Assembly (NCBI GenBank): GCA_016932045.1
Contig: JAFGDO010000010.1
Location: forward strand, 1,759-65,758
DNA: 64,000 nt
From: Candidatus Dojkabacteria bacterium
Lineage (GTDB): Bacteria > Patescibacteriota > Dojkabacteria > JAHIVN01
Reading direction: 5' to 3'
Shown here: piece after piece, positions 1 to 64,000 of the stretch
Numbering within the stretch: position 1 is the first letter of the stretch
Layout of the letters: each line of letters begins with the position of its first letter
Notes under the pieces: generated by a model
Seen by the model: only the letters and a program-made list of their open reading frames with translations
What the model was told of the DNA's origin: nothing
The model's database searches: none
Program-made: the position numbers and the translations under genes

Positions 1-3
1 TCC

Positions 4-936
4 ATGAATGACTACCTAGACACGCTCAACGAATACGAAGAATATGATACAGATGAAATGATGGAAGACTTTAATATTAAGCTTACAGATAAAGAACTGG
101 AAGAAATTGAGAACATCCTGAGAAGTGAAGAACTTACAGGAGAGGTTAGATGGGAAAGTGCGAAAACATTTAATGGAAAAAGAGCGAAGTGTTATAGTAT
201 GAATTGGGAAGAAAAAGATATCGAAGCCATTGTTGAAATGGTTAAAGATTCAAACCTGCTTGCAGATGAATTTGATGAAGATAATTTCAAAGAATTCTCA
301 AACAGTATATCAACATTAAAGATTACCCAATGTACTGACAGGAAAAACGACAATCTTTATGAACTTTCAATCTTTGCTGAATTGAAACAACAAATAAATG
401 CCATTTCTTTTGACTCGTGGTCAGACACTTCAAAGAAAGAGGAAACAAAAATTGAACTAACAGCAACAATTTTATACTCTGACTATGGAAAAACATTTGA
501 CATTGAGATACCAAAAGATGCAGTTGATCTGACTGAATATATGAATGAAGCATTAAATACATACGACTTGGATAGCGGGAACACAAACGGTTTTGAGTAC
601 AACTATGACTTTGACAACTATGATTTTAGTGAATATGAATACTACTATCTATACTACGACTCGACACAGGTTGAAAGCCAGGAGCTAATTGCGTATCTGC
701 GGGATAATGATATTTTTAACGAACTCGATTACATGCTTTCTTCATATGATCTAACGATCGAGTCGTGGGCGAACGATTCTTTAGAGTATGAATGTGATCA
801 GAAGAATATCTCTCCGTGCAATCCGCCGATTCTTAAAGTCATCAGTAACTGGGAGAACCTGGACGACTTTGAGCTCATTGTAGGCAAAGAAGAAGTTATT
901 GGCTACCTTGAGAGTAAATTGAGCGAGTCTACATGA
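4..936 (+). CDS. Highly acidic hypothetical protein, rich in D/E/Y and YxY/DFD repeats. Possibly 5'-partial because the ORF starts at the window edge.
   Basis: A 310-aa ORF with extreme acidic composition and no recognisable catalytic motif. There is nothing upstream within the window to confirm the start. Confidence 0.45.
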   Translation: MNDYLDTLNEYEEYDTDEMMEDFNIKLTDKELEEIENILRSEELTGEVRWESAKTFNGKRAKCYSMNWEEKDIEAIVEMVKDSNLLADEFDEDNFKEFSNSISTLKITQCTDRKNDNLYELSIFAELKQQINAISFDSWSDTSKKEETKIELTATILYSDYGKTFDIEIPKDAVDLTEYMNEALNTYDLDSGNTNGFEYNYDFDNYDFSEYEYYYLYYDSTQVESQELIAYLRDNDIFNELDYMLSSYDLTIESWANDSLEYECDQKNISPCNPPILKVISNWENLDDFELIVGKEEVIGYLESKLSEST

Positions 937-1052
937 CAATTCACACAAATATATTGACTCCACTAATTGTGTGACAACAAGGTATCATACTAACTGTTCA
1001 TCTTCAAAAATCCCTGCTATAATTTAATTCGTTTACTTTACTCCTTTCGAAG

Positions 1053-2039
1053 ATGGATCCTATCATTGAAGTCGAAAATTTGTGTAAGTACTACAAGCAA
1101 CACAAAAAAGAACCGGGCCTCAAAGGTTCTATAAAGGCTCTATTTAAAAGAAAGTACAAGACAATTAAGGCGGTAGATAAAATCTCATTTACCATAAATA
1201 AAGGGGAAATGGTCGGCTTTATTGGCCCAAATGGGGCAGGGAAGACAACTACACTAAAGGTCCTATCTGGACTTCTATACCCAACTTCTGGAGAAGCTAA
1301 AGTGTTGGGGTATGTTCCTCACAAAAGACAACCCGAGTATCAGAAACAATTCTCGCTTGTAATGGGACAAAAAAATCAACTCTGGTGGGATCTTCCTGCT
1401 ATTGAATCATTCATCTTAAATAAGGAGATATATGAAGTACCCGATAATCAATACAAAAAAACAGTAAATGAGCTTTCAAGCCTTCTTGACGTAAAAGATA
1501 TACTTAAGGTTCAGGTAAGAAAACTTTCGCTCGGTCAAAGAATGAAATGTGAACTCATTGCAGCTCTTCTACATTCACCTAGAGTTCTATTTCTTGACGA
1601 ACCTACAATCGGGTTGGATGTTGTGATGCAAAAGAAGATTCGAGAATTTTTTAAAGAATACAATCAGCTCTACAAAACAACTGTTATACTTACAAGTCAC
1701 TATATGGATGACGTAAAGGAGCTGTGCCAGAGGATCATAATGATCAATAAGGGAAAAATCGTTTACGACGGTGATCTTGAACAAATCATCAAGAAGTATG
1801 CAAGAAATAAGTACATAAAACTGATTTTCCTTAAGGAAGTAGAGAAAAAAGATATTTCTGAGTACGGAAAAGTAGTCGAATATGAGCCGTTAAAAGCCAC
1901 AATTGCAGTATCACGCCATGTTACTCCCCATATTGCCTCCGAAGTCCTCAAAAAGCTCCCTGTGGACGACGTTGACATTGCAGAACCGGAGCTTGAGGAT
2001 ATCATTAGGGTGTTATTCCAGACAAAGAAGAAAATCTGA
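1053..2039 (+). CDS. ABC transporter ATP-binding protein with a C-terminal extension.
   Basis: Walker A GPNGAGKTT, ABC signature LSLGQRMK and Walker B LFLDEPT are all present in the translation. Confidence 0.85.
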   Translation: MDPIIEVENLCKYYKQHKKEPGLKGSIKALFKRKYKTIKAVDKISFTINKGEMVGFIGPNGAGKTTTLKVLSGLLYPTSGEAKVLGYVPHKRQPEYQKQFSLVMGQKNQLWWDLPAIESFILNKEIYEVPDNQYKKTVNELSSLLDVKDILKVQVRKLSLGQRMKCELIAALLHSPRVLFLDEPTIGLDVVMQKKIREFFKEYNQLYKTTVILTSHYMDDVKELCQRIIMINKGKIVYDGDLEQIIKKYARNKYIKLIFLKEVEKKDISEYGKVVEYEPLKATIAVSRHVTPHIASEVLKKLPVDDVDIAEPELEDIIRVLFQTKKKI

Positions 2040-2189
2040 AACTGATAAATAGAAAATTTCCCCATCATTCTTATCGAACGTAGGAGAAAAATAATATCTG
2101 TATCTTCTACATCATGCCAAAATCAGAAATTCTAAAGAATAAGTTTCAAATAAAAACTAAACCCAAAATGACTAGATCTAAATATTTAA

Positions 2190-2468
2190 GATCTAGAAAA
2201 ACGAACCATTTCCTTTTCAAAAGAAATAATTGATTTTTGTAAGACGTTACCAAAGAATTACATAAACATGAGTATAATAAAACAAGTTCTTCGATCTTCA
2301 ACGTCAATTGGTGCAAATTATAGGGAAGCAAATGAAAGCTATACAGAGAGAGAGTTCAAACATCAAATAAGAATTTCTAAAAAAGAAGCAAAAGAAACAA
2401 GTCACTGGCTTGATCTACTATTACATGCAAATCAAAGTAATAAACGCTTGATAGTATGGGGAATATAA
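2190..2468 (+). pseudogene. Degenerate fragment of a four-helix-bundle protein gene (PF05635 / 23S rRNA IVS protein / Avd-like family) lacking a usable start codon.
   Basis: The ORF-track ORF 2268..2468 encodes SIGANYREA...KKEAKETSHWLDLL, the central and C-terminal motifs of the family. The same frame stays open upstream to a TAA at 2187 and encodes the family's N-terminal motif (..FCKTLPKNY..IIKQVLRSS..). That upstream stretch contains no ATG/GTG/TTG before 2268. Confidence 0.5.
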
Positions 2469-2518
2469 AGTCACCTTGTTTTTAATTTAGGATTTATTTG
2501 GAACCTAAGATTTAGTAC

Positions 2519-2905
2519 TTAGAATTTATCCCTTATATACGGCCAGAAAATCATAACTGCAAGTATCACATCCATTATAGCAACAGCAAGAACAGCTGCA
2601 GCAGCAAGATCTTTAATTTTTTTTATCACAGAATGAAATCTTTTCAGCTCTCCGAGTACTTCGATACTAGTATTCATAAGTTCGGCAGAAAGTGTAATCC
2701 CGATACAAAAGATTATAATTATCCACTCTAACTTTGTTATAGGAAATATTATTCCTGCAATAATGACACCAGCCATAGCAATAAGCTCAATCTGGAAGTT
2801 TAATTCATGGTTAAAGGCTATAGACAGACCAGAAAAAGCTGCCCTGTAACTTCTCAGGTGTTTCTTCGTTTTACTACTAATAATTTTTGTAAAACCCATA
2901 CTCAT
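2519..2905 (-). CDS. dgkA: Diacylglycerol kinase / undecaprenol kinase family (DgkA).
   Basis: A 128-aa polytopic membrane protein with the DgkA-like motifs NTSIEVLGE and KDLAAAAVLAVAI. The size and topology are typical of prokaryotic DgkA. Confidence 0.7.
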   Translation of the reverse strand: MSMGFTKIISSKTKKHLRSYRAAFSGLSIAFNHELNFQIELIAMAGVIIAGIIFPITKLEWIIIIFCIGITLSAELMNTSIEVLGELKRFHSVIKKIKDLAAAAVLAVAIMDVILAVMIFWPYIRDKF

Positions 2906-3132
2906 CTTCTAAAGATAATACTTATGATAGAGAACAGTATAATAATAGGCTCAATTAATTTCAAATCACCTTTCGTCGGCAAGATAACTTCACCAACCTG
3001 CTCCTTCATCCTTTCCGCTAAGAATCTTATAATGCCAATTGGTGCGGCTATACAACCCGAAGAGTTTTCCTTTGCTTCAAGGCGCAGATTCCAGCTTCTA
3101 TTCCGCCAGCTTTGTATAGTAGCAGTCTCCAT
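2902..3132 (-). CDS. Small hypothetical protein, possibly co-transcribed with dgkA.
   Basis: A 76-aa ORF whose end overlaps the dgkA start by 4 nt, which suggests translational coupling. The competing + strand ORF 2807..3274 translates as low-complexity sequence. Confidence 0.3.
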   Translation of the reverse strand: METATIQSWRNRSWNLRLEAKENSSGCIAAPIGIIRFLAERMKEQVGEVILPTKGDLKLIEPIIILFSIISIIFRR

Positions 3133-3334
3133 ATTTAGAAAAACTATTGCTACTTTAAAACGTTATTTATGTACGATCATCACAAAACTTTACTTCTCTG
3201 AGTTGAAAATAATCGACGATATATTACTTAGGAAATTATTTTCTCAAGATATAATCATAAATTCTTCTGACTAAAATTGACAAAATAATGCACCTAGCAT
3301 TATATTTAACCGGTATATAGATTATTGCTAAAAA

Positions 3335-4408
3335 ATGCTGACTGCCCATCAAGTAAAAAAAATGCCGAAGGTTGATCTTCACAGACATATTGAAGGAAGC
3401 ATCCGACCTGCAACTATACTTGAGTACTCCCGCCTTAAAGATATTCTAGAAACAAGACAAACGCTTTCTGACTACGTTAATGCAATGCAGGTTAACGGTG
3501 AAGAAGAAAGTTTAATGGAATTCATCGAAAAGCTGGGAACAAGATTTATGCTTAAATATACAACTTGCCAAGAAGATATCGAGCGTTTCAGCTACGAAGC
3601 TTGTGAAGATGCTTCAAATGATTCTATTGTATATCTTGAATTGCGATGTTGCCCATCAAATTATATAAAGACTCCGATTTCGATCGAAGAGTTTATAGAA
3701 GGAATTTATACTGGCATACAAAAAGCAAAAGAAAAATACGGAATTAAAACCGGTCTTATAGTCTCGATAAAAAGAGAAGATCATTGGGAGATTAATCAAA
3801 AGGTTTCAAAAACAGTTATCGACTTCTTCCAAGAAGGAAAAGTAAATGGAATTGACCTTTGCGGAAACGAACCTATGTTTCCGGCAAGAGAGTATAAAGA
3901 TCTTTTTAAAGAATTCTATAAACGAGGTATTCCGATTTCAATTCATGCGGGAGAAGAAAAAGGTGCCAAGGGATTAGAGAATATAAAAGATGCAATAACA
4001 CTGCTCCATGCAGATCGAATCGGCCATGGTACTTTTGGAACATCTTCGCAAAGAATTATTTCACTTATAAAAGAGGAAGATATATTATGCGAGTTATGTT
4101 TAACAAGCAATGTACATACGAAACTTATTGAATCTGTTAGAAAGCACCCGATCTTTAAGTTTCTCGAATGCAAAGTACCTGTTTCAATAAATACCGACGA
4201 TCCAATAACATCAGGAATCACGCTAACTAAAGAATATATAAACCTAATTAAATATTACAATTTTAGCATCAGAGACTTCAAGAAGATCAACCTGGATGCA
4301 ATCAAATACTCGTTTCAGACCAAAAGGGAGAAAAAAGCTATCAAAAGAAGCTTTATGCACAAGTTCGATGAGTGGAGATACTTGTTGCTTGATAAGTATC
4401 TGATATAA
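3335..4408 (+). CDS. add: Adenosine/AMP deaminase family metal-dependent hydrolase.
   Basis: An N-terminal VDLHRHIEGS metal-binding motif and a C-terminal SINTDDP motif, both characteristic of adenosine deaminase. Confidence 0.8.
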   Translation: MLTAHQVKKMPKVDLHRHIEGSIRPATILEYSRLKDILETRQTLSDYVNAMQVNGEEESLMEFIEKLGTRFMLKYTTCQEDIERFSYEACEDASNDSIVYLELRCCPSNYIKTPISIEEFIEGIYTGIQKAKEKYGIKTGLIVSIKREDHWEINQKVSKTVIDFFQEGKVNGIDLCGNEPMFPAREYKDLFKEFYKRGIPISIHAGEEKGAKGLENIKDAITLLHADRIGHGTFGTSSQRIISLIKEEDILCELCLTSNVHTKLIESVRKHPIFKFLECKVPVSINTDDPITSGITLTKEYINLIKYYNFSIRDFKKINLDAIKYSFQTKREKKAIKRSFMHKFDEWRYLLLDKYLI

Positions 4409-4565
4409 GCTATATGCTGTCTGCTTTCAGCCTACAACTTGCAGCTATACAGCTGTTTCCCCTTTTCCTTCTGGACTTTTGCCTTTTGCCTTATTCTCTG
4501 CTATCATCCGTTCAAGTATGAGATATTTAGTAACTATGAATAAAAACTCCTTACAAACCGCTTCA

Positions 4566-4588
4566 GCCCCGAAGGGGGCCTAATTTTC
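4566..4588 (+). terminator. Hairpin GCCCC-GAAG-GGGGC followed by CTAATTTT, a likely intrinsic terminator after add.
   Basis: A GC stem with a tetraloop and a downstream T-rich tract at 4566-4588. Confidence 0.45.
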
Positions 4589-4691
4589 TACACCTTTAGC
4601 ATTTTTCATATAAATTCTCTATAATAAAGTTATTCTTTAATGCTACATTTTTCATTCTTAATTTATAATTCTTAATTTTTAATCAGACAAA

Positions 4692-6626
4692 ATGAACTCT
4701 CTTGAAATCAAGAAAAAATTTATAGAATTCTTTAGATCAAAAGGGCATAAAGAAATCCCGAATGTGCCATTAATTCCCGAAAACGATCCAACATCGCTTT
4801 TCATCATGGCCGGTATGCAGCCCCTTTCGCCATATTTTGGAGGAGAACCGCATCCTACAGGCGATAAACTTGTTAATATACAAAGATGTGTCCGAACAGA
4901 TGATATTGAAGAAGTAGGTGATACTATTCATCAAACTTTCTTTGAGATGTTAGGCTATTGGTCACTTGGAGCATATTTCAAGAAAGAGGCCATCGAAATG
5001 TCTTTTGAATTTTATACTTCACAAGAGTGGCTCGGATTAGATCCAGAAAGAATTTATGCTACGGTATTTGAAGGCGATAATGATGCTCCACGCGATGAAG
5101 AAGCAATAGAGATCTGGAAAAAAATCTTTAAAAATGTTGGTATAAGAGCTGAAGTTTATGACAAAAAGAAAAAAGACAATAGTTCCGCAAGAATTTTCCC
5201 GTTAAATAAAAAAGAGAATTGGTGGGGACCAGTAGGAGAAAGTGGTCCCTGCGGTCCTGATAGCGAATTTTTCTATTGGAGGGGGAAAGACAAACCTGAC
5301 TTTTCAGAATTTGTTCCTTATGACAATTCAAATATGTTTATTGAAATAGGAAACGATGTTTTCATGGCATATAATAAAACTAAGGAAGGAAAATACGAAC
5401 CTTTAAAGCAGAAGAATATTGATTTTGGCGGAGGAATGGAACGAATAGCTTTAGTCTGTACGCTAAGAGAAAAGGACGGTTCAGTTCCGTATAATTTCAC
5501 TAATTTTAATACAGATTTATTTGATACGCCTCTCTCGTATCTTCGAAGCCTTGTTGAAGATGAAAGCAGAAAGTCCACAAGAGAAGAGAATGAAGATGCA
5601 GAAAATATTACAGAATTTGATCTTACACTAACTGATTTCAACAACCCCAGCCAGGCTGTTAAGGCTTTCAGAGTTATTCTTGATCACACAAGAGCTTGTA
5701 CTTTCCTTGTCGCAGATGGTATCGAGCCGTCAAACAAAGATCAGGGCTATATACTTCGAAGACTGTTGAGAAGATCAGTAAGACACGCAAAGTTAATAGG
5801 CATAGAGGGCACCTTTACCAAAGATATTGCTAAACTTTACATTGATAAATACAAGATCCAATATCCTCATCTTGCTGATATGCAGAACAAAATTCTGAAT
5901 ATCTTAGAGAAGGAAGAGATAAATTTTGAGAATTCAATAAAAATCGGTGCCAAAGAAATAGATAAACTTGAAGCAAGCGGGAAAAAGATTACCGGAAAAG
6001 ATCTTTTTAATATCTTCGAGACCTATGGCTTTCCAATTGAAATGGCATTAGATGAGTTAGGCATAGAGAAGGACGAATTACGAATGAAATATCAGAGGGA
6101 ATTTGATAAGGCAAAGGAGAAGCATCAAGAACTATCAAGAAAAGGATCTAAAGGAAAATTCAAGGGGGGATTAGCCGATTCCTCTGAAATTACAAAGCGG
6201 TATCATACCGCAACACATCTTTTACTTCGTGCTTTACAGGAAGTTCTTGGAGATCATGTACATCAACGAGGCAGTAACATAACAGAGGAAAGATTAAGAT
6301 TCGACTTCTCTCAAAGTGAACAATTAACAGATGAGCAGAAAAAAGAAGTTGAGAGACTTGTAAATGATAAGATAAAGGCAGGATTAAAGGTTCTAAAAAA
6401 GGTGATGCCGAAAGAGGAGGCTCTAAAAATCGGAGCTGAATGTGAATTTCCAGAAAAGTATCCCGATCAGGTTTCAATTTACGAGGTTGAAGGCTTCACA
6501 AAAGAATTCTGTGGAGGGCCTCATGTTGAAAACACCAAAGAACTTGCAAAGTCCGGCAAATTTAGGATAATAAAGGAAGAGAGTGTTGGGAGTGGAGTGA
6601 GAAGGATAAAGGCAGTATTACAATGA
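4692..6626 (+). CDS. alaS: Alanine--tRNA ligase, short form without the C-terminal C-Ala domain.
   Basis: An N-terminal class II AlaRS core (FIEFFRSKGH...FIMAGMQP...IQRCVRTDDIEEVGDT..HQTFFEMLGYWSLGAYFK) and an editing-domain HxxxH motif (HTATHLLLRALQ, CGGPHV). The protein is 644 aa, against about 870 for typical AlaRS. Confidence 0.9.
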   Translation: MNSLEIKKKFIEFFRSKGHKEIPNVPLIPENDPTSLFIMAGMQPLSPYFGGEPHPTGDKLVNIQRCVRTDDIEEVGDTIHQTFFEMLGYWSLGAYFKKEAIEMSFEFYTSQEWLGLDPERIYATVFEGDNDAPRDEEAIEIWKKIFKNVGIRAEVYDKKKKDNSSARIFPLNKKENWWGPVGESGPCGPDSEFFYWRGKDKPDFSEFVPYDNSNMFIEIGNDVFMAYNKTKEGKYEPLKQKNIDFGGGMERIALVCTLREKDGSVPYNFTNFNTDLFDTPLSYLRSLVEDESRKSTREENEDAENITEFDLTLTDFNNPSQAVKAFRVILDHTRACTFLVADGIEPSNKDQGYILRRLLRRSVRHAKLIGIEGTFTKDIAKLYIDKYKIQYPHLADMQNKILNILEKEEINFENSIKIGAKEIDKLEASGKKITGKDLFNIFETYGFPIEMALDELGIEKDELRMKYQREFDKAKEKHQELSRKGSKGKFKGGLADSSEITKRYHTATHLLLRALQEVLGDHVHQRGSNITEERLRFDFSQSEQLTDEQKKEVERLVNDKIKAGLKVLKKVMPKEEALKIGAECEFPEKYPDQVSIYEVEGFTKEFCGGPHVENTKELAKSGKFRIIKEESVGSGVRRIKAVLQ

Positions 6627-6689
6627 AGTGGAGTAATAACCATATAGCAATATAACAGCCTAGATATCTAACGATTTAACTATACTTCA

Positions 6690-7277
6690 ATGATCACTAT
6701 CGGCATCCAAGGCGGCAAAGGTTCATACAATGAGGAAGCCTGCAATCATTTCTGCAAAGTAAATGGTATTAAAGATTATGAAATTAAATACCTCTTCACT
6801 ACAGAAAAGGTTCTTGAAAACTTACATTTAGGAAGAATTGATTATGCACAGTTTGCTATAGAGGATCCTTCGGGAGGGATTGTAAATGAATCAATTGACG
6901 CTTTAACAAAATATACATGCAAAATTATTGATAAATTTAAGTATCCCATGAACCACTGCTTGCTTATTCATAAGGACGTTTCAATGGATGATGTGAAAAC
7001 AGTAATGACACACCCGCATATTTATAAACAATGTATAAATACACTTAAAGAAAAATACCCTCAATTGGAAGTAAAGATTGGAAAAGGTGACTTAATAGAC
7101 CAATCAAAAGTTGCGGAGAAAATCTCTGAGGGTGATATAGATAAAACAACTGCTGTCATAGGCTCTAAGCTTCTCGCAGAAATATACAGCAATTTAAAGG
7201 TCATCGAAGAAGGAATACAAGACTCAAAGGATAACTATACAACTTTTATGTTCTGCAAGAGAAGATATATCATCTAG
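6690..7277 (+). CDS. Prephenate dehydratase (PDT) domain protein without an ACT domain.
   Basis: IGIQGGKGSYNEEA (cf. PheA IAFLGPKGSYS), AIEDPSGGIV, THPHIYKQC (cf. SHPQALxQC) and NYTTF (cf. NFTRF). It is a paralog of the gene at 58454..59083. Confidence 0.75.
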   Translation: MITIGIQGGKGSYNEEACNHFCKVNGIKDYEIKYLFTTEKVLENLHLGRIDYAQFAIEDPSGGIVNESIDALTKYTCKIIDKFKYPMNHCLLIHKDVSMDDVKTVMTHPHIYKQCINTLKEKYPQLEVKIGKGDLIDQSKVAEKISEGDIDKTTAVIGSKLLAEIYSNLKVIEEGIQDSKDNYTTFMFCKRRYII

Positions 7278-7525
7278 TAGCCAATCTCCAACAACCAATA
7301 TCCAATATTCAATCGTCAATTTAGTAACTCACAACTCATATCTGTTAACCTACTACTTCCCTATTTAACTATAAACTATCCAGCCACATATCCATCCGAC
7401 TATGTGACTATCTTTATTTTCACCTCTTCGCTTTTTGCTGTTCGCCATTTATACTGAGTGGAGTCGAAGTATTTGCTATTTGCAATTATCTTGTATTGAA
7501 ATCCTCTTTCAGCTAATATAAACCC

Positions 7526-8194
7526 ATGTCAAAACTGCCTGATCATAAAACAATTTATCTAGTAAGACATGCCCAGACCAAAGGGAATTTTAAGGGGAAC
7601 TGGCTTGGTGCCCGCTCGATTGATGAATTGAATGAGTATGGGAGAAAACAAGCCCGTTTTACAGCAGAATATCTTCTGGAAAGGAATGTAAATGCCTCGA
7701 AAATATTCTCAAGTCCCACTCCAAGAGCTCTTCAGCACGCAGAGATCTTGCAGAAAAGACTCGATCTCCCGATTGAGAAATTAAACTCGCTAACGGAGAT
7801 AAATCTGGGAATACTTGAAGATAGAACGAGGGATGAAGGTTTAAGACTTGTGCCTGAAGAAGTCCACGATTGGCACACAAATCTTACTCGATTTGAGCCT
7901 CCACTCGGTGAATCTGCAATAGAGGCAGCTGAACGTTTTTACGAAATTGTAGAATTAATAACTAAAAATTATCAAAAGCCAGATCTTATATTTGTTTCTC
8001 ACGGAGTTGTAATCAAACTATTTTTGGCAAGAATACTTAAATCCTCCATAGAAACTGCTGAAACAAAAATTAAAGTTCCCTGGACCACACACGGTACAAT
8101 AACGATAGCTGGTTATGAAAAACAAGGTTTTAGGTTCCAAAGAGTTGTCCAGAATAAGTACCCCGACAGTGAGAGAATCGCCGCTTTTGGATAA
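7526..8194 (+). CDS. Histidine phosphatase superfamily protein (phosphoglycerate mutase-like).
   Basis: An N-terminal LVRHAQTKGN RHG motif, plus downstream His and SHG motifs (FVSHGVVIK). Confidence 0.75.
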   Translation: MSKLPDHKTIYLVRHAQTKGNFKGNWLGARSIDELNEYGRKQARFTAEYLLERNVNASKIFSSPTPRALQHAEILQKRLDLPIEKLNSLTEINLGILEDRTRDEGLRLVPEEVHDWHTNLTRFEPPLGESAIEAAERFYEIVELITKNYQKPDLIFVSHGVVIKLFLARILKSSIETAETKIKVPWTTHGTITIAGYEKQGFRFQRVVQNKYPDSERIAAFG

Positions 8195-8277
8195 AAAACA
8201 CATTATATTTCCACCCGTGTAACCTTCTAGACAGAGTCATCTCGAACGAATTCAAATATATTGAATGATAATAAAAA

Positions 8278-9066
8278 TTACTGGACTTTTATAGTTTGAA
8301 TAGATAAATCTGTATATTCCATTAACTTTTCATCCATATAATGGAGATAGGAGATAAGGAACACTCTTTGTTGACTATCAAATATATATACCTCTGTTAA
8401 AGGAACGCCCATGGGTTCATTTGGACATAATGCTCTAATTACGGTCTTATCTCCAATTTTAAAGTTTTTATCCACACTACAACCTGTTTTGTAGCTCTGA
8501 TATGTTTCATAAAACTCATTTAAGGACAATTTTTCAGGATTTTCCCAAACATCCCAACGAATAACGATCTCATTGCCATAGTCATTATTTATTTCAAAAC
8601 CTACTCTGATAACGTTTGGATCAGAAACTCCAGGATTATCTATAATCTCCCTTTCAGCTCCCGACCCGTTGTGCTTAAAAGAGATTCCCCATTCATTATT
8701 TGTGTATGTTTTCCATCCAGCATAAGGATCTTCACTTATAGTAGTTACCTGCTGACTTTCATTTTGTTCCTCGCTTTCTCCAGACTCATCTTCTTTCTCT
8801 TCTGTTATAGTTGTAGTTGTTGTTGTCGTTTCAATTATAGATTCTTCTTCATTTTTCTTTCCTTTCCCAAGTATATAAGCTATAACTACAATAACTATAA
8901 ACAAAATCAATAATACTGCTATCAATAATAATTTCATAACCCTCTTTTTGCCTTTTGAATCATTATTAATTTTTATATCCTGATTCTCTTTTTCTAAAGT
9001 TATTCTAGAAGAACTTGACTGTAAACCCTTTTGAAATTTTTCATTCATTGAAGAATCACCCTGCAT
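8278..9066 (-). CDS. Membrane-anchored hypothetical protein with a Thr-rich and acidic linker.
   Basis: An N-terminal TM helix (LLLIAVLLILFIVIVVIAYIL), then a TTTTTTTITEEKEDESGESEE linker and a C-terminal globular domain. Confidence 0.55.
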   Translation of the reverse strand: MQGDSSMNEKFQKGLQSSSSRITLEKENQDIKINNDSKGKKRVMKLLLIAVLLILFIVIVVIAYILGKGKKNEEESIIETTTTTTTITEEKEDESGESEEQNESQQVTTISEDPYAGWKTYTNNEWGISFKHNGSGAEREIIDNPGVSDPNVIRVGFEINNDYGNEIVIRWDVWENPEKLSLNEFYETYQSYKTGCSVDKNFKIGDKTVIRALCPNEPMGVPLTEVYIFDSQQRVFLISYLHYMDEKLMEYTDLSIQTIKVQ

Positions 9067-9230
9067 AGCAAACTTTTAAGAAATAAACAATAAAAATATA
9101 ATAACATAATAATTTCTATAAAGAAAAGTTACTTTTCCACACAAGTCCCGTTTAATGTCTACCATTTAGTATCAGTTTTTACTGAACAGACAAGAAGTAT
9201 TCGCCGTTATCTTTCAGCTAAATAAAAAAA

Positions 9231-9833
9231 ATGGAAAAATTGATTCCATTACTATTTATTGCTAGTTTTATACTAGCAGGCTACACCATCTTTCCAACAA
9301 TGAGCCTACTTTTAATTATATGGTTTGGCTTGTTCTTTCTAGCAAGGCATAGAAAGCTTGATAGAAAGTTAAATAAAAAAGAAGCTAAATTTTATTATAT
9401 TGTAATATTTACCTATCCCTTACTTGAAGGCATTATAAAGCTGTTAATTGTCCAAAATATCATTCCCGGTTCGTGGTTCTGGCTCAATAGGGTAGAGCAT
9501 TTTCTTTCGGCTATTGCCATAGAAGCTTTATTCTATCCTCTGCTAAAGCCGACGATTCTAAAATTAAATCAAAAAGAAGCATTCATCTTTGTTGTTTCAA
9601 CAGTTGTGCTGATTGGAAATTTTAATGAGTTTTTTGAGTATGCAATTCGTCTTCAACTAAAACTAACTGATGCTGCACGCTTTAGTGCATACTATTGGGA
9701 TACTATCTATGATATGGCAATTAACATCTTAGGGGCATCTACTGGGTTTCTTTTGCTTTGGAAGTTTTCAAGAGTAAAGCCAAAAACAGCCAGAAATTAT
9801 AATCAGAAACGGTTTCCTGAAATAATCTCATAG
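9231..9833 (+). CDS. Polytopic membrane protein, hypothetical.
   Basis: Multiple hydrophobic helices. Its 3' end overlaps the convergent yvcK gene by about 30 nt. Confidence 0.5.
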   Translation: MEKLIPLLFIASFILAGYTIFPTMSLLLIIWFGLFFLARHRKLDRKLNKKEAKFYYIVIFTYPLLEGIIKLLIVQNIIPGSWFWLNRVEHFLSAIAIEALFYPLLKPTILKLNQKEAFIFVVSTVVLIGNFNEFFEYAIRLQLKLTDAARFSAYYWDTIYDMAINILGASTGFLLLWKFSRVKPKTARNYNQKRFPEIIS

Positions 9834-10816
9834 AGTACTCTCCCAAGCTTTTGTGGATCATGCCTGCTTAGACTTCTTTTTAGGTAATCTCCTTTATCTT
9901 TTGCTACTTCAGAATTTGATATCAGATCATCCCTTACTACTATATAATCCTCCTTATCAGTTGTGTCATCAAGAATTGGTTTTTCCCCTTCTAATTTAAA
10001 GTACTTTTGGATAATTTCCTTAGCAATCGGAGCATTATTTACAAGAACAGTATCCGGCTTACGTTTTGTATATTTAGAAATCTCATTTACTAAGTCCCTT
10101 ACTCCCATTCCACGAGTTTGCCCATTCTTTGTCATTAAGTTACTGATAAATATAAACTCCCCCTCATTCTCTTTGAATGCATCGGGAATGCCATCAACAA
10201 TAATATTGGCAAGTGTACTGGTATACGAATCTCCCGGACCGGCTATAATGAAATCCGCTTCTTTAATAGCCTTCCTAGCTTCTGGATTAGCTTTCGCTTT
10301 CGGCTTAAGGTAGAAATTCACAATTCTTTCATTTCTTTCGACTTCAGGTTCGTCAATCAAGTGCTCACCACAGATAACGTCTCCATCTTCAAATTCTGCA
10401 ACAAGCCTAACATTCTCAAGGGTCACAGGGATGACCTCCCCCGAAACATCAAATAGTTTACAACTTGCCTTTACAGCACCTAGCTCAGAACCGGTAATAT
10501 CAGATAGTGCCATCATTATGATGTTTCCCAAAGTATGTCCTTTAAACCCCTTTCCTTTATCAAACCTATAAGTAAACAATTCGCGGAATAAACCATTTCC
10601 CTTTTCGGATAATGCAATAATCGACTTTCTCAAGTCACTTAGAGGCAAAAGACCAAATTCATCTCTTACAACGCGATTGCTTCCTCCTTCGTCCATCATA
10701 CTAACTATGACACTTAAGTCTAAATCTTTGTGGTTTTTTAGTCCGGAAAGCACGGGTATAGTACCAGTACCTCCACCAATCGCAACTACTTTCTTCTTAT
10801 TTGATTTAGTTTTCAT
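9803..10816 (-). CDS. YvcK/CofD family protein (gluconeogenesis factor / UPF0052).
   Basis: An N-terminal VVAIGGGTGTIPVLSGLK motif typical of the YvcK/CofD family. It lies 9 nt downstream of glmS on the same strand. Confidence 0.8.
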   Translation of the reverse strand: MKTKSNKKKVVAIGGGTGTIPVLSGLKNHKDLDLSVIVSMMDEGGSNRVVRDEFGLLPLSDLRKSIIALSEKGNGLFRELFTYRFDKGKGFKGHTLGNIIMMALSDITGSELGAVKASCKLFDVSGEVIPVTLENVRLVAEFEDGDVICGEHLIDEPEVERNERIVNFYLKPKAKANPEARKAIKEADFIIAGPGDSYTSTLANIIVDGIPDAFKENEGEFIFISNLMTKNGQTRGMGVRDLVNEISKYTKRKPDTVLVNNAPIAKEIIQKYFKLEGEKPILDDTTDKEDYIVVRDDLISNSEVAKDKGDYLKRSLSRHDPQKLGRVLYEIISGNRF

Positions 10817-10825
10817 GTGTTTATT

Positions 10826-12592
10826 CTACTTAACTGTTACACTTTTTGCTAAATTCCTGGGTTTATCAGGAGTATTTCCTAGTTCAACAGCTAGATAATA
10901 AGCCAGCAACTGAAATGTAATAACTTTTGCAATCGGATCGGCAATTCCGGCGTCAACTGTCGGGATAAAATTATCAAATAACTCATTATTCTTACTTGAA
11001 ATTCCAATTACCCAAGCTCCTCTTGCTTTCACTTCTGCAGCAGCACTCAAAAGATCATCTTTAACATCATCTTCCGACACAATAACGAAAACAGGTGTAC
11101 GTTTTTCAATTAAAGCTATAACACCGTGTTTCAGCTCACCCGACGCAAATCCTTCTGCATGCTTATATGCTGTTTCTTTTAGCTTCAAAGCTCCTTCAAG
11201 CGACATATAATAGTTCTGCTCCCTTCCAAGGACAAATATATGCTCTTTACGCAACAATTCCTTTGCAAGCTTTCTTATGTTCTTGAAAAGATCCTCATTG
11301 AAGTACTTCTCAAGCTTTTTTGAGAATTCTTCAATACTTCTTTTCACAAATTTGTGTTTCCCGGCAACTGAAAAAGCAAGCAATAGTCCCCATGCCACTT
11401 GAGACGTAAAGGCTTTTGTAGAAACAACACATATTTCAGGTCCGCTACGAGTAAAGAATGGATAATCCGACATCCGCGGAATGCTGGACCCGACCATATT
11501 TACAATACTCGCAACTTTTGCTTCCCGAGCTTTAGCAGCATCAATAGCCTCAATAGTATCAGCTGTTTCGCCGCTTTGACTAACAGCTATTATCAAATCA
11601 TTTTTTTGGAATAGCTGCTTATAACTATCAACTTCATAGGCCTTTAGTTCAACAGCTGGGATACTTGCATATTTACGTAAGAAATAAGCGATCTGGCCAG
11701 CAGCGAAACTAGCTGTTCCAGAACCAACAGTATAAACGTTCTTTGCTGATTTTATAGACTTCATAAGTCCTTTCAGTTCTTCAATACTATACTGAACTGC
11801 TTCACGAACAGTATGCTTTTGCTCAACAATTTCTTTAAGCATATAATGAGGAAAACCTGCTTTATCTATAGATACGTCCCTATGATCTAGCTTCTGCAGT
11901 TTATACTTTCTCCTTTTGCCATCAGAAACCCTAAAGATATTCACTCCCTCATCGTCCAAAACAACCATTTCCAAGTTGTCAACAAATATGACATCATCTG
12001 TCTTATCAGCAAAAGATAAGGTATCGGAAGCAATAAAAATCTCATCCTTTCCGACGCCAACAACCAAGGGAGATCCGTTACGAACTGCAAAAATTCGTCC
12101 AGCTTTAGTAAGCAGAATAATAGTGTTTCTACCTTGAAGCTTTTTGAAAGCCCAGATAATAGCTTTTTGTAAACCCTTACTGCGCTTTAGCTCATCTTCG
12201 ATAAGTCTTACTATAATTTCAGTATCGGTTTCTGAAATAAACTTATAGCCTCTTGCCGCAAGTCTTCTCTTCAAGTTCTGATAATTTTCTACAATTCCGT
12301 TTTGAGCTAGTACAAAGCTTTTATCCGAAGCATAATGCGGGTGAGCATTTACTTTTGTAACTCCTCCATGTGTTGCCCAGCGAGTATGTCCTATGCCAAT
12401 AACTGCATTATCTTCTCTTTCAAGAACCTTAATATCTCCAATTGCCCCGACCTTTTTAGCCACTGAAATTTTCCCCTTTTTCAAGCTCGATACACCCCAT
12501 GAATCATAACCCCGGTATTCAAGTCTTTTAAGCCCAGTAAGAATTGTATTTAAAGCACCTTTTTTCCCTTTATAGCCGAATATACCACACAT
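10826..12592 (-). CDS. glmS: Glutamine--fructose-6-phosphate aminotransferase. The ORF-track ORF is N-terminally over-extended.
   Basis: MCGIFGY places the class II amidotransferase nucleophile Cys at position 2, followed by two SIS domains. Twenty-four upstream codons (MQLVIV...) precede this conserved start, so the true start is most likely the internal Met at about 12590-12592. Confidence 0.9.
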   Translation of the reverse strand: MCGIFGYKGKKGALNTILTGLKRLEYRGYDSWGVSSLKKGKISVAKKVGAIGDIKVLEREDNAVIGIGHTRWATHGGVTKVNAHPHYASDKSFVLAQNGIVENYQNLKRRLAARGYKFISETDTEIIVRLIEDELKRSKGLQKAIIWAFKKLQGRNTIILLTKAGRIFAVRNGSPLVVGVGKDEIFIASDTLSFADKTDDVIFVDNLEMVVLDDEGVNIFRVSDGKRRKYKLQKLDHRDVSIDKAGFPHYMLKEIVEQKHTVREAVQYSIEELKGLMKSIKSAKNVYTVGSGTASFAAGQIAYFLRKYASIPAVELKAYEVDSYKQLFQKNDLIIAVSQSGETADTIEAIDAAKAREAKVASIVNMVGSSIPRMSDYPFFTRSGPEICVVSTKAFTSQVAWGLLLAFSVAGKHKFVKRSIEEFSKKLEKYFNEDLFKNIRKLAKELLRKEHIFVLGREQNYYMSLEGALKLKETAYKHAEGFASGELKHGVIALIEKRTPVFVIVSEDDVKDDLLSAAAEVKARGAWVIGISSKNNELFDNFIPTVDAGIADPIAKVITFQLLAYYLAVELGNTPDKPRNLAKSVTVK

Positions 12593-12816
12593 TTTTAAAA
12601 TTAATGTAACATTTATATAGTCTAATTTGCGTCTTGTTATATCTGAAACGATGACTAATTGCATTCCTTACAAATATATGTCATAAGAAGTGAAAGGCAA
12701 AAAGCATAAAGCGCTACGCTAAAAGTTACCAAGCTAGAAAGCTGAAAGCAAATAGAGAACAGCTGATAGCTATGAGATGTAAATTATGAGATATGAGTTA
12801 TTAAGATTTATAAACC

Positions 12817-13548
12817 GTGATTAACTTTTCAGTAATAGTTCCGACATTAAACGAAAGGGTGACTATACCTATACTTCTAAATTCACTCGAAAATCAAACA
12901 CTTAAAACTTTTGAGGTTATAGTTGTCGATAACGGTTCAACGGATGGTACAGTAAATGTTATTAAAAGTATTAAAGAAAAATATCCTTTTCCGATAAGGC
13001 AAGTCTTTTTTAAACAACGTGGAATAAGTCATGCCCGAAACCACGGATCAAAATATGCTAAAGGCAAATATCTCATCTTTTTTGATGCTGATGGAATAGT
13101 GCATAGACAGTGGATTAAAAATGCCGCAGATATTTTAGAGAGGGATAGTGAAATACTTGTCTTGAGTGGTTTCCTAATTTACAGACATTCTAACTTCTTA
13201 AAATTCCTGCTTTATAATAGTTACTCTTCTATTGGATACACAATTCTAATCATACTTCAAAGAGTTTTTAAAATTGGCTATTTTTTTCTGGGGAACAATA
13301 TGCTCATTGATAAAGAATTCTTCACAAAACTCGGCAAGTTCCCCCACATTGTTGGAGAAGATATGGCACTGACTCAGAAAGCTCTATCCTCTATAAAGGA
13401 TCACAAAAGATTTAGGTCAGAATTTAACTTAAAAGTATACAATTCTTCAAGACGTTTTGAGCAAAGAGGGTTCATAAGTTCGCTTATTGGATGGATAGTG
13501 GATTTCAAAAACAAAAAAAGTTCAAGCAAATACGATGTGTATAGATAA
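12817..13548 (+). CDS. Family 2 glycosyltransferase with a GTG start.
   Basis: FSVIVPTLNE...VIVVDNGSTDGT and a DAD-like FFDADG motif. GTG at 12817 is preceded by an in-frame TAA. Confidence 0.8.
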   Translation: MINFSVIVPTLNERVTIPILLNSLENQTLKTFEVIVVDNGSTDGTVNVIKSIKEKYPFPIRQVFFKQRGISHARNHGSKYAKGKYLIFFDADGIVHRQWIKNAADILERDSEILVLSGFLIYRHSNFLKFLLYNSYSSIGYTILIILQRVFKIGYFFLGNNMLIDKEFFTKLGKFPHIVGEDMALTQKALSSIKDHKRFRSEFNLKVYNSSRRFEQRGFISSLIGWIVDFKNKKSSSKYDVYR

Positions 13549-13590
13549 ACAGTCAAATAGTTGAATAGCTAGCTAGTTACATTTTTTCCT

Positions 13591-13655
13591 CTAGATGAAG
13601 GTTAAACCTTCATCTAGTATGGATCCATATTGAGACGAAAGTTAAACTTTCGTCC
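13591..13655. repeat. Two tandem variant copies of one 21-nt palindrome (GATGAAGGTTAAACCTTCATC and GACGAAAGTTAAACTTTCGTC) between convergent genes.
   Basis: Perfect hairpins at 13591-13617 and 13635-13655. They differ at two positions, each matched by a compensatory change on the opposite arm. Neither is followed by a U-tract. Confidence 0.5.
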
Positions 13656-13676
13656 ATTGGGAGTTAGGCTGCTACT

Positions 13677-14429
13677 TCATACCTTTTGCATCCTCCCCTC
13701 AACAGGTTTCAAAAGCTTCTCTCTATGATACTTCGTATTTCGCAAATTAGTCCCAATTCCAAGATATATCTTGTGTCCACCTATTCTTTCAAGAAGCCCC
13801 ATACCTAGAACAACGCCATAATCACGTATATCAAACTTCCATTTGAGAAAATTTTTGTCAAGATATTTTGTAGCAGATTTGTTAAGCTCATCAAAAGACA
13901 AATTGGTATCTATATCTATCTGGAAATGAGGGATCCATTCATCAGAGTAGCCTTTACCAAACTCAGATAATACTATCTCAAATAAAGGGGACTCCCACTT
14001 GACTTTGTCACCTATGAAAAACCATCTCGAGGTTTTGTTACCAGAATCTTCTTCAAAAATTTCCACATCGGCATTTTCAGCAATTCTTTTATAATAAGCC
14101 ACTTCCTTTTCAATAAAATTACATGAATAACTTACTCCTAGATGATTTAATCTTACTATTTGAGGGCGCATATTCCTGATAAATTCTTTAAAACTAGACA
14201 AAAGGGAAATATCTCTCATTCCTTGCTTCTTTGTCTTCATTTTTGAAGTTATTTCTTTACCAAGAATGCTAACTTTTTCTCCGACTACCTGGGCCAGCTC
14301 TCCAGTTTTTAGCCTTAGAGAGCAACTGGCACCCTCTACTAATAAACTCTTTGTTTCTAAATCATCTGAGAGTATTTGAAGGTACATACATACTTTACTT
14401 AAATAAGACATACCCCGCAAATCCTTCAT
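13677..14429 (-). CDS. Hypothetical protein, weakly VOC/glyoxalase-like.
   Basis: A 250-aa ORF. The RLNHLGVSY segment resembles the start of a VOC domain, with no firm assignment. Confidence 0.45.
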   Translation of the reverse strand: MKDLRGMSYLSKVCMYLQILSDDLETKSLLVEGASCSLRLKTGELAQVVGEKVSILGKEITSKMKTKKQGMRDISLLSSFKEFIRNMRPQIVRLNHLGVSYSCNFIEKEVAYYKRIAENADVEIFEEDSGNKTSRWFFIGDKVKWESPLFEIVLSEFGKGYSDEWIPHFQIDIDTNLSFDELNKSATKYLDKNFLKWKFDIRDYGVVLGMGLLERIGGHKIYLGIGTNLRNTKYHREKLLKPVEGRMQKV

Positions 14430-14848
14430 AAGTAATTTATATAGTTAAAGCATATTCCATTATATATTTTTATATCATCATAGCACTGCAGAGCGCCATC
14501 CTCAAATAAAATAACATAATTTGATTCTAAAAGTACAGCACCTTTCTAACTTGGAGTAATAATGTTTATTATAAACTCAACACAGGAAGGTACAAATTAA
14601 CTATAAAATTCAGAACAGTCATTTTATTCTAGCTTCTTCAAAATATTTCGAAACTACGAATACTTTATTTACTCTATTATAGGTTGCTCTGAGTAAGTAT
14701 ATTCTGGTAATATGAATTACTTGTGTCAAATTATAAAAGGCGACACCTCTGATATCTATATAAAGAAAACGGCGTTCCCTGGTAATACTCCCAAGGATAT
14801 TCTCAATTTTAGATAAATAACTATTTTTTACACGTTACTTTACACAGC

Positions 14849-17173
14849 ATGACCAGAAGACAATATTATAGGTCACGCGGCCGAAAAAGATTCTTTAGTA
14901 GATATCATAATAATCCACGGATTACAAGCATAAGAAAAAAAACAGTAAATCCATTACTTAGGAAAGCAAAAATGATAGGGGGAATTCTCGTAAATATTAT
15001 ACTTTTTTCCTTAATCTTTGTCTTACTATGGTGTCTTGCAATTATCGGCAAATACTCAAAGGATATCCCCAATCCAAATGAACCTTTTGAAAGGAAAGAA
15101 GATTTAACTAGTCACATATATGACAGAAATGGAAACGAACTATACAAAATACATGGGGATCAAAACAGAGAACTTGTTGAAGTTGAAGAAGTTCCTATAA
15201 GCGTATTGTGGGCCTTCCTGGCTTCTGAAGACATAGATTTCTATTCACATAATGGCATAGATTTTGGAGGTACTTTTATGGCACTGCTACATGATTGCTG
15301 CAATATTGGACAGCCAAGGGGTGGATCAACAATTACACAACAAATGCTCAAGAATACTGTACTATCGAATGAACGCACCTACGAGCGAAAAGCGAAAGAA
15401 ATCATCTTAAGCCTCAGAGTCGAACAAAAGTACAAAAAGAATGAAATTTTAAAACTGTATTTAAATGAAATAGGTTTCGGAGGAAACACATATGGTATCA
15501 AAACTGCTGCAAATGTATATTTCGACAAAGATGTAAAGGAGTTAACTCTTGGTGAAGCCGCTCTTCTTGCCGGTCTTCCACAAGCCCCGGGGAGATACTC
15601 TCCGCTATTTGCAGCAGATACTCAAGAAGCACAAAAGCTTGCTAAAGAAAGGCAGATTTATGTTTTGGATCAAATGCAGGAAAAAAAAGAGTTGATAAAC
15701 CAATATATTCAAGAATATAACACTTGGACTACCGATAAAGTCGAAATAACTGACGATATTATTCAAACCGCAAGAGAAGAGGAGATCACCTTTGCAGATG
15801 GGAAAATAGATATAAAAGCTCCTCATTTTGTTTTTTTTGTACAAGAAGAATTACAGATCGGCACTTATAATAGGGGGAAGTCCTTTACGCTTTCAGAAAT
15901 CGAACGAGGAGGGCTGAAGATAACAACCTCCCTCGATCTTGAACTCCAAGAAATTGCAGAAAGACACATAAAAGATGGCATACCCAAATGGGTGATTCCG
16001 CACGGTGGGTATAATGCCGCGCTTGTCACTTTGGACCCAGACACTGGGCAAATACTTGCTATGGTGGGATCTGGGGACTATTTTGGACAAAATTTCCCCG
16101 AGGGTTGCACTCCTGGTTTAGATTGCAAGTTTGAACCCAATGTAAACGTTGCCATTTCCTTGCGTCAGCCCGGATCGTCTATAAAACCTATGGTTTATTT
16201 TACAGGCTTTGAAACAGGACAGCTATATCCTGCTTATCCATTTGTTGATATGCCAATAAAGTTTTCAGACAACTATGAGCCAAGAAACAACAGCGGAACA
16301 TTCCTATATGGACCAATAAACTTAAGGCAGGCACTTCGGGAATCTTTAAATATTCCAGCCGTTGAAGCAACAGAAATTATTGGTGTTGATAATTTCGTTA
16401 AAAGTTTACAAAGACTTGGATATACAACCTATGACAGTTCTGCCTATTTTGGACCGGCAATAGGAGTAGGAGCAGGTGATGTTAAACTCATTGAGCATGT
16501 AAATGCCTTTGCTGTTTTTGCAGCAAATGGTATACATAATAAGCCGTCACCAATTCTCAGAGTCGAGGATTCAGAAGGAAATCTCCTTTACGATTACTAC
16601 CTAGACGAAAAGGAGAAGGGGATTAAAGTTGCAGATGAAAGGGCGTGCTATCTCATTAATGATGTAGCTAAATTTTACCACTATCGCCCTTCAAAGCCTG
16701 GATATGAATTTGCAGGAAAGACAGGGACATCCGATAATAACACCAATACTTACTATATAGGATGGTCGCCGGAAGTAGTCACGGGTATCTGGGTAGGAAA
16801 TAACGACAACTCAAGAATGTATAGATCCGCCTACGGATATACAACAGCGAGATACATTTGGATGGCTTACAACGAAGAAATACTTGAAAGGTTTCCTGCA
16901 GCAAAATTCCAAAGACCTCCTGGCATAGTGACTGCATCTGTATGCCAAGACAGCGGTCTCCTAGCTACGGGAAACTGCAGCGCAATAAGCGATCTCTTCA
17001 TTGCTGACAAACTCCCATCAGTTGACACTTCAACTTCGGCACAAAAGTCGTGTTCTTATGAAGTAAATAGGGATGATCCAAGCATAAAAAAATGGGTTTG
17101 TTCAAATAAATATAGCCGCTACATCAAGGCACCTAAGCCTGAATGGCAGGTGTATTGGGATAAGGTATTTTGA
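14849..17173 (+). CDS. Class A penicillin-binding protein (PBP1A-type; GT51 transglycosylase plus transpeptidase), copy 1.
   Basis: GT51 motifs (GGSTITQQMLKN, RKAKEIILSLRVEQ) and transpeptidase motifs SxxK (PGSSIKP) and KTG (KTGTSDN). A basic N-terminal tail precedes a TM anchor. Confidence 0.9.
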   Translation: MTRRQYYRSRGRKRFFSRYHNNPRITSIRKKTVNPLLRKAKMIGGILVNIILFSLIFVLLWCLAIIGKYSKDIPNPNEPFERKEDLTSHIYDRNGNELYKIHGDQNRELVEVEEVPISVLWAFLASEDIDFYSHNGIDFGGTFMALLHDCCNIGQPRGGSTITQQMLKNTVLSNERTYERKAKEIILSLRVEQKYKKNEILKLYLNEIGFGGNTYGIKTAANVYFDKDVKELTLGEAALLAGLPQAPGRYSPLFAADTQEAQKLAKERQIYVLDQMQEKKELINQYIQEYNTWTTDKVEITDDIIQTAREEEITFADGKIDIKAPHFVFFVQEELQIGTYNRGKSFTLSEIERGGLKITTSLDLELQEIAERHIKDGIPKWVIPHGGYNAALVTLDPDTGQILAMVGSGDYFGQNFPEGCTPGLDCKFEPNVNVAISLRQPGSSIKPMVYFTGFETGQLYPAYPFVDMPIKFSDNYEPRNNSGTFLYGPINLRQALRESLNIPAVEATEIIGVDNFVKSLQRLGYTTYDSSAYFGPAIGVGAGDVKLIEHVNAFAVFAANGIHNKPSPILRVEDSEGNLLYDYYLDEKEKGIKVADERACYLINDVAKFYHYRPSKPGYEFAGKTGTSDNNTNTYYIGWSPEVVTGIWVGNNDNSRMYRSAYGYTTARYIWMAYNEEILERFPAAKFQRPPGIVTASVCQDSGLLATGNCSAISDLFIADKLPSVDTSTSAQKSCSYEVNRDDPSIKKWVCSNKYSRYIKAPKPEWQVYWDKVF

Positions 17174-17374
17174 TTCATAGTTGCCGGTTTAAAGCTCCAG
17201 CTTTGAACCAGCAAGACAATTGAAGGTTTTTCCTTCAATCAGTACTGAAAAATAAGATAAGGAGCAAAAGTCCCTTGTACCAAAGGTTAGTTTAACCCTC
17301 CACGATTGAACAATTTATCACTTGCAAGATCTTTTGAAAAATATAAGAATAAGACTAACTAAAAGAATAGTAAA

Positions 17375-18349
17375 ATGAAAAGTAAGCTAAAGATCATAAT
17401 TCTTCTTATATTTGCAACTTTGTCTATACTCCTTTTGCTTCCCTATATTATTCCCCTTAAGAGAATGGAGACTTGTACAAAAGAAGACCTAGTCTCAGAT
17501 AATGGTACTTTCCTACTTGTTGAAGGGAAACAAATTTATATAGAAGATTTTGGCAGTAAAAGTTCAGAAAAAGTTCTAGTATTCATTCACGGATTTGGAT
17601 CGAACAATTATTCCTGGAGAAAGAACATCCCTTTCTTCACCGAAAAAGGCTATAGAGCCATAGCCATAGAACTTTTAGGCTTTGGTTTATCTGATAAAGA
17701 CTGGAAATCAGATTATTCTCATCCAGCCCAAGCTGATAGGATAAAAAGTATTCTGGATCAACTAGAACTTAATAATGTAACATTAGTGGGTCATAGTATG
17801 GGAGGAAATGTTGCAGTGCATTTTACTCATAAATATCCAGAATATGTTGATAAGTTAATATTAGTCGATGGGTCAGTCTTTACAAAGTCCATCAATGGAC
17901 ATCCAAATCTTCCCCTTAGTTTCTTTCTCGAATTACCGCCAATCAGAAGAACTGCTCGTCATATCTTAAGATTTTTCCTTACTGAAGAAAGATCAAAGCA
18001 GATATTCCAGAGTACATTCTATAATAAAGATTATTTAACAAACGAAATACTTGAAGGTTATGGAGAAAGAACAATAATAGGCGAGTGGGACCTTTCCTTA
18101 CTTGCAGCAACAAGAGATTACAACAGAAATATGATAAAATTTGAATTACAAGAAATAAAGACCACTACACTTGTTATAACAGGAGATAATGACACATGGG
18201 TTAGCCCTGATTTAGCAGAGCGAATCAGCAGGGAAATTGAGCCTTCAGAACTTATAATTATTTCTAATGCTGGTCATCTGCCTATGGAAGAACAATCTGA
18301 AATCTTTAACCAAGAACTATACGCATTCTTAACTACTGATTATGAATAA
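17375..18349 (+). CDS. Alpha/beta hydrolase with an N-terminal TM anchor.
   Basis: A GHSMGG nucleophile elbow and a downstream His (SNAGHLP). Confidence 0.8.
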   Translation: MKSKLKIIILLIFATLSILLLLPYIIPLKRMETCTKEDLVSDNGTFLLVEGKQIYIEDFGSKSSEKVLVFIHGFGSNNYSWRKNIPFFTEKGYRAIAIELLGFGLSDKDWKSDYSHPAQADRIKSILDQLELNNVTLVGHSMGGNVAVHFTHKYPEYVDKLILVDGSVFTKSINGHPNLPLSFFLELPPIRRTARHILRFFLTEERSKQIFQSTFYNKDYLTNEILEGYGERTIIGEWDLSLLAATRDYNRNMIKFELQEIKTTTLVITGDNDTWVSPDLAERISREIEPSELIIISNAGHLPMEEQSEIFNQELYAFLTTDYE

Positions 18350-18393
18350 TTGTCATAAGTCCATAAAAGATCAAGTTTTATCGAACATCTATA

Positions 18394-19152
18394 TTGTGTG
18401 ATCTATTCTTTTCTTTTATCTGTAAATATAACATGGGTGATCTTCTTCCTACCAAAAAAGCATTTGTTCATAAAGATCCCAAAGCCATCCTTGATTACTG
18501 GGAACAGCAGTTCAGTACGTCTTATAAAATAGGCAAAATCAGTAGTGAGAATCAAAAAATACTAAAAACCCTAGTCAAAAACGTCTCAAAAGGGAAAATG
18601 CTTGATAATGGCTGTGGTGAAGGTAGGATAAAGCAATTTTTCGAAAAACTGGGGTGGGAAGTCTACGGAAGTGACATTTCTTCAAATGCAATTAAGAAGG
18701 CATCCGAAATAACTCCAGTGAATTTAGTTTGTGCTCCATGCGAGAATTTACCTTTTCGGGACAAATTTTTCGATGCACAGATTTCGTGGAGAGTGCTTCA
18801 CAGTATCCCAAAACCAAAAAGGAAAAAAGCAGTAAAAGAAATGGCCCGTGTACTCAAAAAGAATAGCCTTCTTTTCTGTTCTGTACAAACAGCAGATGAC
18901 AAAGAAACGATCAGTAAGTATAGAAAACATGGTATTGAGTTGAATTATGATAGGCTTTCCTTTGTTGCTGACATAATGGTGGAGGGAAGAAAAGTCCAGA
19001 GATTAAAGCACTTTTATACAAAAAAAGACATCTTTCAAGAAATTGAATCAGGAGGATTATTTCAAGTCGAAAAAATCCTTCTTTATAAGGAAAAATGTGG
19101 ATGGAGTAATAAGAAGCAAACGTACTGGATAGTAACTGCCAAAAAATTTTAA
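18394..19152 (+). CDS. Class I SAM-dependent methyltransferase.
   Basis: Motif I LDNGCGEGR and a downstream acidic motif (YGSDIS). Confidence 0.7.
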   Translation: MCDLFFSFICKYNMGDLLPTKKAFVHKDPKAILDYWEQQFSTSYKIGKISSENQKILKTLVKNVSKGKMLDNGCGEGRIKQFFEKLGWEVYGSDISSNAIKKASEITPVNLVCAPCENLPFRDKFFDAQISWRVLHSIPKPKRKKAVKEMARVLKKNSLLFCSVQTADDKETISKYRKHGIELNYDRLSFVADIMVEGRKVQRLKHFYTKKDIFQEIESGGLFQVEKILLYKEKCGWSNKKQTYWIVTAKKF

Positions 19153-19164
19153 AAGAACAAAACT

Positions 19165-19392
19165 ATGCCTTGGCATTTATACTCACCAGATGGGATTACA
19201 CCTGCCCCGCAATATATGGATAAAGGAGAATCCGAACCAAGCCTGGGTAGACAAGCGGCTATTGCAATGGCAATACTCATTCTTGCAGCAAGTTGCGCTT
19301 TGTGCGGAAGACGTGAACAAAGAGATATTCAAAGTCCCATGACAACTCCTGTGGCAGAAAGACCAACTCTTCCTCAGATAGTTGAGCCCTAA
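19165..19392 (+). CDS. Small ORF (75 aa) in an anomalously GC-rich segment. Its coding status is doubtful.
   Basis: The ORF sits in a ~400-nt stretch whose GC content is visibly above that of its surroundings. It has an internal hydrophobic stretch, no SD, and no recognisable homology by inspection. Confidence 0.25.
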   Translation: MPWHLYSPDGITPAPQYMDKGESEPSLGRQAAIAMAILILAASCALCGRREQRDIQSPMTTPVAERPTLPQIVEP

Positions 19393-19410
19393 TCTAAACC
19401 AGAATTAATA

Positions 19411-19434
19411 GACAAGTGGCTTAAGCCCTTTGTC
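19411..19434. repeat. Degenerate copy of the ACAAGGGGCTTAAGCCCCTTG palindromic element.
   Basis: GACAAGTGGCTTAAGCCCTTTGTC shares the flanks and the GCTTAAGC core with the copies at 21611, 30753 and 32434. Confidence 0.4.
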
Positions 19435-19570
19435 CTAGAAGTTGATCCATCCGCCCCACTACCAAATACCAAACCTGGTCATTACGCAAAATCTTGCGTA
19501 ATGACTGGACTAGTCAAATCTGTTATACTTAACAAGACGCAACGTTTAAGTAGTACAATCACTAATACTA

Positions 19571-20731
19571 TTGGTAACAATTTTTACTATGAAAGAAAAG
19601 CTGGAAATACTTGTGAAACAACTTAATCCGAAGTACACAAAGATCAATGAGCCGCTATCAAATCACACCACATTAAAAATCGGAGGACCCGCAGACATTT
19701 TATACGAAGCTTTTGATACAAAAGATCTTGTGAATACTGTAAAACTAGCTAAACTCCAGGAAATACCAGTTACAGTACTCGGCAGGGGGAGTAATGTTCT
19801 TGTTTCTGACGATGGCATCCGTGGGCTTGTTATTCAAAACCTAAGTAAAACCATAAAGATAGGTGGTGAAAAGCCTGTGCACGAAGACCATGTTGAAGTG
19901 ACAGCAAGATGGGAGTCGGATCACAAAGAAGGCACTTTTCGCGGTATAGAATTTAAAGATCTTGATTATGATGAGTCGGACAAGGACCGAATCGAAGTGG
20001 TCATGGATAGTGGGGTAGATCTCCCATTTGCACTGAAATACACGTTAGACAAAGAAATTACTGGCCTGCAGTGGTATGCAGGAATACCAGGAACTATTGG
20101 AGGAGCAGTTTTCAATAATATTCATGGTGGAACGCACTTTTTGAGTGAAATACTGGAAAGCGTAAAAATCATAAATAAAGAACTGGAAATTAAAGAATTA
20201 AGAATTAAAGACCTAGGTGTTGATTATGATAAAAGTAGATTTCATGATACAGGGGAGATAATCTTGCAAGCAACGTTCAATCTTTATAAAGGAGATAGCC
20301 AAAAAGCTAAGCTTACTGCCCTAGAATGGGCAAAAAGGAAGAAAATTCAACCGCGAAACTCTCCTGGTTGCGTCTTTGCAAACATTACCCAGGAGCAAAA
20401 GGAAAGACTTAAGTACCCAACAACCGCTGTTGGCTATATAATCGAGCACGTAGTAAAAATGTCCGGTTTTAAAATAGGGGATGCAGCTATATACAAAGAA
20501 CACCACAACTTTGTAGTGAACAAAGGAGATGCTACTGCGAATGATTATTTAGCAGTAATGAAGGAAATGCATAAAAGAGTAAAAGAGGAAATTGGCATCG
20601 AATTAGTTCCTGAAATTATACTACTTGGCTTTAAGCCAGAGGAAATAAGAGAATTCACGAAAGAGGAGCAGAAAGAACTTAGAAAGGTAAGAAATAAGGA
20701 AATAAAGACGGTATACAAGAGTAAGGTCTGA
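19571..20731 (+). CDS. murB: UDP-N-acetylenolpyruvoylglucosamine reductase (MurB) with insertions.
   Basis: A FAD-binding N-terminus (LSNHTTLKIGGPADILYEA...VTVLGRGSNVLVSD). The protein is 386 aa, against about 300 for typical MurB. Confidence 0.8.
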   Translation: MVTIFTMKEKLEILVKQLNPKYTKINEPLSNHTTLKIGGPADILYEAFDTKDLVNTVKLAKLQEIPVTVLGRGSNVLVSDDGIRGLVIQNLSKTIKIGGEKPVHEDHVEVTARWESDHKEGTFRGIEFKDLDYDESDKDRIEVVMDSGVDLPFALKYTLDKEITGLQWYAGIPGTIGGAVFNNIHGGTHFLSEILESVKIINKELEIKELRIKDLGVDYDKSRFHDTGEIILQATFNLYKGDSQKAKLTALEWAKRKKIQPRNSPGCVFANITQEQKERLKYPTTAVGYIIEHVVKMSGFKIGDAAIYKEHHNFVVNKGDATANDYLAVMKEMHKRVKEEIGIELVPEIILLGFKPEEIREFTKEEQKELRKVRNKEIKTVYKSKV

Positions 20732-20786
20732 ATTTTTTCGGACCTCAATAGGAATCGAAATAACTATTTAATGTTACTAATTCTCA

Positions 20787-21590
20787 ATGAAAATAAGACA
20801 CCTACAACTAAATACTTCTGTTCTAAAACACCCGCAAAAAGTGATGGATTTCATCACTAAAAAGAACGTTGATGTTGCCTGTCTTCAAGAAATTGTTTAT
20901 CCAATCAGTAAAGAAAGCCCAATGAGAAAGTTATCTAAAAAAACCGGGTATAACTACGAAGAAGGAGTCCACTTCTACTTTCTACCAGATAACAAGACTG
21001 TAGCGATGGCTATTCTTTCTAAATGGAAAGTAATAGAGAAAACACTCCATTACTACAATACAACAAGTTATGAACCCAAAGAATTGAGGAAAGAGAAACT
21101 CATAAGTGTGAATCTGCTTGACGACAAAAAAGAGGCTGATTTTCCAGCCTCAAGAGGCCTAAAACACTGGGTAAAGTCGAGATGCATCATAAATACCCTT
21201 ATAGATGCTCCAAAAGGACTTTTAAGGGTCATAACTTCACATAACACTGTCTCAAGTCTTTGTACTGAAACAGTACAAATGTACGAAATGGCTCAGATGG
21301 TAAATTCTATAGTAAAACATGCTAAAAAGTATCCTACTATATATTCAGCTGATCTAAATATACGGCCGCAATCGTATTCAGTAAAGAAAATCTCTGAAGT
21401 AATGACATGTCATACAGAAGATTTTACAGATACATTGGCGAAGTCACATGTTGCAAAAAAGAAAGACTTTCCCGAAGGCCTAGCTGTCGATCACGTATTC
21501 TCTATTGGACTGAAACACTTAGAAACAAAACTTGAAGATGTAGATTTTTCTGAACACAAAGCTGTGCTATCAGAATTCGAACTCTTTTAG
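20787..21590 (+). CDS. Endonuclease/exonuclease/phosphatase (EEP) family protein.
   Basis: VDVACLQEI matches the characteristic EEP N-terminal metal-binding motif. A C-terminal DH motif (AVDHVFS) is also present. Confidence 0.6.
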   Translation: MKIRHLQLNTSVLKHPQKVMDFITKKNVDVACLQEIVYPISKESPMRKLSKKTGYNYEEGVHFYFLPDNKTVAMAILSKWKVIEKTLHYYNTTSYEPKELRKEKLISVNLLDDKKEADFPASRGLKHWVKSRCIINTLIDAPKGLLRVITSHNTVSSLCTETVQMYEMAQMVNSIVKHAKKYPTIYSADLNIRPQSYSVKKISEVMTCHTEDFTDTLAKSHVAKKKDFPEGLAVDHVFSIGLKHLETKLEDVDFSEHKAVLSEFELF

Positions 21591-21610
21591 GACTATATTC
21601 ATCTCCTGAA

Positions 21611-21630
21611 CAAGGGGCTTAAGCCCCTTG
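21611..21630. repeat. Palindromic element CAAGGGGCTTAAGCCCCTTG (copy).
   Basis: A perfect 20-nt palindrome just after the EEP gene. The same element recurs at 30753 and 32434, with a degenerate copy at 19411. Confidence 0.55.
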
Positions 21631-21851
21631 CCTAGATCACAACATACTCAACCTATAAACAACATTCGGTATTTATGATAGGATTGAAGTAGCTAAACAC
21701 ATAGTTGCATAGTTACATAGCTAAGGAATTAAATAGATACTTGGCACTTTAGCTATTTAACTATCAGACTATGTAACTATTGAAGGATTATCTAACAAAT
21801 TGCACTTAATATTATCAATAATTATTTTCAAAATTTAAAAAGGCAATAATA

Positions 21852-23645
21852 ATGATTATCAAACTGCACCCGAATCTCATAAACAAAATTGCGGCAGGAG
21901 AGGTTGTAGAACGTCCAGCCTCAGTTCTAAAAGAGCTCATAGAGAATTCTATAGATGCTGACGCGACAAAGATTAGTATAAATCTTGAGAAAGCAGGCAC
22001 TGAGCATATCGAGGTAGTTGATAATGGAGTAGGGATGGATAAGGAAGATGCTAAACTTGCACTCGAGTCCCATACAACCTCAAAAATTTCCACTGTTCAA
22101 GACCTAGAAGCTATTGAAACAATGGGATTTAGAGGCGAAGCTCTAGCTTCAATAGCATCAGTATCACAATTTGAGCTCATAACTATGTCCGAAAAAGGAG
22201 AAGTTGGAACAAAAGTGACAGTACTTAAAAAAGGCAGCTTGAAAACAGAAGAATTTTCAACAAATCAGGGCACAAAAGTAGTTGTGAAGAATTTATTCTA
22301 TAACGTTCCTGCAAGACGGAAATTTTTAAGATCAATCAACACTGAGTACAAGCATATCTTAACTACTTTTCATAATTATGCCCTTGCATTTCCTCATATT
22401 CATTTCACTTTATCCCATAACAAAAAAACTGTCTATAATTTACCATCGGTAGGGAAGGAAAGTTTCAGTGATGAACTGCTAGTTAGAATTAATGATTTAC
22501 TAGGAAATCAAATTGCAACCAATCTAGTTCCGATTGTGTATAACTCTCCGTACATACAAATCAGCGGATTTGCAGGACACCCTAAAATAGCAAGGAGACA
22601 AAGGAGTTATCAGTTAATATTTTTGAACAGAAGACCGATCGCTGATAAATTAATTACAAAGGCAGTATATAACTCGTACCATGGTTTGATACCAAAGGAC
22701 AAGTATCCTATATTCTTCATGTTTTTGAAGATAGATCCATCGAAAATTGACGTAAACGTTCACCCCAGAAAAAGTGAGGTGCGCTTCTCAGATTCTCAAC
22801 TAATTTTCCGTTCTGTTATGGACAGCGCCAAACACTCGCTCCTAAAGTTTTTAAAAAGCGATGCGGAGAGAGCTATTGACACATACTCGCACCTCACGAA
22901 AAGAGTGCCAACCACTAGGGAAGAGGTTACAACATCAACTAAAGGTCAAAAAAGATGGTCTCAAATTGATCAATTTCCTAAGAGAGAATTTACCAAAGAG
23001 AATCTCATACAAGAATCGATAAAATTCACAAGGGCACTATTAAAAAGTGACGATTTAGTAAATTTCGCTATACCCAAATCTTTTCAAATTTTTAACAGTT
23101 ATATAGTTCTTGAGAAAGGTGACACAATTCAGATCATAGATCAGCATGCTGCAGCAGAAAGAGTGACATTCGAAAAACTAAATGAACAGTTTAAGAGAGG
23201 AACAGTTGAAACCCAGGAACTGCTTATTCCGGAAATTGTAGAACTCAACAAAGTACAATTCATAAATTTAACTGAGAATAGGGAAGGTCTTCATAAATTA
23301 GGCTTGAAAATATCTATATTTGGGAAAAAAGCCGTTAAAGTTACAGCCATACCGGCAATGTTAGCAAGGACCAATATCAAAGAGCTAATTCTTGATATTG
23401 TGTCCGAATTAGAAGAAACACAAGATAAAAATACCGAAAGCCTAGAAGACCAGATAGAACAACTCATAGCTACTATGGCATGTCATACAAGCATAAGAGC
23501 AGGAATGAAGCTGACTACTCGGGAAATAGATGATCTTATTAGAAAGTTATTAAAATGCAAGAATCAGTATGCCTGCCCGCACGGAAGACCTATCACGTGG
23601 GAGCTCAAACGTAAAGATCTTGAAAAGAATTTTGAGAGACATTAG
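21852..23645 (+). CDS. mutL: DNA mismatch repair protein MutL.
   Basis: GHKL ATPase N-terminal motifs (KIAAGEVVERPASVLKELIENSIDA, DNGVGM) and a C-terminal dimerisation/endonuclease region (ACHTSIRAG...CPHGRP). Confidence 0.9.
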   Translation: MIIKLHPNLINKIAAGEVVERPASVLKELIENSIDADATKISINLEKAGTEHIEVVDNGVGMDKEDAKLALESHTTSKISTVQDLEAIETMGFRGEALASIASVSQFELITMSEKGEVGTKVTVLKKGSLKTEEFSTNQGTKVVVKNLFYNVPARRKFLRSINTEYKHILTTFHNYALAFPHIHFTLSHNKKTVYNLPSVGKESFSDELLVRINDLLGNQIATNLVPIVYNSPYIQISGFAGHPKIARRQRSYQLIFLNRRPIADKLITKAVYNSYHGLIPKDKYPIFFMFLKIDPSKIDVNVHPRKSEVRFSDSQLIFRSVMDSAKHSLLKFLKSDAERAIDTYSHLTKRVPTTREEVTTSTKGQKRWSQIDQFPKREFTKENLIQESIKFTRALLKSDDLVNFAIPKSFQIFNSYIVLEKGDTIQIIDQHAAAERVTFEKLNEQFKRGTVETQELLIPEIVELNKVQFINLTENREGLHKLGLKISIFGKKAVKVTAIPAMLARTNIKELILDIVSELEETQDKNTESLEDQIEQLIATMACHTSIRAGMKLTTREIDDLIRKLLKCKNQYACPHGRPITWELKRKDLEKNFERH

Positions 23646-23679
23646 TTGTAAGTTTAGATTCAAAAGAAACCTTTCACAG

Positions 23680-24999
23680 ATGAACAGATGCAAATATAAT
23701 ATTCTGAAGCTTAAAAACGGATTGAAGGTTTTAGTTTACCCTCAAAGTCATGTAAATTCTATCTCAGTAAGCGCAGCAGTTAGAGCAGGACACATAAGTG
23801 AAAATCCCGAAGAAAATGGAATAGCTCACCTACTTGAGCATACACTCTTTGATGGAACTCAAGAATTCCCGACCTATCAAGATTTAACTGATTTTTTCGA
23901 TAAGATGGCAGGAGGGTATAGTGGTTCAACCTCGCTTGAGACGATTAATTTATTCGGAACTTTTGTAGATGAAGAGATGCAAAATGCATTCTATACTCTC
24001 GAACAGATCTTGTTTCATCCTTTAATATCAGAAAAAGATGTGGCGCGAGAAAAAGATGTGCTTATGAATGAGCTTTCAGAGTACGAGGACTCTCCTGATT
24101 ACCTACATTTCCTTGAAACAAAAAAACTTAGATTTAAGGGGAAGACAATTCTTTCGATGCCACCAGGAGGTACATCGGAAAGTGTCCGGGAGATTAACTC
24201 AAATCAAATTAAAGCTTTCCATCAAAAATATTTCCAACCAGGCAATATCAATATTGTAATCGCAGGAAGATGTAATACAAGAGATGTGGAAAGAGTAGTG
24301 CAAAAAACATTTCAAAGCAAAGAAAATAAGAAAGTCGCACATAAAGAATTCTCATACAAGCAGTTTTCGGACAAAGCAATAAAGATTCTTGCCAGACGAT
24401 CAAAAAAAGCTTATATACGGATAACTTTTCCCTCGTTAAGCTGGAAACACCCCTCAATTGAAAGAGTCGCCTTAAATTATCTTTGTACTCTTTTTTCAAA
24501 TCATAGAGCTAGCTTGCTTTACTCTAAACTCAGAGAAAAGCTAGGCTGGATATATGATATTGGTACGGATCACTATGTAGGTTTTGATATAGGAGCTCTT
24601 GAAATCATAACCTCAACTCCTCCTGAAAAGAGTTTACTTGTTACCGAGGAAATTTTAAAGGCCATCAAGCATGTGAGAACCCATATATTTGATATAAAAA
24701 GGATAAAACAGCTTGTGGAGATTGACCGAAAGAACATGAAGATGTCGCTTGATACAACAGAAGATATAGTTAACTGGTTTCAGGGTGAGATGATTTACCG
24801 ATATCCTAAAATAATGCTTCCAAAAGACTTCATTGAAGTATATAATGAAATTGATGCTAAACTCGTCCAGAAGGTTGCTAGAGATGTTTTTGATTGGAAG
24901 AGACTTAATATCTGTGTTTTACAGCAATTAAGTCCTATCAAAAGAGCTCAATTCAGATCAAGAATTAATGGGCTGATTGATAAATATTCGGAGGAATAG
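23680..24999 (+). CDS. M16 family zinc peptidase (insulinase-like).
   Basis: An HxxEH inverted zinc motif (HLLEHTLF). The ORF-track start at 23569 overlaps mutL, so the likely start is the internal ATG at 23680 (MNRCKYN...). Confidence 0.8.
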   Translation: MNRCKYNILKLKNGLKVLVYPQSHVNSISVSAAVRAGHISENPEENGIAHLLEHTLFDGTQEFPTYQDLTDFFDKMAGGYSGSTSLETINLFGTFVDEEMQNAFYTLEQILFHPLISEKDVAREKDVLMNELSEYEDSPDYLHFLETKKLRFKGKTILSMPPGGTSESVREINSNQIKAFHQKYFQPGNINIVIAGRCNTRDVERVVQKTFQSKENKKVAHKEFSYKQFSDKAIKILARRSKKAYIRITFPSLSWKHPSIERVALNYLCTLFSNHRASLLYSKLREKLGWIYDIGTDHYVGFDIGALEIITSTPPEKSLLVTEEILKAIKHVRTHIFDIKRIKQLVEIDRKNMKMSLDTTEDIVNWFQGEMIYRYPKIMLPKDFIEVYNEIDAKLVQKVARDVFDWKRLNICVLQQLSPIKRAQFRSRINGLIDKYSEE

Positions 25000-25063
25000 T
25001 AGTTGGATGGTCGAAGCCAATCAGCTAATAAGCTAAAAGCTAACAAGCTAAAAAGCTAATAAA

Positions 25064-26083
25064 ATGAACCAAAAAGAACTAGCCGAAATAAAACAAGCAA
25101 TTCTTAAAAAGGTTGAAGAATTCGACACCTTCGCCTGTCTAGTTTCAGATCCTGATGAGGACGCTATTGCTTCAGGCCTTGCAATGGAAGAAGTTCTTGA
25201 ACAGCTCGGGAAAAACGTAAAACTTTATACAAGCTATGACGTAGAAGACTATTCTTATCTGCCTCGAAGTGAAAAGTATATACATCAAGATATTGCCTCG
25301 GTTGATTTAAGTATATTTGAATGTTTAATATTTCTTGATTGTGCCAGTCCTGAGAGGGTTTTACTGCCGCATGCAAGGATTGAGGAGTTTAAACTGCCTG
25401 ATAACGTTTTCGTTATTAATATAGACCATCATGAAACCAAAGAACCGTTTGGTGATTTAAATTATATTTCAACAAGCTTATCTTCATCTTCCGAAGGTAT
25501 TTATGATATTTTCAAAGACAAAGTAAAGCTTACACCATCTCTTTCTACAAATTTGCTTGCTGCAATAATAGGTGACACCGACTGCTTTAAACATACCGCT
25601 ATTACTACGCCAAAAACACTAAGGATTGCCGCAGATCTAATTGAGAATAATGCAAAGCATAAGCTTATCATTCAGAATATCTTTTATTCCTTTGCTGAAA
25701 AAGTAGTTGATTTGAATATAGATGCGATAAAAAACATAAAGGTAAAGCAGGTCGGGAAATACAGATATGCCTATGCAACATTTAACCCCAAAAAATTTGG
25801 TTTCACAGATGTCACAAGAGATCAAAGAGCACTAACACAGGAAAATGTGATTAGGACCATTAAGGGCATCGACTTTTCAATTGTAATTACTCCACTTGAA
25901 GATGGGATAATTAAACTTTCCTTTCGCTCTTCGAATGTTTACGTAAGACCTATAGGTGAACACTTCGGTGGAGGAGGGCACAATGAAGCTGCGGGAGCAA
26001 CTATCAATATGACAGAAAAAGAATTCTGGCAAAAGTTAGAAAAATATCTTGAGACTGCAGAATTACCCGAAATCAAAAATTGA
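25064..26083 (+). CDS. DHH/DHHA1 phosphoesterase (NrnA-like oligoribonuclease/pAp phosphatase).
   Basis: A DHH motif (INIDHHE) and a DHHA1 GGGH motif (FGGGGHNEAAG). Confidence 0.8.
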   Translation: MNQKELAEIKQAILKKVEEFDTFACLVSDPDEDAIASGLAMEEVLEQLGKNVKLYTSYDVEDYSYLPRSEKYIHQDIASVDLSIFECLIFLDCASPERVLLPHARIEEFKLPDNVFVINIDHHETKEPFGDLNYISTSLSSSSEGIYDIFKDKVKLTPSLSTNLLAAIIGDTDCFKHTAITTPKTLRIAADLIENNAKHKLIIQNIFYSFAEKVVDLNIDAIKNIKVKQVGKYRYAYATFNPKKFGFTDVTRDQRALTQENVIRTIKGIDFSIVITPLEDGIIKLSFRSSNVYVRPIGEHFGGGGHNEAAGATINMTEKEFWQKLEKYLETAELPEIKN

Positions 26084-26936
26084 ATTTTTCATTCTTACAT
26101 AAATTCTCGTAAAAATATACTTCGCAACGTTCTTTTTTCACAAGATGCTATCATTACTACAAGACAAGCTGTGAAACGCCGGTTCCACAGAATTATCCAC
26201 AAGTAATCTCCATCCGTGATCATTCCCAGACACAAACAACATTAAAACTGTGCATTTCTAGAACACAAGAAGGCTAGTATCCGCACATACCAGATCTTTC
26301 AACTTTATTCATCATTATATTATACCCACTACTCGTACCATCTCCTACGATATTACCAACGATATTAAGCTATCTACTATAAGTTGCACAGACCACTAGC
26401 TTAATATATAATCACGGCAACCATGCAAGTGCGAAAAAATGATCAAAATAGTCAATTTATTTTAAGGACCTTTTTTAAGATTCTAACCGCCTCTGTTTAT
26501 ATAAATCTGTTTTTCGGTCTCACGACTCCACTCTTGCTAAATAAATAACTAAGAATCAATTTCCAATCCACGATCTACAATCTACAATTAAACAACATGT
26601 CAATATAGCAATATAGCAATATATCAATTATACAATTATTCAATGATTCGCTTGAGAATCAAGAATGAAGAATTAAAAATTAACAATGAAACAATTTGGC
26701 AATGCAACTATTCCATTATTATAAGCTCTAGGAAATATTTTTCTTCCTCCAGCATCTACTTCTATTTTCCTATTCTCCATCAAAGAGAAGACTACATTTA
26801 CAATTAAGGGTGTACATACTCTACCAGGCTTAATGCAACTTGCATTTTTTCTATATTTATGAGTAAATTAATATGCTTATATTAAATAGAGATATAACTT
26901 CATTTATTAAAATATAAAATTTTAATCCCACCAAAA

Positions 26937-29900
26937 ATGTTTAAAGCTCTATTCCAAGTAAGAAAATTTTCCTCAAAAGTGTTACCTTTAGCGGTAACTT
27001 TTTTTATATTAGGAAATTATTTTCTTCCTTTATTTAACATTGTCGATTTTAGTGTAAATGCAGCACCAAATGTACCAACCAATCTTGGGTGGAATACATC
27101 TGCAACTCATCCTGGTAATCCTGGATACAGACCAGTTGAAATTACCTGCGGAGGATATACGAATCAAAACTCAGTAGCTCATAACTGGAGTGATGAGTCT
27201 GCAAGTGGTGCAGTAAGTTACGAGAGACAATGGCGGGCACCTGGATCTGCAACTTGGAGTACAGATCCAACTTCATACGTTAATCCTTACACCTCATTTA
27301 GTTCTTTTGGTGGAGGTGGAGGCACAGAGGGAATATGGAATACAAGAGTACGAGGATATGATGCTACCGGAGATCCAAGTGCTTGGAGCAATGAATGCCA
27401 AATCACATATGATGTAACCGCCCCAGTTGTACAAATAACCAGCCCAGGTGACGGAAATGTACTTAACGGCTTTGTAGACATACGAGGAAGTGTCACTGAC
27501 ACTAATCCTGATCATTATTATCTTGTTGTAAGAGAATTAGATAACACAGTAATTGATGGTCCTGGCACTGTTTACAGGTATGACTCTTTCACAGATGAAT
27601 TGCTTTTTACATGGGACACTACTTCAGTTACAGACGGGGATTATATAATCCATCTGGCCGCTCGAGATGCTGCTGGGAATAGAGATGATGCGGCCGGATC
27701 ACTTCATAGGATAACAGTAACAGTAGATAACACAGCACCGCCAACTCCTTCTCTTGTTTGGCCAACAGATGGTGCAGTTATTCATCCATCTATAGCTATT
27801 CTTGATTGGACTGATGAAACCGATCCGCATGGACCTGTTACTTACAACTATCAAAGCTCTTGGAGCGGTGGTTCTTTTGGTCCTGTTTCTACTGGCACAA
27901 ATTCTTTTATAAATGCTACTGGCAGTGCTGATAATACTTATCTATGGTAAGTTCAGGCCTGTGATAGTTTAAACAATTGCAGTGCCTGGTCAGGTCCTTG
28001 GGAAGTCACTATTGACGGCACTCCACCTTACTCAAATTTCCTAACTCCAACTGATAATTCCTACCATAACTCTCCCATTAATATTTCCGGATTAACAGCC
28101 GACGATGGAAGTGGAGTAGATTATGTTGATATATCCTGGACTACTTATAATGGAGCATCTTGTGACGACTTGAGCTGGGCTTACCTTACAACATTTGATA
28201 ACACGGATAATGATACACCTTTTAACTGGCCGGAGTCCCCTTACGCTTGGACTCCAGCATCAGAGGGAAGCTACTGTCTTATGGCTGAAGGTACTGATAA
28301 TGCCGGTAATCTGGAAACAACTGCATATGCAACCAATGTTGTTTATGATACGACAGCTCCATTGGTGCAAATTACAAACCCAAGCGACGGAGATCTGGTA
28401 AATGGAACTGTAAACATTCAAGGATCAGTAACCGATGATAATCTTTGGAGATACTGGTTTGTTGTACAAAATTCTGGAGGTACAACTGTAGCTGGACCAG
28501 GGACTGTCTATCATGACGGACCGATTGTAAATGTTAATTTGGGATGGGATACAACTGCTGTTCCTGATGGAGACTATACCATAAAACTTGAAGCACGTGA
28601 TAAAGCAGACAATAAAGATCCAATCGACTCTGTCCACTGGATAACAGTAACAGTAGATAATACAGCACCGCCAACCCCTTCTCTTGTTTGGCCGTCAGAT
28701 GGTGCCGTTATTCATCCATCCATAGCCATTCTTGATTGGACCGATGAAACTGATCCACATGGACCTGTTACATACAACTATCAAAGCTCCTGGAGCGGTG
28801 GCTCTTATGGCCCAGTTTCAACAGGAACGAATTCTTTCATTAACGCTACAGGTAGCGCTGATAATACTTACTTCTGGCAAGTTCAAGCTTGTGATAGTTT
28901 GAATAATTGTAGCGCTTGGTCGAGTCCTTGGGAAGTTACTATTGACAGTACACCTCCTTACTCTACATTCTTCGAACCAACAGATAATTCCTATCACAAT
29001 TCACCGATCGCAATTAGTGGACAGACAGCAGATGATGGAAGCGGTGTTGATTACGTAGATATATCATGGACCACCTATAACGGAGCATCTTGTGATGATT
29101 TAGGTTGGACATACCTAACAACATTTAACAATACTGATAATGACACGCCATTTAATTGGCCTGAATCCCCTTATGCTTGGACTCCAGCATCAGAAGGTAG
29201 CTATTGTCTGATGGCTGAAGGCACTGATAATGCGGGTAACCTTGAAACGACAGCTTACGCTACAAACGTTGTTTACGACACAACAGCTCCATATGTTGAG
29301 ATCACAGATCCTCTAGATGGTCAATATGTTAATGGTACTGTTGATATCTGGGGTTTTATCATAGATGATAATCTGAGTCACTATAATATTGCTATTTATC
29401 CAGGAGGTGTTGATACATGGAACTTTTCCGAAAGACTTGAACAACAGACAGTATACACATCAGAATTTGGAAATTCACAAATCTACTCGTGGGATACAAC
29501 AATCTATCCTGATGGGGACTATCAGATCCGTTTAGCTGCACGTGATTTAGCAGGTAATAGGGACCCGATGACTCCATCTTATCCCAATGAGATAGGAGAT
29601 TCAGTTCACATAATCACAGTTACAGTTGACAACACAGCTCCAACGGCTATGTTTGCAAATCAGTCTGTAGATGAGACAGTTACTTCATGGCCTGGGTATT
29701 CATTACTTGTGAGTTCTGAGCCAATAGTAAATATCAACTGTTCAACACTAGAGACACTGCCAAGAAATGCAGAAACCTTACCAAATCCAGTTGCCTTTAA
29801 CTGTACATTCGAGGACCTTGCGGGAAATCTTGGAACTAGTTCATATACAGTTACTGTAAATGATATTGTACCTTCAGTAGTTGTTAATCCTTCTAGTATA

Positions 29901-30719
29901 ACAGTTACTACAGCAGATCCTGCAGTCACACTTACAGCAACAGGAAGTGGTGGTAATGCACCATTAACTTATAGCTGGTCAGGAGCCTGCGCTGGTTCAA
30001 GTAGTACCACTACCGCTCCAAGTACAGTAGGAACACACGTCTGTACTGTAACAGTCACTGACGCTGATGGTGATACTGCTTCTGCAACAGCCACAGTTAC
30101 TGTAAATCCAGCTTCAACACCACCTGCCGGAGGACAACCAGGAACAGGTGCAGGAGGAGGAACTGTTGGCACACAGGTGACAGTTCTTGGTGCAGAAACC
30201 GGAGGTGAAGGAGAGGTAAACGGTGATGCAGAGTCAGACGAACAGGAAGAAGACGGTGAAGTCCTTGGAGAAGAAGAGTGTGAAAATAAATCTAAAGTAA
30301 GAGGCTACATCTACTATGATAACAATGACAATGATCAGAAGGATAAAGGAGAAGAAGGACTTGAAAGTATAGAGGTTAAAATCTATCTAGAAAAGGACGG
30401 AGAAAAAGATGTTGTAACAACAGAGAGAACAGATGAGAATGGATATTGGGAAGCAGAGGTTTGTCCGGGAGAATATAAAGCAGAGATAAATAAAGACGAT
30501 CTTCCCGAAAATGTCGCTCTCTCAAGCGATGAAGTTCTAGGACTTAGTGTAAAAGAAGATGAAGAAATGAATGATATAAACTTCACTGTAAAGAAAACCC
30601 AAGGAATTGACTTCAGCTGGTGGTGGTGTCTAGTACCTCTTGCTATAGTCGCTCTTGTTTATCTTGCCAGTAAATTCTTTAAGCCGAAAGAAGAACAGGA
30701 TGTTAAGGTCGGGATGTAG
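26937..30719 (+). pseudogene. Very large (~1260 aa) secreted or membrane-anchored repeat protein, interrupted by a single in-frame TAA at 27948-27950. The ORF track reports it as 26937..27950 plus 28170..30719.
   Basis: The two ORFs share a frame and the 27951-28169 interval has no stops. Homology to the downstream repeat runs straight across the stop, which is CAA (Gln) in the paralogous repeat at 28878. Other features are an N-terminal signal peptide, three tandem ~310-aa repeats, Ig-like domains, an SdrD-B/CnaB-like domain (RGYIYYDNNDND...TDENGYWEAEV) and a C-terminal TM anchor with a basic tail. Confidence 0.7.
27400..29640 (+). repeat. About 2.3 tandem copies of a ~930-nt intragenic repeat with roughly 85-90% nucleotide identity between copies.
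   Basis: For example, 27715-27945 against 28648-28878 are near-identical (ACAGTAACAGTAGATAACACAGCACCGCCAAC...). The units begin near 27420, 28350 and 29280. Confidence 0.6.
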
Positions 30720-30752
30720 CATGAGATATAGATAATAACAAAGTTTGAGAGA

Positions 30753-30778
30753 CAAGGGGCTTAAGCCCCTTGTTTTTT
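30753..30778 (+). terminator. Intrinsic terminator: CAAGGGGC-TTAA-GCCCCTTG hairpin followed by TTTTTT.
   Basis: A perfect palindrome followed by a T6 run, 34 nt after the stop of the large surface protein gene. The hairpin is a copy of the recurring palindromic element. Confidence 0.7.
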
Positions 30779-30883
30779 CTACCATTGATTTTGACTTCCA
30801 TTTATAAATATAATATTGCAAAGTAAAAAAACTTTTGCTAGAGTGTATGGAGTTATTAGTTTACATTATTTTTCCTACTGCCA

Positions 30884-31981
30884 ATGAAAAAAAGAGCCCT
30901 AGCAGTTGCAATTGTTTCAGGATTATTTCTTTTCTCTCCCTTATTTATACTTACAGTAAATGCAGCCGACATAAGGGTGAATGAAGAAAGTGTCGTTGTA
31001 GATGAATATGTTGATGATGATCTGTATGTAAATGCAGGTTCAATTGAGATAAATGAAGATGTAAATGGAGACCTCGTCGCTGGCGGTGGACAAATTGTCA
31101 TAAACGACGACATATACGGGCACGCAATGATAGGAGGAGGAACTATTGAAATCAATGGCGATATTCGCGGAAGTCTTTTTGTTGGCGGGGGACAGATCAC
31201 TGTAAATGGAAGAATCTATGAGGATGCAAATATAGGCGGAGGAATGGTTACCTTAAATGGCGACGTTGACGATGATGTACGAATCGGCGGAGGCACCGTA
31301 TATATTAGAAGTACCGAGATTGGAGGAGATCTATTTGTTGGAGCCGGTAATGGATCCGTCTCGAATGATACTGAGGTAGGAGGAGATACACAGGTAGAAT
31401 TTGGTGATGCCCAAGGGTCAAAAGCATTTGATTTTAAAGACGTGTTTAGATTTCAACAAAGAAGTTTTGTAAGTATTCTCCTGGATTTTCTTAGAAAACT
31501 TGGGGTACTTGTTGGTTGGCTAATAGTTGGATATCTACTATTCAAATTTGCACCTGTAAAGAGCAAAACGATTGCCAATACCCTAACAGATAAGAATTCT
31601 TCTGTGATGAGTCTTGTAGTCGGAGTTGTATTTATGTTGTCACTAATAATTATAGTACCCGGTCTAATTCTTCTTACAGTGCTTGGCATTGGACAGCCTC
31701 TTTTGGGCCTATTCTTCTCACTTCTTGCAGTTGCACTTACAATTGGAGGACTATATAGTGCAACAGGATTAACAAGGATGATAATCCGCTTAAAGAAGCC
31801 GAAGTATGAAGGCCTGATGCTTCCTATGCTTATAGGAGTAACTGTCTATCAAATATTGGGTTGGATACCTTGGATATTCTGCTGTCTTGGACCGATCGTA
31901 AAGATTCTCATTACCACATGGGGAGTAGGGGGAATACTTGTTTCAAAATGGAATATGATAAAAGAATCAAAAGGTAAATAA
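30884..31981 (+). CDS. Membrane protein with an N-terminal secreted bactofilin/CcmA-like beta-helical repeat domain and a C-terminal polytopic domain.
   Basis: A signal peptide, then about six repeats of the form D.(N)GD(L/V)..GGG.(I/V).(I/V)NG.. as seen in bactofilin/DUF342 beta-helices, then four or more TM helices. Confidence 0.55.
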   Translation: MKKRALAVAIVSGLFLFSPLFILTVNAADIRVNEESVVVDEYVDDDLYVNAGSIEINEDVNGDLVAGGGQIVINDDIYGHAMIGGGTIEINGDIRGSLFVGGGQITVNGRIYEDANIGGGMVTLNGDVDDDVRIGGGTVYIRSTEIGGDLFVGAGNGSVSNDTEVGGDTQVEFGDAQGSKAFDFKDVFRFQQRSFVSILLDFLRKLGVLVGWLIVGYLLFKFAPVKSKTIANTLTDKNSSVMSLVVGVVFMLSLIIIVPGLILLTVLGIGQPLLGLFFSLLAVALTIGGLYSATGLTRMIIRLKKPKYEGLMLPMLIGVTVYQILGWIPWIFCCLGPIVKILITTWGVGGILVSKWNMIKESKGK

Positions 31982-32008
31982 TATTTTACTTATTAATTAA
32001 TTTAAAAA

Positions 32009-32362
32009 ATGAGAAAAGTTGGAAAGATAGCAACTGCAGCGGGCACTATGTTAGCAAGCCTTTTTATGGGAGCTACAAGTGTTTCGGCTCAATCAGATTC
32101 TGCAGGCGATGTTTTTGGAGCCGGCATGAGTGCATTTATGTGCATCTGCTATGCAGTAGCAATTATTGTAGGCTTAGGACTCCTTGTATTCACAGTCATG
32201 ATGATAGTTGACGTGACAAAAAGAGATGAATCAGTCCTGCCTAACAAAACTATGTGGATGGTGCTTATGATCGTCGGAACAGTTGTTGGTGGTTTTGGTT
32301 GGATAGTAGCAATTTACTACTACTTCGCAAGGAAGAGAAAGTTAGATGCAATGGGTAAGTAG
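32009..32362 (+). CDS. Small membrane protein, PLDc_N-like.
   Basis: A signal/anchor segment, two TM helices and a C-terminal YYYFARKRK motif. Confidence 0.45.
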   Translation: MRKVGKIATAAGTMLASLFMGATSVSAQSDSAGDVFGAGMSAFMCICYAVAIIVGLGLLVFTVMMIVDVTKRDESVLPNKTMWMVLMIVGTVVGGFGWIVAIYYYFARKRKLDAMGK

Positions 32363-32382
32363 AACGATTAGATTAGAATAGA

Positions 32383-32416
32383 TGAAAAGAGCTTTACAGA
32401 TGTAAGGCTCTTTTTT
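32383..32416 (+). terminator. Intrinsic terminator: AGAGCTTTA...TAAGGCTCT hairpin followed by TTTTTT.
   Basis: A 9-bp stem including one G-U pair, then a T6 run, 20 nt after the stop at 32362. Confidence 0.55.
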
Positions 32417-32433
32417 ATATATTATCACCTAAG

Positions 32434-32455
32434 ATAAGGGGCTTAAGCCCCTTAT
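32434..32455. repeat. Palindromic element ATAAGGGGCTTAAGCCCCTTAT (copy).
   Basis: A perfect palindrome with the same GGGGCTTAAGCCCC core as the copies at 21611 and 30753. Confidence 0.55.
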
Positions 32456-32572
32456 TATATAGTCGAAGGTTGAAAGTTAGACTTTCAACCATTTCATACT
32501 AGTCCACTTGTCTAACAGCAACCAATAAATTATAATTCTAGAAATAGCTTATTTTTTAAGTGAACAATATAA

Positions 32573-33163
32573 ATGGCTGACACATATCTGATTCCTTCCG
32601 TCATAGAAAGAACTAGAGAGGGAGAAAGGGCATATGATATTTACTCACGTCTTTTGAAAGAGCGAATAATATTTTTGGGGACAGGAATAGACAACCAGGT
32701 TGCAAATGCAGTAGTTGCTCAGCTTCTTTTCCTCCAGAAAGAAGATAGTAAAAAAGATATCATGATGTATATAAATTCACCCGGAGGCATAATATATGCC
32801 GGTCTTGCAATAATCGATACTATGAATCATATAAGCTGCAATATCTCAACAGTTGCAGTTGGCGTTGTTGCTTCAATGTCAACATTAATACTCTCAAGCG
32901 GAACTAAAGGTAAACGCTACTCACTTCCAAATAGTATGATACATATTCACCAGCCCCACGCTCCAAGTGGAGTAAAAGGGCAGGCAAGCGATATAGAAAT
33001 TGAGGCCAAAGAAATTCTTAGATTAAAAGAGCTTTCCGCAAGAATTCTTGCAAAAACTACAGGTCAAAAAAAAGGCAAAATCATACAGGATTTCGACAGG
33101 GACTTTAATATGACAGCAAAAGAAGCAAAGGATTACGGAATAATAGATAGTATAATAACGTAG
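32573..33163 (+). CDS. clpP: ATP-dependent Clp protease proteolytic subunit.
   Basis: ERIIFLG...INSPGG, the catalytic-Ser context VASMST, and the His in IHQP. Confidence 0.9.
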
Positions 33164-33275
33164 ATAGCTCGACGGTTGGATGGCCGGATGGCTAGGTAGC
33201 TAACCATCTAAAAAGCTGCAAGCTGATAGCTTGAAGCTTCATGACAATTATTAATTCTTCATTCTTAATTTTTAA

Positions 33276-33761
33276 TTGAATATAGTGCAAAACAAAGCTT
33301 GGATAAAAGCAGGTCTTCTTGCAGCAGGAGTTTCAATATTACTACAGCTACTTGGAACCATTTCGTGTCTAAAATGTGCATTGTGGCCTATATATTGCAC
33401 TTCGTGGTTCCTCGTTCCTTTAACCTGTGGATTTCTTGCTTCAACATGGGCTACCTTGGCTCGTGATGATCTCAGAGAAGCAGCGATTCAAGGAGCTCTT
33501 GCCGGTCTTGTTCTTGGAGTCTTAAGCGGAATTGTATCAATCAGTATAACGATAATCTCTTCAGTGCTCAACCTTAGCACGGTGACCTTCTTTAATGCTA
33601 TTGAAGAGAACAGGAATCTAACGGATTACCTGCCAATAAACACGTTAAACTTCGGAACAAGAATAGTATTTTCGACAATTGGATTTGTATTCGGGACCTT
33701 TTCAAATGTGATTCTTTCAGTTATTGGTGGTATAATCAAAGTCGCACTTTCAAAAAAATAG
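33276..33761 (+). CDS. Polytopic membrane protein, hypothetical.
   Basis: Four predicted TM helices and no recognisable motif. Confidence 0.5.
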   Translation: MNIVQNKAWIKAGLLAAGVSILLQLLGTISCLKCALWPIYCTSWFLVPLTCGFLASTWATLARDDLREAAIQGALAGLVLGVLSGIVSISITIISSVLNLSTVTFFNAIEENRNLTDYLPINTLNFGTRIVFSTIGFVFGTFSNVILSVIGGIIKVALSKK

Positions 33762-33816
33762 CAAGCTGTTAGACTGTAAATCAGCCTGTAATCGAGGCTA
33801 GTTCTGAAAAGAACAT

Positions 33817-33890
33817 GGGCGGTTAGCTCAGTTGGTTAGAGCATTCGCTTGACGTGCGAAAGGTCACAAGTTCGAATCTTGTACCGCCCA
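33817..33890 (+). tRNA. tRNA-Val (anticodon GAC). The 3' CCA is not encoded.
   Basis: A cloverleaf with acceptor GGGCGGT/ACCGCCC, D-arm AGCTCAGTTGGTTAGAGC, anticodon stem TTCGC/GCGAA with loop TTGACGT, and T-arm with GTTCGAATC. It is flanked by the inverted repeat GAAAAGAACA / TGTTCTTTTC. Confidence 0.85.
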
Positions 33891-34036
33891 TGTTCTTTTC
33901 TAGATGATGCAGATACGGTCGCAAGTTTCCTCCTTCGCTAAAGCTTTGTAGGACAGGCGAGTCATATCGTGCCCATTTTCTCTCTTCCAACTTTTCCTTT
34001 ACCCTTTTACACTTTACCTTCTATCTCCACCGCTAC

Positions 34037-34066
34037 TTGACATCGCTAGGTACCATGTGATACTAT
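34037..34066 (+). promoter_or_regulatory. Sigma70-like promoter upstream of padR: TTGACA, 18-nt spacer, TGaTACTAT (extended -10).
   Basis: CTTGACATCGCTAGGTACCATGTGATACTATGCAG, with the -35 at 34037-34042 and the -10 at 34061-34066. An ATGT...ACAT-type half-site (ATGTGATAC) overlaps the -10 and could be a PadR operator. Confidence 0.45.
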
Positions 34067-34090
34067 GCAGCCGTTTTGTCTACTCAAAAT

Positions 34091-34417
34091 ATGTCTATAA
34101 GAACGCAACTAAAAAAAGGAACTCTAGAACTCTGCATTTTAGCCCTAATATACAAGGAAAAGCGATATGGCTATGACCTTGTCTGTCTTCTTCGTGATGC
34201 AGGACTTCTCGTTGCAGAAGGGACCTTATACCCAATTCTAACTCGCCTAGGAAAAGAGGGCTTAGTTATTCATGCATGGGTAGAGTCAACACAGGGACCT
34301 CCAAGAAAATATTATGAGATAACAAACAAAGGAAGAGAGATTCTAAAAGAAGAATTAATCGAATGGGGTGACATATCAAAAAGCGTAGACAAATTAATAA
34401 ACGGTATAAAATTTTAA
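34091..34417 (+). CDS. PadR family transcriptional regulator.
   Basis: A winged-HTH PadR signature: LELCILALIYKEKRYGYDLVCLL...EGTLYPILTRLGKEGLV...KYYEITNKGRE. The ORF-track TTG start at 34076 is probably too early; the ATG at 34091 is preferred. Confidence 0.8.
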   Translation: MSIRTQLKKGTLELCILALIYKEKRYGYDLVCLLRDAGLLVAEGTLYPILTRLGKEGLVIHAWVESTQGPPRKYYEITNKGREILKEELIEWGDISKSVDKLINGIKF

Positions 34418-34426
34418 TTTGAAAAA

Positions 34427-36358
34427 ATGGTTAAAAAAGAGGGATTGGGCCCAAAGGTATCCCAAAAAATTAAAAAATCCATAACAAGTTTTACCTATAA
34501 AGAATTTGACTTAGTTAAATTATTTAAATTTACAAAAGAGGCCAAAGTATCATTACAGAGCTATTTTAAAGAATTGGCAGTAATTAGGACGAATTATACT
34601 ACAGAAGAATATGAAGATATCACTTCAAGCATCAAAGAGCACTTCTATGTAGTTTTAAATGAATATAGAAAGAAGTCCAAAAAGGAACCAATAGGGAAAG
34701 ATAAAGTAGAGAAAATAATAAATGATCTTGGTGATCCGAAAGAATTTATCGAGGAAAAGGGCGGTGAAAAACTAGAAAAGACCATACGACGCGAAAAGTT
34801 TCATAAGATTGCACTTAAGGCCGTATGGGTAATCATAAAATATTCATTTCTTATACTCTTGTTCATCTGTATTTACCTGCCAATAATCTTGACGCTCTTG
34901 TCTGTAGCGATTGGCGGATTTTTTGCTTCACTTATATGGATAGTAAATCCTACTAACTTCTTCGGAGAACAAATTATTGTGACCTCCTCTCTGGGTGTGT
35001 TAACACCAATCTTTGGAGTAGGACTGACTTTTCTGGCAACTGGACTTTGCATTCTTATTTTAAATCTCATTGGACGAATCCACTGGAAAAGACCATTACT
35101 AAAACTGAGATGTCTTACATTCCTGATCATCTTATTTGGAATAGTAATCACTTTTGGCACCTTTATAACCTTCTTTATCTTAAACAGAAAAGAAGAAGTA
35201 AGTTCTGAGTCGTTTAAAGAAGAACTGAATGGAATAGACACATTAGTTGTGGATGAAATATTTGATGATTTAGAAATTGTCGGTGATCAAAGTTTGGAAG
35301 ATGAGATTTCTATCCAAATTGAGAAGAGTGCCACAGGTTATGACAGCAGGGACGCATTTAACAATTTAGAAAGCATTGATTTCTCGATTGAAAAGATAGA
35401 AAACGAAATTTTCATTTCAAGCTTCTATAATGAATCTTTACGAAGTATGTATCATTTTGAAGACCTCAATATCACTATCAAAGTACCGCGGAATTTAAAA
35501 GTCAAATTCAATAGTGAAAAAGAGGATGATTCCAGGAAGATATTCCTTATGCTTGCTCTCCATGACATCTCATCAAAGATCAAGGTGAAAAATATTACTA
35601 CTGACTTAGATATCAGTTATTCATTTGGCAACCTGGAGTTTGAAAATATTACAAATGATGAATTTAGACTTGATCACAAGTTTGGGAATACGAAGGTGAA
35701 GAATCTAAAAACAAATGACCTTTTGATACAAAAGGAAAGCGGCTCAACCTTACTTGAAGAGATTAACGTTAGAAAAGATTGCGTTTTAAACTCAAAATTT
35801 GGATCAATAGAAGCAAAAACCGTAACTGCCGAATCAGTACAAATTGATAGTAATTCTGGAAGTATCGAGTTAGCGGGGATTGATGCAAGACTATCACTAA
35901 ATTCTAAATATAGCTCGATACAGATAGATAACGTAACGGGAGATACTTACATTGATTCAAGTAGTGGGGCCATAGAAATTATCAATCTTGTTGGCGACTT
36001 AACTATTGAAACAAAATACGGGAGCACGAGTGTAAACGACATAAGAGGAAAGCTCATAGTAAATAGCTCGGGCGGATCCATTGAAATTGGAAACATGAAG
36101 GGAAGTGTAGATATAAAAAATAAGTACGGCTCGATAGAAGTCGATTTTGAAGAAGTAACCAAGAGAAGTCAGAATTTTATAACAAACTCCTCAGGATCAG
36201 TTTATGTGGCTCTTCCTCAGGAAGCATATCCGGAGGTGCGCGTTTCTTCTGATTATGGCAGTGTAAGCAATGACTTTTCAAAGGAAAGTGTAAGAGACGA
36301 CAGTCCAATCTTCGATATAGAAGTAGAGTATGGAGGTGCGGAGATAGATAGAAAATGA
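34427..36358 (+). CDS. Membrane protein with an N-terminal DUF1700/HAAS-like (PadR-associated sensor) domain, a TM segment and a C-terminal DUF4097-like beta-rich domain (LiaG/YvlB-like).
   Basis: The N-terminal ~120 aa are helical and charged, followed by 5-6 TM helices. The C-terminus has repeated strands of the type KYGSIEVD / SSGGSIEIGN / SSGAIEII typical of DUF4097. It lies 10 nt downstream of padR. Confidence 0.6.
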   Translation: MVKKEGLGPKVSQKIKKSITSFTYKEFDLVKLFKFTKEAKVSLQSYFKELAVIRTNYTTEEYEDITSSIKEHFYVVLNEYRKKSKKEPIGKDKVEKIINDLGDPKEFIEEKGGEKLEKTIRREKFHKIALKAVWVIIKYSFLILLFICIYLPIILTLLSVAIGGFFASLIWIVNPTNFFGEQIIVTSSLGVLTPIFGVGLTFLATGLCILILNLIGRIHWKRPLLKLRCLTFLIILFGIVITFGTFITFFILNRKEEVSSESFKEELNGIDTLVVDEIFDDLEIVGDQSLEDEISIQIEKSATGYDSRDAFNNLESIDFSIEKIENEIFISSFYNESLRSMYHFEDLNITIKVPRNLKVKFNSEKEDDSRKIFLMLALHDISSKIKVKNITTDLDISYSFGNLEFENITNDEFRLDHKFGNTKVKNLKTNDLLIQKESGSTLLEEINVRKDCVLNSKFGSIEAKTVTAESVQIDSNSGSIELAGIDARLSLNSKYSSIQIDNVTGDTYIDSSSGAIEIINLVGDLTIETKYGSTSVNDIRGKLIVNSSGGSIEIGNMKGSVDIKNKYGSIEVDFEEVTKRSQNFITNSSGSVYVALPQEAYPEVRVSSDYGSVSNDFSKESVRDDSPIFDIEVEYGGAEIDRK

Positions 36359-36427
36359 TCGTGGTGATCAATTCAAATCAGTAAATTTAATTACAAAAGT
36401 AACCAAATAACTTAAGTTCTATTAAAC

Positions 36428-37084
36428 ATGTTAATCCAAACAAAAAATCTGACTCTAATATATGAAAACGGCAAGAATGATGTAACTGCAGTTAACGAGG
36501 TCAACATGACCCTTCCTGAAAAAGGTTTTTTCGGAATTCTTGGTCCGTCAGGCTCAGGAAAAACTTCGCTTCTTTACCTTTTATCTGGCATAAAACGTCC
36601 GACACTTGGAACAATTATTTACAGGGGAGAAACTTTTCCGCAATCATCTGGAGCAAGAAATAAGATAAGGAAAGAGGAGATGGGATTTGTATTTCAACAC
36701 CATTTCTTGATTAATTATCTCAGTACAGAGCAAAATATCCTTATTGGAGCATCCAGACAAGATCATGAAGCCCAGGAAAGAGTCCGGGAACTTATAGCTA
36801 AACTAGGTCTAGAAGAACTAGAAAAAAGACCCCCATATAAACTATCGGGGGGACAGAGACAGAGAGTTGCAATAGGAAGAGCGTTTGCAAATGAACCCAA
36901 GGTTGTTTTTGTCGACGAGCCAACAGCTTCTCTAGACCATAAAACGGGACAGAAAGTTGTCAAATTGCTAAAGGATTATTCGAAAAATGCATGCGTACTC
37001 TCCGTTACCCATGATCCGACAATTTTAAAGGGAGCAGATGGAGTATTCAAAATGTGGGACGGGAGATTGGAGGCTGGAAGTTAG
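36428..37084 (+). CDS. MacB/LolD-type ABC transporter ATP-binding protein.
   Basis: Walker A GPSGSGKTS, signature LSGGQRQRVAIGRA and Walker B VFVDEPTASLD. Confidence 0.85.
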   Translation: MLIQTKNLTLIYENGKNDVTAVNEVNMTLPEKGFFGILGPSGSGKTSLLYLLSGIKRPTLGTIIYRGETFPQSSGARNKIRKEEMGFVFQHHFLINYLSTEQNILIGASRQDHEAQERVRELIAKLGLEELEKRPPYKLSGGQRQRVAIGRAFANEPKVVFVDEPTASLDHKTGQKVVKLLKDYSKNACVLSVTHDPTILKGADGVFKMWDGRLEAGS

Positions 37085-37145
37085 ACGTTGGACGTGCGAT
37101 GTTAGACGTCAATCGTCAAACTTACTACTTATTACTACATTTCAA

Positions 37146-37502
37146 ATGCAGAACTACCACAATATAAATACCTGGAAGAAATCACATAAGCTGACAATGG
37201 AACTATACAAAGTAACTTCAAGATTCCCCAAGGAAGAGGTTTATGGAATAACAAATCAGCTTAAAAGATGTTGTTCATCTATTCCTGCAAATATTGCAGA
37301 AGGATGTGGGAGAAGAACGAATAAGGACTTATTGAGATTCTGTTACATTGCACTTGGATCTGCAAATGAAACTGAATACTTTTTACTTCTTTCAAAGGAT
37401 CTTAGTTACTTGGGTACAAAAGAATATAAAGCTTTAAATGAAAAGATAAACGAAATCAGACGCATGCTGATTAATTTTATTAAGAAACTTGATCCGAAGT
37501 AG
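37146..37502 (+). CDS. Four-helix-bundle protein (PF05635 / 23S rRNA IVS protein family; DGR Avd homolog).
   Basis: WKKSHKLTMELYKVTSRFPKEEVYGITNQLKRCCSSIPANIAEGCGRRTNKDLLRFCYIALGSANETEYFLLLSKDL shows the full family signature. The ORF-track start at 37038 overlaps the ATPase gene, so the internal ATG at 37146 is preferred. Confidence 0.75.
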   Translation: MQNYHNINTWKKSHKLTMELYKVTSRFPKEEVYGITNQLKRCCSSIPANIAEGCGRRTNKDLLRFCYIALGSANETEYFLLLSKDLSYLGTKEYKALNEKINEIRRMLINFIKKLDPK

Positions 37503-37560
37503 ATAAAATTATTGTGAAACGTCATACGTCAAACATCTAACTTCTTACTCTTTAGAAAAC

Positions 37561-38739
37561 ATGTTAAAACCACTCTCAGTACTAACTTACTACCTAAAAA
37601 ATAAAAGAAAGATATTGCCTATCATAGCAATCATAGCACTCTCTATTCTTGGGATATCTGTAACTGCCGCGATATCTGACTCTATGTGGCGAACTGTGTA
37701 CCAAAGTTTAGGCTTTTTTAACGACTACTACACCGCCTCTATCTCCTTTTCCCCTGACTCAGAGCTTGGTATAGAAGAATTCAAACAACTGCACAAAGAT
37801 CTTATAAACGAAATAGAGGGCATGGATGCAAAGGAGTACTACATCGAAAGTGATATCAGAAGTATAAAAATCACAACAATTTTTGGATCAAACAACGCCC
37901 TTATACTATTCATGGACAAGAACGACCATGACAAATTCTTAGATGAAATAGACTGCAAAGTTGTTGAAGGCCGGCTACCGGAAAATACTAGTGAAGTAAT
38001 TCTTGAAAAATCGATCATGAAAAATAAAGATCTAAAGCTAGGAGATAAGATAGGATCAAAGGTAGATGAGGATGAATGGCTTGATGGTGAATATGAGGTC
38101 GTAGGGATCATAGAGTCAAATGATAAGGAAAACGAGAATATGCTTGCTGTCGGATATAAAAATGGTGAAAAGGATGAAGAAATGGCTCTTATAAGTGAGT
38201 ACCTTATTCATCCAAAAGATGGACAGGAGGAAGCATTGAATCAACAAATGCACGACCTTACAGAAAAGTACCCAGATGTTGAGATAGAAACAAAACAAAC
38301 TCTTTACAAAGAAATAGAAGAAGAGTTTAATTCTATAAATCAGGTACTTTGGGCTATGAATATTGTTGTTATTCTGACAATTACTTCTTCAATAGCTCTT
38401 CTAAATGTCATTTTTTTCATGCAAAGGGCAAATGAATTTGGTCTCCTCGCAGCAGTTGGCTATTCAAAGAGTTTCATCATAAAAAGAACACTTTTTGAGT
38501 CATTTGGAAGTATCATTTTCGGATGGCTTTGTGGAATCGCATTCTCTGAGGTCGTATATAGAATTATCAATGCACAAGTATTTGACCCAAAGGGAATAGA
38601 GGGCCTGACAATCATAAATGGTAATACTTTGCTTTTCACAGTCCCGGTTCCTGTTGCAGTTGCAATATTCAGCGCAGGAACAGTGCTGTGGAAATTATTC
38701 AAAATGGACCCGATAAGTATTATTGAGAGGCGAGACTAA
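37561..38739 (+). CDS. FtsX/MacB-family ABC transporter permease.
   Basis: An N-terminal TM helix, a ~230-aa extracytoplasmic domain, and a C-terminal three-helix FtsX-like bundle. Confidence 0.75.
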   Translation: MLKPLSVLTYYLKNKRKILPIIAIIALSILGISVTAAISDSMWRTVYQSLGFFNDYYTASISFSPDSELGIEEFKQLHKDLINEIEGMDAKEYYIESDIRSIKITTIFGSNNALILFMDKNDHDKFLDEIDCKVVEGRLPENTSEVILEKSIMKNKDLKLGDKIGSKVDEDEWLDGEYEVVGIIESNDKENENMLAVGYKNGEKDEEMALISEYLIHPKDGQEEALNQQMHDLTEKYPDVEIETKQTLYKEIEEEFNSINQVLWAMNIVVILTITSSIALLNVIFFMQRANEFGLLAAVGYSKSFIIKRTLFESFGSIIFGWLCGIAFSEVVYRIINAQVFDPKGIEGLTIINGNTLLFTVPVPVAVAIFSAGTVLWKLFKMDPISIIERRD

Positions 38740-39085
38740 GAAATGGGAAAGTAGTGAAATAGTGAAGTAGTAAATAGTTTGACGGTTGGATGGTTGCTTG
38801 CTCCTGCCCTCGCCGGCAGGCCACGTAATGCGCGGCAGACGGACGCATTGTGCGGGGACGGTTTCATTGCTTCATTGACCAAATGTGCATATTTTTAATT
38901 TTTAATTGAAGATTGAAAATTGATTATTGAATATAGGTTCCTAGTTGGGGTTTATTTCGCGTACAATTATTTAATTTTTAAAAACAAGTCCATTCGCCTT
39001 ACTTCATTAATACTGCCGTTTCCTTGCTAAGCAGATCTCAAACCGGCTTTCAGTTATTAATGAAAAAGGATTAGGCTTTAAATTT

Positions 39086-39691
39086 ATGGCAAAATTCTTC
39101 AGCTGGCTTAAGATCAACTGTATCTTCTTCCTCCTCCCATTTATCTTAGTAGGAATAGTGTCAATTGTAATGCCAGATTTGATGTTGCTTTTACTTGGTG
39201 CCTGGGTAAAGGTTATTGAACTAGTTGCAAATCCACCTAAAATTGATGATAACTGCTCACGATTTCAACTTTTTCAAGAAATCTTTTTCAGGAATTCATT
39301 TTCAGCTGTAATCTGCTTTCTGGTTGGAATTGTCAATCAGGGACCAATTACAATGCTTTTTTATGGAATTTTTTATGCACTAATTATATTTTTAGCACCA
39401 GTAACAAGAGGAAGTTTGTTTTCCCTTATTGATTGGATATTTGTGGCAATGGAAATTGTAGCACTTATCATAAGCACCTCAATTGGATCATATATAGCGG
39501 GTGAATGGTTAGGTGTTGAGCCTACATTTAAGTCATTTTTCAAATACTGGAAAGAAAATTGGAAAAGATTCTGGCCAAAGGGAATTATCTCATTTAAGGA
39601 AGCAATACTAAAAACAAAAATGGAATTAATATTCGCAATAATCATAGCTCTTATTCTTCTTATATTGAGCGCAGCTATAGAAGTTTTATAA
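39086..39691 (+). CDS. Polytopic membrane protein, hypothetical.
   Basis: Several TM helices. The antisense ORF 39373..39816 is judged spurious. Confidence 0.5.
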   Translation: MAKFFSWLKINCIFFLLPFILVGIVSIVMPDLMLLLLGAWVKVIELVANPPKIDDNCSRFQLFQEIFFRNSFSAVICFLVGIVNQGPITMLFYGIFYALIIFLAPVTRGSLFSLIDWIFVAMEIVALIISTSIGSYIAGEWLGVEPTFKSFFKYWKENWKRFWPKGIISFKEAILKTKMELIFAIIIALILLILSAAIEVL

Positions 39692-39846
39692 GTAAAAAAT
39701 AGCAAAATGACCGCTCTTTGGAGCTTCCTTTTGCAATCCAACCAATACGAAATAAACCATGAACTTACCAAACTGTACTTTTTCTGTATAGAAAAACTCC
39801 TAAAGATCTGATACAATATTTCATCAATAATATTATTCTACCAAGC

Positions 39847-40698
39847 ATGACAAAGAAAAAGACAATAGAGATTGGACCTGCATTAAAGTACTTCTTTCAA
39901 CTTCCTGACTGGAAGATGAGAACCGTATGGGTTGGAGGAGTCCCCTTGCTTGTAATTACGCTGATATTTCTTGAAGCTTTCTTCATATTCTTTTCATACA
40001 TAGGGCTGTTAATATGCACTATTTTTATGTCAGTTACACTAGTACTCCTCTTTATCTACAATTTAAATCTAAATGGGTATAAGTATGAACTAATTAAAGC
40101 TATATCTGAAGGGAAAGACTCTTCTAAAATAGCGCTTCCAAATTCGTTCTCTTCTCAAAGGATAAAAACAGGACTTGTGTTTTTTATAAGTAATTTTATC
40201 TATTCTTTGCCAGCTCTGATCTTGTATGTTCTTACAATGTGTCTCTTCTTTATCCCCATTTTAGTCCTGGATTCTGGGCAGATGAGTGAAGCAATGACTG
40301 ATGACACAGCTTGGACAACAGGAGACACGATAATATTCTTTGGAATAATCATTTCTTTTATTCCGGCAGGGATTGCACAGATTTACATGATGATACAACA
40401 ATTCTTCCTGCAACCCGCCTGTTACCGGCAATTCATTGTAAACAAAGATATTTCCGCCTTTTTTAGTTTTAAGGAGATTTTCAAATTCATCAAGCAAAAT
40501 ATTGTAAATATGTTCCTTTACCTTGGTATATTCTGGGGAGTAATCTTTATCCTAAACTTTGTAAATTCTTTCCTTTCACTGACCATTTTTATTTGTATAG
40601 GCATTATAATCTATCCGATTTTTATAGCCGTCTACAGCGCATACTTCCATCACCTGCAGGCATATATGATTGGGGAAATTATCAGATTGAGCAAGTAA
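39847..40698 (+). CDS. Polytopic membrane protein, hypothetical.
   Basis: Six or more hydrophobic helices and no recognisable motif. Confidence 0.5.
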   Translation: MTKKKTIEIGPALKYFFQLPDWKMRTVWVGGVPLLVITLIFLEAFFIFFSYIGLLICTIFMSVTLVLLFIYNLNLNGYKYELIKAISEGKDSSKIALPNSFSSQRIKTGLVFFISNFIYSLPALILYVLTMCLFFIPILVLDSGQMSEAMTDDTAWTTGDTIIFFGIIISFIPAGIAQIYMMIQQFFLQPACYRQFIVNKDISAFFSFKEIFKFIKQNIVNMFLYLGIFWGVIFILNFVNSFLSLTIFICIGIIIYPIFIAVYSAYFHHLQAYMIGEIIRLSK

Positions 40699-40964
40699 TA
40701 CTTTGATCTAAACAATCTAGGAGATCTAGTGATCAAAAAAGGTCGATTGGATCGTATAGATCGATTTAATCGACTTAATCATCGATCATCTGAATAGATA
40801 AACAGTAATGTTGTTAAAATTGATAGGCTCGAATAGCGATTAGCAAGAAGCGAAGAATTGTCGTATGGTTGTATAGCTGGAGGCTGAAAGCTTATAGCTA
40901 AAAGCTAAAAAGCTAACAGCCAATAGTTATGAGATATTGGATCATTTCAACCGTTTGACTTCCG

Positions 40965-41207
40965 GATTCATTGCGAATATAATTCTTATCGACAGTGAGG
41001 AAGAGGTCTAGTGAGACTCTTCCATTTTTCAAAATTACCATAAAACTGAATATTCCACATAAAGAGTGCTCAGCTTGCATTGCTGAGAAATAAGAGTGGA
41101 ACCACGGTTTATCCTGCCTGCGATGAGCAAAGTAGAATAAAGCTTGTCGAAGGAAAATTCCGCCTCTAAACATTAATATTATTAGTGTTTAAAGGCGGGA
41201 TTTTTTT
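40965..41207 (+). promoter_or_regulatory. Candidate T-box riboswitch leader for thrS, with an ACC (Thr) specifier.
   Basis: A T-box-like motif AGAGUGGAACCACGG at 41093-41107 (consensus AGGGUGGNACCGCGG). An antiterminator can form as AGAG[UGGAACC]ACGG paired with CCGCCUCU, and the latter is the 5' arm of the downstream terminator hairpin 41159-41199 followed by U7. Upstream there is a Stem-I-like long hairpin whose distal loop contains AGUGA, and ACC-A at 41037-41040 sits on its 3' side. Confidence 0.5.
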
Positions 41208-41407
41208 AGTATAGTCATACTGTTAAACAACTTCACAACTAGAGGTCTATGTTTAGGATTAATAAATAGAAATATGTTGTTTATGCAAAATATTACTATA
41301 GAAATGAATACAAACTCTACAGCATCTAGAACTACAACCCCCTAGGGGGTAACATTTATATTCCTAATTTTATAATTTTTCATTTTACATTTTTAGTTTT
41401 TCTTAAC

Positions 41408-43171
41408 ATGGCACAAAAAAATGAACAATCCAAAAAAGTATCTGAGATAGAAAGGATGCGGCACAGTTTTGCGCATATACTTGCCCATGCTGTTATGCAT
41501 TTATTTCCAGAGGCCAAGCTTGGTATAGGACCGGCTATTGAAAACGGATTTTACTATGATTTTGACCTTCCAAAGCAACTTACTCCAGAAGATCTACCAA
41601 AGATAGAAAAAGAGATGAAAAAACTTATTGCTGAAGAATTACCTTTTCAGCAATTAAATCTCAACAGAGATGAAGCTATGGACATGCTGCTTCAGCAGGG
41701 ACAACTATACAAAACTGAGCTACTGAATGAAATTCCTGATGAGGAAGTCAGTTTCTACAGAACTGGGAATGAATTTATGGATATGTGCAGAGGTCCTCAT
41801 GTTGAGCATACAGGACAGCTGGGGGCATTTAAACTTATGAGTGTAGCCGGAGCTTATTGGAGAGGGGATGAGAAGAGACCACAAATGCAGCGTATTTATG
41901 GTGTAGCATTTAAAACTGAGCAGGAACTGAAAAAACATCTTGAGAACCTAAAAGAATTAAAGAATCGCGACCACAGAAAGCTTGGAAAAGAGCTGGATCT
42001 ATTCTTAATTGATGAAACTGTCGGACAAGGGCTAGTTATGTGGTTACCCAAGGGATCTCAAATAAGAAAAATCATCGAGGACTTTGAGTATAAAGAGAGA
42101 ATTAAATTAGGGTATGAACCTGTTTATACTCCACATATAGGTAGTCTAAAATTATTTAAAGAATCAGGACATTGGCAGCATTACCGTGACTCAATGTACG
42201 CACCAATCGAAATAGATAAGGAAAAATACCTTCTTAAGCCCATGAATTGTCCTTTCCATGCCAAGATTTACTCAAGAAAAATTCGAAGTTATCGTGATCT
42301 TCCAATAAAGTACTGCGAATATGGAACTGTATATAGATATGAGAAGTCTGGAGAACTATCTGGACTGACTCGTGTAAGAGGATTTACTCAAGATGATGCT
42401 CATATCTATTTCCGTGAAGACCAAACGAAAGAGCTTGTCATAGAAACAATCCAAGCAACAATAAGACTGATAACTGCATTCGGCTTTGATAACTATCGTG
42501 TAAGGCTATCTTTAAGAGACCAAAAAGATAAAGAAAAATTCATAGATAAACCAGAAGCTTGGGCAAAAGCAGAAAAAGGACTGAGAGACGCACTTAAAGA
42601 AATGGAAGTAGATTATATAGAGGAAATAGGAGAGGCGGCCTTTTACGGGCCTAAAGTTGATTTTCTTGTGAAAGATGCATTGGGAAGAGAAGAGCAGTGT
42701 GGCACAGTACAACTTGATTTCAATGTCCCTGAAAGATTTAAGTTAACCTATATTGACGAGAATGGAAAGGAACAGCAGCCTGTTATGATTCACTGGGCAC
42801 CGCTCGGTTCATTTGAGCGTTTCTTCTCGCGAATTATAGAGCACTATGGTGGAGCATTTCCTGCTTGGTTATCACCATTACAGGCAAGAATTATCCCGAT
42901 TTCCAAAAAGTTTAACAACTACGCGAAAATAGTAAAGGAGGAACTTGATAAAAGAGATATTCGCTCCGCTATTGATGAGAGGGATGAGACACTGCAAGCT
43001 AAGATACGAGATTCAGAAATGGATAAGATTCCTTATATGTTGGTCATAGGGAAAAAGGAACAAGCAAATAAAGCTGTTGCTGTAAGACCAAGAACTGGAG
43101 CAGACTTGGGAATGATGAAACTCGATGAATTCATTGAACGGATAGAGGAGGAAATCCAAGCAAAAAAATAG
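41408..43171 (+). CDS. thrS: Threonine--tRNA ligase, short form lacking the N-terminal TGS domain.
   Basis: It starts at the second additional domain's HxxxH motif (HSFAHILAHAV). Class II motifs are present (FRTGNEFMDMCRGPHV, YGTVYRYEKSGELSGLTRVRGFTQDDAHIY) along with a C-terminal anticodon-binding domain. Confidence 0.9.
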   Translation: MAQKNEQSKKVSEIERMRHSFAHILAHAVMHLFPEAKLGIGPAIENGFYYDFDLPKQLTPEDLPKIEKEMKKLIAEELPFQQLNLNRDEAMDMLLQQGQLYKTELLNEIPDEEVSFYRTGNEFMDMCRGPHVEHTGQLGAFKLMSVAGAYWRGDEKRPQMQRIYGVAFKTEQELKKHLENLKELKNRDHRKLGKELDLFLIDETVGQGLVMWLPKGSQIRKIIEDFEYKERIKLGYEPVYTPHIGSLKLFKESGHWQHYRDSMYAPIEIDKEKYLLKPMNCPFHAKIYSRKIRSYRDLPIKYCEYGTVYRYEKSGELSGLTRVRGFTQDDAHIYFREDQTKELVIETIQATIRLITAFGFDNYRVRLSLRDQKDKEKFIDKPEAWAKAEKGLRDALKEMEVDYIEEIGEAAFYGPKVDFLVKDALGREEQCGTVQLDFNVPERFKLTYIDENGKEQQPVMIHWAPLGSFERFFSRIIEHYGGAFPAWLSPLQARIIPISKKFNNYAKIVKEELDKRDIRSAIDERDETLQAKIRDSEMDKIPYMLVIGKKEQANKAVAVRPRTGADLGMMKLDEFIERIEEEIQAKK

Positions 43172-43295
43172 TAACAAAATCTTTTAAAATATAAGTAAAA
43201 ATTCTAGATTCTCTACTTTTATTGAAAAAGGGTTGATATTCTGTGTGAATTTGCTATTATTAGCCTAATACTTTTTAATTTTTATACAAACTACA

Positions 43296-43856
43296 ATAGC
43301 ATATCCAAAACAGTCGCGTCCTAAGATTCCTTTTTACAGAAGGAATGATTACATTCGAATTTCTCCAATTCGATTAATTGACGAGAAAGGGAATAACCTC
43401 GGAGAGGTAGAAACACCCAAAGCACTAGAAATGGCTCGAGAAAAAGGACTCGATCTTATCGAGGTCGCTCCAAGTGTCAGGCCGCCTGTGTGCAAAATTC
43501 TTTCTTGGTCAAAATTTAAATATGACTTATCCAAGAAACAACGCTCATCCTCTAAGGGAAAAGCAAAAGAGATGAAGGAAATGTGGTTTTCTCCATATAT
43601 TGGAGAGGGAGATATCAATCATAAACTAAAAAGGGTAGAAGAATTTTTATCCAAGAAGCATCCCGTCAAGCTTACAATTCGTGTCAGGGGCAGAGTACAC
43701 AACGAAGTTGTGACTGCACAACTCGAAAAGATTCTTGGATTACTCGAAGGGAAATTTGAGACAGAAGAAAAACCAAGAAGAGAGGGGAGAAATCTTTCAA
43801 TAATCATATTTCCACCCAAGAAAATTTCAAAAACTGACGATAAAGAAAAGAAATAG
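43296..43856 (+). CDS. infC: Translation initiation factor IF-3 with a probable non-AUG (ATA/ATT) start. The ORF track gives only the C-terminal 141 aa from an internal ATG at 43431.
   Basis: The frame is open upstream of 43431 back to a TAA at 43275. It encodes an IF3 N-domain (..RRNDYIRISPIRLIDEKGNNLGEVETPKALEMAREKGLDLIEVAPSVRPPVCKI..) with no ATG/GTG/TTG, and the candidate starts are ATA at 43296 or ATT at 43326. Confidence 0.8.
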   Translation: MAYPKQSRPKIPFYRRNDYIRISPIRLIDEKGNNLGEVETPKALEMAREKGLDLIEVAPSVRPPVCKILSWSKFKYDLSKKQRSSSKGKAKEMKEMWFSPYIGEGDINHKLKRVEEFLSKKHPVKLTIRVRGRVHNEVVTAQLEKILGLLEGKFETEEKPRREGRNLSIIIFPPKKISKTDDKEKK

Positions 43857-43933
43857 ACAAAAATTTATTAGCAATAATTTTTGAACTCTATAACTTAGAA
43901 CATTAATATCAACTTAAGGTAGCTACTCTTGGC

Positions 43934-44239
43934 ATGATAAAGCGTAATGAACCATTTGTATGCATAAATTGCAAGAAAAAAGTAAAACCTGCCCTATCCG
44001 GCAAGTGCAGAAATCACTGTAATTTTTGCCTATTTTCACAGCATATTGATATAGTCCCGGGAGATAGGAGACATCCTTGCAAAGGCATAATGAAGCCAAT
44101 AAGGATAGAAAAGCGGAAAAAAGGGTTATATATTTTACATAAATGCGAGAAATGCGGGCTTAAAAAGTGGAATAAAATTCTAGAAGATGATAGAATCAGT
44201 AGTCAGTATAAAGTAAACAACACGAAGAAAGCGACCTAA
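43934..44239 (+). CDS. Cys-rich zinc-ribbon protein (RNHCP-like motif CRNHCNFC) inserted between infC and rpmI.
   Basis: A 101-aa ORF with CxxC...CxxxC...C...CxxC spacing and a basic C-terminal tail. Confidence 0.5.
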   Translation: MIKRNEPFVCINCKKKVKPALSGKCRNHCNFCLFSQHIDIVPGDRRHPCKGIMKPIRIEKRKKGLYILHKCEKCGLKKWNKILEDDRISSQYKVNNTKKAT

Positions 44240-44339
44240 ACTCCTGGTGAAGTTGAAATTATGAGCTTTTTCTGATATAAGAATTAGTCCGGTTTGTTAA
44301 ATCTACTTATAGGCGTTTTACTCTGAATAAACTATTACA

Positions 44340-44540
44340 ATGAAAATACATCAAGGTATAAAGAAGAGATTTAAAAAAAGCAGGCCTAAAATGGGCCAGT
44401 TTAAACTTAAATATCAATCTAAGGGTAGAGGCAGTAAACACCTCAAAACTAAACAAACAAGACAGAGAAGAAGACGCATTCGACAGACAAAAAGTGCAAT
44501 CATACACAAAAACATAAGAAGAGCTACCAGCTCTTTATAA
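44340..44540 (+). CDS. rpmI: 50S ribosomal protein L35.
   Basis: A 66-aa highly basic protein with a KKRFKK motif, positioned between infC and rplT. Confidence 0.75.
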   Translation: MKIHQGIKKRFKKSRPKMGQFKLKYQSKGRGSKHLKTKQTRQRRRRIRQTKSAIIHKNIRRATSSL

Positions 44541-44569
44541 TTTGCTAAATTCATGAAAACTTTTTAATT

Positions 44570-44914
44570 ATGAGAGTCAAACGAGGAACAATCAAAAGAA
44601 GAAAGCATAAGAAGATTCTAAAAGCTGCAAAGGGCTATAGACTATCTTACAGTAAACTTTACCGAAGAGCTAAGGAAGCCTTGCTGCACGCCGGACAATA
44701 CTCCTATGCTCATCGTAAGAAAAGACAAAACGAATTTAGAAAGCTCTGGATACAAAGAATCAATGGTGCTCTTAGCCAGTTTGATCTTAAATATAGTAGA
44801 TTTATTAAACTACTAAAAGACTCAAAGATAGATCTAAACCGCAAAATGCTTGCAGATCTTGCAGTAAATGATCCCCAAGCCTTCGAAAATGTTGTTGAGA
44901 AGGTGAAGAAGTAA
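44570..44914 (+). CDS. rplT: 50S ribosomal protein L20.
   Basis: [24 protein letters not shown] matches the L20 N-terminus. The protein is 114 aa. Confidence 0.9.
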
Positions 44915-44989
44915 CCTCCACTCTTCTGCCTATTATCTTATAACCTTTCGCATTAGTATATCCTGAATTTTGACAATGCATTACATACC

Positions 44990-47900
44990 TTATGGTACAA
45001 ATCTTCCACCATTATCCCTTACCCTAATAAAGTAACCTCCAACCTCAAATATCTTGAAATCATTTCCATAAGGTATATCATTTTCCTTGATGAAGTTTTC
45101 ATATCTTCCATTATCCCATCTAGTTATTGTATCAGCCTTAATCCCGTCACCGTTTATCGCATCTAGTAAACTATCTGATGTGTATTCTGTCTCTGGTGAA
45201 ACAATACTAACAAGATTCCAGCCTCTCTCAAATTCTATTGGCAAACTTTCTTCAATTTCAGCTCCCTTAAACATTACCTTGCCAGCATTATAGACTTTAA
45301 TAAAATACCCTTGCCCAGGAATAATACTAAAATTATTTGAAAAACTTATTCCATTTCTTTGAGAATAAACATACCACCTCCCTCCAAAATAAGTTGCTAC
45401 ATGAGTAGCATATACTCCTTGATCATTGATATTTTCAAGTAAAGACTTTGCATCTCCAACATTACTCCCTTCCTCTATCTTAGTATAATTGGGAATGGAT
45501 ATTATGTTCCAACCCACATCTAAATTTATAAAGACTCCATTTGATATTTTTACCTTTTCAAGACTTGATATCTTTACTTCAGTCTCCATAGGATCCATCT
45601 CCCCATTATTATTCCAATCCCAATATATTATTGAATTTCCACTCAATTTAACTATATCGCTAGTTATCTCCATCTTTCTTTCCTCCGCAACCTCCGCCTC
45701 GACTTTTCTGATAAGGCCTTTATTTGTATCATCAACATATTTATACCCATCACTACTAGTGCAACCTAAAGCATCTTTAAGCATTTCCATATTTGTATCT
45801 CCTGGATCGGGATTATGATATTCTCCTCCTGGTCCCGTTAGCGTTCTCTCGCTGTGTCCGATGACGGAACATTTATCATGGATAAAACCTGAGACTTCCC
45901 ATGTTTCTATCAGATCAACCATAGAATCAATCTGTTCTTGCGAAAAATCACTACCTGACTGTCCAACATTTTCTATAGCAATACCACGAATATTTCCTTC
46001 TTGTTCACCCGCATGAAGAGCAACCTGTTCAATATTAGTAACCTGAGTTATAACACCATTTCGATCAATGACGACATGAGCATAAGGAATAAGATTCCCA
46101 TCTGGATCAATAACATTATCTCTCCAATATGTAGCAATATTTAGTCCAGTGACATCGTCTCCGGTTTGATGAATCCACACTGCATCCTTATTTGATGTAT
46201 TATTTGAAGAATTATAATTATATGTACTTAATAAATCCTGATCATAATTATTTGACACATGTTCTCCTACCAATGAGGTTCTATCTCCACTAGAAATATC
46301 ATAATATGTGATTTCTAAATCTATAGGTGCTAAACCCACGTTTGTTATCGGAGGACAGTCATCTCCTGATGCAATAGGAAAACAAGGATCATCTGGATCT
46401 GCGTCGTTTATATCATTTATGCCATCTCCATCGGAATCAAGTCTAGGATTAACACAAGAACCTGATAAACACTCTAATCCATACCTACAATTATTAAAAT
46501 AAACACCCGAAGCCTGCCTCCATTCGCAGGGTTCACCATGACTTTTATCGCATACACCAAATAATGCTATACAGTCAGGACGACAATCGGGCTGATTATG
46601 AACTGGTACACAATCATTATCGTATTGAACAATCTCTACCAAACTATGGTACGAACCAGCCAAGAAAGCTTCTTTACTACAATTAAACCAATGCTGTCCA
46701 TTTTGAACAATATTATTGCTATCACTTAAAGATCCATTACAAGCACTTCTATACTCATGAGGATACGTATCAACTATATGGACTGTACCATTCAAACATA
46801 TATAAATATCTCCACTCCCTAACTCTATAAAACTTCCCTCAGGATGCCCTTCAATACCTAACTCATTGCAGGTTATATCACGTTTCGTATCCAAAATAGA
46901 AACTTCCCAAAACGCTTCGTAATTATTATTTATTTGTCTAATGCTGCATAACGCTAAATAGGTTACATCGTTTTCTTCAAACTTCCTGCTACCATGAACA
47001 CTTATACCTTCTGGAACATATCTTTCAAGCAAATCGTGGTACGAACTAACAGACTCCCAGTGATCCCTACCTACATCGCATGACATATTTTCGTTTACAC
47101 GATCTTCAACATCACTTTGTTCCTGACCTACTGCGCACTTATCATTTCTACCTGTAGGCATTTTTGTACATCCATATGAACCACATTCCTGATTTAAAGT
47201 ACAATCATCTGATTTCGTACAATAATACAAATTATTACCATAACAATATAAACCTACCCCTCCCCAATCATCACTACTTATTGTAACAACTCCGTCACCT
47301 TTTGTAGTTGGTCCTCCGACATCCGCAATATTATTACAAATACCATATTGACCTGGCCCAAAATCGCTAATTTCCCTACACCCAGCATCTCCACAATCAG
47401 TATAAATTTTACAATTTGACTTTGTCAGACATGCATATACATCATTATCGTAGCAGTACAATCCCTCCCCCTTCCATTTATCGTCAGGAATTTTTTGATC
47501 AGATGTAACAGATGGTGTTCCACCACTAAAACATCTATCATTTTTTCCTACCGGCATCTTCTCACACCCAGATTCATTACATTCTAGGTTCTTTGAGCAA
47601 GTAGTTTTATTTGAGCAATAATATAAGTCATTGTCATAACAGTATAATCCGGCTCCTCCCCAATCTTCATCACTAATGTATTGTGTTGTGCCTGGAGTAG
47701 CTGGAGTAGAAGGAGGAACCGTTGTTGTAGTACCAACGCATTTTGAATTCCAACAAGGCTGTGGTTTACAGATTGAATCACAGCTTTTAGGATTTCCCCA
47801 GTCCCAATCTCCTAAATCAGGGTTGCAATAATAGGCTATACAAGTATCATTAGTACAATGCCAACCACTTAATCCACCGCAATCAGCCGCATAAATCTGA

Positions 47901-48766
47901 TTTATTAAACTACTATTACTTTTTTCTAATTCGATAGGACTATATGGTTCTGTATATATATCACCCAAAGGTTGTAATTTTTCCGAAGGTATGTTTCTAA
48001 CTTGCGTCCATTCGTTTGAAGTAATAATTTCAAGATCAACAATGAAATCGCTATTTATATCAAAAAACTCTTCAAGATTTTCTTGTCTAAGTAAACCTAT
48101 ATCTATACTCCAGCCGGACTCGGTATTTATCAAAGTACTAGCAACCTGAGATTGTTTTTCATGAATGTTGCTATCATCTGTTTCTATTGACTTAAGACTC
48201 AGCAAAACAATCCCTTCATCCAAGGATTCTCTCTTAGAATTAAATACCCTGCCATATACTGGATATGGACTTTTTAATTCATCTGCGATATCAATTGTTT
48301 CAAGTGGTGGATACTCATAATCTACACTCCTCATACCTGTACTTACCTTATAGTAATATTTACTATTAGGATTTAACTCTCTTAGTATTACATAATGAAC
48401 ATAATATTCACGCCACTGATTTATTTTATATACTCCATATTCAACCTCTTCAATATCTCTTTCATCATAAGCTCTATCTTTGCCAATGTATCTAAAAATA
48501 GGGAACCATTTATCCTCTTTTGCATAAATAACACTACCACAAGTTGGACTATCGCTAATCCATGTAACTGTCGCACTCGTACCTGTAATATTTGTAACTC
48601 TAACATCTCTTATCTCTGATGTCCTTTCGCTTAAAAAATTTACACCAATCACAATTATTGTTAAAAGGAAAATAACAATCGTAGAAACTACCAACAGCAG
48701 TCCCATCTTAGAGGATCTAAAAAAAACTAAAAACCTATTCAAATAATTATCTTTAGAATTTGCCAT
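44990..48766 (-). CDS. Giant (1258 aa) membrane-anchored extracellular protein combining an N-terminal FN3-like (purple acid phosphatase N-like) domain, three Cys-rich ~55-aa repeats, a Ca-binding-like D-rich motif, an Amidase_2 (PGRP-type N-acetylmuramoyl-L-alanine amidase) domain and a C-terminal repeat region.
   Basis: An N-terminal TM helix. The FN3-like stretch is VRVTNITGTSATVTWIS...LNPNSKYYYKV. The Cys-rich repeats are DWGGAGLYCYDNDLYYC...C..EC...GC (x3), and the D-rich motif is DSDGDGINDINDADPDDP. Amidase_2 motifs are YAHVVIDRNGVITQ...ALHAGE...NIRGIAIENVG...VIGHSE. Confidence 0.8.
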   Translation of the reverse strand: MANSKDNYLNRFLVFFRSSKMGLLLVVSTIVIFLLTIIVIGVNFLSERTSEIRDVRVTNITGTSATVTWISDSPTCGSVIYAKEDKWFPIFRYIGKDRAYDERDIEEVEYGVYKINQWREYYVHYVILRELNPNSKYYYKVSTGMRSVDYEYPPLETIDIADELKSPYPVYGRVFNSKRESLDEGIVLLSLKSIETDDSNIHEKQSQVASTLINTESGWSIDIGLLRQENLEEFFDINSDFIVDLEIITSNEWTQVRNIPSEKLQPLGDIYTEPYSPIELEKSNSSLINQIYAADCGGLSGWHCTNDTCIAYYCNPDLGDWDWGNPKSCDSICKPQPCWNSKCVGTTTTVPPSTPATPGTTQYISDEDWGGAGLYCYDNDLYYCSNKTTCSKNLECNESGCEKMPVGKNDRCFSGGTPSVTSDQKIPDDKWKGEGLYCYDNDVYACLTKSNCKIYTDCGDAGCREISDFGPGQYGICNNIADVGGPTTKGDGVVTISSDDWGGVGLYCYGNNLYYCTKSDDCTLNQECGSYGCTKMPTGRNDKCAVGQEQSDVEDRVNENMSCDVGRDHWESVSSYHDLLERYVPEGISVHGSRKFEENDVTYLALCSIRQINNNYEAFWEVSILDTKRDITCNELGIEGHPEGSFIELGSGDIYICLNGTVHIVDTYPHEYRSACNGSLSDSNNIVQNGQHWFNCSKEAFLAGSYHSLVEIVQYDNDCVPVHNQPDCRPDCIALFGVCDKSHGEPCEWRQASGVYFNNCRYGLECLSGSCVNPRLDSDGDGINDINDADPDDPCFPIASGDDCPPITNVGLAPIDLEITYYDISSGDRTSLVGEHVSNNYDQDLLSTYNYNSSNNTSNKDAVWIHQTGDDVTGLNIATYWRDNVIDPDGNLIPYAHVVIDRNGVITQVTNIEQVALHAGEQEGNIRGIAIENVGQSGSDFSQEQIDSMVDLIETWEVSGFIHDKCSVIGHSERTLTGPGGEYHNPDPGDTNMEMLKDALGCTSSDGYKYVDDTNKGLIRKVEAEVAEERKMEITSDIVKLSGNSIIYWDWNNNGEMDPMETEVKISSLEKVKISNGVFINLDVGWNIISIPNYTKIEEGSNVGDAKSLLENINDQGVYATHVATYFGGRWYVYSQRNGISFSNNFSIIPGQGYFIKVYNAGKVMFKGAEIEESLPIEFERGWNLVSIVSPETEYTSDSLLDAINGDGIKADTITRWDNGRYENFIKENDIPYGNDFKIFEVGGYFIRVRDNGGRFVP

Positions 48767-48848
48767 AGAGGATAAATAAAAGATTATGTATCTTAAATAA
48801 TAAAAATATTATGATATAGAAACTACATTGTGTCAAAGGTAGGAATTA

Positions 48849-50114
48849 TTACCAATCTTCCACATCTTTTACCACTTTTTCCTCCCACCATTTCTTACAA
48901 TTACTGTTTATAAAAACTATAATCCACCCAGCTCCAGCAGTAAATACTATAAGACCGAACATTGTTCTAAAAAGCCAGTAATCTTCAAATCCAGTACTTG
49001 GCAAATCAGTTCCTGTATTTTGAGTTGTTTGTTGTTCCGCTTCAGGTGCAGGATCCTGCGAAGTAGTAGCAGTGACTTCAGATTCAATTGTAAAATTACT
49101 GCCAGCAGTTGAAGCAAAAATCTCGTCATTATAGCCTGTTTTCTCAGCCCGAATATTTAAAATTTTATCTTCAAGTTCATCTAATGCCACAGCGCTTACA
49201 TACCCCGTATAACTATCCGGACCGTATAATTTCACCTGCAATCCATTTTCTGACGAGTAGGGAAAATAAGAAACAAGATCTTGTTCCCTCGCTATACCAA
49301 TTACAAGTTCTACTCCGCCTGTAGCGTTATATATTCCACTAACTATCGACGACTCCTCTCCATGTATGTCAATCTGTTTTGCAAGTACTAAATAATCTAC
49401 ATCAGAAAAACCTGCAACCTTATTTGAAGTTATAGAAACCGAGGCAGGAGTTGAGGGTGAAGAGGTAAGTTGTGCACTTGCATAGCTATATGGCTTCCCA
49501 TTATCATTAAATTCCTCATCATTTGAGACAATTGTGAAATAATACGTTAAGCCTTCTATATCTAGATCTTCATCTGAATTAATAATGGTCACATGATGGG
49601 TAAAGCGTTTTTCTAGATTATTAGTGTTTTCTTCTCTGTCGTCATACTCAGTACGCACAAGTTCTGTTTCATCTGTACCAAATTGAATATAACCTGTTTG
49701 TGCTGTATCTGTAACCCAAGCAATACTCCATATCCTAAAATCCTCATTTGTGATTTGAACTTTTTGAGGAGTATTTTCTTTGATTGTTTCAGTTGCTTGC
49801 TCCTCTGGTTTTTCCTCTACACTAGGCATCTCTTCTTCTACTTCACCCTCAGGTTCCGCAGCATACACATCATTAGCTCCAAGTCTTACTACAGGAAGAG
49901 ATGGAACACCTTGACTGCTTAAGCATACTAACCCCTCGGGACAATTTGACACCGAGCCATCGGACTCCCATAAACTTTCTAATTCTTCATCGGTTCGAGT
50001 AGAAGGACCCGTAGTTTTATCAGTACCGCTTTCTCTTGTAAAGAAAAAGAAAATACCTATACCAATAGATATTGCAATAAACACCAAAATTATTAGCACT
50101 ATTTTATCCTTCAT
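48849..50114 (-). CDS. Surface protein with an N-terminal signal/anchor, an FN3-like domain and a C-terminal LPSTG sortase-type sorting signal.
   Basis: The C-terminus reads DLPSTGFEDYWLFRTMFGLIVFTAGAGWIIVFINSNCKKWWEEK, which is LPxTG followed by a hydrophobic segment and a basic tail. The N-terminal module is paralogous to the two flanking genes. Confidence 0.6.
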   Translation of the reverse strand: MKDKIVLIILVFIAISIGIGIFFFFTRESGTDKTTGPSTRTDEELESLWESDGSVSNCPEGLVCLSSQGVPSLPVVRLGANDVYAAEPEGEVEEEMPSVEEKPEEQATETIKENTPQKVQITNEDFRIWSIAWVTDTAQTGYIQFGTDETELVRTEYDDREENTNNLEKRFTHHVTIINSDEDLDIEGLTYYFTIVSNDEEFNDNGKPYSYASAQLTSSPSTPASVSITSNKVAGFSDVDYLVLAKQIDIHGEESSIVSGIYNATGGVELVIGIAREQDLVSYFPYSSENGLQVKLYGPDSYTGYVSAVALDELEDKILNIRAEKTGYNDEIFASTAGSNFTIESEVTATTSQDPAPEAEQQTTQNTGTDLPSTGFEDYWLFRTMFGLIVFTAGAGWIIVFINSNCKKWWEEKVVKDVEDW

Positions 50115-50123
50115 TACTTAATT

Positions 50124-50858
50124 CTATTCATTTATTTGTATGATTTGAGTCGTAACTCTTCCTTCCCCCCTGTCACCTCCCTCCGCAACAATATATAGGG
50201 TAGCACTATTATATTCAGTAAAGTAATCGGAAAGGTCGGCTAACCTTAAATTCGAAAGATCAAATGTATACCGCCTATCTAGAGTCAAAGCCGATAATTC
50301 ATTTGATACCAAACCATCTTTTTCAGCATATAAGTAAACTATCAGATCCTCATTTGAACCTGATGAGTCTTCAACTTCTCCCTTAACTGGTTGTGGCATT
50401 TGCACAGTCTCCAATGTAGAACCAGTTCTAAATTGGTAAAGCTGATTTTGAGACATCTTGTATTCTTTCCCGCCAACGGCAATGAGATAATAATAGCTTG
50501 AATCAGGGTTTAATCCGACAAGATCAACATAGTGAAGGGTATACTGTCCATTTGCCTCTCCTATATCTCTAATATCAAATGCAATCTGACTAACTTCTGG
50601 TTGATTCCCAAACTTAACAAACCCGATTGTTTCAACCGTAGGAGTGACCCATGAAATCGTAGCCGATGTATCTGTAATATTTGTAACTACAACATTCTGG
50701 GGGACCTCTGTTGGAAGAGCTTTTGTGCGCATCTCGGTTATATACATAACACCGCTGACAGAAAGCGGGATCAAGATTACCGCGATAAAAAGGATAATGA
50801 TCAATGTCCTAAATTTTCGTTGCTGTTTTTTTTGTGGAAAGGACTCATCTTCTGACAT
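50124..50858 (-). CDS. Membrane-anchored protein with an FN3-like (PAP-N-like) extracellular domain. It is the third paralog of the cluster.
   Basis: An N-terminal TM helix, then VVVTNITDTSATISWVT...LNPDSSYYYLI, matching the same domain in the two genes at higher coordinates on this strand. It lies 9 nt from the preceding gene, which suggests an operon. Confidence 0.6.
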   Translation of the reverse strand: MSEDESFPQKKQQRKFRTLIIILFIAVILIPLSVSGVMYITEMRTKALPTEVPQNVVVTNITDTSATISWVTPTVETIGFVKFGNQPEVSQIAFDIRDIGEANGQYTLHYVDLVGLNPDSSYYYLIAVGGKEYKMSQNQLYQFRTGSTLETVQMPQPVKGEVEDSSGSNEDLIVYLYAEKDGLVSNELSALTLDRRYTFDLSNLRLADLSDYFTEYNSATLYIVAEGGDRGEGRVTTQIIQINE

Positions 50859-50944
50859 TGATTTTTTTCATATCTAACCATATAATTAAAGCGTTTTATT
50901 ATAATTCTATAAAAGAAACTAACACTATAGTACAATATTGTGAT

Positions 50945-51961
50945 ATGACAATCAAACAACTAGAAAAAATCACAAAAAAAGCATCCGATGAACTATTACA
51001 AGCCAAGGATCAAAGAGATCTTGAAAAGCTCAGGATAAAGTACCTCGGACGCAAGAGTGAGTTAACCAGGATTCTTCGTTCAATAAAGAATTTACCACAA
51101 AAAAAGAGACCAATAATGGGAGCAAAGGCAAATGAAATAAGAAAAAGAATTGAAGACTTATACAATGATGCCACAGAAAAGATGAAAATTAGCAAGGCAC
51201 TAGATAAAGATGAAGAAATCGATGTAACAATACCAGTAAAAGCTCAAGCTATTGGGCACATCCACCCAATAACGCAAATGCTTTGGAGAGCTGAAGAAAT
51301 ATTTCAAAAAATGGGATTTGAAATATTTGAGCCCTTTGAAATCGATGACGATTACCATAACTTCGAAAGTGTAAATATCCCACCTGGTCACCCTGCAAGA
51401 GACTTATGGGACACATTCTGGACTGAGGACGGGTTTATCCCCATAACTCACACATCTTCTATGCAAGTGCGAATTCTTAAATCAAGAAAACCTCCAATAA
51501 GAGCTGTTGTACCGGGAAAAGTATTCAGAAACGAGAGAACCGACCCAAGGCACGAACACACTCTCTCACAAATAGAAGGCATATATGTGGACAAAGGCAT
51601 TTCTCTCTCTGACATGATCGGAACTTTAAAGACTTTTTTTGATGCTTTTTATGGAAAAGATGTACAAGTGAAAGTTGTACCCGACTACTTTCCTTTTGTC
51701 GAACCTGGAAATGGCATGAATTTAAGCTGTGTTATATGTGATATGAAAGGTTGTAGAGTTTGCAAACATACTGGATGGTTAGAAATTTTGGGCTGCGGGA
51801 TGATCCATCCAAATGTTTTACGAGAGGGAGGAATTGACCCTGATGTGTACTCAGGATTTGCATGGGGGTTTGGCCTGGACAGATTGGTAATGCTAAAGTA
51901 CGGCATAGAAGACATACGGCATTTCCGAAATGGCGATCTAAGATTCATAAGACAGTTTTAA
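50945..51961 (+). CDS. pheS: Phenylalanine--tRNA ligase alpha subunit.
   Basis: A PheS N-terminal coiled coil (MTIKQLEKITKKASDELLQAKDQRDLEKLRIKYLGRKSELT) and class II core motifs (FRNERTDPRHEHTLSQIEG..., GFAWGFGLDRL). The ORF-track start at 50834 overlaps the divergent gene, so the internal ATG at 50945 is preferred. Confidence 0.9.
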   Translation: MTIKQLEKITKKASDELLQAKDQRDLEKLRIKYLGRKSELTRILRSIKNLPQKKRPIMGAKANEIRKRIEDLYNDATEKMKISKALDKDEEIDVTIPVKAQAIGHIHPITQMLWRAEEIFQKMGFEIFEPFEIDDDYHNFESVNIPPGHPARDLWDTFWTEDGFIPITHTSSMQVRILKSRKPPIRAVVPGKVFRNERTDPRHEHTLSQIEGIYVDKGISLSDMIGTLKTFFDAFYGKDVQVKVVPDYFPFVEPGNGMNLSCVICDMKGCRVCKHTGWLEILGCGMIHPNVLREGGIDPDVYSGFAWGFGLDRLVMLKYGIEDIRHFRNGDLRFIRQF

Positions 51962-52012
51962 TTTCTATACTAAAGAATTAACAAATAATTTATTGAGAAT
52001 TGTTTCTCTATA

Positions 52013-54421
52013 ATGCTACTATCTAAAAAATGGCTTGAACAATACTTGCCCAAGGGGATAAAAATTAAAGCCTCTAAGCTTCGCAACCGAATCACTTATT
52101 CGCTTGCAGAAGTTGAGAATATATATAATGTTGGAGAAGAATTAACGAATATAGTTGTAGGAGAAATTAAAAAGATCAAGCCTCATCCTAAATCAGATAA
52201 TCTCCATGTCGCAATAGTCGATATTGGGAATTCTCGAAAAAAAACTATCGTCTGCGCAGCAAAGAACATATTTGAAGGGGCAAAAGTTCCTGTTGCTCTC
52301 CCAGGAGGCTCCGTACTTAATCCCGAGCAGGACTTAGGTTCGCAAGACTCCTTTGAGATAAAAGAAATAGAAATAAAAAAAATTAAATCTTCTGGTATGT
52401 TATGCAGTCAGAAGGAATTGGGAATTAGTGATGACCACAAAGGTATATGGATACTTCCGGATGAGCTCAATGTAGGGGAAGATTTTTGCGGAATGCTAAA
52501 AGATACAATTCTTGAAATCGAAAATAAATCTCTTACACATAGATCAGACTGTTTCTCCCACCTAGGAATTGCAAGAGAGCTCTCGGCGATACTCAAGATC
52601 CCTTTTGATTATGAGGAAAGCCAGGAAATTTTAGTACCAACACAAACATTACCACTTGTTGTAAAAGTCGAAGATCCCAAATTATGTCAAAGATATACAG
52701 CAATTGCTATTCATGGCGTAAAGATCCAGCCATCACCCCTCTGGCTTCAACTAAAGCTTCTTGCAGTAGGCGTTAAACCTATTAACAATGTCGTAGATGC
52801 AACAAATTTCGTAATGCTAGATATGGGACAACCTATACATGCTTTCGATTACAATAAACTTGATGCGCCAAGGGTAATCGTCAGGAAAGCTAAAAAGGGT
52901 GAGGAAATACGTACTTTGGACGGAGATATACGGAGGTTAGGTAGCGATCAACTTCTTATAACTGATCCAAAGGGCCCGATTGCTATTGCCGGTATCATGG
53001 GAGGACTTGATACAGAAGTCGATAATGACACTCAAGATATTATCATTGAGTCTGCAAATTTTGAGATGTACAATATCCGCCGAAGTACAAACGAACTTGG
53101 CCTTAGAACTGAAGCAAGTACACGCTTTGAAAAAGGACAGGACCCACACACGACTCTGCCTGCTTTGAAACGAGTTGCCGAACTAATAACAGAAACAGCT
53201 GGAGGTGAAATAGCCTCAGAGGTTATAGATATATATAAAGAGCCGGGAGAAGAGAGACAGCTAGAATTTGATACCGATGACGTTCCAAGATTTTTGGGTA
53301 TAGAAGTATCCAAAGAAGAAGTTATTCATATTTTTGAATCTCTTCATCTTGCTGTAAATACACCTGAAGTAAGTTCGACAAAATTGTCGGTTACTATACC
53401 AACGTTCAGAAGAGATTTAAATATAAAAGAGGACTTGCTTGAGGAGGTTGCCAGAATTTTCGGATATGATAAATTTCACCCCACCTTACCAGTAAGAGAT
53501 CTTAAATCCGTCCCTAAAAACTTTCAAAGGGAATTCGAAAAAATGCTTATGTTTACAATGTCTTCCCTGGGATTTGATGAAATATATACATACTCATTTA
53601 TTGGAGAACAGCACTACAGGAAAACTTTACTTGATATAGATAAGTGTTTGAAACTTAAAAATCCTCTTTCCCCAGAGCTTGCCTATATGAGGAACAGCTT
53701 GGTACCAAGCATCCTTGAAAAAGTGAAATTAAACCTAGCTAATTTTGATGAGATTTTAATTTATGAGATGTCTCGTATTTTTTTCAAAGAGAAAAATAAA
53801 GAAGGTCTCCCTAACCAGCCATTAAATATCATAGGTCTGGTCTCAAAACACACAGATAATAAGGAGTTATATTTTACTCTAAAAGAAAAGGTTATCGCTC
53901 TACTTGGACAAGCCGGAATTGCTACCTATGCTTTTGAGAAAGTTGATAGTATTCCCTACTTTCATCCCGGACAACAAGCTCTCATAACCACAAACAAAGT
54001 AGTACTTGGCAACATCGGCACATTACATCCACAGGTAAAGGATAACTGGAATATTGATCCAAACACATCTCTTTTTATTTTGGATATCGAAAAACTTTTT
54101 GAACTTCAAAATAAGGAGAAGGTTTACAAAAGATTTTCCAAATATCCTTATGTGAAAAGAGATCTCAGTTTCTGGGTCAAAAAAGATACCCAGACCGGAC
54201 ACTTGGTCAAAGAATTAGAAAAGGGAAATTTTAGCTATGTAAAAGATATAGAAGTAAAAGATATATATGAACCCAAAACAAAACAGGACGAGAAGAGCAT
54301 TACAATTCAGGTAATTTTGCAATCAAAGAGAATAACACTTTCTGAAGAAGAAATTAATATTGATATCTCAGTCCTTATAGAAACAATTAAAAAATTTGGT
54401 GGCACGTTGAGGAAAAAGTGA
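52013..54421 (+). CDS. pheT: Phenylalanine--tRNA ligase beta subunit.
   Basis: An 802-aa protein with the B3/B4, B5 and C-terminal FDX-ACB domain layout, immediately downstream of pheS. Confidence 0.9.
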   Translation: MLLSKKWLEQYLPKGIKIKASKLRNRITYSLAEVENIYNVGEELTNIVVGEIKKIKPHPKSDNLHVAIVDIGNSRKKTIVCAAKNIFEGAKVPVALPGGSVLNPEQDLGSQDSFEIKEIEIKKIKSSGMLCSQKELGISDDHKGIWILPDELNVGEDFCGMLKDTILEIENKSLTHRSDCFSHLGIARELSAILKIPFDYEESQEILVPTQTLPLVVKVEDPKLCQRYTAIAIHGVKIQPSPLWLQLKLLAVGVKPINNVVDATNFVMLDMGQPIHAFDYNKLDAPRVIVRKAKKGEEIRTLDGDIRRLGSDQLLITDPKGPIAIAGIMGGLDTEVDNDTQDIIIESANFEMYNIRRSTNELGLRTEASTRFEKGQDPHTTLPALKRVAELITETAGGEIASEVIDIYKEPGEERQLEFDTDDVPRFLGIEVSKEEVIHIFESLHLAVNTPEVSSTKLSVTIPTFRRDLNIKEDLLEEVARIFGYDKFHPTLPVRDLKSVPKNFQREFEKMLMFTMSSLGFDEIYTYSFIGEQHYRKTLLDIDKCLKLKNPLSPELAYMRNSLVPSILEKVKLNLANFDEILIYEMSRIFFKEKNKEGLPNQPLNIIGLVSKHTDNKELYFTLKEKVIALLGQAGIATYAFEKVDSIPYFHPGQQALITTNKVVLGNIGTLHPQVKDNWNIDPNTSLFILDIEKLFELQNKEKVYKRFSKYPYVKRDLSFWVKKDTQTGHLVKELEKGNFSYVKDIEVKDIYEPKTKQDEKSITIQVILQSKRITLSEEEINIDISVLIETIKKFGGTLRKK

Positions 54422-54460
54422 ATAGAAAGTAATTAATAGAAAATTGTAAATGGTTTAATA

Positions 54461-54922
54461 ATGGCAAAAGAAAAAGAACAGCAAAAATCGTTTATTGAAA
54501 CTAAGATTGGGTATATAGCGGCAATCCTTGTAAGTATATTATCAATTGTTTTTGCAAATAATGTCCTGATATGGGACATAAAACTTTTTGATTTTATTCT
54601 AGAGGACTTTGAAAAGTGCCTCTGGATATTAAACATATCTTTTCTGGCAACTATTATCTCCAACATGGTTTATATATTATTTGATCACAAGATCTTTAAG
54701 GGAGTTATCCAGATAGTCTTAAATATCATATCAGTTGCAGTAATATTATCATTCATCAGAGTCTTTCCTTTTGATTTTTCTAAGCTTATTAATCTTTCGT
54801 TTATCAATACATGCGTAAAGATTGCTTTCTACCTGGGATTATTTGGAACGATTATTGCAATAATTGTCGAAGCAGTGAAGATTATTATATATATCATAAA
54901 TGACATTTTAAGCCTGCAGTAA
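54461..54922 (+). CDS. Small polytopic membrane protein, hypothetical.
   Basis: Four hydrophobic helices. The antisense ORF 54433..54666 is judged spurious. Confidence 0.45.
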   Translation: MAKEKEQQKSFIETKIGYIAAILVSILSIVFANNVLIWDIKLFDFILEDFEKCLWILNISFLATIISNMVYILFDHKIFKGVIQIVLNIISVAVILSFIRVFPFDFSKLINLSFINTCVKIAFYLGLFGTIIAIIVEAVKIIIYIINDILSLQ

Positions 54923-55046
54923 GTATACTTCCTCACCTGATTTTTTATGGGAATGAATTACTAGATAGTCTGAAGCCACCAGAAACTAAGAACTTACTTT
55001 CTACTATTAACCTACTACCTTTCCCCTTATACTTTCAACCTTCCTT

Positions 55047-58025
55047 TTACGGACTAACAACATTAATAGTAATGTTTTGCGAATAGATAGTACTGCCATT
55101 TGATAAAGTTAGTGCGGCCTGAAGGGTATAACTTCCGACTTGAGTAGGCGCCCATGTACAGGTATATGCCCCTCCACCGGAATCGCTCATGGTCTCACTT
55201 GGCAGTGACCCACCTGGTCCAGTAATCAAAAGTCTTGCTGATGTTACACTGGTCCCGCCGTAACGCTGAGCAGTTACTGTGATTGCAGCCATTTCTAGGC
55301 TTACACCATTTTGTGGATCAGTAATCGACACGACATCTCCTACAATTATCCTTACCGAAGCACTTCCGGTACGTCCAGCACCATCATAGGCTTTCACAAT
55401 CAGATCATGCCAGCCATCCGATACTGTAGCAGGTATAGTTACAGATGCCACAAATGGATTATTTGTGGCCTGAGTAATATAGGTTCCATCAACATATACC
55501 TCAATTTTTGAAATGCCTGATGACGTAGCATATGCTCTTGCTTCAACATCGACTTTCCCTCCCTTTGATACTGCAGTATTTGCTGCAGGTTTAGAAATAG
55601 TTACCCACGGGTTATCCTCTCCAGTTGGGTTTCTATTGATATCGCAATATTCTGTAGGAGGAGCACCTTGGCTGAAATATGAATCCCATGCAGCCTGCCA
55701 TGTATCCTTTGGGGCTTTAATATATCTATAAACCTTTTCGATCACTAAGCCTAGCTGTTCATCAATGTCGCGAGCAAGTCTATCCTGCTGGTCGCTACAT
55801 ACACGGAATAACTGTGTTGCAGAATCATCCTGCGGTGGAAGTTTGTCTTGAATGAATAGATCGCTTATTGCCTCACAGTGCTCAGTTGCCAAAAGCCCAC
55901 TATCACGGCATACAGAGGCTGACACAACTCCTCCTGGGCGTGTAAACCTCGATGGAGTAAACCTTGGAAGTATTTTATTTGTATAATCAATCCATATTGG
56001 TCTTGCAGCTGTATATCCATATGCTGATTTATTCATACGGGAGTTGTCGTTGTTCCCGGCCCAGACCCCAGTAACAACTTCTGGAGTCCAACCCATATAC
56101 CATACATTTGTATTATTATCATTTGTTCCAGTTTTACCAGCCTGATCCCATCCTGCTGGTGGCGTATAGTGGTAGTTCCGCGCGGTGTCATTCACAAGAT
56201 AAACGGCTCGTTCATCGGCTACCCTTACCCCCTGTCTTACCTCATCTGTATTAAAGTCATAGATTACATTGCCTTCCTTGTCCTCAATTTTTAATATTGG
56301 CGATATCGGATGATAAATTCCACCTGTTGCCATAACCGCATAAGCGTTTGTATGTTCAACTAACTTTACATCCCCTGCACCTAAGGCAATTGCGTCTCCA
56401 TAATTTTCGGGATTTGTAAATGTCGAGTAACCAAACTTTTCAAGTGTATTTATAAAATTAGTCACTCCGACTATTTCAATTGCTTCAACAGCAGGAATAT
56501 TGAGTGAATCGCGGAGAGCTTGCCTTAAGGTCAAAAGACCATGGTATCTGCCGTCATTATTCTTTGGCCTATAATTGCCATCAAAAGGAACATCCATATC
56601 CAGAAAAGGATATGCCGGATACAGTTGTCCTGTTTCAAAGCCAGCATAATAAACTACCGGCTTAAGGGAAGAACCCGGTTGTCTCAAAGCAACTGCTACA
56701 TTCACATTTGGCTCAAATTTACAATCAGCTCCAAGTGTACATCCTTCTGGCGAAGCAGTTCCAAAATAGTCAGCCGAACCAACCATCGCTAAAACTTGAC
56801 CAGTTTTTGGATCAATTGTAACCAAAGCTGCATTATTTCCTCCATGAGCCTTTACAACATTCTCAACACCATTCAGTATAGATTCTTCCGCTATATTCTG
56901 CATATCAAGGTCTAGACTTGTAGTGATACGAAGTCCACCTCTTTCAACCTCTGATAAAGTAAACGGCCTACCATTATTGTAGTTGCCCTTTGTTAACTCG
57001 TCCTCAACATAAAATACAAAGTGAGGAGCTTCTATATTTATGTCGCTGGTCTTATATGCTATTTTCTGCTCTCTTGCCTGCTGTATTTTTTCATCTGTAA
57101 TTAGATCTTCCTCGCCCTCCCAGCCATTATACTTTCTTGCATAAGCATTTATTTTGTCTTTTTTACTTTGCAGCTGATCGAGAACATAATTTTGTCTTTG
57201 TATAGCTAGTTCACGTGCCACCTTCACGTCAGATGCAAAAAGAGGAGAATAGAGCCCTGGTGCCTGAGGCAGTCCTGCAAGAAGAGCCGCCTCCCCGAGC
57301 GACAGTTCAGTAACATCTTTACCAAAATAAATTCTAGCAGCAGTTTTCACGCCATAAGTATTTCCGCCAAAGCCGATTTCATTTAGATACAACTGCAAAA
57401 CATCCTTTTTATCATACTTCTGCTCAATTCTTAAACTTAATATTATTTCTTTGATTTTTCTCTCATAAGTTCTCTCCGTTGTAAGAACCGTGTTTTTAAT
57501 CATCTGTTGGGTAATAGTTGATCCTCCGCGAGGACTGCCAACTTTGAAAACCTCGTACATTCCAGCTTTCACAACTCCTCCAAGATCCACCCCCTTGTGA
57601 GTATAAAAGTCAATGTCCTCAGCAGCAAGAAAAGCCCACTGAGCTTCTAAAGGAACCTCATCAATCTGAACTATATCCCTATTTTCATCCCCATGTATCT
57701 TGTAAAGCTCTTTCCCATTCCTATCGTAGACATAACTTGTCAGATCCTGACCTCTTTCAAAAGGTTCATCGGGATTTGGAAGTTCTGAAGAATACTTAGC
57801 AATAACTGAAAGAGTAAAAATAGTGGTAATAAATATGACAACAAAAACAATTCCGGCAAAAATACCCAGAACTTTCTTTACTCTCCCCTTTAAACTATCT
57901 TTTCCAAGCACAGATTTACTCCAGCCCTTCTTTCCTCTTTTCGATTTCAATTTCTTCAAACGCTTCTGGAAGCGGGACTTGTACGTTCTTCTTCTATTGT
58001 AGTTTATCGCTGTCTTATAAGCCAT
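55047..58025 (-). CDS. Class A penicillin-binding protein (PBP1A-type), copy 2, with a C-terminal Ig-like (Big) extension.
   Basis: GGSTITQQMIKN, PGSSLKP (SxxK) and KTGTNDN (KTG) motifs, and a basic N-terminal tail plus TM anchor as in copy 1. About 250 extra C-terminal residues carry Ig-like repeats. Confidence 0.9.
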   Translation of the reverse strand: MAYKTAINYNRRRTYKSRFQKRLKKLKSKRGKKGWSKSVLGKDSLKGRVKKVLGIFAGIVFVVIFITTIFTLSVIAKYSSELPNPDEPFERGQDLTSYVYDRNGKELYKIHGDENRDIVQIDEVPLEAQWAFLAAEDIDFYTHKGVDLGGVVKAGMYEVFKVGSPRGGSTITQQMIKNTVLTTERTYERKIKEIILSLRIEQKYDKKDVLQLYLNEIGFGGNTYGVKTAARIYFGKDVTELSLGEAALLAGLPQAPGLYSPLFASDVKVARELAIQRQNYVLDQLQSKKDKINAYARKYNGWEGEEDLITDEKIQQAREQKIAYKTSDINIEAPHFVFYVEDELTKGNYNNGRPFTLSEVERGGLRITTSLDLDMQNIAEESILNGVENVVKAHGGNNAALVTIDPKTGQVLAMVGSADYFGTASPEGCTLGADCKFEPNVNVAVALRQPGSSLKPVVYYAGFETGQLYPAYPFLDMDVPFDGNYRPKNNDGRYHGLLTLRQALRDSLNIPAVEAIEIVGVTNFINTLEKFGYSTFTNPENYGDAIALGAGDVKLVEHTNAYAVMATGGIYHPISPILKIEDKEGNVIYDFNTDEVRQGVRVADERAVYLVNDTARNYHYTPPAGWDQAGKTGTNDNNTNVWYMGWTPEVVTGVWAGNNDNSRMNKSAYGYTAARPIWIDYTNKILPRFTPSRFTRPGGVVSASVCRDSGLLATEHCEAISDLFIQDKLPPQDDSATQLFRVCSDQQDRLARDIDEQLGLVIEKVYRYIKAPKDTWQAAWDSYFSQGAPPTEYCDINRNPTGEDNPWVTISKPAANTAVSKGGKVDVEARAYATSSGISKIEVYVDGTYITQATNNPFVASVTIPATVSDGWHDLIVKAYDGAGRTGSASVRIIVGDVVSITDPQNGVSLEMAAITVTAQRYGGTSVTSARLLITGPGGSLPSETMSDSGGGAYTCTWAPTQVGSYTLQAALTLSNGSTIYSQNITINVVSP

Positions 58026-58453
58026 GTTGTATCTTTATAACTTTTAGTAGGTAGAAGTTACAATATCAAATCAAATCACATAACAATAGTATCTTTGATA
58101 TAATATCTTATCACAAATTAAACGTAAAGAGCGGTTTAAAAGTAACACTTCGGGCGGGAAATGAAAGGACAGACTTGCAATAGCAAATTCAATTTTGAAC
58201 ACGCCGAAACACTATTGTCCCTCTGCATGCCCCGCATTCACTGGTAATGGTTTCTGGAATGTTTCCCGGATCAGAGTAGTATCTTGTAAAGTTCTGCTGG
58301 ATACCTTGCTGAGGACAATCGCCTACCCAGAAACTATCAAGTTTAGTGCAGACTCCTACATAAGTGACTCTGATTCTTTGAGGAATTTCTGGTGATTGCA
58401 TATGGCATTCTATAGGAATTCAAACTCGACAACAAGCACCCTAATAATATCGA

Positions 58454-59083
58454 TCATTTTTCACCCATAGGCTGATCCTCCTTTGGCGGAAATTGTTCAT
58501 ATCCATTTCCCTTCACCAATAAAAAAGTTGTATAATTCTTCTTATTATCCTGTAAATTACCTGCAATAACATCCAAGTCATAAATATCCGAAAGGATTTT
58601 CGAACCCATGACTGCTATATTTCTTGGCAGTTTCTTTGCACTCATCTTTTTTGCCACCATTGCATGATCAATTAAATCACCCTTACCGCTCACCTTTTTC
58701 AAATTTGGATACCTTTTAGCCAAAGTAGATTTGCACTGAGCTAAAACTTGAGGATGCGTCATGATTGTATCTATTTCAGCTAATTCTACACCCTTTCTTT
58801 TCATAAGGTAGTGAGAAATAATAATTGAAATCTCTCCGGCTACTTTGAACTTATACCTACCCATTGCATTTATAGATTCGTGCACTATTCCTCCGACTGA
58901 GTTGTGAATAGCAAACAGTCCATAATCTATTTTCCTTTCTTTCAGATGCCGAAGCACTCTTTCGGAAGTATAAAGGTACTTTACTTCATAATCTCTAATC
59001 TTGTGCCTTTCAATATAAGTCATAATGGCTTGCTCATTGAAGCTGCCTCTGCCACCTTGTATTCCGTATAGTACTTTACTCAT
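58454..59083 (-). CDS. Prephenate dehydratase (PDT) domain protein, paralog of 6690..7277.
   Basis: YGIQGGRGSFNEQA, AIHNSVGGIV, THPQVLAQC and NYTTF motifs, with no ACT domain. Confidence 0.75.
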   Translation of the reverse strand: MSKVLYGIQGGRGSFNEQAIMTYIERHKIRDYEVKYLYTSERVLRHLKERKIDYGLFAIHNSVGGIVHESINAMGRYKFKVAGEISIIISHYLMKRKGVELAEIDTIMTHPQVLAQCKSTLAKRYPNLKKVSGKGDLIDHAMVAKKMSAKKLPRNIAVMGSKILSDIYDLDVIAGNLQDNKKNYTTFLLVKGNGYEQFPPKEDQPMGEK

Positions 59084-59150
59084 TTTTCCAGTTTAAAATG
59101 TAAAATTTTATTAGTTTCCCAAATAGATTCTGATCGGCTTCTGTTCTTTT

Positions 59151-59305
59151 CATGTAGAATCCACTATGCTCGTTTACGGATTACGTGCCATGAAGATATC
59201 GCAAGATATTCTTCATGTTTTATCTCTACGAAAATTCCCATCGTTCCACTTGGAAATTTCCTAGAGCTATATAAAAAAACCTCCTTTCGGAGGTCTCTCT
59301 TTTCA
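59151..59305. repeat. Copy A of a ~155-nt conserved structured intergenic element ending in an A-run plus a CCTCC/GGAGG hairpin.
   Basis: It aligns with copy B (62008-62175) and shares GGATTACGTGCC, ACGAAAAT and CTAGAGCTATATAAAAAAACCTCC-TTTC-GGAGG. The internal stem GAAGATATC...GATATTCTTC differs from B's GAAGATCTC...GAGATTCTTC by a compensatory change. Confidence 0.45.
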
Positions 59306-59599
59306 TGCTAAACAGTCGGGTAGAGAACTACCTCCCAAAAAGAAGGTTTGCAAAAAAGAAAAAATTCTTGTTTGCTACTTTAGTTCTCATGGCGCAAATA
59401 TATCAGAAATAATTAACCTAAGTCAACATTTTAATTTAATACATATCAGATATCAAAATCAATCCACTAACCTTATTCATTAAAGTGTTTTTCTAATTGA
59501 TATTAACGATTTATAGGAAATAATCAAATTATTATATAAATCACTAAAAGAGAGGGAAAAAAACAAAAGACAATAAATGATTTATATGTATCAAAATTA

Positions 59600-61126
59600 T
59601 CAATTCTGGTTTTGAAAAACAAAAGGTGGTTTTTTGATATAAATGGTCATTCGATCTTTCTCTGGTTTATATTGACCATAATTGAATAGACTTTGAAAGA
59701 GGTTCCCTTTTAAAGCTTCTCCAAGAGTATAAAGATATATATCTCCCCACGTATGCATACACTTTGGAATATAATCTCTTTTCCCCAAAAAAGATGATCC
59801 CCCTCCGTCTACTCCAGGATTTAAATCTCCTATTGCCCTAGCATAGTCTCCCTCATCAGGGTTCCAAGTAAATCCAAACTCGCTTAAATTCTTGATCTCA
59901 TCTCCTTGCGGTCCAGTTTGTCCAATGCTCCTAAAAACATCTTCAAGTTTTACTTCATTAACTCCTGTTTCATCAGGCAGAATTATTACATTCCCACCAT
60001 CAACGAACAAAGTTCCTCTATCATGATTTCCTCGAGCATATCCAACTGCTACTTTTACTCCTCCTCTCATATCAAACTCACAGTTCCTGATAACAGTAAA
60101 TGATTGTGGGAATACAAATATAATTCCATTATCAGTTCTATCATCAATCACGCCGCATCTTACAAATCTGCAGCTATCTATCATGACGTAACCTGAAAGT
60201 ATATCTATAGCAAAACCTGTTCCCAAACCACTTGGTTCAAGATCACAATCTTCAAACATACAATTTGTAATTCTTGACTGTCTCGTCATCTCAAAAGCAG
60301 TATCGAATGAGAGAGCACCACCACATATTAATCCTTTACAATTTTGGAAAGTACACTTATCAATATTAACCTGAGCTTTACCATGGACAACTATACCACC
60401 ACCATCTACAACGTTCCAAACGGTATATCTTTTATCTGTTCTTGCAATATTAACTTTTTTTGCTCTTGCTCCAGCATGGCCATTTGTAAATCTTACATTT
60501 TCGATTTGTATATCGACACATTCATCTAAGTAACTTCTTCCCTCGCCATCAACATACATACATCTGCATTTCCCTTCTGCATCAAGAATTACTTTCCCTT
60601 GTCCTTCAATTTGAATACCACTATGTCTTGTATCTAGAACTAAAGGCTTTCCGTTTGGATAATATGTTCCTTCTTGTAAAACAACTTTATCTATCCCAGA
60701 TCCTTCTCTTTTTCTATCTCTTGCTATCCAATCAAGAGAATTCTGTAAGGAATATCTTGGATCGTCTTTAGTGCTCTCATCATGAGGCTGAATATTATAA
60801 AACTGATTCCCAGATGAATCTACTTCTATAGTTATATGCCCATCCGGAGGATCTAGTACTCTATCATATTCTCCAGTATTTCTTATATAAGAATCGGGAT
60901 TTGGAACTAGAGCTTCACAATTAGGAAGTCCTACCAAATTTCTTAATAAATTTCTCCTTGAAACACGTGCTTGAGGATCGCTGCATCTACCTTGATCCTC
61001 GGAAGTGAATCTTGGTACTGCAAAACGTGATAATACACATGCAGCAACCGCAATAGCAGCGGCACTAATTGCACCTCTTCTTGAAATAGTCATTATTCCA
61101 TTTTGAGTTTCTTGTTTTTCGATCAT
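59600..61126 (-). CDS. Secreted right-handed parallel beta-helix (pectate-lyase-fold) protein with a Tat-type signal.
   Basis: An N-terminal twin-arginine signal (SRRGAISAAAIAVAACVLS). Repeated PbH1-like turns follow (NCMFEDC, CTFQNCKG, IRNCEFD, NVRFTNGHAG). Confidence 0.6.
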   Translation of the reverse strand: MIEKQETQNGIMTISRRGAISAAAIAVAACVLSRFAVPRFTSEDQGRCSDPQARVSRRNLLRNLVGLPNCEALVPNPDSYIRNTGEYDRVLDPPDGHITIEVDSSGNQFYNIQPHDESTKDDPRYSLQNSLDWIARDRKREGSGIDKVVLQEGTYYPNGKPLVLDTRHSGIQIEGQGKVILDAEGKCRCMYVDGEGRSYLDECVDIQIENVRFTNGHAGARAKKVNIARTDKRYTVWNVVDGGGIVVHGKAQVNIDKCTFQNCKGLICGGALSFDTAFEMTRQSRITNCMFEDCDLEPSGLGTGFAIDILSGYVMIDSCRFVRCGVIDDRTDNGIIFVFPQSFTVIRNCEFDMRGGVKVAVGYARGNHDRGTLFVDGGNVIILPDETGVNEVKLEDVFRSIGQTGPQGDEIKNLSEFGFTWNPDEGDYARAIGDLNPGVDGGGSSFLGKRDYIPKCMHTWGDIYLYTLGEALKGNLFQSLFNYGQYKPEKDRMTIYIKKPPFVFQNQN

Positions 61127-61389
61127 ATATAATTACTATATACACTATTTATATACCTATCTATAACTCAATATCAATGAAAAGATTACATTTAATCCCC
61201 AAAATCCCAGACGAAATCTAGGTAAAAACAAGAGTCTTTACAAGACTAGATGAGAAAGAGGAAGATGAAAAAATTAAAACACTATAGGGTGGGGTAGGGG
61301 AGGAGAAGTAATTATTAGTTCACAAGGATAATGTGCTTCAAAATTCACTTTTTATTAATCTCTCTAATGTATAAACGGATATAAGATTT

Positions 61390-61722
61390 CTATGTCCTTC
61401 TTCCTATTCCTCTCATTATATCATTCGCAGTGTTTGCCAAACGGTGTACAATAACAGGCTCATCCCAATTCATACTAAATTGTACTAAAGCTCCAAAGCC
61501 TTTTCCCTGAATAACATAACATGCAGGACCCAGAGCACAAGTCCTTTGTAGTCTCCACCCCGACAAACTATTCGCTCCGGCTTGTTGGGCAGCCCATATC
61601 TTTTCCTCTAAAATAAATGCTAGTCCTTCAGCTCTGTCAGATGTAAACTTGCCTAAATACTTCATTGCTTCGTTACTATAGCAGACGCATCTTCTTGGAG
61701 CTGATTCTACTTGTTCAATCAT
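61390..61722 (-). CDS. Hypothetical protein (110 aa) in a locally GC-rich segment.
   Basis: An ORF with codon usage distinct from its neighbours and no recognisable motifs. Confidence 0.4.
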   Translation of the reverse strand: MIEQVESAPRRCVCYSNEAMKYLGKFTSDRAEGLAFILEEKIWAAQQAGANSLSGWRLQRTCALGPACYVIQGKGFGALVQFSMNWDEPVIVHRLANTANDIMRGIGRRT

Positions 61723-61759
61723 TAGATTATCATAAAGTCTAATATTGAAAACTACTTTT

Positions 61760-61890
61760 TATGATTACATCGAACACAAACTCATCTCGAAAATAATGTT
61801 TCTAAATTCTTGTTGATTAAGGCATTTTGTTTTATCGAGTGTCATGTCTCTATATTCAAAAAAAAATCCTCCCTTTCGGGAGGATTTTCC
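61760..61890. repeat. Degenerate copy C of the intergenic element family, ending in A9 plus an ATCCTCCC-TTTC-GGGAGGAT hairpin.
   Basis: It shares GATTAC.., CGAAAATA, TTGATTA and TCTATATTCAAAAAAAAATCCTCC with copies A and B. The hairpin plus T9 on the minus strand forms a strong intrinsic-terminator-like structure. Confidence 0.35.
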
Positions 61891-62007
61891 TAAATCTTAT
61901 ATCTATCTTTATACTTAACCCCCCGAAAGGTTACCTTTACTAATAAGGATAATTTCTAGAAGGTTAAGTTTTGAGTTTGATGCTTTGTTCATATTATTTG
62001 TATATCC

Positions 62008-62175
62008 CGTAGAAGCTTCACTTCGTTCAGCTCAACGGGATTACGTGCCCTGAAGATCTCGAAGAGATTCTTCGGGGTTTATCCCCACGAAAATTTGATT
62101 ATTCTAATTTTCATAGTTCTATTTTCTAGATCTATATAAAAAAACCTCCTTTTCAGGAGGTCATCTTTATTTCAG
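62008..62175. repeat. Copy B of the conserved structured intergenic element.
   Basis: See copy A. It ends in CTAGATCTATATAAAAAAACCTCC-TTTTCA-GGAGG. Confidence 0.45.
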
Positions 62176-62188
62176 TTATTTATTTTTT

Positions 62189-62392
62189 TTATTGAGCAGC
62201 TGCGACTTGACCTCCTTGCTCGGCCTGAACCATAAGGAGGATAATAATTACAAAAAATGCTATTACTAAAAATGTCATTACTGAAGTTGTTAGTCGTTTC
62301 ATTTTCTTATAATAATTGGTCAAATTTATGCTAAAAATCAGTTCAAATTGTGAGTTGCGGGGTATTTTACAATTATAGATCATAATTGTCAA
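62189..62392 (-). CDS. Small hydrophobic protein, possibly only about 37 aa from the internal Met.
   Basis: One TM helix (TFLVIAFFVIIILLMV). Its coding status is uncertain. Confidence 0.3.
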   Translation of the reverse strand: MTIMIYNCKIPRNSQFELIFSINLTNYYKKMKRLTTSVMTFLVIAFFVIIILLMVQAEQGGQVAAAQ

Positions 62393-62481
62393 GACCGACT
62401 AGCAAACTGTTATTATTTGCCCCAACCACAGGCCTAAATCGATTTAAGCCTAAGTGTTTCAAACCCCAAAGTTTTAAACAC

Positions 62482-63309
62482 CTATAGTTGAACTATCTCC
62501 ACCTCAAATACATTGGGCCACAACTTGCCAGTAACAAACAGTCTGTCTTTTTCGCTATCGTAAGCAATTCCATTTAACACATCTGCTTCTTGATCTTGAG
62601 TTAGCAAGCCCTCAAAATTAATTCTTCCAAAAACCTCTCCTGTTTCCGGATCTATAATAACTATAAAATCCGTAAGCCAAATATTAGCATAGATTTTTCC
62701 GTCAATATATTCAAGTTCATTTAAATTCTCAACAGCTCCTTCCTCATCATAGACCTCAACTTCTTTTACTTTCTTTAAAGAGCCTGGGTCAAGGTAATAC
62801 AATTTATCTGTTCCATCGCTCATAATTAAATTCTCTCCATCGTGAGTAAGCCCCCACCCCTCAGTAGGATATGAGAATTCCTTAATTAACTCAAAAGTCT
62901 CAAGATCATAAACAAATCCTTTTTTAGACTGCCAGGTGAGTTGAATTATCTGATCATTGAAAATAGTAACTCCTTCACCGAAATATTTTTCTTCCAAATG
63001 AAAGATTTTTACAATTCCTCCTGTTTCAAGTTCCACTTTGCGGACAGTTGACTTCCCGTTCAAACCAGTACCTTCATATAGATATCCATTGTGAAATATT
63101 AGTCCTTGCGTAAAAGCTTCAGAATCATGTGGATATGAATCTAGCACCCTATAGGTGTATTCAGTAAATTCTTCTTCTGAATCTTTCATCTTGACTTCTT
63201 CCTCTTTTCCTTCTCGCTGTTTTGAAAAATAGTACCAAGAACCAAAGCCTGCCAGAAGTACAATTATGATAACAGCAAAAAAAATAAGAAAAATTTTTGC
63301 TACCTTCAT
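62482..63309 (-). CDS. Glutaminyl-peptide cyclotransferase (plant/bacterial beta-propeller type) with an N-terminal TM anchor.
   Basis: FTQGLIFHNGYLYEGTGLNGKSTVRKVELETGG and repeated propeller blades, typical of PF05096. Confidence 0.7.
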   Translation of the reverse strand: MKVAKIFLIFFAVIIIVLLAGFGSWYYFSKQREGKEEEVKMKDSEEEFTEYTYRVLDSYPHDSEAFTQGLIFHNGYLYEGTGLNGKSTVRKVELETGGIVKIFHLEEKYFGEGVTIFNDQIIQLTWQSKKGFVYDLETFELIKEFSYPTEGWGLTHDGENLIMSDGTDKLYYLDPGSLKKVKEVEVYDEEGAVENLNELEYIDGKIYANIWLTDFIVIIDPETGEVFGRINFEGLLTQDQEADVLNGIAYDSEKDRLFVTGKLWPNVFEVEIVQL

Positions 63310-63497
63310 TTTTAATTCTAAATTATTAATTTGTTTACATTATTATATTAGATTTCACACTTGTTAGGCAAAGGAATGTATCTTTAACTATCAAATTGAA
63401 TCATCTCGATCATTCAATCGTTTCTCGCCCATTGACACTACTATAAGGCTTGATATAATCAGAAAAACCCGTGGATTATTTATTAGCAACATAATCA

Positions 63498-63773
63498 ATG
63501 TCAAATATTAGTCCAGAAGCTACATCAACTATAGAGGCTCAACAAACCATAAATGTTTTCGGAGAAAATGATTGGGATGTTATAGGTCAAATCGAAGCTG
63601 GACAAGAATTCCAGGTTGATCCTGATGATACTTGCTCTTTGTTCGGTGAAAATGATGGACTAAAAGTCTCATGTGGACAACTTGTCGGATGGGCTTCAAG
63701 AAGCGAAATATATCCTGATGGTGAACAAGTACAAACTCCTGAAGCTGGACCGCCAAGTCTTGTTGAACCATAG
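63498..63773 (+). CDS. Hypothetical small acidic protein in a relatively GC-rich segment.
   Basis: A 91-aa ORF with no recognisable motif. Confidence 0.3.
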   Translation: MSNISPEATSTIEAQQTINVFGENDWDVIGQIEAGQEFQVDPDDTCSLFGENDGLKVSCGQLVGWASRSEIYPDGEQVQTPEAGPPSLVEP

Positions 63774-63811
63774 GATACTCTGAATAAGAGGATTAGACAT
63801 TACTTCCAAAT

Positions 63812-64000
63812 TTACTCATCTTTCAACATCACCCCATGAGCCTTCATGCCTCGCGCAACTTGGATAGCACCTTCAACTTCATCTAAAATTGACAAAGGAC
63901 TTTGCCATCTCGGATCAGAGAATGCCATTCCAGCCACTTGTAATACCAGATCTCCTTCAGGTAATTGCAATTCTTCATCATCACAATCTTCTTCCGGCAT
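63812..64000 (-). CDS. Hypothetical protein; the ORF runs to the window edge and its start is undetermined.
   Basis: The ORF reaches the window edge. The ATG at 63998-64000 may be a coincidental terminal start or an internal Met of a longer ORF continuing beyond the window. Confidence 0.25.
   Translation of the reverse strand: MPEEDCDDEELQLPEGDLVLQVAGMAFSDPRWQSPLSILDEVEGAIQVARGMKAHGVMLKDE

Follow-up and report, generated by a model that had tools for sequence, protein, structure and literature searches.

The proteobacterial amidases AmpD, AmiD and AmpDh2-3 (1J3G/2Y28, 2BH7 and 4BJ4) are small proteins of one or two domains, AmpD being cytoplasmic and AmiD and AmpDh2 outer-membrane lipoproteins, and in the AmpD/AmiD amidases the zinc is held by a His-34/His-154/Asp-164 triad (PMC2829048). 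The LysC and LysCS endolysin amidases of Clostridium intestinale (6SSC and 6SRT) are phage-type enzymes without a scaffold, and their third zinc ligand is a Cys. In CPR bacteria, the Cys-rich proteins of Peregrinibacteria (PMC4736985) and the giant surface proteins of Vampirococcus (PMC8080830) are large, variable from strain to strain or paralog to paralog and predicted to be extracellular, and a role in attachment has been proposed for them; the word 'amidase' does not occur in the text of either paper, and neither reports an amidase fusion. We describe here a protein of Candidatus Dojkabacteria in which a domain of the AmpD/AmiD type lies inside a TM-anchored, Cys-rich protein of 1258 residues. 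Little is understood of the ways in which CPR/Patescibacteria attach to other cells and exploit them, and a catalytically intact amidase carried on a lineage-specific surface scaffold offers a concrete target for expression and assays. To our knowledge, no member of the Dojkabacteria has been cultured.

The window is the whole 64,000-nucleotide stretch analysed (contig JAFGDO010000010.1 of assembly GCA_016932045.1), and the gene lies on its minus strand as an open reading frame with an ATG start, whose coordinates and length agree with those given in a previous sequence-only reading of this DNA. An identical 1258-aa open reading frame is present in the independent Logan assembly SRR13394437, which excludes an assembly chimera. 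The NCBI entry for the protein, MBN2015684.1 (Candidatus Dojkabacteria), starts at M21, is 1238 aa long and is named N-acetylmuramoyl-L-alanine amidase, so the assignment of the enzyme is not new. What is new is its context, a rare paralog family and an orphan scaffold; the enzyme itself is ordinary and already annotated. The features of the gene and its upstream neighbours are as follows.

50124..50858, minus strand: first gene of the cluster, 244 aa, with a TM segment and an FN3-like domain
48849..50114, minus strand: upstream co-directional gene, 421 aa, with an N-terminal TM segment and, at the C-terminus, LPSTG, a TM segment and a tail
48808..48836, minus strand: sigma-70-like promoter match TTGACA-17-CATAAT, 11/12 positions, a match to the consensus only
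44990..48766, minus strand: whole gene, ATG start, 1258 aa, stop codon at 44990-44992
48638..48703, minus strand: single TM helix, residues 22-43, hydropathy up to 3.1
48332..48616, minus strand: FN3-like domain, residues 51-145 (Pfam Pur_ac_phosph_N), 60% identical to the ortholog P0002
47897..48331, minus strand: second half of the conserved N-terminal module, residues 146-290
47738..47881, minus strand: first Cys cluster, 8 Cys, residues 296-343
47681..47737, minus strand: Pro/Thr-rich linker VGTTTTVPPSTPATPGTTQ, residues 344-362
47135..47680, minus strand: three tandem 6-Cys repeats, residues 363-544 (363-412, 425-477 and 495-544)
46352..47098, minus strand: Cys-rich domain, residues 557-805, first half of the 'amidase cassette'
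46382..46438, minus strand: single calcium-loop-like D-x-D-x-D-G motif DSDGDGINDINDADPDDPC, residues 777-795
45737..46219, minus strand: Amidase_2 / PGRP-fold zinc amidase, residues 850-1010
45584..45619, minus strand: EF-hand/SdrD_B-like loop DWNNNGEMDPME, residues 1050-1061
45254..45532, minus strand: C-terminal repeat 1, residues 1079-1171, with GWN at its start and GYFI[KR]V at its end
44993..45241, minus strand: C-terminal repeat 2, residues 1176-1258, kept to the final residue in all paralogs

The central region, previously read as an Amidase_2/PGRP zinc amidase from a set of motifs that are all found in the protein, is recognized as such by profile and by predicted structure. Pfam PF01510 matches residues 861-973 (E=6.3e-14) at 52.9 bits, above its gathering score of 26, and an AF2 model of the domain (pLDDT 81.7, pTM 0.81) confidently adopts the Amidase_2/PGRP fold. 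A Foldseek search of the PDB gives 65 matches at E<=1e-3, and all of the 50 matches listed are Amidase_2/PGRP structures, the best of them with TM scores of 0.62-0.70. When a 20-sequence profile is compared with solved amidases, 6SRT (1e-25) and AmpD (4e-22) are followed by XlyA, AmpDH2, T7 lysozyme and AmiD. The key residues are H866, H897, H918, N925, E932, H971, N985 and D987, and the columns of the first six are 95-100% conserved across 148 representatives, with the query keeping all of them. Two of the zinc ligands, H866 and H971, fall in columns that are His in 148 and 145 of the 148 respectively, and the third, D987, which was mapped by profile alignment onto the K-T-D-P-G motif of AmpD, is in a column with Asp in 108 and Cys in 14. 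The catalytic Glu, E932, lies within the sequence I-A-I-E (equivalent to AmpD E116 and PlyL E90) in a column that is Glu in 141 of the 148. The domain thus has the Amidase_2/PGRP fold with a His-His-Asp triad, H866/H971/D987, and the catalytic Glu E932; the sequence-only reading had let its assignment depend on the profile score, the zinc ligands and the catalytic residue, and the score is above threshold and the triad and E932 are present. The domain is probably an active extracellular zinc N-acetylmuramoyl-L-alanine amidase, predicted to free stem peptides from the glycan strands of peptidoglycan while tethered to the cell by the N-terminal anchor and positioned by the flanking modules.

Two other accounts of the domain bear on this prediction. 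It could be a non-catalytic peptidoglycan-recognition module that only binds muropeptides and serves the scaffold in lectin-like adhesion or sensing, and in keeping with this, position 985 is Asn in both the query and P0002 where AmpD (K162) and T7 lysozyme (K128) carry a Lys, whose mutation in either enzyme lowers activity, and P0002 has a Gln at the near-invariant H918 position. The domain is also strongly diverged, with matches at E<=1e-10 to only four of 1.84 billion representatives, two of which are the query and P0002 themselves while the other two reach the score only through three domain copies each, and many of its structural neighbours are non-catalytic PGRPs. However, PGRPs of this kind typically lack a zinc ligand, whereas the query and P0002, at only 38-40% identity, both keep the full set of three ligands together with the catalytic Glu, and the Lys column varies among related, presumably active amidases (H 54, K 28, R 6 and T 4 of 148), so that Asn at 985 excludes neither Amidase_2 membership nor activity; we regard a purely binding role as improbable. 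A recent acquisition of a phage endolysin-type module, fused by chance to a surface protein and without an adapted cellular role, would account for the top PHROG matches, which are lysis amidases and endolysins (E=2.7e-9), and for the best structural matches, the Clostridium endolysin amidases 6SSC and 6SRT. We consider this very improbable, since a tblastn search of 50,697 phage records gives no match at E<=1e-3, the domain has a GC content (0.377) in line with that of the gene and the window, and the cassette persists with all its Cys and catalytic residues in the 36%-identical syntenic ortholog, which argues that it is old and under constraint.

The N-terminal membrane anchor proposed earlier is present as one hydrophobic stretch at residues ~22-43, and the K/R residues on its N-terminal side point to a signal anchor that leaves the N-terminus inside and places the remainder outside. 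The protein has 45 Cys (3.6%), all of them past the helix, an arrangement that fits an extracellular location; of the description as a large extracellular protein, the size of 1258 aa and the single TM anchor stand as stated, and the extracellular placement is compatible with the 45 Cys beyond the helix. The FN3-like domain was absent from the sequence-only reading and is identified through the Pfam match to Pur_ac_phosph_N (33 bits over residues 56-145; cutoff 30). The first Cys cluster (296-343) is the most variable part of the protein, with 17% identity to P0002. The Pro/Thr-rich linker at residues 344-362 had also been overlooked. The C-terminus (...RDNGGRFVP) has neither an LPXTG motif nor a helix of the kind expected of a sortase anchor.

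The three Cys-rich repeats are borne out by pairwise local alignments with z-scores of 14-28 relative to shuffles and by their Cys spacing, which is the same in all three, C-x7-C-x5-C-x5-C-x4-C-x10/13-C; repeats 1 and 3 remain 77% identical at the DNA level. This family-specific module has no Pfam, PDB or fold match, and neither has the Cys-rich domain at 557-805, whose only counterpart is in P0002 (38% identity, with the Cys positions kept). Within that domain, DSDGDGINDIND at residue 777 fits the pattern D-x-D-x-D-G-x-x-D-x-x-D, which arose in 8 of 20,000 shuffles of the protein (~4e-4), and the D-rich segment is 68% identical with that of the ortholog. The D-rich pattern noted earlier is thus real, but its designation as thrombospondin-type-3-like finds no support beyond the pattern itself, since only one copy is present and the isolated segment of either ortholog gives no match to Pfam TSP_3 (PF02412) at E<=10. 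The second calcium-loop-like motif (1050-1061), which had gone unremarked, has D1050, G1055, D1058 and E1061 invariant in five paralogs. The C-terminal repeats are also present as reported, as two units (z=12.8), but measure ~83-93 aa and not ~60 aa. Scanned alone they have no Pfam or NCBIfam match, they have no sequence match in the PDB and no fold match in the PDB or BFVD, and they match none of the GW/SH3_8, SH3b, choline-binding (CW_binding_1), CWB2, LysM, SPOR and PG_binding families.

The earlier description of the protein as unusual is justified by its distribution: in 185,579 species genomes and 241 million metagenome records we find a family of ~11 members in ~6 Patescibacteria genomes, and just two of these, the query and P0002, contain the amidase cassette. 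Because nine of the ~11 members lack the amidase, and in at least three genomes the locus is without it, it is not a core housekeeping function of the locus. P0002, a 36%-identical ortholog at a syntenic locus, shares 60% identity with the query in the FN3-like domain, 55-59% in the C-terminal repeats and 17-38% in the middle, and the C-terminal repeats are one of the two parts of the family that are best conserved among paralogs and genomes alike. The family is modular, with conserved ends and a swappable Cys-rich middle.

The usual location of family members is a conserved cluster with pheST on one side and rplT on the other, with synteny at two further loci (L001 and L003). The cluster begins with the gene for the 244-aa protein, a paralog that stands alone and corresponds to the N-terminal module of the giant protein (residues ~17-235), and the gene for the 421-aa neighbour, also syntenic in L001 and L003, encodes a protein that scores 14.6 against an LPXTG-anchor model with a cutoff of 15.9, a borderline value. 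The promoter-like match falls inside the 82-bp gap 5' of the amidase gene, and the 3' neighbour is rplT on the opposite strand. A polymorphic toxin/immunity effector was considered and rejected, as the amidase is internal and not C-terminal and rplT lies next door with no immunity-like gene adjacent; a Pfam scan revealed no LXG, Rhs, PAAR or similar domain.

Which wall the amidase acts on is the more difficult question. We lean weakly towards the organism's own wall, on which the protein would act as an accessory enzyme of autolysis or remodelling, a tentative reading by analogy that falls a little short of probable. The lean reflects the combination of an amidase and conserved tandem repeats in a family with conserved ends and a variable middle, as in Gram-positive surface-protein families, in which the member with the amidase is an autolysin. 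We read the protein as a surface protein, disulfide-rich and held by a signal anchor, from a small Dojkabacteria-specific family. At the N-terminal end its members share a TM helix followed by an FN3-like and a beta domain, and at the C-terminal end two orphan ~90-aa repeats; in the query and one ortholog the middle carries a ~460-residue cassette of a Cys-rich domain followed by the AmpD/AmiD-type Amidase_2. The enzyme could serve to split the septum or to turn over the wall, and the C-terminal repeats would bind a conserved component of the self wall. The window also encodes two class A PBPs, MurB and GlmS, so the organism makes its own peptidoglycan. Several points weigh against this lean: the catalytic domain is ~820 residues from the anchor, past the Pro/Thr-rich linker, and could sit outside a thin wall; the amidase is accessory; the C-terminal repeats have no detectable relation to known wall-binding modules; and the cultivated CPR bacteria are all episymbionts (PMC11623550).

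The wall of a partner, which the sequence-only reading had suggested, or of prey is a possible target but, we think, an unlikely one. The protein would then be an adhesin stalk whose amidase strips stem peptides at the point of contact, the C-terminal double repeat binding peptidoglycan or another surface polymer of the host bacterium and the loosened host sacculus easing attachment, pilus passage, secretion or nutrient uptake; a variant would have it scavenge muropeptides shed by neighbouring cells. The swappable Cys-rich middles would be a toolbox of host-interaction cassettes, and the C-terminal and 6-Cys repeats would be new binding folds. Consistent with such a role, the amidase comes as an accessory cassette within a surface-protein family that is variable and expands in tandem, its catalytic domain is in the distal third behind the Pro/Thr-rich linker and the Cys-rich modules, and the organism belongs to the CPR, whose cultivated members are obligate episymbionts (PMC11623550). 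Large Cys-rich extracellular proteins of CPR bacteria have been put forward as attachment factors (PMC4736985), and the secreted peptidoglycan hydrolases of Vampirococcus were proposed to degrade the host wall (PMC8080830). However, no host is on record for Dojkabacteria, and no immunity-like gene accompanies the amidase gene, with rplT downstream on the other strand. The C-terminal repeats, the putative binding tip, are moreover well conserved, whereas a module that tracks the surfaces of diverse hosts would be expected to vary unless its ligand is universal, such as peptidoglycan. Extracellular Amidase_2 enzymes with C-terminal repeats are also mostly autolysins of the cell's own wall, which counts against a partner-directed role.

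Either target would make the protein informative. If it cuts a foreign wall, it would be a first molecular handle on how Dojkabacteria breach the wall of a host; if it is an autolysin, it would show reduced genomes building wall-remodelling enzymes out of lineage-specific parts. Candidate new binding folds are the C-terminal repeat (~90 aa), the 6-Cys repeat (~50 aa) and the Cys domain (~250 aa).

With AmpD, AmiD and AmpDh2-3, the query shares the fold, the His-His-Asp triad, the 'DPG' motif of the third ligand, the catalytic Glu in an 'IGIE' motif and the 'SAH.../..HAG' motifs, although identity is only ~20-22% and their Lys162 is replaced by Asn. LysC and LysCS match best both by sequence profile (1e-25) and by structure (E ~6e-8 to 1e-7, TM 0.62-0.70), but the query has Asp in place of their third-ligand Cys and a large scaffold. 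The modular amidases of Gram-positive bacteria are a further point of reference, together with the LytA/choline-binding proteins of S. pneumoniae, Ami and the GW proteins of Listeria and the Cwp proteins of C. difficile. AmiA and AmiE (S. aureus Atl-AM, 4KNK; S. epidermidis AmiE, 3LAT) are among the structural matches of the query, and as in such autolysins its Amidase_2 (850-1010) is followed by conserved C-terminal tandem repeats (1079-1171 and 1176-1258), within a set of paralogs that conserve the anchoring or positioning modules and swap the functional part. Unlike them, it has an N-terminal TM anchor, and its enzyme domain comes only after ~800 residues made up of FN3 and Cys-rich modules. 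In its size, TM anchor, 45 Cys and variable middle (~11 paralogs), the protein fits by description the class of large Cys-rich extracellular proteins of CPR bacteria.

We document here the topology signals, intact active site, fold and modular family of a 1258-residue, Cys-rich protein (the giant protein) that carries an N-terminal membrane anchor and an Amidase_2 domain. Its open reading frame lies exactly where the sequence-only reading had placed it (44990-48766, minus strand, ATG start, 1258 aa), and an independent Logan assembly of SRR13394437 contains the same 1258-aa ORF, residue-for-residue identical, so that the fusion is not an assembly artefact and a chimera is ruled out. The NCBI entry (MBN2015684.1, Candidatus Dojkabacteria), already named N-acetylmuramoyl-L-alanine amidase, differs at the start (48706-48766, minus strand), beginning at M21 to give 1238 aa instead of the 1258 aa read from the ATG at 48766. 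The Logan gene call speaks for the longer form, as do K/R-rich N-terminal extensions that align in the paralogs; neither candidate ATG (M1 or M21) has a clear Shine-Dalgarno sequence ahead of it. An antisense 109-aa ORF with a TTG start inside the amidase gene (45489-45818, plus strand), hydrophobic and low in complexity, is most likely spurious.

The proposed identity of the amidase domain is borne out by a PF01510 match at residues 861-973 (E=6.3e-14; 52.9 bits, gathering score 26), and in sequence the domain is strongly diverged. Searching the PDB with the domain alone by phmmer returned only noise, a word-indexed homolog search with it returned nothing, and HMMER run exhaustively over 1.84 billion representatives recovered 360 relatives at E<=1e-3 and only four at E<=1e-10, these being the giant protein, its ortholog P0002 and two others that owe their rank only to having three generic Amidase_2 copies apiece. 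For the same reason the matches P0006 and P0007 were rejected as relatives. A two-sequence amidase profile gave weak amidase matches in the PDB, and strong ones required A3, a 20-sequence alignment anchored on the giant-protein domain, whose profile finds the solved amidases 6SRT (1e-25) and AmpD (4e-22), followed by XlyA, AmpDH2, T7 lysozyme and AmiD. AlphaFold2 with A3 produced a confident model (pLDDT 81.7, pTM 0.81), in agreement with the assignment that structure prediction had been suggested to check. Foldseek gave 65 PDB matches with E<=1e-3, and each of the 50 listed is an Amidase_2/PGRP structure, with LysC/LysCS endolysins, AmpD, PGRPs, AmiA/AmiE, T7 lysozyme and PlyL at the head.

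The columns of H866, H897, H918, N925, E932 and H971 are 95-100% conserved among 148 aligned representatives, with all six residues kept in the giant protein, and the third-ligand column holds D987 (D in 108 and C in 14 of the 148). When aligned with AmpD, the profile motifs IGiE, GH and ktDpG fall on E116, H154 and K162-x-D164; the zinc triad His-34/His-154/Asp-164 is documented for AmpD/AmiD amidases (PMC2829048). The sole departure is N985 at the Lys position, where the column is variable in the family (H in 54, K in 28, R in 6 and T in 4). The Amidase_2 score, zinc ligands and catalytic residue on which the sequence-only reading hinged are all present, and the domain belongs to Amidase_2, its zinc site complete and its catalytic Glu in place.

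The membrane anchor is a single strongly hydrophobic stretch (about residues 22-43) with Lys/Arg on its N-side, as had been proposed, and all 45 cysteines lie past it, 41 of them within residues 296-804. It is followed by an FN3-like Pur_ac_phosph_N domain (Pfam, residues 56-145) that the earlier reading had not recorded. The three Cys-rich repeats recognized at that stage are real (residues 363-412, 425-477 and 495-544; z = 14-28 by local alignment against shuffles, self-BLAST having reported no repeats). They share the spacing C-x7-C-x5-C-x5-C-x4-C-x10/13-C, and at the DNA level repeats 1 and 3 retain 77% identity. Sortase anchoring of the giant protein was rejected, there being no LPXTG motif.

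The thrombospondin-type-3-like motif survives as a D-rich pattern and not as a family label: DSDGDGINDIND at residue 777 matches D-x-D-x-D-G-x-x-D-x-x-D, a pattern found in 8 of 20,000 shuffles, and the segment is kept in P0002, but membership in the thrombospondin type-3 class was rejected because there is one copy and no Pfam TSP_3 match. A second calcium-loop-like motif, DWNNNGEMDPME (residues 1050-1061; 45584-45619, minus strand), reads D-x-N-x-N-G-x-x-D-x-x-E, and five paralogs all keep its D, G, D and E; it falls in a low-confidence model segment before the C-terminal repeats, where one paralog has a weak SdrD_B match. The C-terminal repeats likewise exist, as two units (z=12.8), although each spans about 83-93 aa and not the ~60 aa first estimated. 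A model of this module from an alignment of five sequences is moderately confident (pLDDT about 80 over the repeats) and consists of two copies of a beta-beta-alpha-beta-beta-beta-beta unit, for which neither the PDB (best E=0.024, TM about 0.15) nor BFVD offers a significant fold match. PDB profile searches were empty for the C-terminal module and for domain 557-850, Pfam returned nothing at E<=10 for any orphan segment scanned by itself, and the Cys modules and C-terminal repeats match nothing in Pfam, NCBIfam, PDB sequences, or PDB or BFVD folds. A word-indexed homolog search with the C-terminal repeat profile found one 136-aa fragment only. Both repeats open with 'GWN', but a GW/SH3b identity was rejected given the lack of a Pfam match and the helix in the predicted repeat. 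The extreme C-terminus (...GGYFIRV...GG.F.P; 44993-45010, minus strand) is kept to the final residue in 8/8 full-length paralogs, which suggests that the free end is itself functional, for example in docking or strand donation.

Full-length relatives number five proteins among 5.8 billion clusters, two loci among 185,579 species-representative genomes, and four loci in 241 million metagenome records, two of the four being contigs already found. A local census by HMM, covering every locus retrieved, puts the family at about 11 distinct members from about six Patescibacteria genomes. The N-terminal module (TM, FN3-like and beta domain) and the two C-terminal repeats are common to every member, the Cys-rich middles differ, and the 6-Cys repeat is present in one to three copies in five. 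The census places the amidase only in the giant protein and P0002, in both as part of a cassette of about 460 residues, whose first half (residues 557-805) is a Cys-rich domain confined to this pair (38% identity, Cys positions conserved). The two proteins are best conserved at their ends (FN3 60%, C-terminal repeats 55-59%) and less so in the amidase and Cys domain (38%) and the first Cys cluster (17%).

Three co-directional genes, with 9 and 82 bp between them, form a cluster that ends with the giant gene, and the 82-bp gap immediately upstream of that gene contains a sigma-70-like match (11/12, a consensus match only). The 244-aa product of the first gene is a paralog of the giant protein's N-terminal module that stands alone (BLASTP 3e-16). 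The second product, of 421 aa, carries a TM helix at the N-terminus and LPSTG plus TM at the C-terminus, with an LPXTG-anchor score just under the cutoff. The cluster is flanked by pheST and by rplT-rpmI-infC-thrS, and the pheST/rplT arrangement recurs in the related loci L001/L002 and L003. Where the window genome has one copy of the giant gene, related genomes have a tandem array of 2-3 paralogs at this same locus, their Cys-rich middles differing; the family member at L004 sits in a different genomic context. The tandem-expanded loci are:

L001, 6713-17668, plus strand
L003, 5253-12452, plus strand
L007, 1-6557, plus strand

The MAG containing L003 (CAZNER010000004.1) is labelled 'Candidatus Saccharibacteria', which may be a misclassification, as its pheST-[FN3 cluster]-rplT gene order matches that of the Dojkabacteria contigs and its family members are 46% identical to theirs. 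A 101-aa Cys-rich ORF (43934-44239, plus strand) lies between infC and rpmI/rplT in an otherwise classical thrS-infC-rpmI-rplT string, and its syntenic counterpart in L001 is listed under PF12647 RNHCP. Neither a trafficking domain nor an immunity gene is present, and on that ground an effector-immunity or polymorphic-toxin system was rejected. A 154-aa ORF (37038-37502, plus strand) scores 133.6 bits as 23S_rRNA_IVP and a weak, sub-cutoff 29.8 bits as bAvd-like, Avd proteins being companions of diversity-generating retroelements (DGRs). DGR-driven diversification was rejected, the window containing no template/variable repeat pair.

The following genes, including two class A PBPs within 64 kb of a reduced genome, indicate that the organism makes its own peptidoglycan:

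14849-17173, plus strand, class A PBP
55047-58025, minus strand, class A PBP (992 aa) with two Big_7 Ig domains and a filamin-like tail
10826-12664, GlmS
19571-20731, MurB

The window ORFs that were scanned include neither a sortase nor a Dsb protein, nor any further peptidoglycan hydrolase. Another variable surface-protein locus, the second in this window, consists of two neighbouring Ig-like proteins (26937-27950 and 28170-30719, both plus strand; Big_3_3, Big_13 and SdrD_B matches) that share a 300-nt direct repeat (27709-28008 and 28639-28938, 87% identical). At 59600-61126 (minus strand), a right-handed beta-helix protein of 508 aa (PF13229) is possibly another surface or polysaccharide-active protein. 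Two prephenate dehydratase paralogs (6690-7277, plus strand; 58454-59083, minus strand) lie within the 64 kb, which is unexpected where little amino-acid biosynthesis is anticipated.

The N-terminal anchor would hold an extracellular zinc N-acetylmuramoyl-L-alanine amidase to the cell, and we consider it highly probable that the predicted domain is an active, N-terminally tethered enzyme of this kind. A binding-only, PGRP-like role is improbable for a domain that keeps its zinc ligands and Glu, and a recent phage-derived passenger, for which phage tblastn gave no match, is more improbable still. As for the target, we tentatively lean towards the organism's own wall. The order seen here, an Amidase_2 domain and directly after it conserved tandem repeats, is that of the classical autolysins (Atl, LytA, Ami). 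The family, whose paralogs keep their ends and swap the middle, resembles the choline-binding, GW and Cwp families, where conserved modules keep the protein attached to the wall of its own cell and the member bearing an amidase is the autolysin. A module following diverse host surfaces should moreover vary, yet few parts are better conserved than the C-terminal repeats.

That the enzyme acts on a foreign wall or foreign peptidoglycan, as first suggested, is a less probable but testable proposal. Within the family the amidase is an accessory cassette that 2 of about 11 members have and the loci of several genomes lack, and it lies about 820 residues from the anchor, past a PT linker. The organism is also a CPR bacterium (Patescibacteria); cultivated CPR are described as episymbionts (PMC11623550), Cys-rich giant proteins of CPR have been proposed as attachment factors (PMC4736985), and secreted hydrolases have been proposed to degrade the host wall (PMC8080830). 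A literature search on Dojkabacteria hosts and on the giant-protein family found nothing.

The enzymatic call is ordinary and had been annotated before; the scaffold and its orphan modules are the new part. The combination of TM anchor, FN3-like domain, orphan Cys modules, Amidase_2 and orphan double repeat is undescribed in the literature searched, and it occurs in a rare, usually locus-conserved family. Compared with known systems, the enzyme is an Amidase_2 member of the AmpD/AmiD His-His-Asp type, having every testable defining feature except the non-universal Lys. The giant protein can be likened to modular autolysins in its working, although it stands outside every known autolysin family because its C-terminal repeats fail all known wall-binding-module tests, and by description it belongs with the large, Cys-rich surface proteins of CPR bacteria.

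What the first reader, a model, noticed from the sequence alone, without database searches (positions are those of the whole stretch)
59151..62175. Three homologous ~150-nt structured intergenic elements with compensatory base changes each end in an A-run plus a GGAGG-stem hairpin
Copies A (59151-59305), B (62008-62175) and a more degenerate C (61760-61890) share blocks of identical sequence (GGATTACGTGCC, ACGAAAAT, TTGATT..., CTAG(A/AT)CTATATAAAAAAACCTCC-loop-GGAGG). In the internal stem, A's GAAGATATC/GATATTCTTC and B's GAAGATCTC/GAGATTCTTC differ by a compensatory change, and the indels between A and B are not multiples of three. This favours a structured RNA over a peptide gene. On the minus strand each hairpin is followed by T7-T9, a strong intrinsic terminator, so each element would lie just downstream of a terminator and upstream of the next gene. 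Those downstream genes are a PDT paralog for A and a 110-aa GC-rich ORF for C and B. On the plus strand the elements would be small RNAs with their own terminators. They could be sRNA genes, a cis-regulatory leader family or a small non-autonomous repeat.
Basis: seen in the sequence. Interest (0 to 1): 0.65.

Follow-up and report, generated by a model that had tools for sequence, protein, structure and literature searches.

The report
Attenuator terminators plus a structured spacer RNA
The three GGAGG hairpins look like the stop signals of ribosome-sensing "leader peptide" switches in an uncultured Dojkabacteria (candidate phyla radiation) genome, and two of them are followed by a conserved two-hairpin RNA spacer of unknown role that sits between switches arranged in series.

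Summary
Partly confirmed and reinterpreted. Copies A and B are true homologues, about 80% identical. Copy C shares only the terminator hairpin, the T-run and ATATAG; its body matches A and B no better than chance.

All nearby genes are on the minus strand. On that strand each GGAGG hairpin plus T7-T9 is the 3:4 terminator of a candidate leader-peptide transcription attenuator. Each has a short ORF upstream:
- A: MRTKVANKNFFFFANLLFGR, before prephenate dehydratase.
- B: a 37-aa peptide rich in Ile, Leu, Val and Phe.
- C: MNKASNSKLNLLEIILISKGNLSGG.

B and C lie in series before a 110-aa protein predicted to have a RelE/ParE toxin fold. In each leader a GGAGG-type segment near the stop codon can pair with the terminator's 5' arm as an antiterminator. 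Homologous leaders, terminators and antiterminator segments occur in six other metagenomic contigs.

The A/B body has two hairpins, P1 and P2. A model built only from A and B also finds it in two of those contigs, at the site orthologous to A. P2 differs in sequence there but still forms a hairpin. In all four copies the body lies between one attenuator's terminator and the next short ORF. Its function is unknown. No Rfam family matches it. No RNA-seq was available, so nothing here shows transcription or regulation.

The parts
62364..62392 (-). Sigma-70-like promoter (TTGACA-17-TAAAAT) for the leader B / leader C / 110-aa gene unit
   Evidence: 11 of 12 consensus matches. CTTGACA...TGTAAAAT is conserved in L138.
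62189..62302 (-). Leader ORF B, 37 aa: MKRLTTSVMTFLVIAFFVIIILLMVQAEQGGQVAAAQ. It is rich in Ile, Leu, Val and Phe. Segment 1 (UCCUCCUU, 62234-62241) lies in codons I21-L23.
   Evidence: Translation. Homologues MKQLTTS(L/F)ITFLVIAFFVLIIVTMVYAEGG occur in L138 and L139, with many synonymous differences.
62208..62216 (-). Segment 2 of attenuator B (AGGAGGUCA), complementary to the terminator's 5' arm
   Evidence: Nine of nine bases complementary to 62155-62163 (pair I12). Duplex -16.3 kcal/mol against -5.7 +/- 2.3 for shuffles. The antiterminator forms when the ribosome is modelled at codon 22.
62136..62163 (-). Terminator B (segments 3:4): GACCUCCU-GAAA-AGGAGGU followed by U7
62036..62137 (-). 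Body copy B: AUAUAG, P1 (62083-62131), AUAAAC, P2 (62049-76), then GGCACGUAAUCC. Weaker homology to A continues to about 62008.
   Evidence: 117.9 bits. The sequence between terminator B and leader C in L138 is only about 30 nt, with no body.
61915..61992 (-). Leader ORF C, 25 aa: MNKASNSKLNLLEIILISKGNLSGG. It carries Leu and Ile codons. Segment 1 (CUUAACCUUC) pairs with segment 2 (GGGGGGUUAAG) at the stop codon.
   Evidence: Translation; folds. Homologous leaders occur in L138, L139 and L140. About 80% nucleotide identity was measured among the window, L138 and L139.
61855..61888 (-). Terminator C: AAAAUCCUCCC-GAAA-GGGAGGAUUUU followed by a U-run
   Evidence: (pair I5). Sub-threshold Rfam Phe_leader hit of 36.6 bits that ends here.
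61723..61854 (-).
   Evidence: In L138, L139 and L140 the gene starts 15-25 nt after this terminator.
61390..61722 (-). 110-aa gene downstream of attenuators B and C, with a predicted RelE/ParE toxin fold
   Evidence: Four rare homologues with E-value up to 1e-10. AlphaFold2 model built on a 5-sequence alignment, mean pLDDT 84. Foldseek against PDB returns RelE, ParE, YafQ and HigB at E about 7e-4, TM 0.5-0.6. No Pfam hit.
59397..59426 (-). Sigma-70-like promoter (TTGACT-18-TATATT, with TG) for leader A
   Evidence: Equivalent TTGACA-18-TATACT promoters were read by eye upstream of the Phe leaders in L138 and L139.
59328..59390 (-). Leader ORF A, 20 aa: MRTKVANKNFFFFANLLFGR, with four consecutive Phe codons. 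Segment 1 is ACCUUC (59342-59347).
   Evidence: Translation. Homologous leaders: MRTISQGKVYYFFNNLLLWR (L138), MRTILQGKFGFFFKPSS (L139), MRTFAEKFFFFSSL (L141), MQKSKNTFFFFKSQI (L005), MQNRKQNTFFFFKSQI (L006).
59322..59336 (-). Segment 2 of attenuator A (GGGAGGUAGUUCUCU). It overlaps the leader's stop codon and pairs with AGAGAGACCUCC.
   Evidence: Duplex -12.6 kcal/mol against -6.7 +/- 2.1 for shuffles. An antiterminator of -14.3 kcal/mol forms in the truncated, ribosome-masked fold. GGAGGTAGTTCTCTAC is identical in L138 and L139.
59272..59294 (-). Terminator A: ACCUCC-GAAA-GGAGGU followed by U7
59176..59272 (-). Body copy A: AUAUAG, P1 (59224-59266), AUAAAA, P2 (59189-59217), then GGCACGUAAUCC. 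Homology to B continues to about 59151.
   Evidence: 113.1 bits. Orthologous to L138 1815-1903 and L139 2062-2167.
59076..59153 (-). 25-aa upstream ORF MKRTEADQNLFGKLIKFYILNWKNE, which overlaps the PDT start by 8 nt. It is probably a degenerate remnant of a second Phe-rich leader.
   Evidence: Translation. By my own reading, its start region (UUCUACAUGAAAAGAAC) corresponds to the start of the second leaders in L138 and L139 (MKINKANKTN...RFTFPFYFFGNISP), which still have their own terminators. MAFFT itself does not place the two ATGs in register.
58454..59083 (-). Prephenate dehydratase gene (PDT domain only), downstream of attenuator A
   Evidence: Pfam PF00800, E 6e-38. A second PDT paralogue lies at 6690-7277 on the plus strand.

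Best explanation
All functional features read on the minus strand, the strand of every nearby gene.

Each GGAGG-stem hairpin plus U-run is the terminator (segments 3:4) of a leader-peptide transcription attenuator. A short ORF is translated while RNA polymerase transcribes the leader.
- If the ribosome runs to the stop codon, it covers the GGAGG-type segment 2 that sits there. The terminator then forms and transcription stops.
- If the ribosome stalls at the regulatory codons, it covers segment 1. Those codons are four Phe codons in A, and Ile/Leu/Val codons in B and C. Segment 2 is left free to pair with the CCUCC arm (segment 3). The terminator cannot form, and polymerase reads on.

Attenuator A controls prephenate dehydratase. 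Attenuators B and C act in series on one transcript, ahead of a gene whose product is predicted to have a RelE/ParE fold.

The homologous A/B 'element' is the terminator plus a structured RNA of about 100 nt in the read-through transcript. It consists of a long hairpin P1 that is conserved in sequence, a short A-rich linker, and a hairpin P2 that is free to covary. It fills the untranslated gap between one attenuator's terminator and the start of the next short leader ORF. Copy A is ancestral, since L138 and L139 carry it at the same site. Copy B is a duplication or gene-conversion tract specific to this lineage, which replaced the short spacer between leaders B and C.

Inferred, not shown: the spacer folds the untranslated inter-attenuator RNA into inert hairpins. 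This would keep that RNA from pairing with the next leader. It might also protect the RNA or provide a processing site.
For: Attenuators in the window:
- The three hairpins are the only CCTCC-loop-GGAGG-T-run sites in 64 kb.
- Each leader has the ordered pattern CCUYC, GGRGG, CCUCC, GGAGG.
- Free folds give the 1:2 hairpin plus the terminator.
- With the ribosome modelled at the regulatory codons and the RNA cut before segment 4, the 2:3 antiterminator forms at -13.5 to -14.3 kcal/mol.

Attenuators in relatives:
- In 14 of 15 leaders examined, across 7 loci, a segment complementary to the terminator's 5' arm was found in a search window set around the stop codon. Duplexes are -10.5 to -16.3 kcal/mol, and at most 7 of 300 shuffles do as well. 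No terminator was detected for the fifteenth, L138 Phe2.
- In L005 and L006 the stems are AUCCC/GGGAU instead of CCUCC/GGAGG, yet all four segments still match.
- The FFFF-type leader precedes PDT or CM-PDT in the window, L005, L006 and L141. It also occurs in L138 and L139, whose contigs end before the regulated gene.
- Rfam's Phe_leader model gives its best sub-threshold hits exactly at these leaders.
- The genome uses no Shine-Dalgarno sequences, so the GGAGG motifs are not ribosome-binding sites.

Body:
- The A/B alignment has 22 pairs, 95.5% paired, with 2 compensatory exchanges and 3 wobble changes that pair only on the minus strand.
- Model R1, built from A and B alone, finds L138 (38.9 bits, E 4e-6) and L139 (33.2 bits) on the gene strand.
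- The four-copy alignment is 96.3% paired, with 8 pairs changed on both sides. None of 500 shuffles reaches this, and slid controls give 31-55% paired.
- RNAalifold returns P1 and P2.
- Each copy folds P1 and P2 on its own, and three of four are more stable on the gene strand.
- Copy A is orthologous to the L138 and L139 copies across leader 1, terminator and body.
Against: - No expression or termination data exist for any of these organisms.
- At equilibrium the full-length leaders always fold into the terminator. The model therefore depends on co-transcriptional kinetics, as it does for the classical attenuators.
- The gene behind B and C is not an amino-acid biosynthesis gene.
- Leader B looks like a transmembrane peptide and is conserved at the amino-acid level. 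It may have a function of its own.
- L138 has no clear segment 1 for leader B (read by eye).
- Only four body copies, from three genomes, are known.
- The P2 covariation counts rest on an alignment fitted to the model. A structure-blind MAFFT alignment recovers only P1.
- Copy B is slightly more stable on the opposite strand.
- The proposed role of the body is inference only.
- Related single attenuators (L141, L005, L006) and the B-C junction in L138 work without a body. It is therefore dispensable for attenuation as such.
Confidence: 0.72

Rival explanations
1. The A/B body has no function. It is a passenger of a duplication or gene-conversion event between paralogous attenuators, or a low-copy selfish repeat that carries a terminator.
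For: - Copy B is lineage-specific. L138 has only about 30 nt between terminator B and leader C.
- The body is absent from other single Phe attenuators (L141, L005, L006).
- No copies were found by exact-pattern scans of the genome and metagenome collections.
- A 10-bp direct repeat flanks copy A.
Against: - The body is kept at the orthologous site in three genomes whose 110-aa proteins are only about 42% identical. P1 is conserved in sequence, and P2 is rebuilt from different sequence.
- By my count on the alignment, 7 of the 9 stem substitutions between A and B preserve pairing, while the unpaired linkers barely change.
- There are no terminal inverted repeats.
- The flanking repeat aligns to ancestral sequence in L138 and L139, so it is not a target-site duplication.
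Confidence: 0.15
2. The elements are plus-strand small RNAs, antisense to the leaders. Each would start near GGAUUACGUGCC and end at the hairpin acting as a bidirectional terminator. They might act as antitoxin-like RNAs convergent with the small hydrophobic ORF.
For: - On the plus strand the hairpins are followed by partial U-tracts.
- Copy B folds slightly better on the plus strand.
- TAGAAT (A) and TAGAAG (B) lie upstream of the 12-mer on the plus strand.
- The 37-aa ORF resembles a type I toxin and converges on copy B.
Against: - The clean U7-U9 tracts are on the minus strand.
- The wobble pairs in P1 and P2 become A-C mismatches on the plus strand.
- Three of four copies are more stable on the gene strand.
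- The would-be promoter and the 12-mer are not conserved in L138 or L139.
- No qualifying plus-strand promoter was found there.
- No direct repeats link the body to the 5' end of the 37-aa mRNA, as a par/Fst-type pairing would need.
Confidence: 0.06
3. Leaders B and C are not amino-acid sensors. The 37-aa ORF would be a genuine small membrane protein, a toxin, or a sensor of membrane insertion. The 25-aa ORF could be a peptide partner of the RelE/ParE-like protein. Both would be followed by ordinary terminators.
For: - Leader B has a transmembrane-like core and is conserved at the amino-acid level, with many synonymous changes.
- No antitoxin gene is evident next to the 110-aa gene.
- The regulated gene has no link to branched-chain amino acids.
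Against: - The ORF-internal or stop-proximal GGAGG segment is complementary to the terminator arm in every homologue. An ordinary gene followed by an ordinary terminator does not explain this.
- The Leu and Ile codons of leader C coincide with segment 1.
- I found no promoter in the roughly 30 nt between terminator B and leader C in L138 by eye, so the units appear to be in series.
Confidence: 0.12
4. The palindromes act at the DNA level, as operators or recombination sites for a dimeric protein, rather than as RNA.
For: Symmetric compensatory changes would also preserve a DNA palindrome.
Against: - P2 has entirely different sequences in L138 and L139 while staying a hairpin. A sequence-specific operator would not tolerate this.
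- The wobble changes preserve RNA pairing but not DNA symmetry.
Confidence: 0.03

Closest known systems
E. coli pheA (pheL) leader-peptide attenuator; Rfam Phe_leader RF01859
   Same: - A short ORF with a run of Phe codons.
- Alternative 1:2, 2:3 and 3:4 pairings.
- A GC-rich terminator with a U-run.
- A prephenate dehydratase gene downstream.
- Rfam's model gives its best sub-threshold hits on these leaders.
   Different: - Scores of 24.7-37.6 bits are below the gathering score of 55, so these are not members of that family.
- The host is a Dojkabacteria (candidate phyla radiation) MAG that lacks Shine-Dalgarno sequences.
- The PDT here has no chorismate mutase or ACT domain.
- A structured spacer of about 100 nt and a remnant second leader follow the terminator.
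ilvL, ivbL and leuL branched-chain amino-acid attenuators of Enterobacteria (from general knowledge)
   Same: Leaders B and C are rich in Ile, Leu and Val codons placed on or just before segment 1, with a downstream terminator and antiterminator.
   Different: The regulated gene encodes a protein with a predicted RelE/ParE fold, not a biosynthetic enzyme. Two such attenuators act in series.
Tandem attenuators of the Salmonella mgtCBR leader (PMC3641672; title and abstract only)
   Same: Two short ORFs in one long leader, each thought to control the formation of stem-loops that decide whether transcription continues.
   Different: The organism, the signals and the sequences all differ. Here the two units are classical terminator-based attenuators. 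In the window's B-C unit and in the Phe units of L138 and L139, they are separated by a conserved two-hairpin spacer.
Structured intergenic repeats such as ERIC, BOX and Correia elements (from general knowledge)
   Same: Repeated segments of about 100-150 nt in transcribed intergenic DNA that fold into stable hairpins.
   Different: Only two copies were found in about 72 kb. There are no terminal inverted repeats and no target-site duplication. One copy is conserved at an orthologous site in other genomes.

Membership tests
Leader-peptide (ribosome-mediated) transcription attenuator | A short ORF in the leader carrying clustered codons for the sensed amino acid | tested here: met
   A has FFFF. 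B has VIIILLMV within FLVIAFFVIIILLMV. C has LNLLEIILI. All three are conserved in relatives.
Leader-peptide (ribosome-mediated) transcription attenuator | An intrinsic terminator between the leader ORF and the regulated gene | tested here: met
   Three GC-rich hairpins followed by U7-U9.
Leader-peptide (ribosome-mediated) transcription attenuator | A mutually exclusive antiterminator (2:3), placed so that a stalled ribosome frees segment 2 and a terminating ribosome covers it | tested here: met
   Folds with a modelled ribosome. A complementary segment 2 was found in a search window set around the stop codon in 14 of 15 leaders, at -10.5 to -16.3 kcal/mol. In window leader B it lies 25 nt before the stop.
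Leader-peptide (ribosome-mediated) transcription attenuator | The regulated gene belongs to the pathway of the sensed amino acid | tested here: inconclusive
   Met for A (PDT, or CM-PDT in L141). Not met for B and C, where the gene product has a predicted RelE/ParE fold.
Leader-peptide (ribosome-mediated) transcription attenuator | Read-through rises when the cognate charged tRNA is scarce | not testable with these tools
   This needs reporter assays or Term-seq.
Rfam Phe_leader (RF01859) | A score at or above the family's gathering threshold of 55 bits | tested here: not met
   24.7, 27.4 and 36.6 bits in the window. 33.3 and 37.6 bits in L139 and L140.
Any described RNA family, for the P1-P2 body | A match to an Rfam 15 covariance model | tested here: not met
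   Nothing at the gathering threshold except one tRNA. No hit at E up to 10 lies within the body; every match in these intergenic regions is anchored on a terminator hairpin.
Independent small-RNA gene on the plus strand | Its own conserved promoter, plus a terminator with a U-tract on that strand | tested here: not met
   No qualifying plus-strand promoter. The U-tracts are interrupted. The upstream region is not conserved in L138 or L139.
MITE or other non-autonomous transposable element | Terminal inverted repeats, a target-site duplication, and many dispersed copies | tested here: not met
   No terminal inverted repeats. The 10-bp flanking repeat is ancestral sequence. Two copies in the window plus L002. 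The rest of the genome could not be searched.
RelE/ParE toxin superfamily, for the 110-aa protein | RelE/ParE fold | tested here: met
   AlphaFold2 mean pLDDT 84. The top Foldseek PDB hits are RelE, ParE, YafQ and HigB.
RelE/ParE toxin superfamily, for the 110-aa protein | Sequence-profile membership and an adjacent antitoxin gene | tested here: not met
   No Pfam hit. No PDB sequence relative. No antitoxin-like ORF next to it in the window. L136 has a 131-aa ORF upstream and an HTH gene nearby.

The most novel reading that the evidence does not exclude
A toxin with a RelE/ParE fold and no antitoxin gene is kept silent by two ribosome-stalling attenuators in series. Translation stress, such as Ile or Leu starvation in a symbiont that cannot make amino acids, would then license toxin expression directly. 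The P1-P2 RNA would be a new class of regulatory RNA specific to tandem attenuators, for example a binding site for a protein or ligand, or an RNase III processing module, rather than a passive spacer.
Probability: 0.15. Interest if true: 0.8.

Novelty: new variant of a known kind. Interest (0 to 1): 0.6.

Why it matters
- Leader-peptide attenuation is a textbook mechanism, but it is known mainly from Proteobacteria. A full-text search of the held paper library found nothing that links it to the candidate phyla radiation.
- Here it appears in a Dojkabacteria-related clade in several forms. These are Phe leaders before PDT or CM-PDT, tandem Phe-rich leaders, and tandem Ile/Leu-type leaders before a gene whose product has a predicted RelE/ParE fold.
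- This suggests that these reduced genomes, which lack Shine-Dalgarno sequences, still couple transcription to translation and sense amino-acid supply through ribosome stalling.
- Placing a toxin-like gene under such control would be an unusual regulatory logic.
- The P1-P2 spacer is an undescribed structured RNA motif with a specific positional association, always between serial attenuators. That association gives a concrete hypothesis to test.

Tried and rejected
- **Peptide genes inside the body.** The reading frames are not conserved between A and B on either strand, because indels shift the frame (sequences read).
- **Copy C as a degenerate copy of the body.** Its scores are at chance level.
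- **A mobile element with a target-site duplication.** TCTTTTCATG flanks copy A exactly. However, the copy next to the terminator aligns to sequence upstream of the terminator in L138 and L139. The other copy is the start of the remnant second-leader ORF. There are no terminal inverted repeats.
- **Element A as a decayed chorismate mutase gene.** L003 and L141 have chorismate mutase upstream of PDT, but tblastn found no trace of it here.
- **An internal sigma-70 promoter in the body driving the next leader.** No conserved -35/-10 pair was found (plus inspection of the four copies).
- **A tRNA-like or T-box element.** ARAGORN and Rfam found nothing.
- **P3 hairpin or Shine-Dalgarno sequestration as an expression platform.** The genome does not use Shine-Dalgarno sequences. 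The 12-mer and P3 are not conserved in L138 or L139.
- **Exact-pattern scans for more copies.** The genome and metagenome collections gave no hits. The one viral hit is a chance match in GC-rich sequence that looks coding.
- **Eighty other PDT loci from candidate phyla radiation genomes.** None has an FFFF leader, apart from one weak F-run ORF in L078. None has the body.
- **Single-sequence AlphaFold2 model of the 110-aa protein.** It was too poor to use, with pLDDT 50.

Full report
**Observation.** The window comes from a Candidatus Dojkabacteria MAG. The PDT protein is 100% identical to JW766_02570.

Copies A (59151-59305) and B (62008-62175) are clearly homologous. They are about 80% identical from the hairpin to the shared 12-mer. 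The local alignment score is 71, against 16.3 +/- 2.4 for shuffles. GGATTACGTGCC and CTATATAAAAAAACCTCC each occur exactly twice. The compensatory change is real, and a second one lies in the same stem.

Copy C is different. After its terminator, its sequence matches A and B no better than shuffled sequence under four scoring schemes. Covariance models do not find it. It shares only the CCUCC(C)-GAAA-(G)GGAGG hairpin, the T-run and ATATAG. The finding is therefore two copies of a body plus three related terminators.

**Context.** All genes from 58.4 to 63.3 kb are on the minus strand. In order they are:
- a glutamine cyclotransferase;
- a 37-aa ORF;
- element B;
- a 25-aa ORF;
- the C hairpin;
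- a 110-aa ORF;
- a 508-aa beta-helix protein;
- a 20-aa ORF;
- element A;
- PDT.

CCTCC-loop-GGAGG followed by a T-run occurs only at these three places in 64 kb. The clean T7-T9 is always on the minus strand, and none is expected by chance. The genome shows almost no Shine-Dalgarno sequences, so these GGAGG motifs are not ribosome-binding sites.

**The hairpins fit attenuator terminators.** Upstream of each hairpin, on the minus strand, lies a short ORF:
- A: MRTKVANKNFFFFANLLFGR (59390-59328).
- B: MKRLTTSVMTFLVIAFFVIIILLMVQAEQGGQVAAAQ (62302-62189).
- C: MNKASNSKLNLLEIILISKGNLSGG (61992-61915).

Each leader carries, in order, a CCUYC segment, a GGRGG segment, then the CCUCC and GGAGG arms of the terminator.

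Free folding gives the 1:2 hairpin plus the terminator. I then masked the nucleotides a ribosome would cover when stalled at the Phe or Ile/Leu codons, and cut the RNA before segment 4. In that state segment 2 pairs with segment 3, at -13.5 to -14.3 kcal/mol. In B the pairing is AGGAGGUCA with UGACCUCCU, nine of nine bases.

At equilibrium the terminator always wins. This is also true of the classical attenuators, so the model is kinetic. Canonical promoters precede leaders A and B. None was found before leader C, so B and C appear to act in series.

**Comparative support.** Contigs that encode relatives of PDT or of the 110-aa protein show the same devices.
- L005 and L006 (PDT 71% and 69% identical) have MQKSKNTFFFFKSQI and MQNRKQNTFFFFKSQI with a terminator. 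Their four segments are AUCCC/GGGAU instead of CCUCC/GGAGG, so all four segments have changed together.
- L141 has a promoter, MRTFAEKFFFFSSL and a terminator in front of a chorismate mutase-PDT pair.
- L138 and L139 carry homologues of the 110-aa gene, preceded by homologues of leader B and leader C, each with its own terminator. L140 carries leader C only, because its contig starts at the leader's ATG.
- Leader C is about 80% identical in nucleotides among the window, L138 and L139, although the proteins are only about 42% identical to the window's.
- Downstream of that gene, L138 and L139 have a homologue of leader A (MRTISQGKVYYFFNNLLLWR, MRTILQGKFGFFFKPSS). The segment-2 sequence GGAGGTAGTTCTCTAC is identical to the window's. 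A second Phe-rich leader with its own terminator follows.

In 14 of the 15 leaders examined, a segment complementary to the terminator's 5' arm was found in a search window set around the stop codon. The duplexes are -10.5 to -16.3 kcal/mol, and at most 7 of 300 shuffles do as well. No terminator was detected for the fifteenth, L138 Phe2. Among 80 other PDT loci from candidate phyla radiation genomes there is no such leader, so the device is specific to this clade.

Rfam has no family at threshold for these leaders. Its Phe_leader model gives its best sub-threshold hits exactly on them.

**The body.** Between the T-run and the 12-mer, A and B fold on the minus strand into two hairpins:
- P1 is long and AU-rich.
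- P2 is GAAGAaUAUC/GAUAUCUUC in A.

The A/B alignment has 22 pairs, 95.5% paired. It shows two A-U to C-G exchanges in P2 and three wobble changes in P1 that pair only on the minus strand. Two sequences give no statistical power, and 122 of 500 shuffles do as well.

A covariance model built only from A and B then found matches in L138 (1815-1903, 38.9 bits, E 4e-6) and L139 (2062-2167, 33.2 bits). Both are on the gene strand, immediately after the terminator of the leader-A homologue. P1 is nearly identical in sequence there. P2 has a completely different sequence (CCCCGUAGA/UCUACGGGG in L138, CCCCGCAGC/GCUUGCGGGG in L139) but still forms a hairpin.

On the four-copy alignment, 96.3% of cells pair and 8 pairs have changes on both sides. 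None of 500 shuffles reaches this, and slid controls give 31-55% paired. RNAalifold returns the same P1 and P2.

There is a caveat. That alignment is fitted to the model, and a structure-blind MAFFT alignment recovers only P1. Against this, each copy folds P2 on its own. Three of the four copies are more stable on the gene strand.

An alignment of the whole region shows that copy A is orthologous to the L138 and L139 copies, from leader 1 through the terminator and body. By my own reading, the correspondence continues to the start of the next short ORF, although MAFFT does not place the two ATGs in register. On that reading, the window's 25-aa ORF that overlaps the PDT start is a decayed second leader.

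Copy B is lineage-specific. L138 has only about 30 nt between terminator B and leader C, and L139 has a 96-aa ORF there. The improved model finds only these four copies in 618 kb of related DNA. Exact-pattern scans of the large collections found none.

**How it most likely works.**

Shown by sequence and comparison: there are three candidate ribosome-mediated attenuators. One sits before PDT and two sit in series before the 110-aa gene. A conserved two-hairpin RNA lies in the untranslated gap between serial attenuators.

Inferred: stalling at Phe codons, or at Ile/Leu/Val codons, frees segment 2, prevents the terminator from forming, and lets polymerase proceed.

The role of the spacer is the weakest step. 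I propose that it folds the inter-attenuator RNA into inert hairpins. In L138 and L139, P1 extends into the distal U-tract (UUAUUUA pairing with UAAAUAA). Such folding would insulate the next leader. It might also protect the read-through RNA or provide a processing site.

The body is not needed for attenuation as such, because L141, L005, L006 and the B-C junction in L138 all lack it.

**The regulated gene of B and C.** The 110-aa ORF has only a handful of homologues. An AlphaFold2 model built on a five-sequence alignment has mean pLDDT 84. It matches RelE, ParE, YafQ and HigB toxins. There is no Pfam hit, no PDB sequence relative and no obvious antitoxin gene. A toxin-fold gene behind two serial attenuators is the most unusual aspect of the locus, but it is untested.

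**Comparison with known systems and novelty.** The mechanism matches classical leader-peptide attenuation (pheA, ilv, leu). The closest precedent for tandem leader ORFs in the held library is the Salmonella mgtCBR leader (PMC3641672). Membership in Rfam Phe_leader was tested and not met.

I found no paper in the held library that links leader-peptide attenuation with the candidate phyla radiation. The P1-P2 spacer matches no Rfam family.

I rate the locus a new variant of a known kind. Its cis-regulatory-leader option is the one supported.

Noticed in passing
window 61390-61722 (-): The 110-aa 'GC-rich ORF' is a real but rare protein family, with four homologues at E-value up to 1e-10 among 1.8 billion representative proteins. 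Its predicted fold is RelE/ParE. No antitoxin gene is evident beside it. In L136 and L137 a homologue sits after a 131-aa ORF and next to an Xre-type HTH gene.
   Followed up: partly
window 17255, 19410, 21608, 30750, 32432: A second family of near-identical palindromic terminator-like hairpins (AGACAAGGGGCTTAAGCCCCTTGT) has five members. They could act in both directions. This genome reuses a small number of terminator sequences.
   Followed up: no
whole window (37 start sites listed): Almost no gene has a Shine-Dalgarno sequence upstream. Start codons are preceded by A/T-rich sequence, so initiation appears to be SD-independent.
   Followed up: partly
window 59600-61126 (-): The 508-aa beta-helix protein has a twin-arginine-like signal (read by eye) and is nearly an orphan, with one 33%-identical hit. 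It is absent from L138 and L139, where the Phe leader follows the 110-aa gene directly. It therefore looks like an insertion into the attenuator cluster.
   Followed up: partly
L138 1912-2019; L139 2196-2303: Second Phe-rich leaders (MKINKANKTNTILNAVKSFTNRFTFPFYFFGNISP and MRNNVTNKTNIILKTVNSFTSRFAFPFYFFGNLSP) follow the body, each with its own GGGAGG segment. The script detected a terminator for L139 only. A CCTCC/GGAGG hairpin with an interrupted T-run in L138 was seen by eye. The contigs end before the regulated gene.
   Followed up: partly
window 6690-7277 (+): A second PDT paralogue (195 aa) has only a 63-nt upstream gap and no leader peptide or terminator.
   Followed up: partly
window 27709-28008 and 28639-28938: A 300-nt direct repeat, 87% identical and spaced 930 nt apart, lies within large ORFs (26937-27950 and 28170-30719). 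It probably reflects repeated protein domains.
   Followed up: no
window 58189-58401 (-); L140 580-795: The 70-aa Cys-containing ORF downstream of PDT appears, by eye, to be conserved in L140. There it follows the RelE/ParE-like gene directly, so this neighbourhood is syntenic but rearranged between relatives.
   Followed up: no
L139 903-1193: A 96-aa ORF rich in charged residues lies between the leader B terminator and leader C, at the same junction where the window carries body copy B. This junction seems to tolerate insertions.
   Followed up: no
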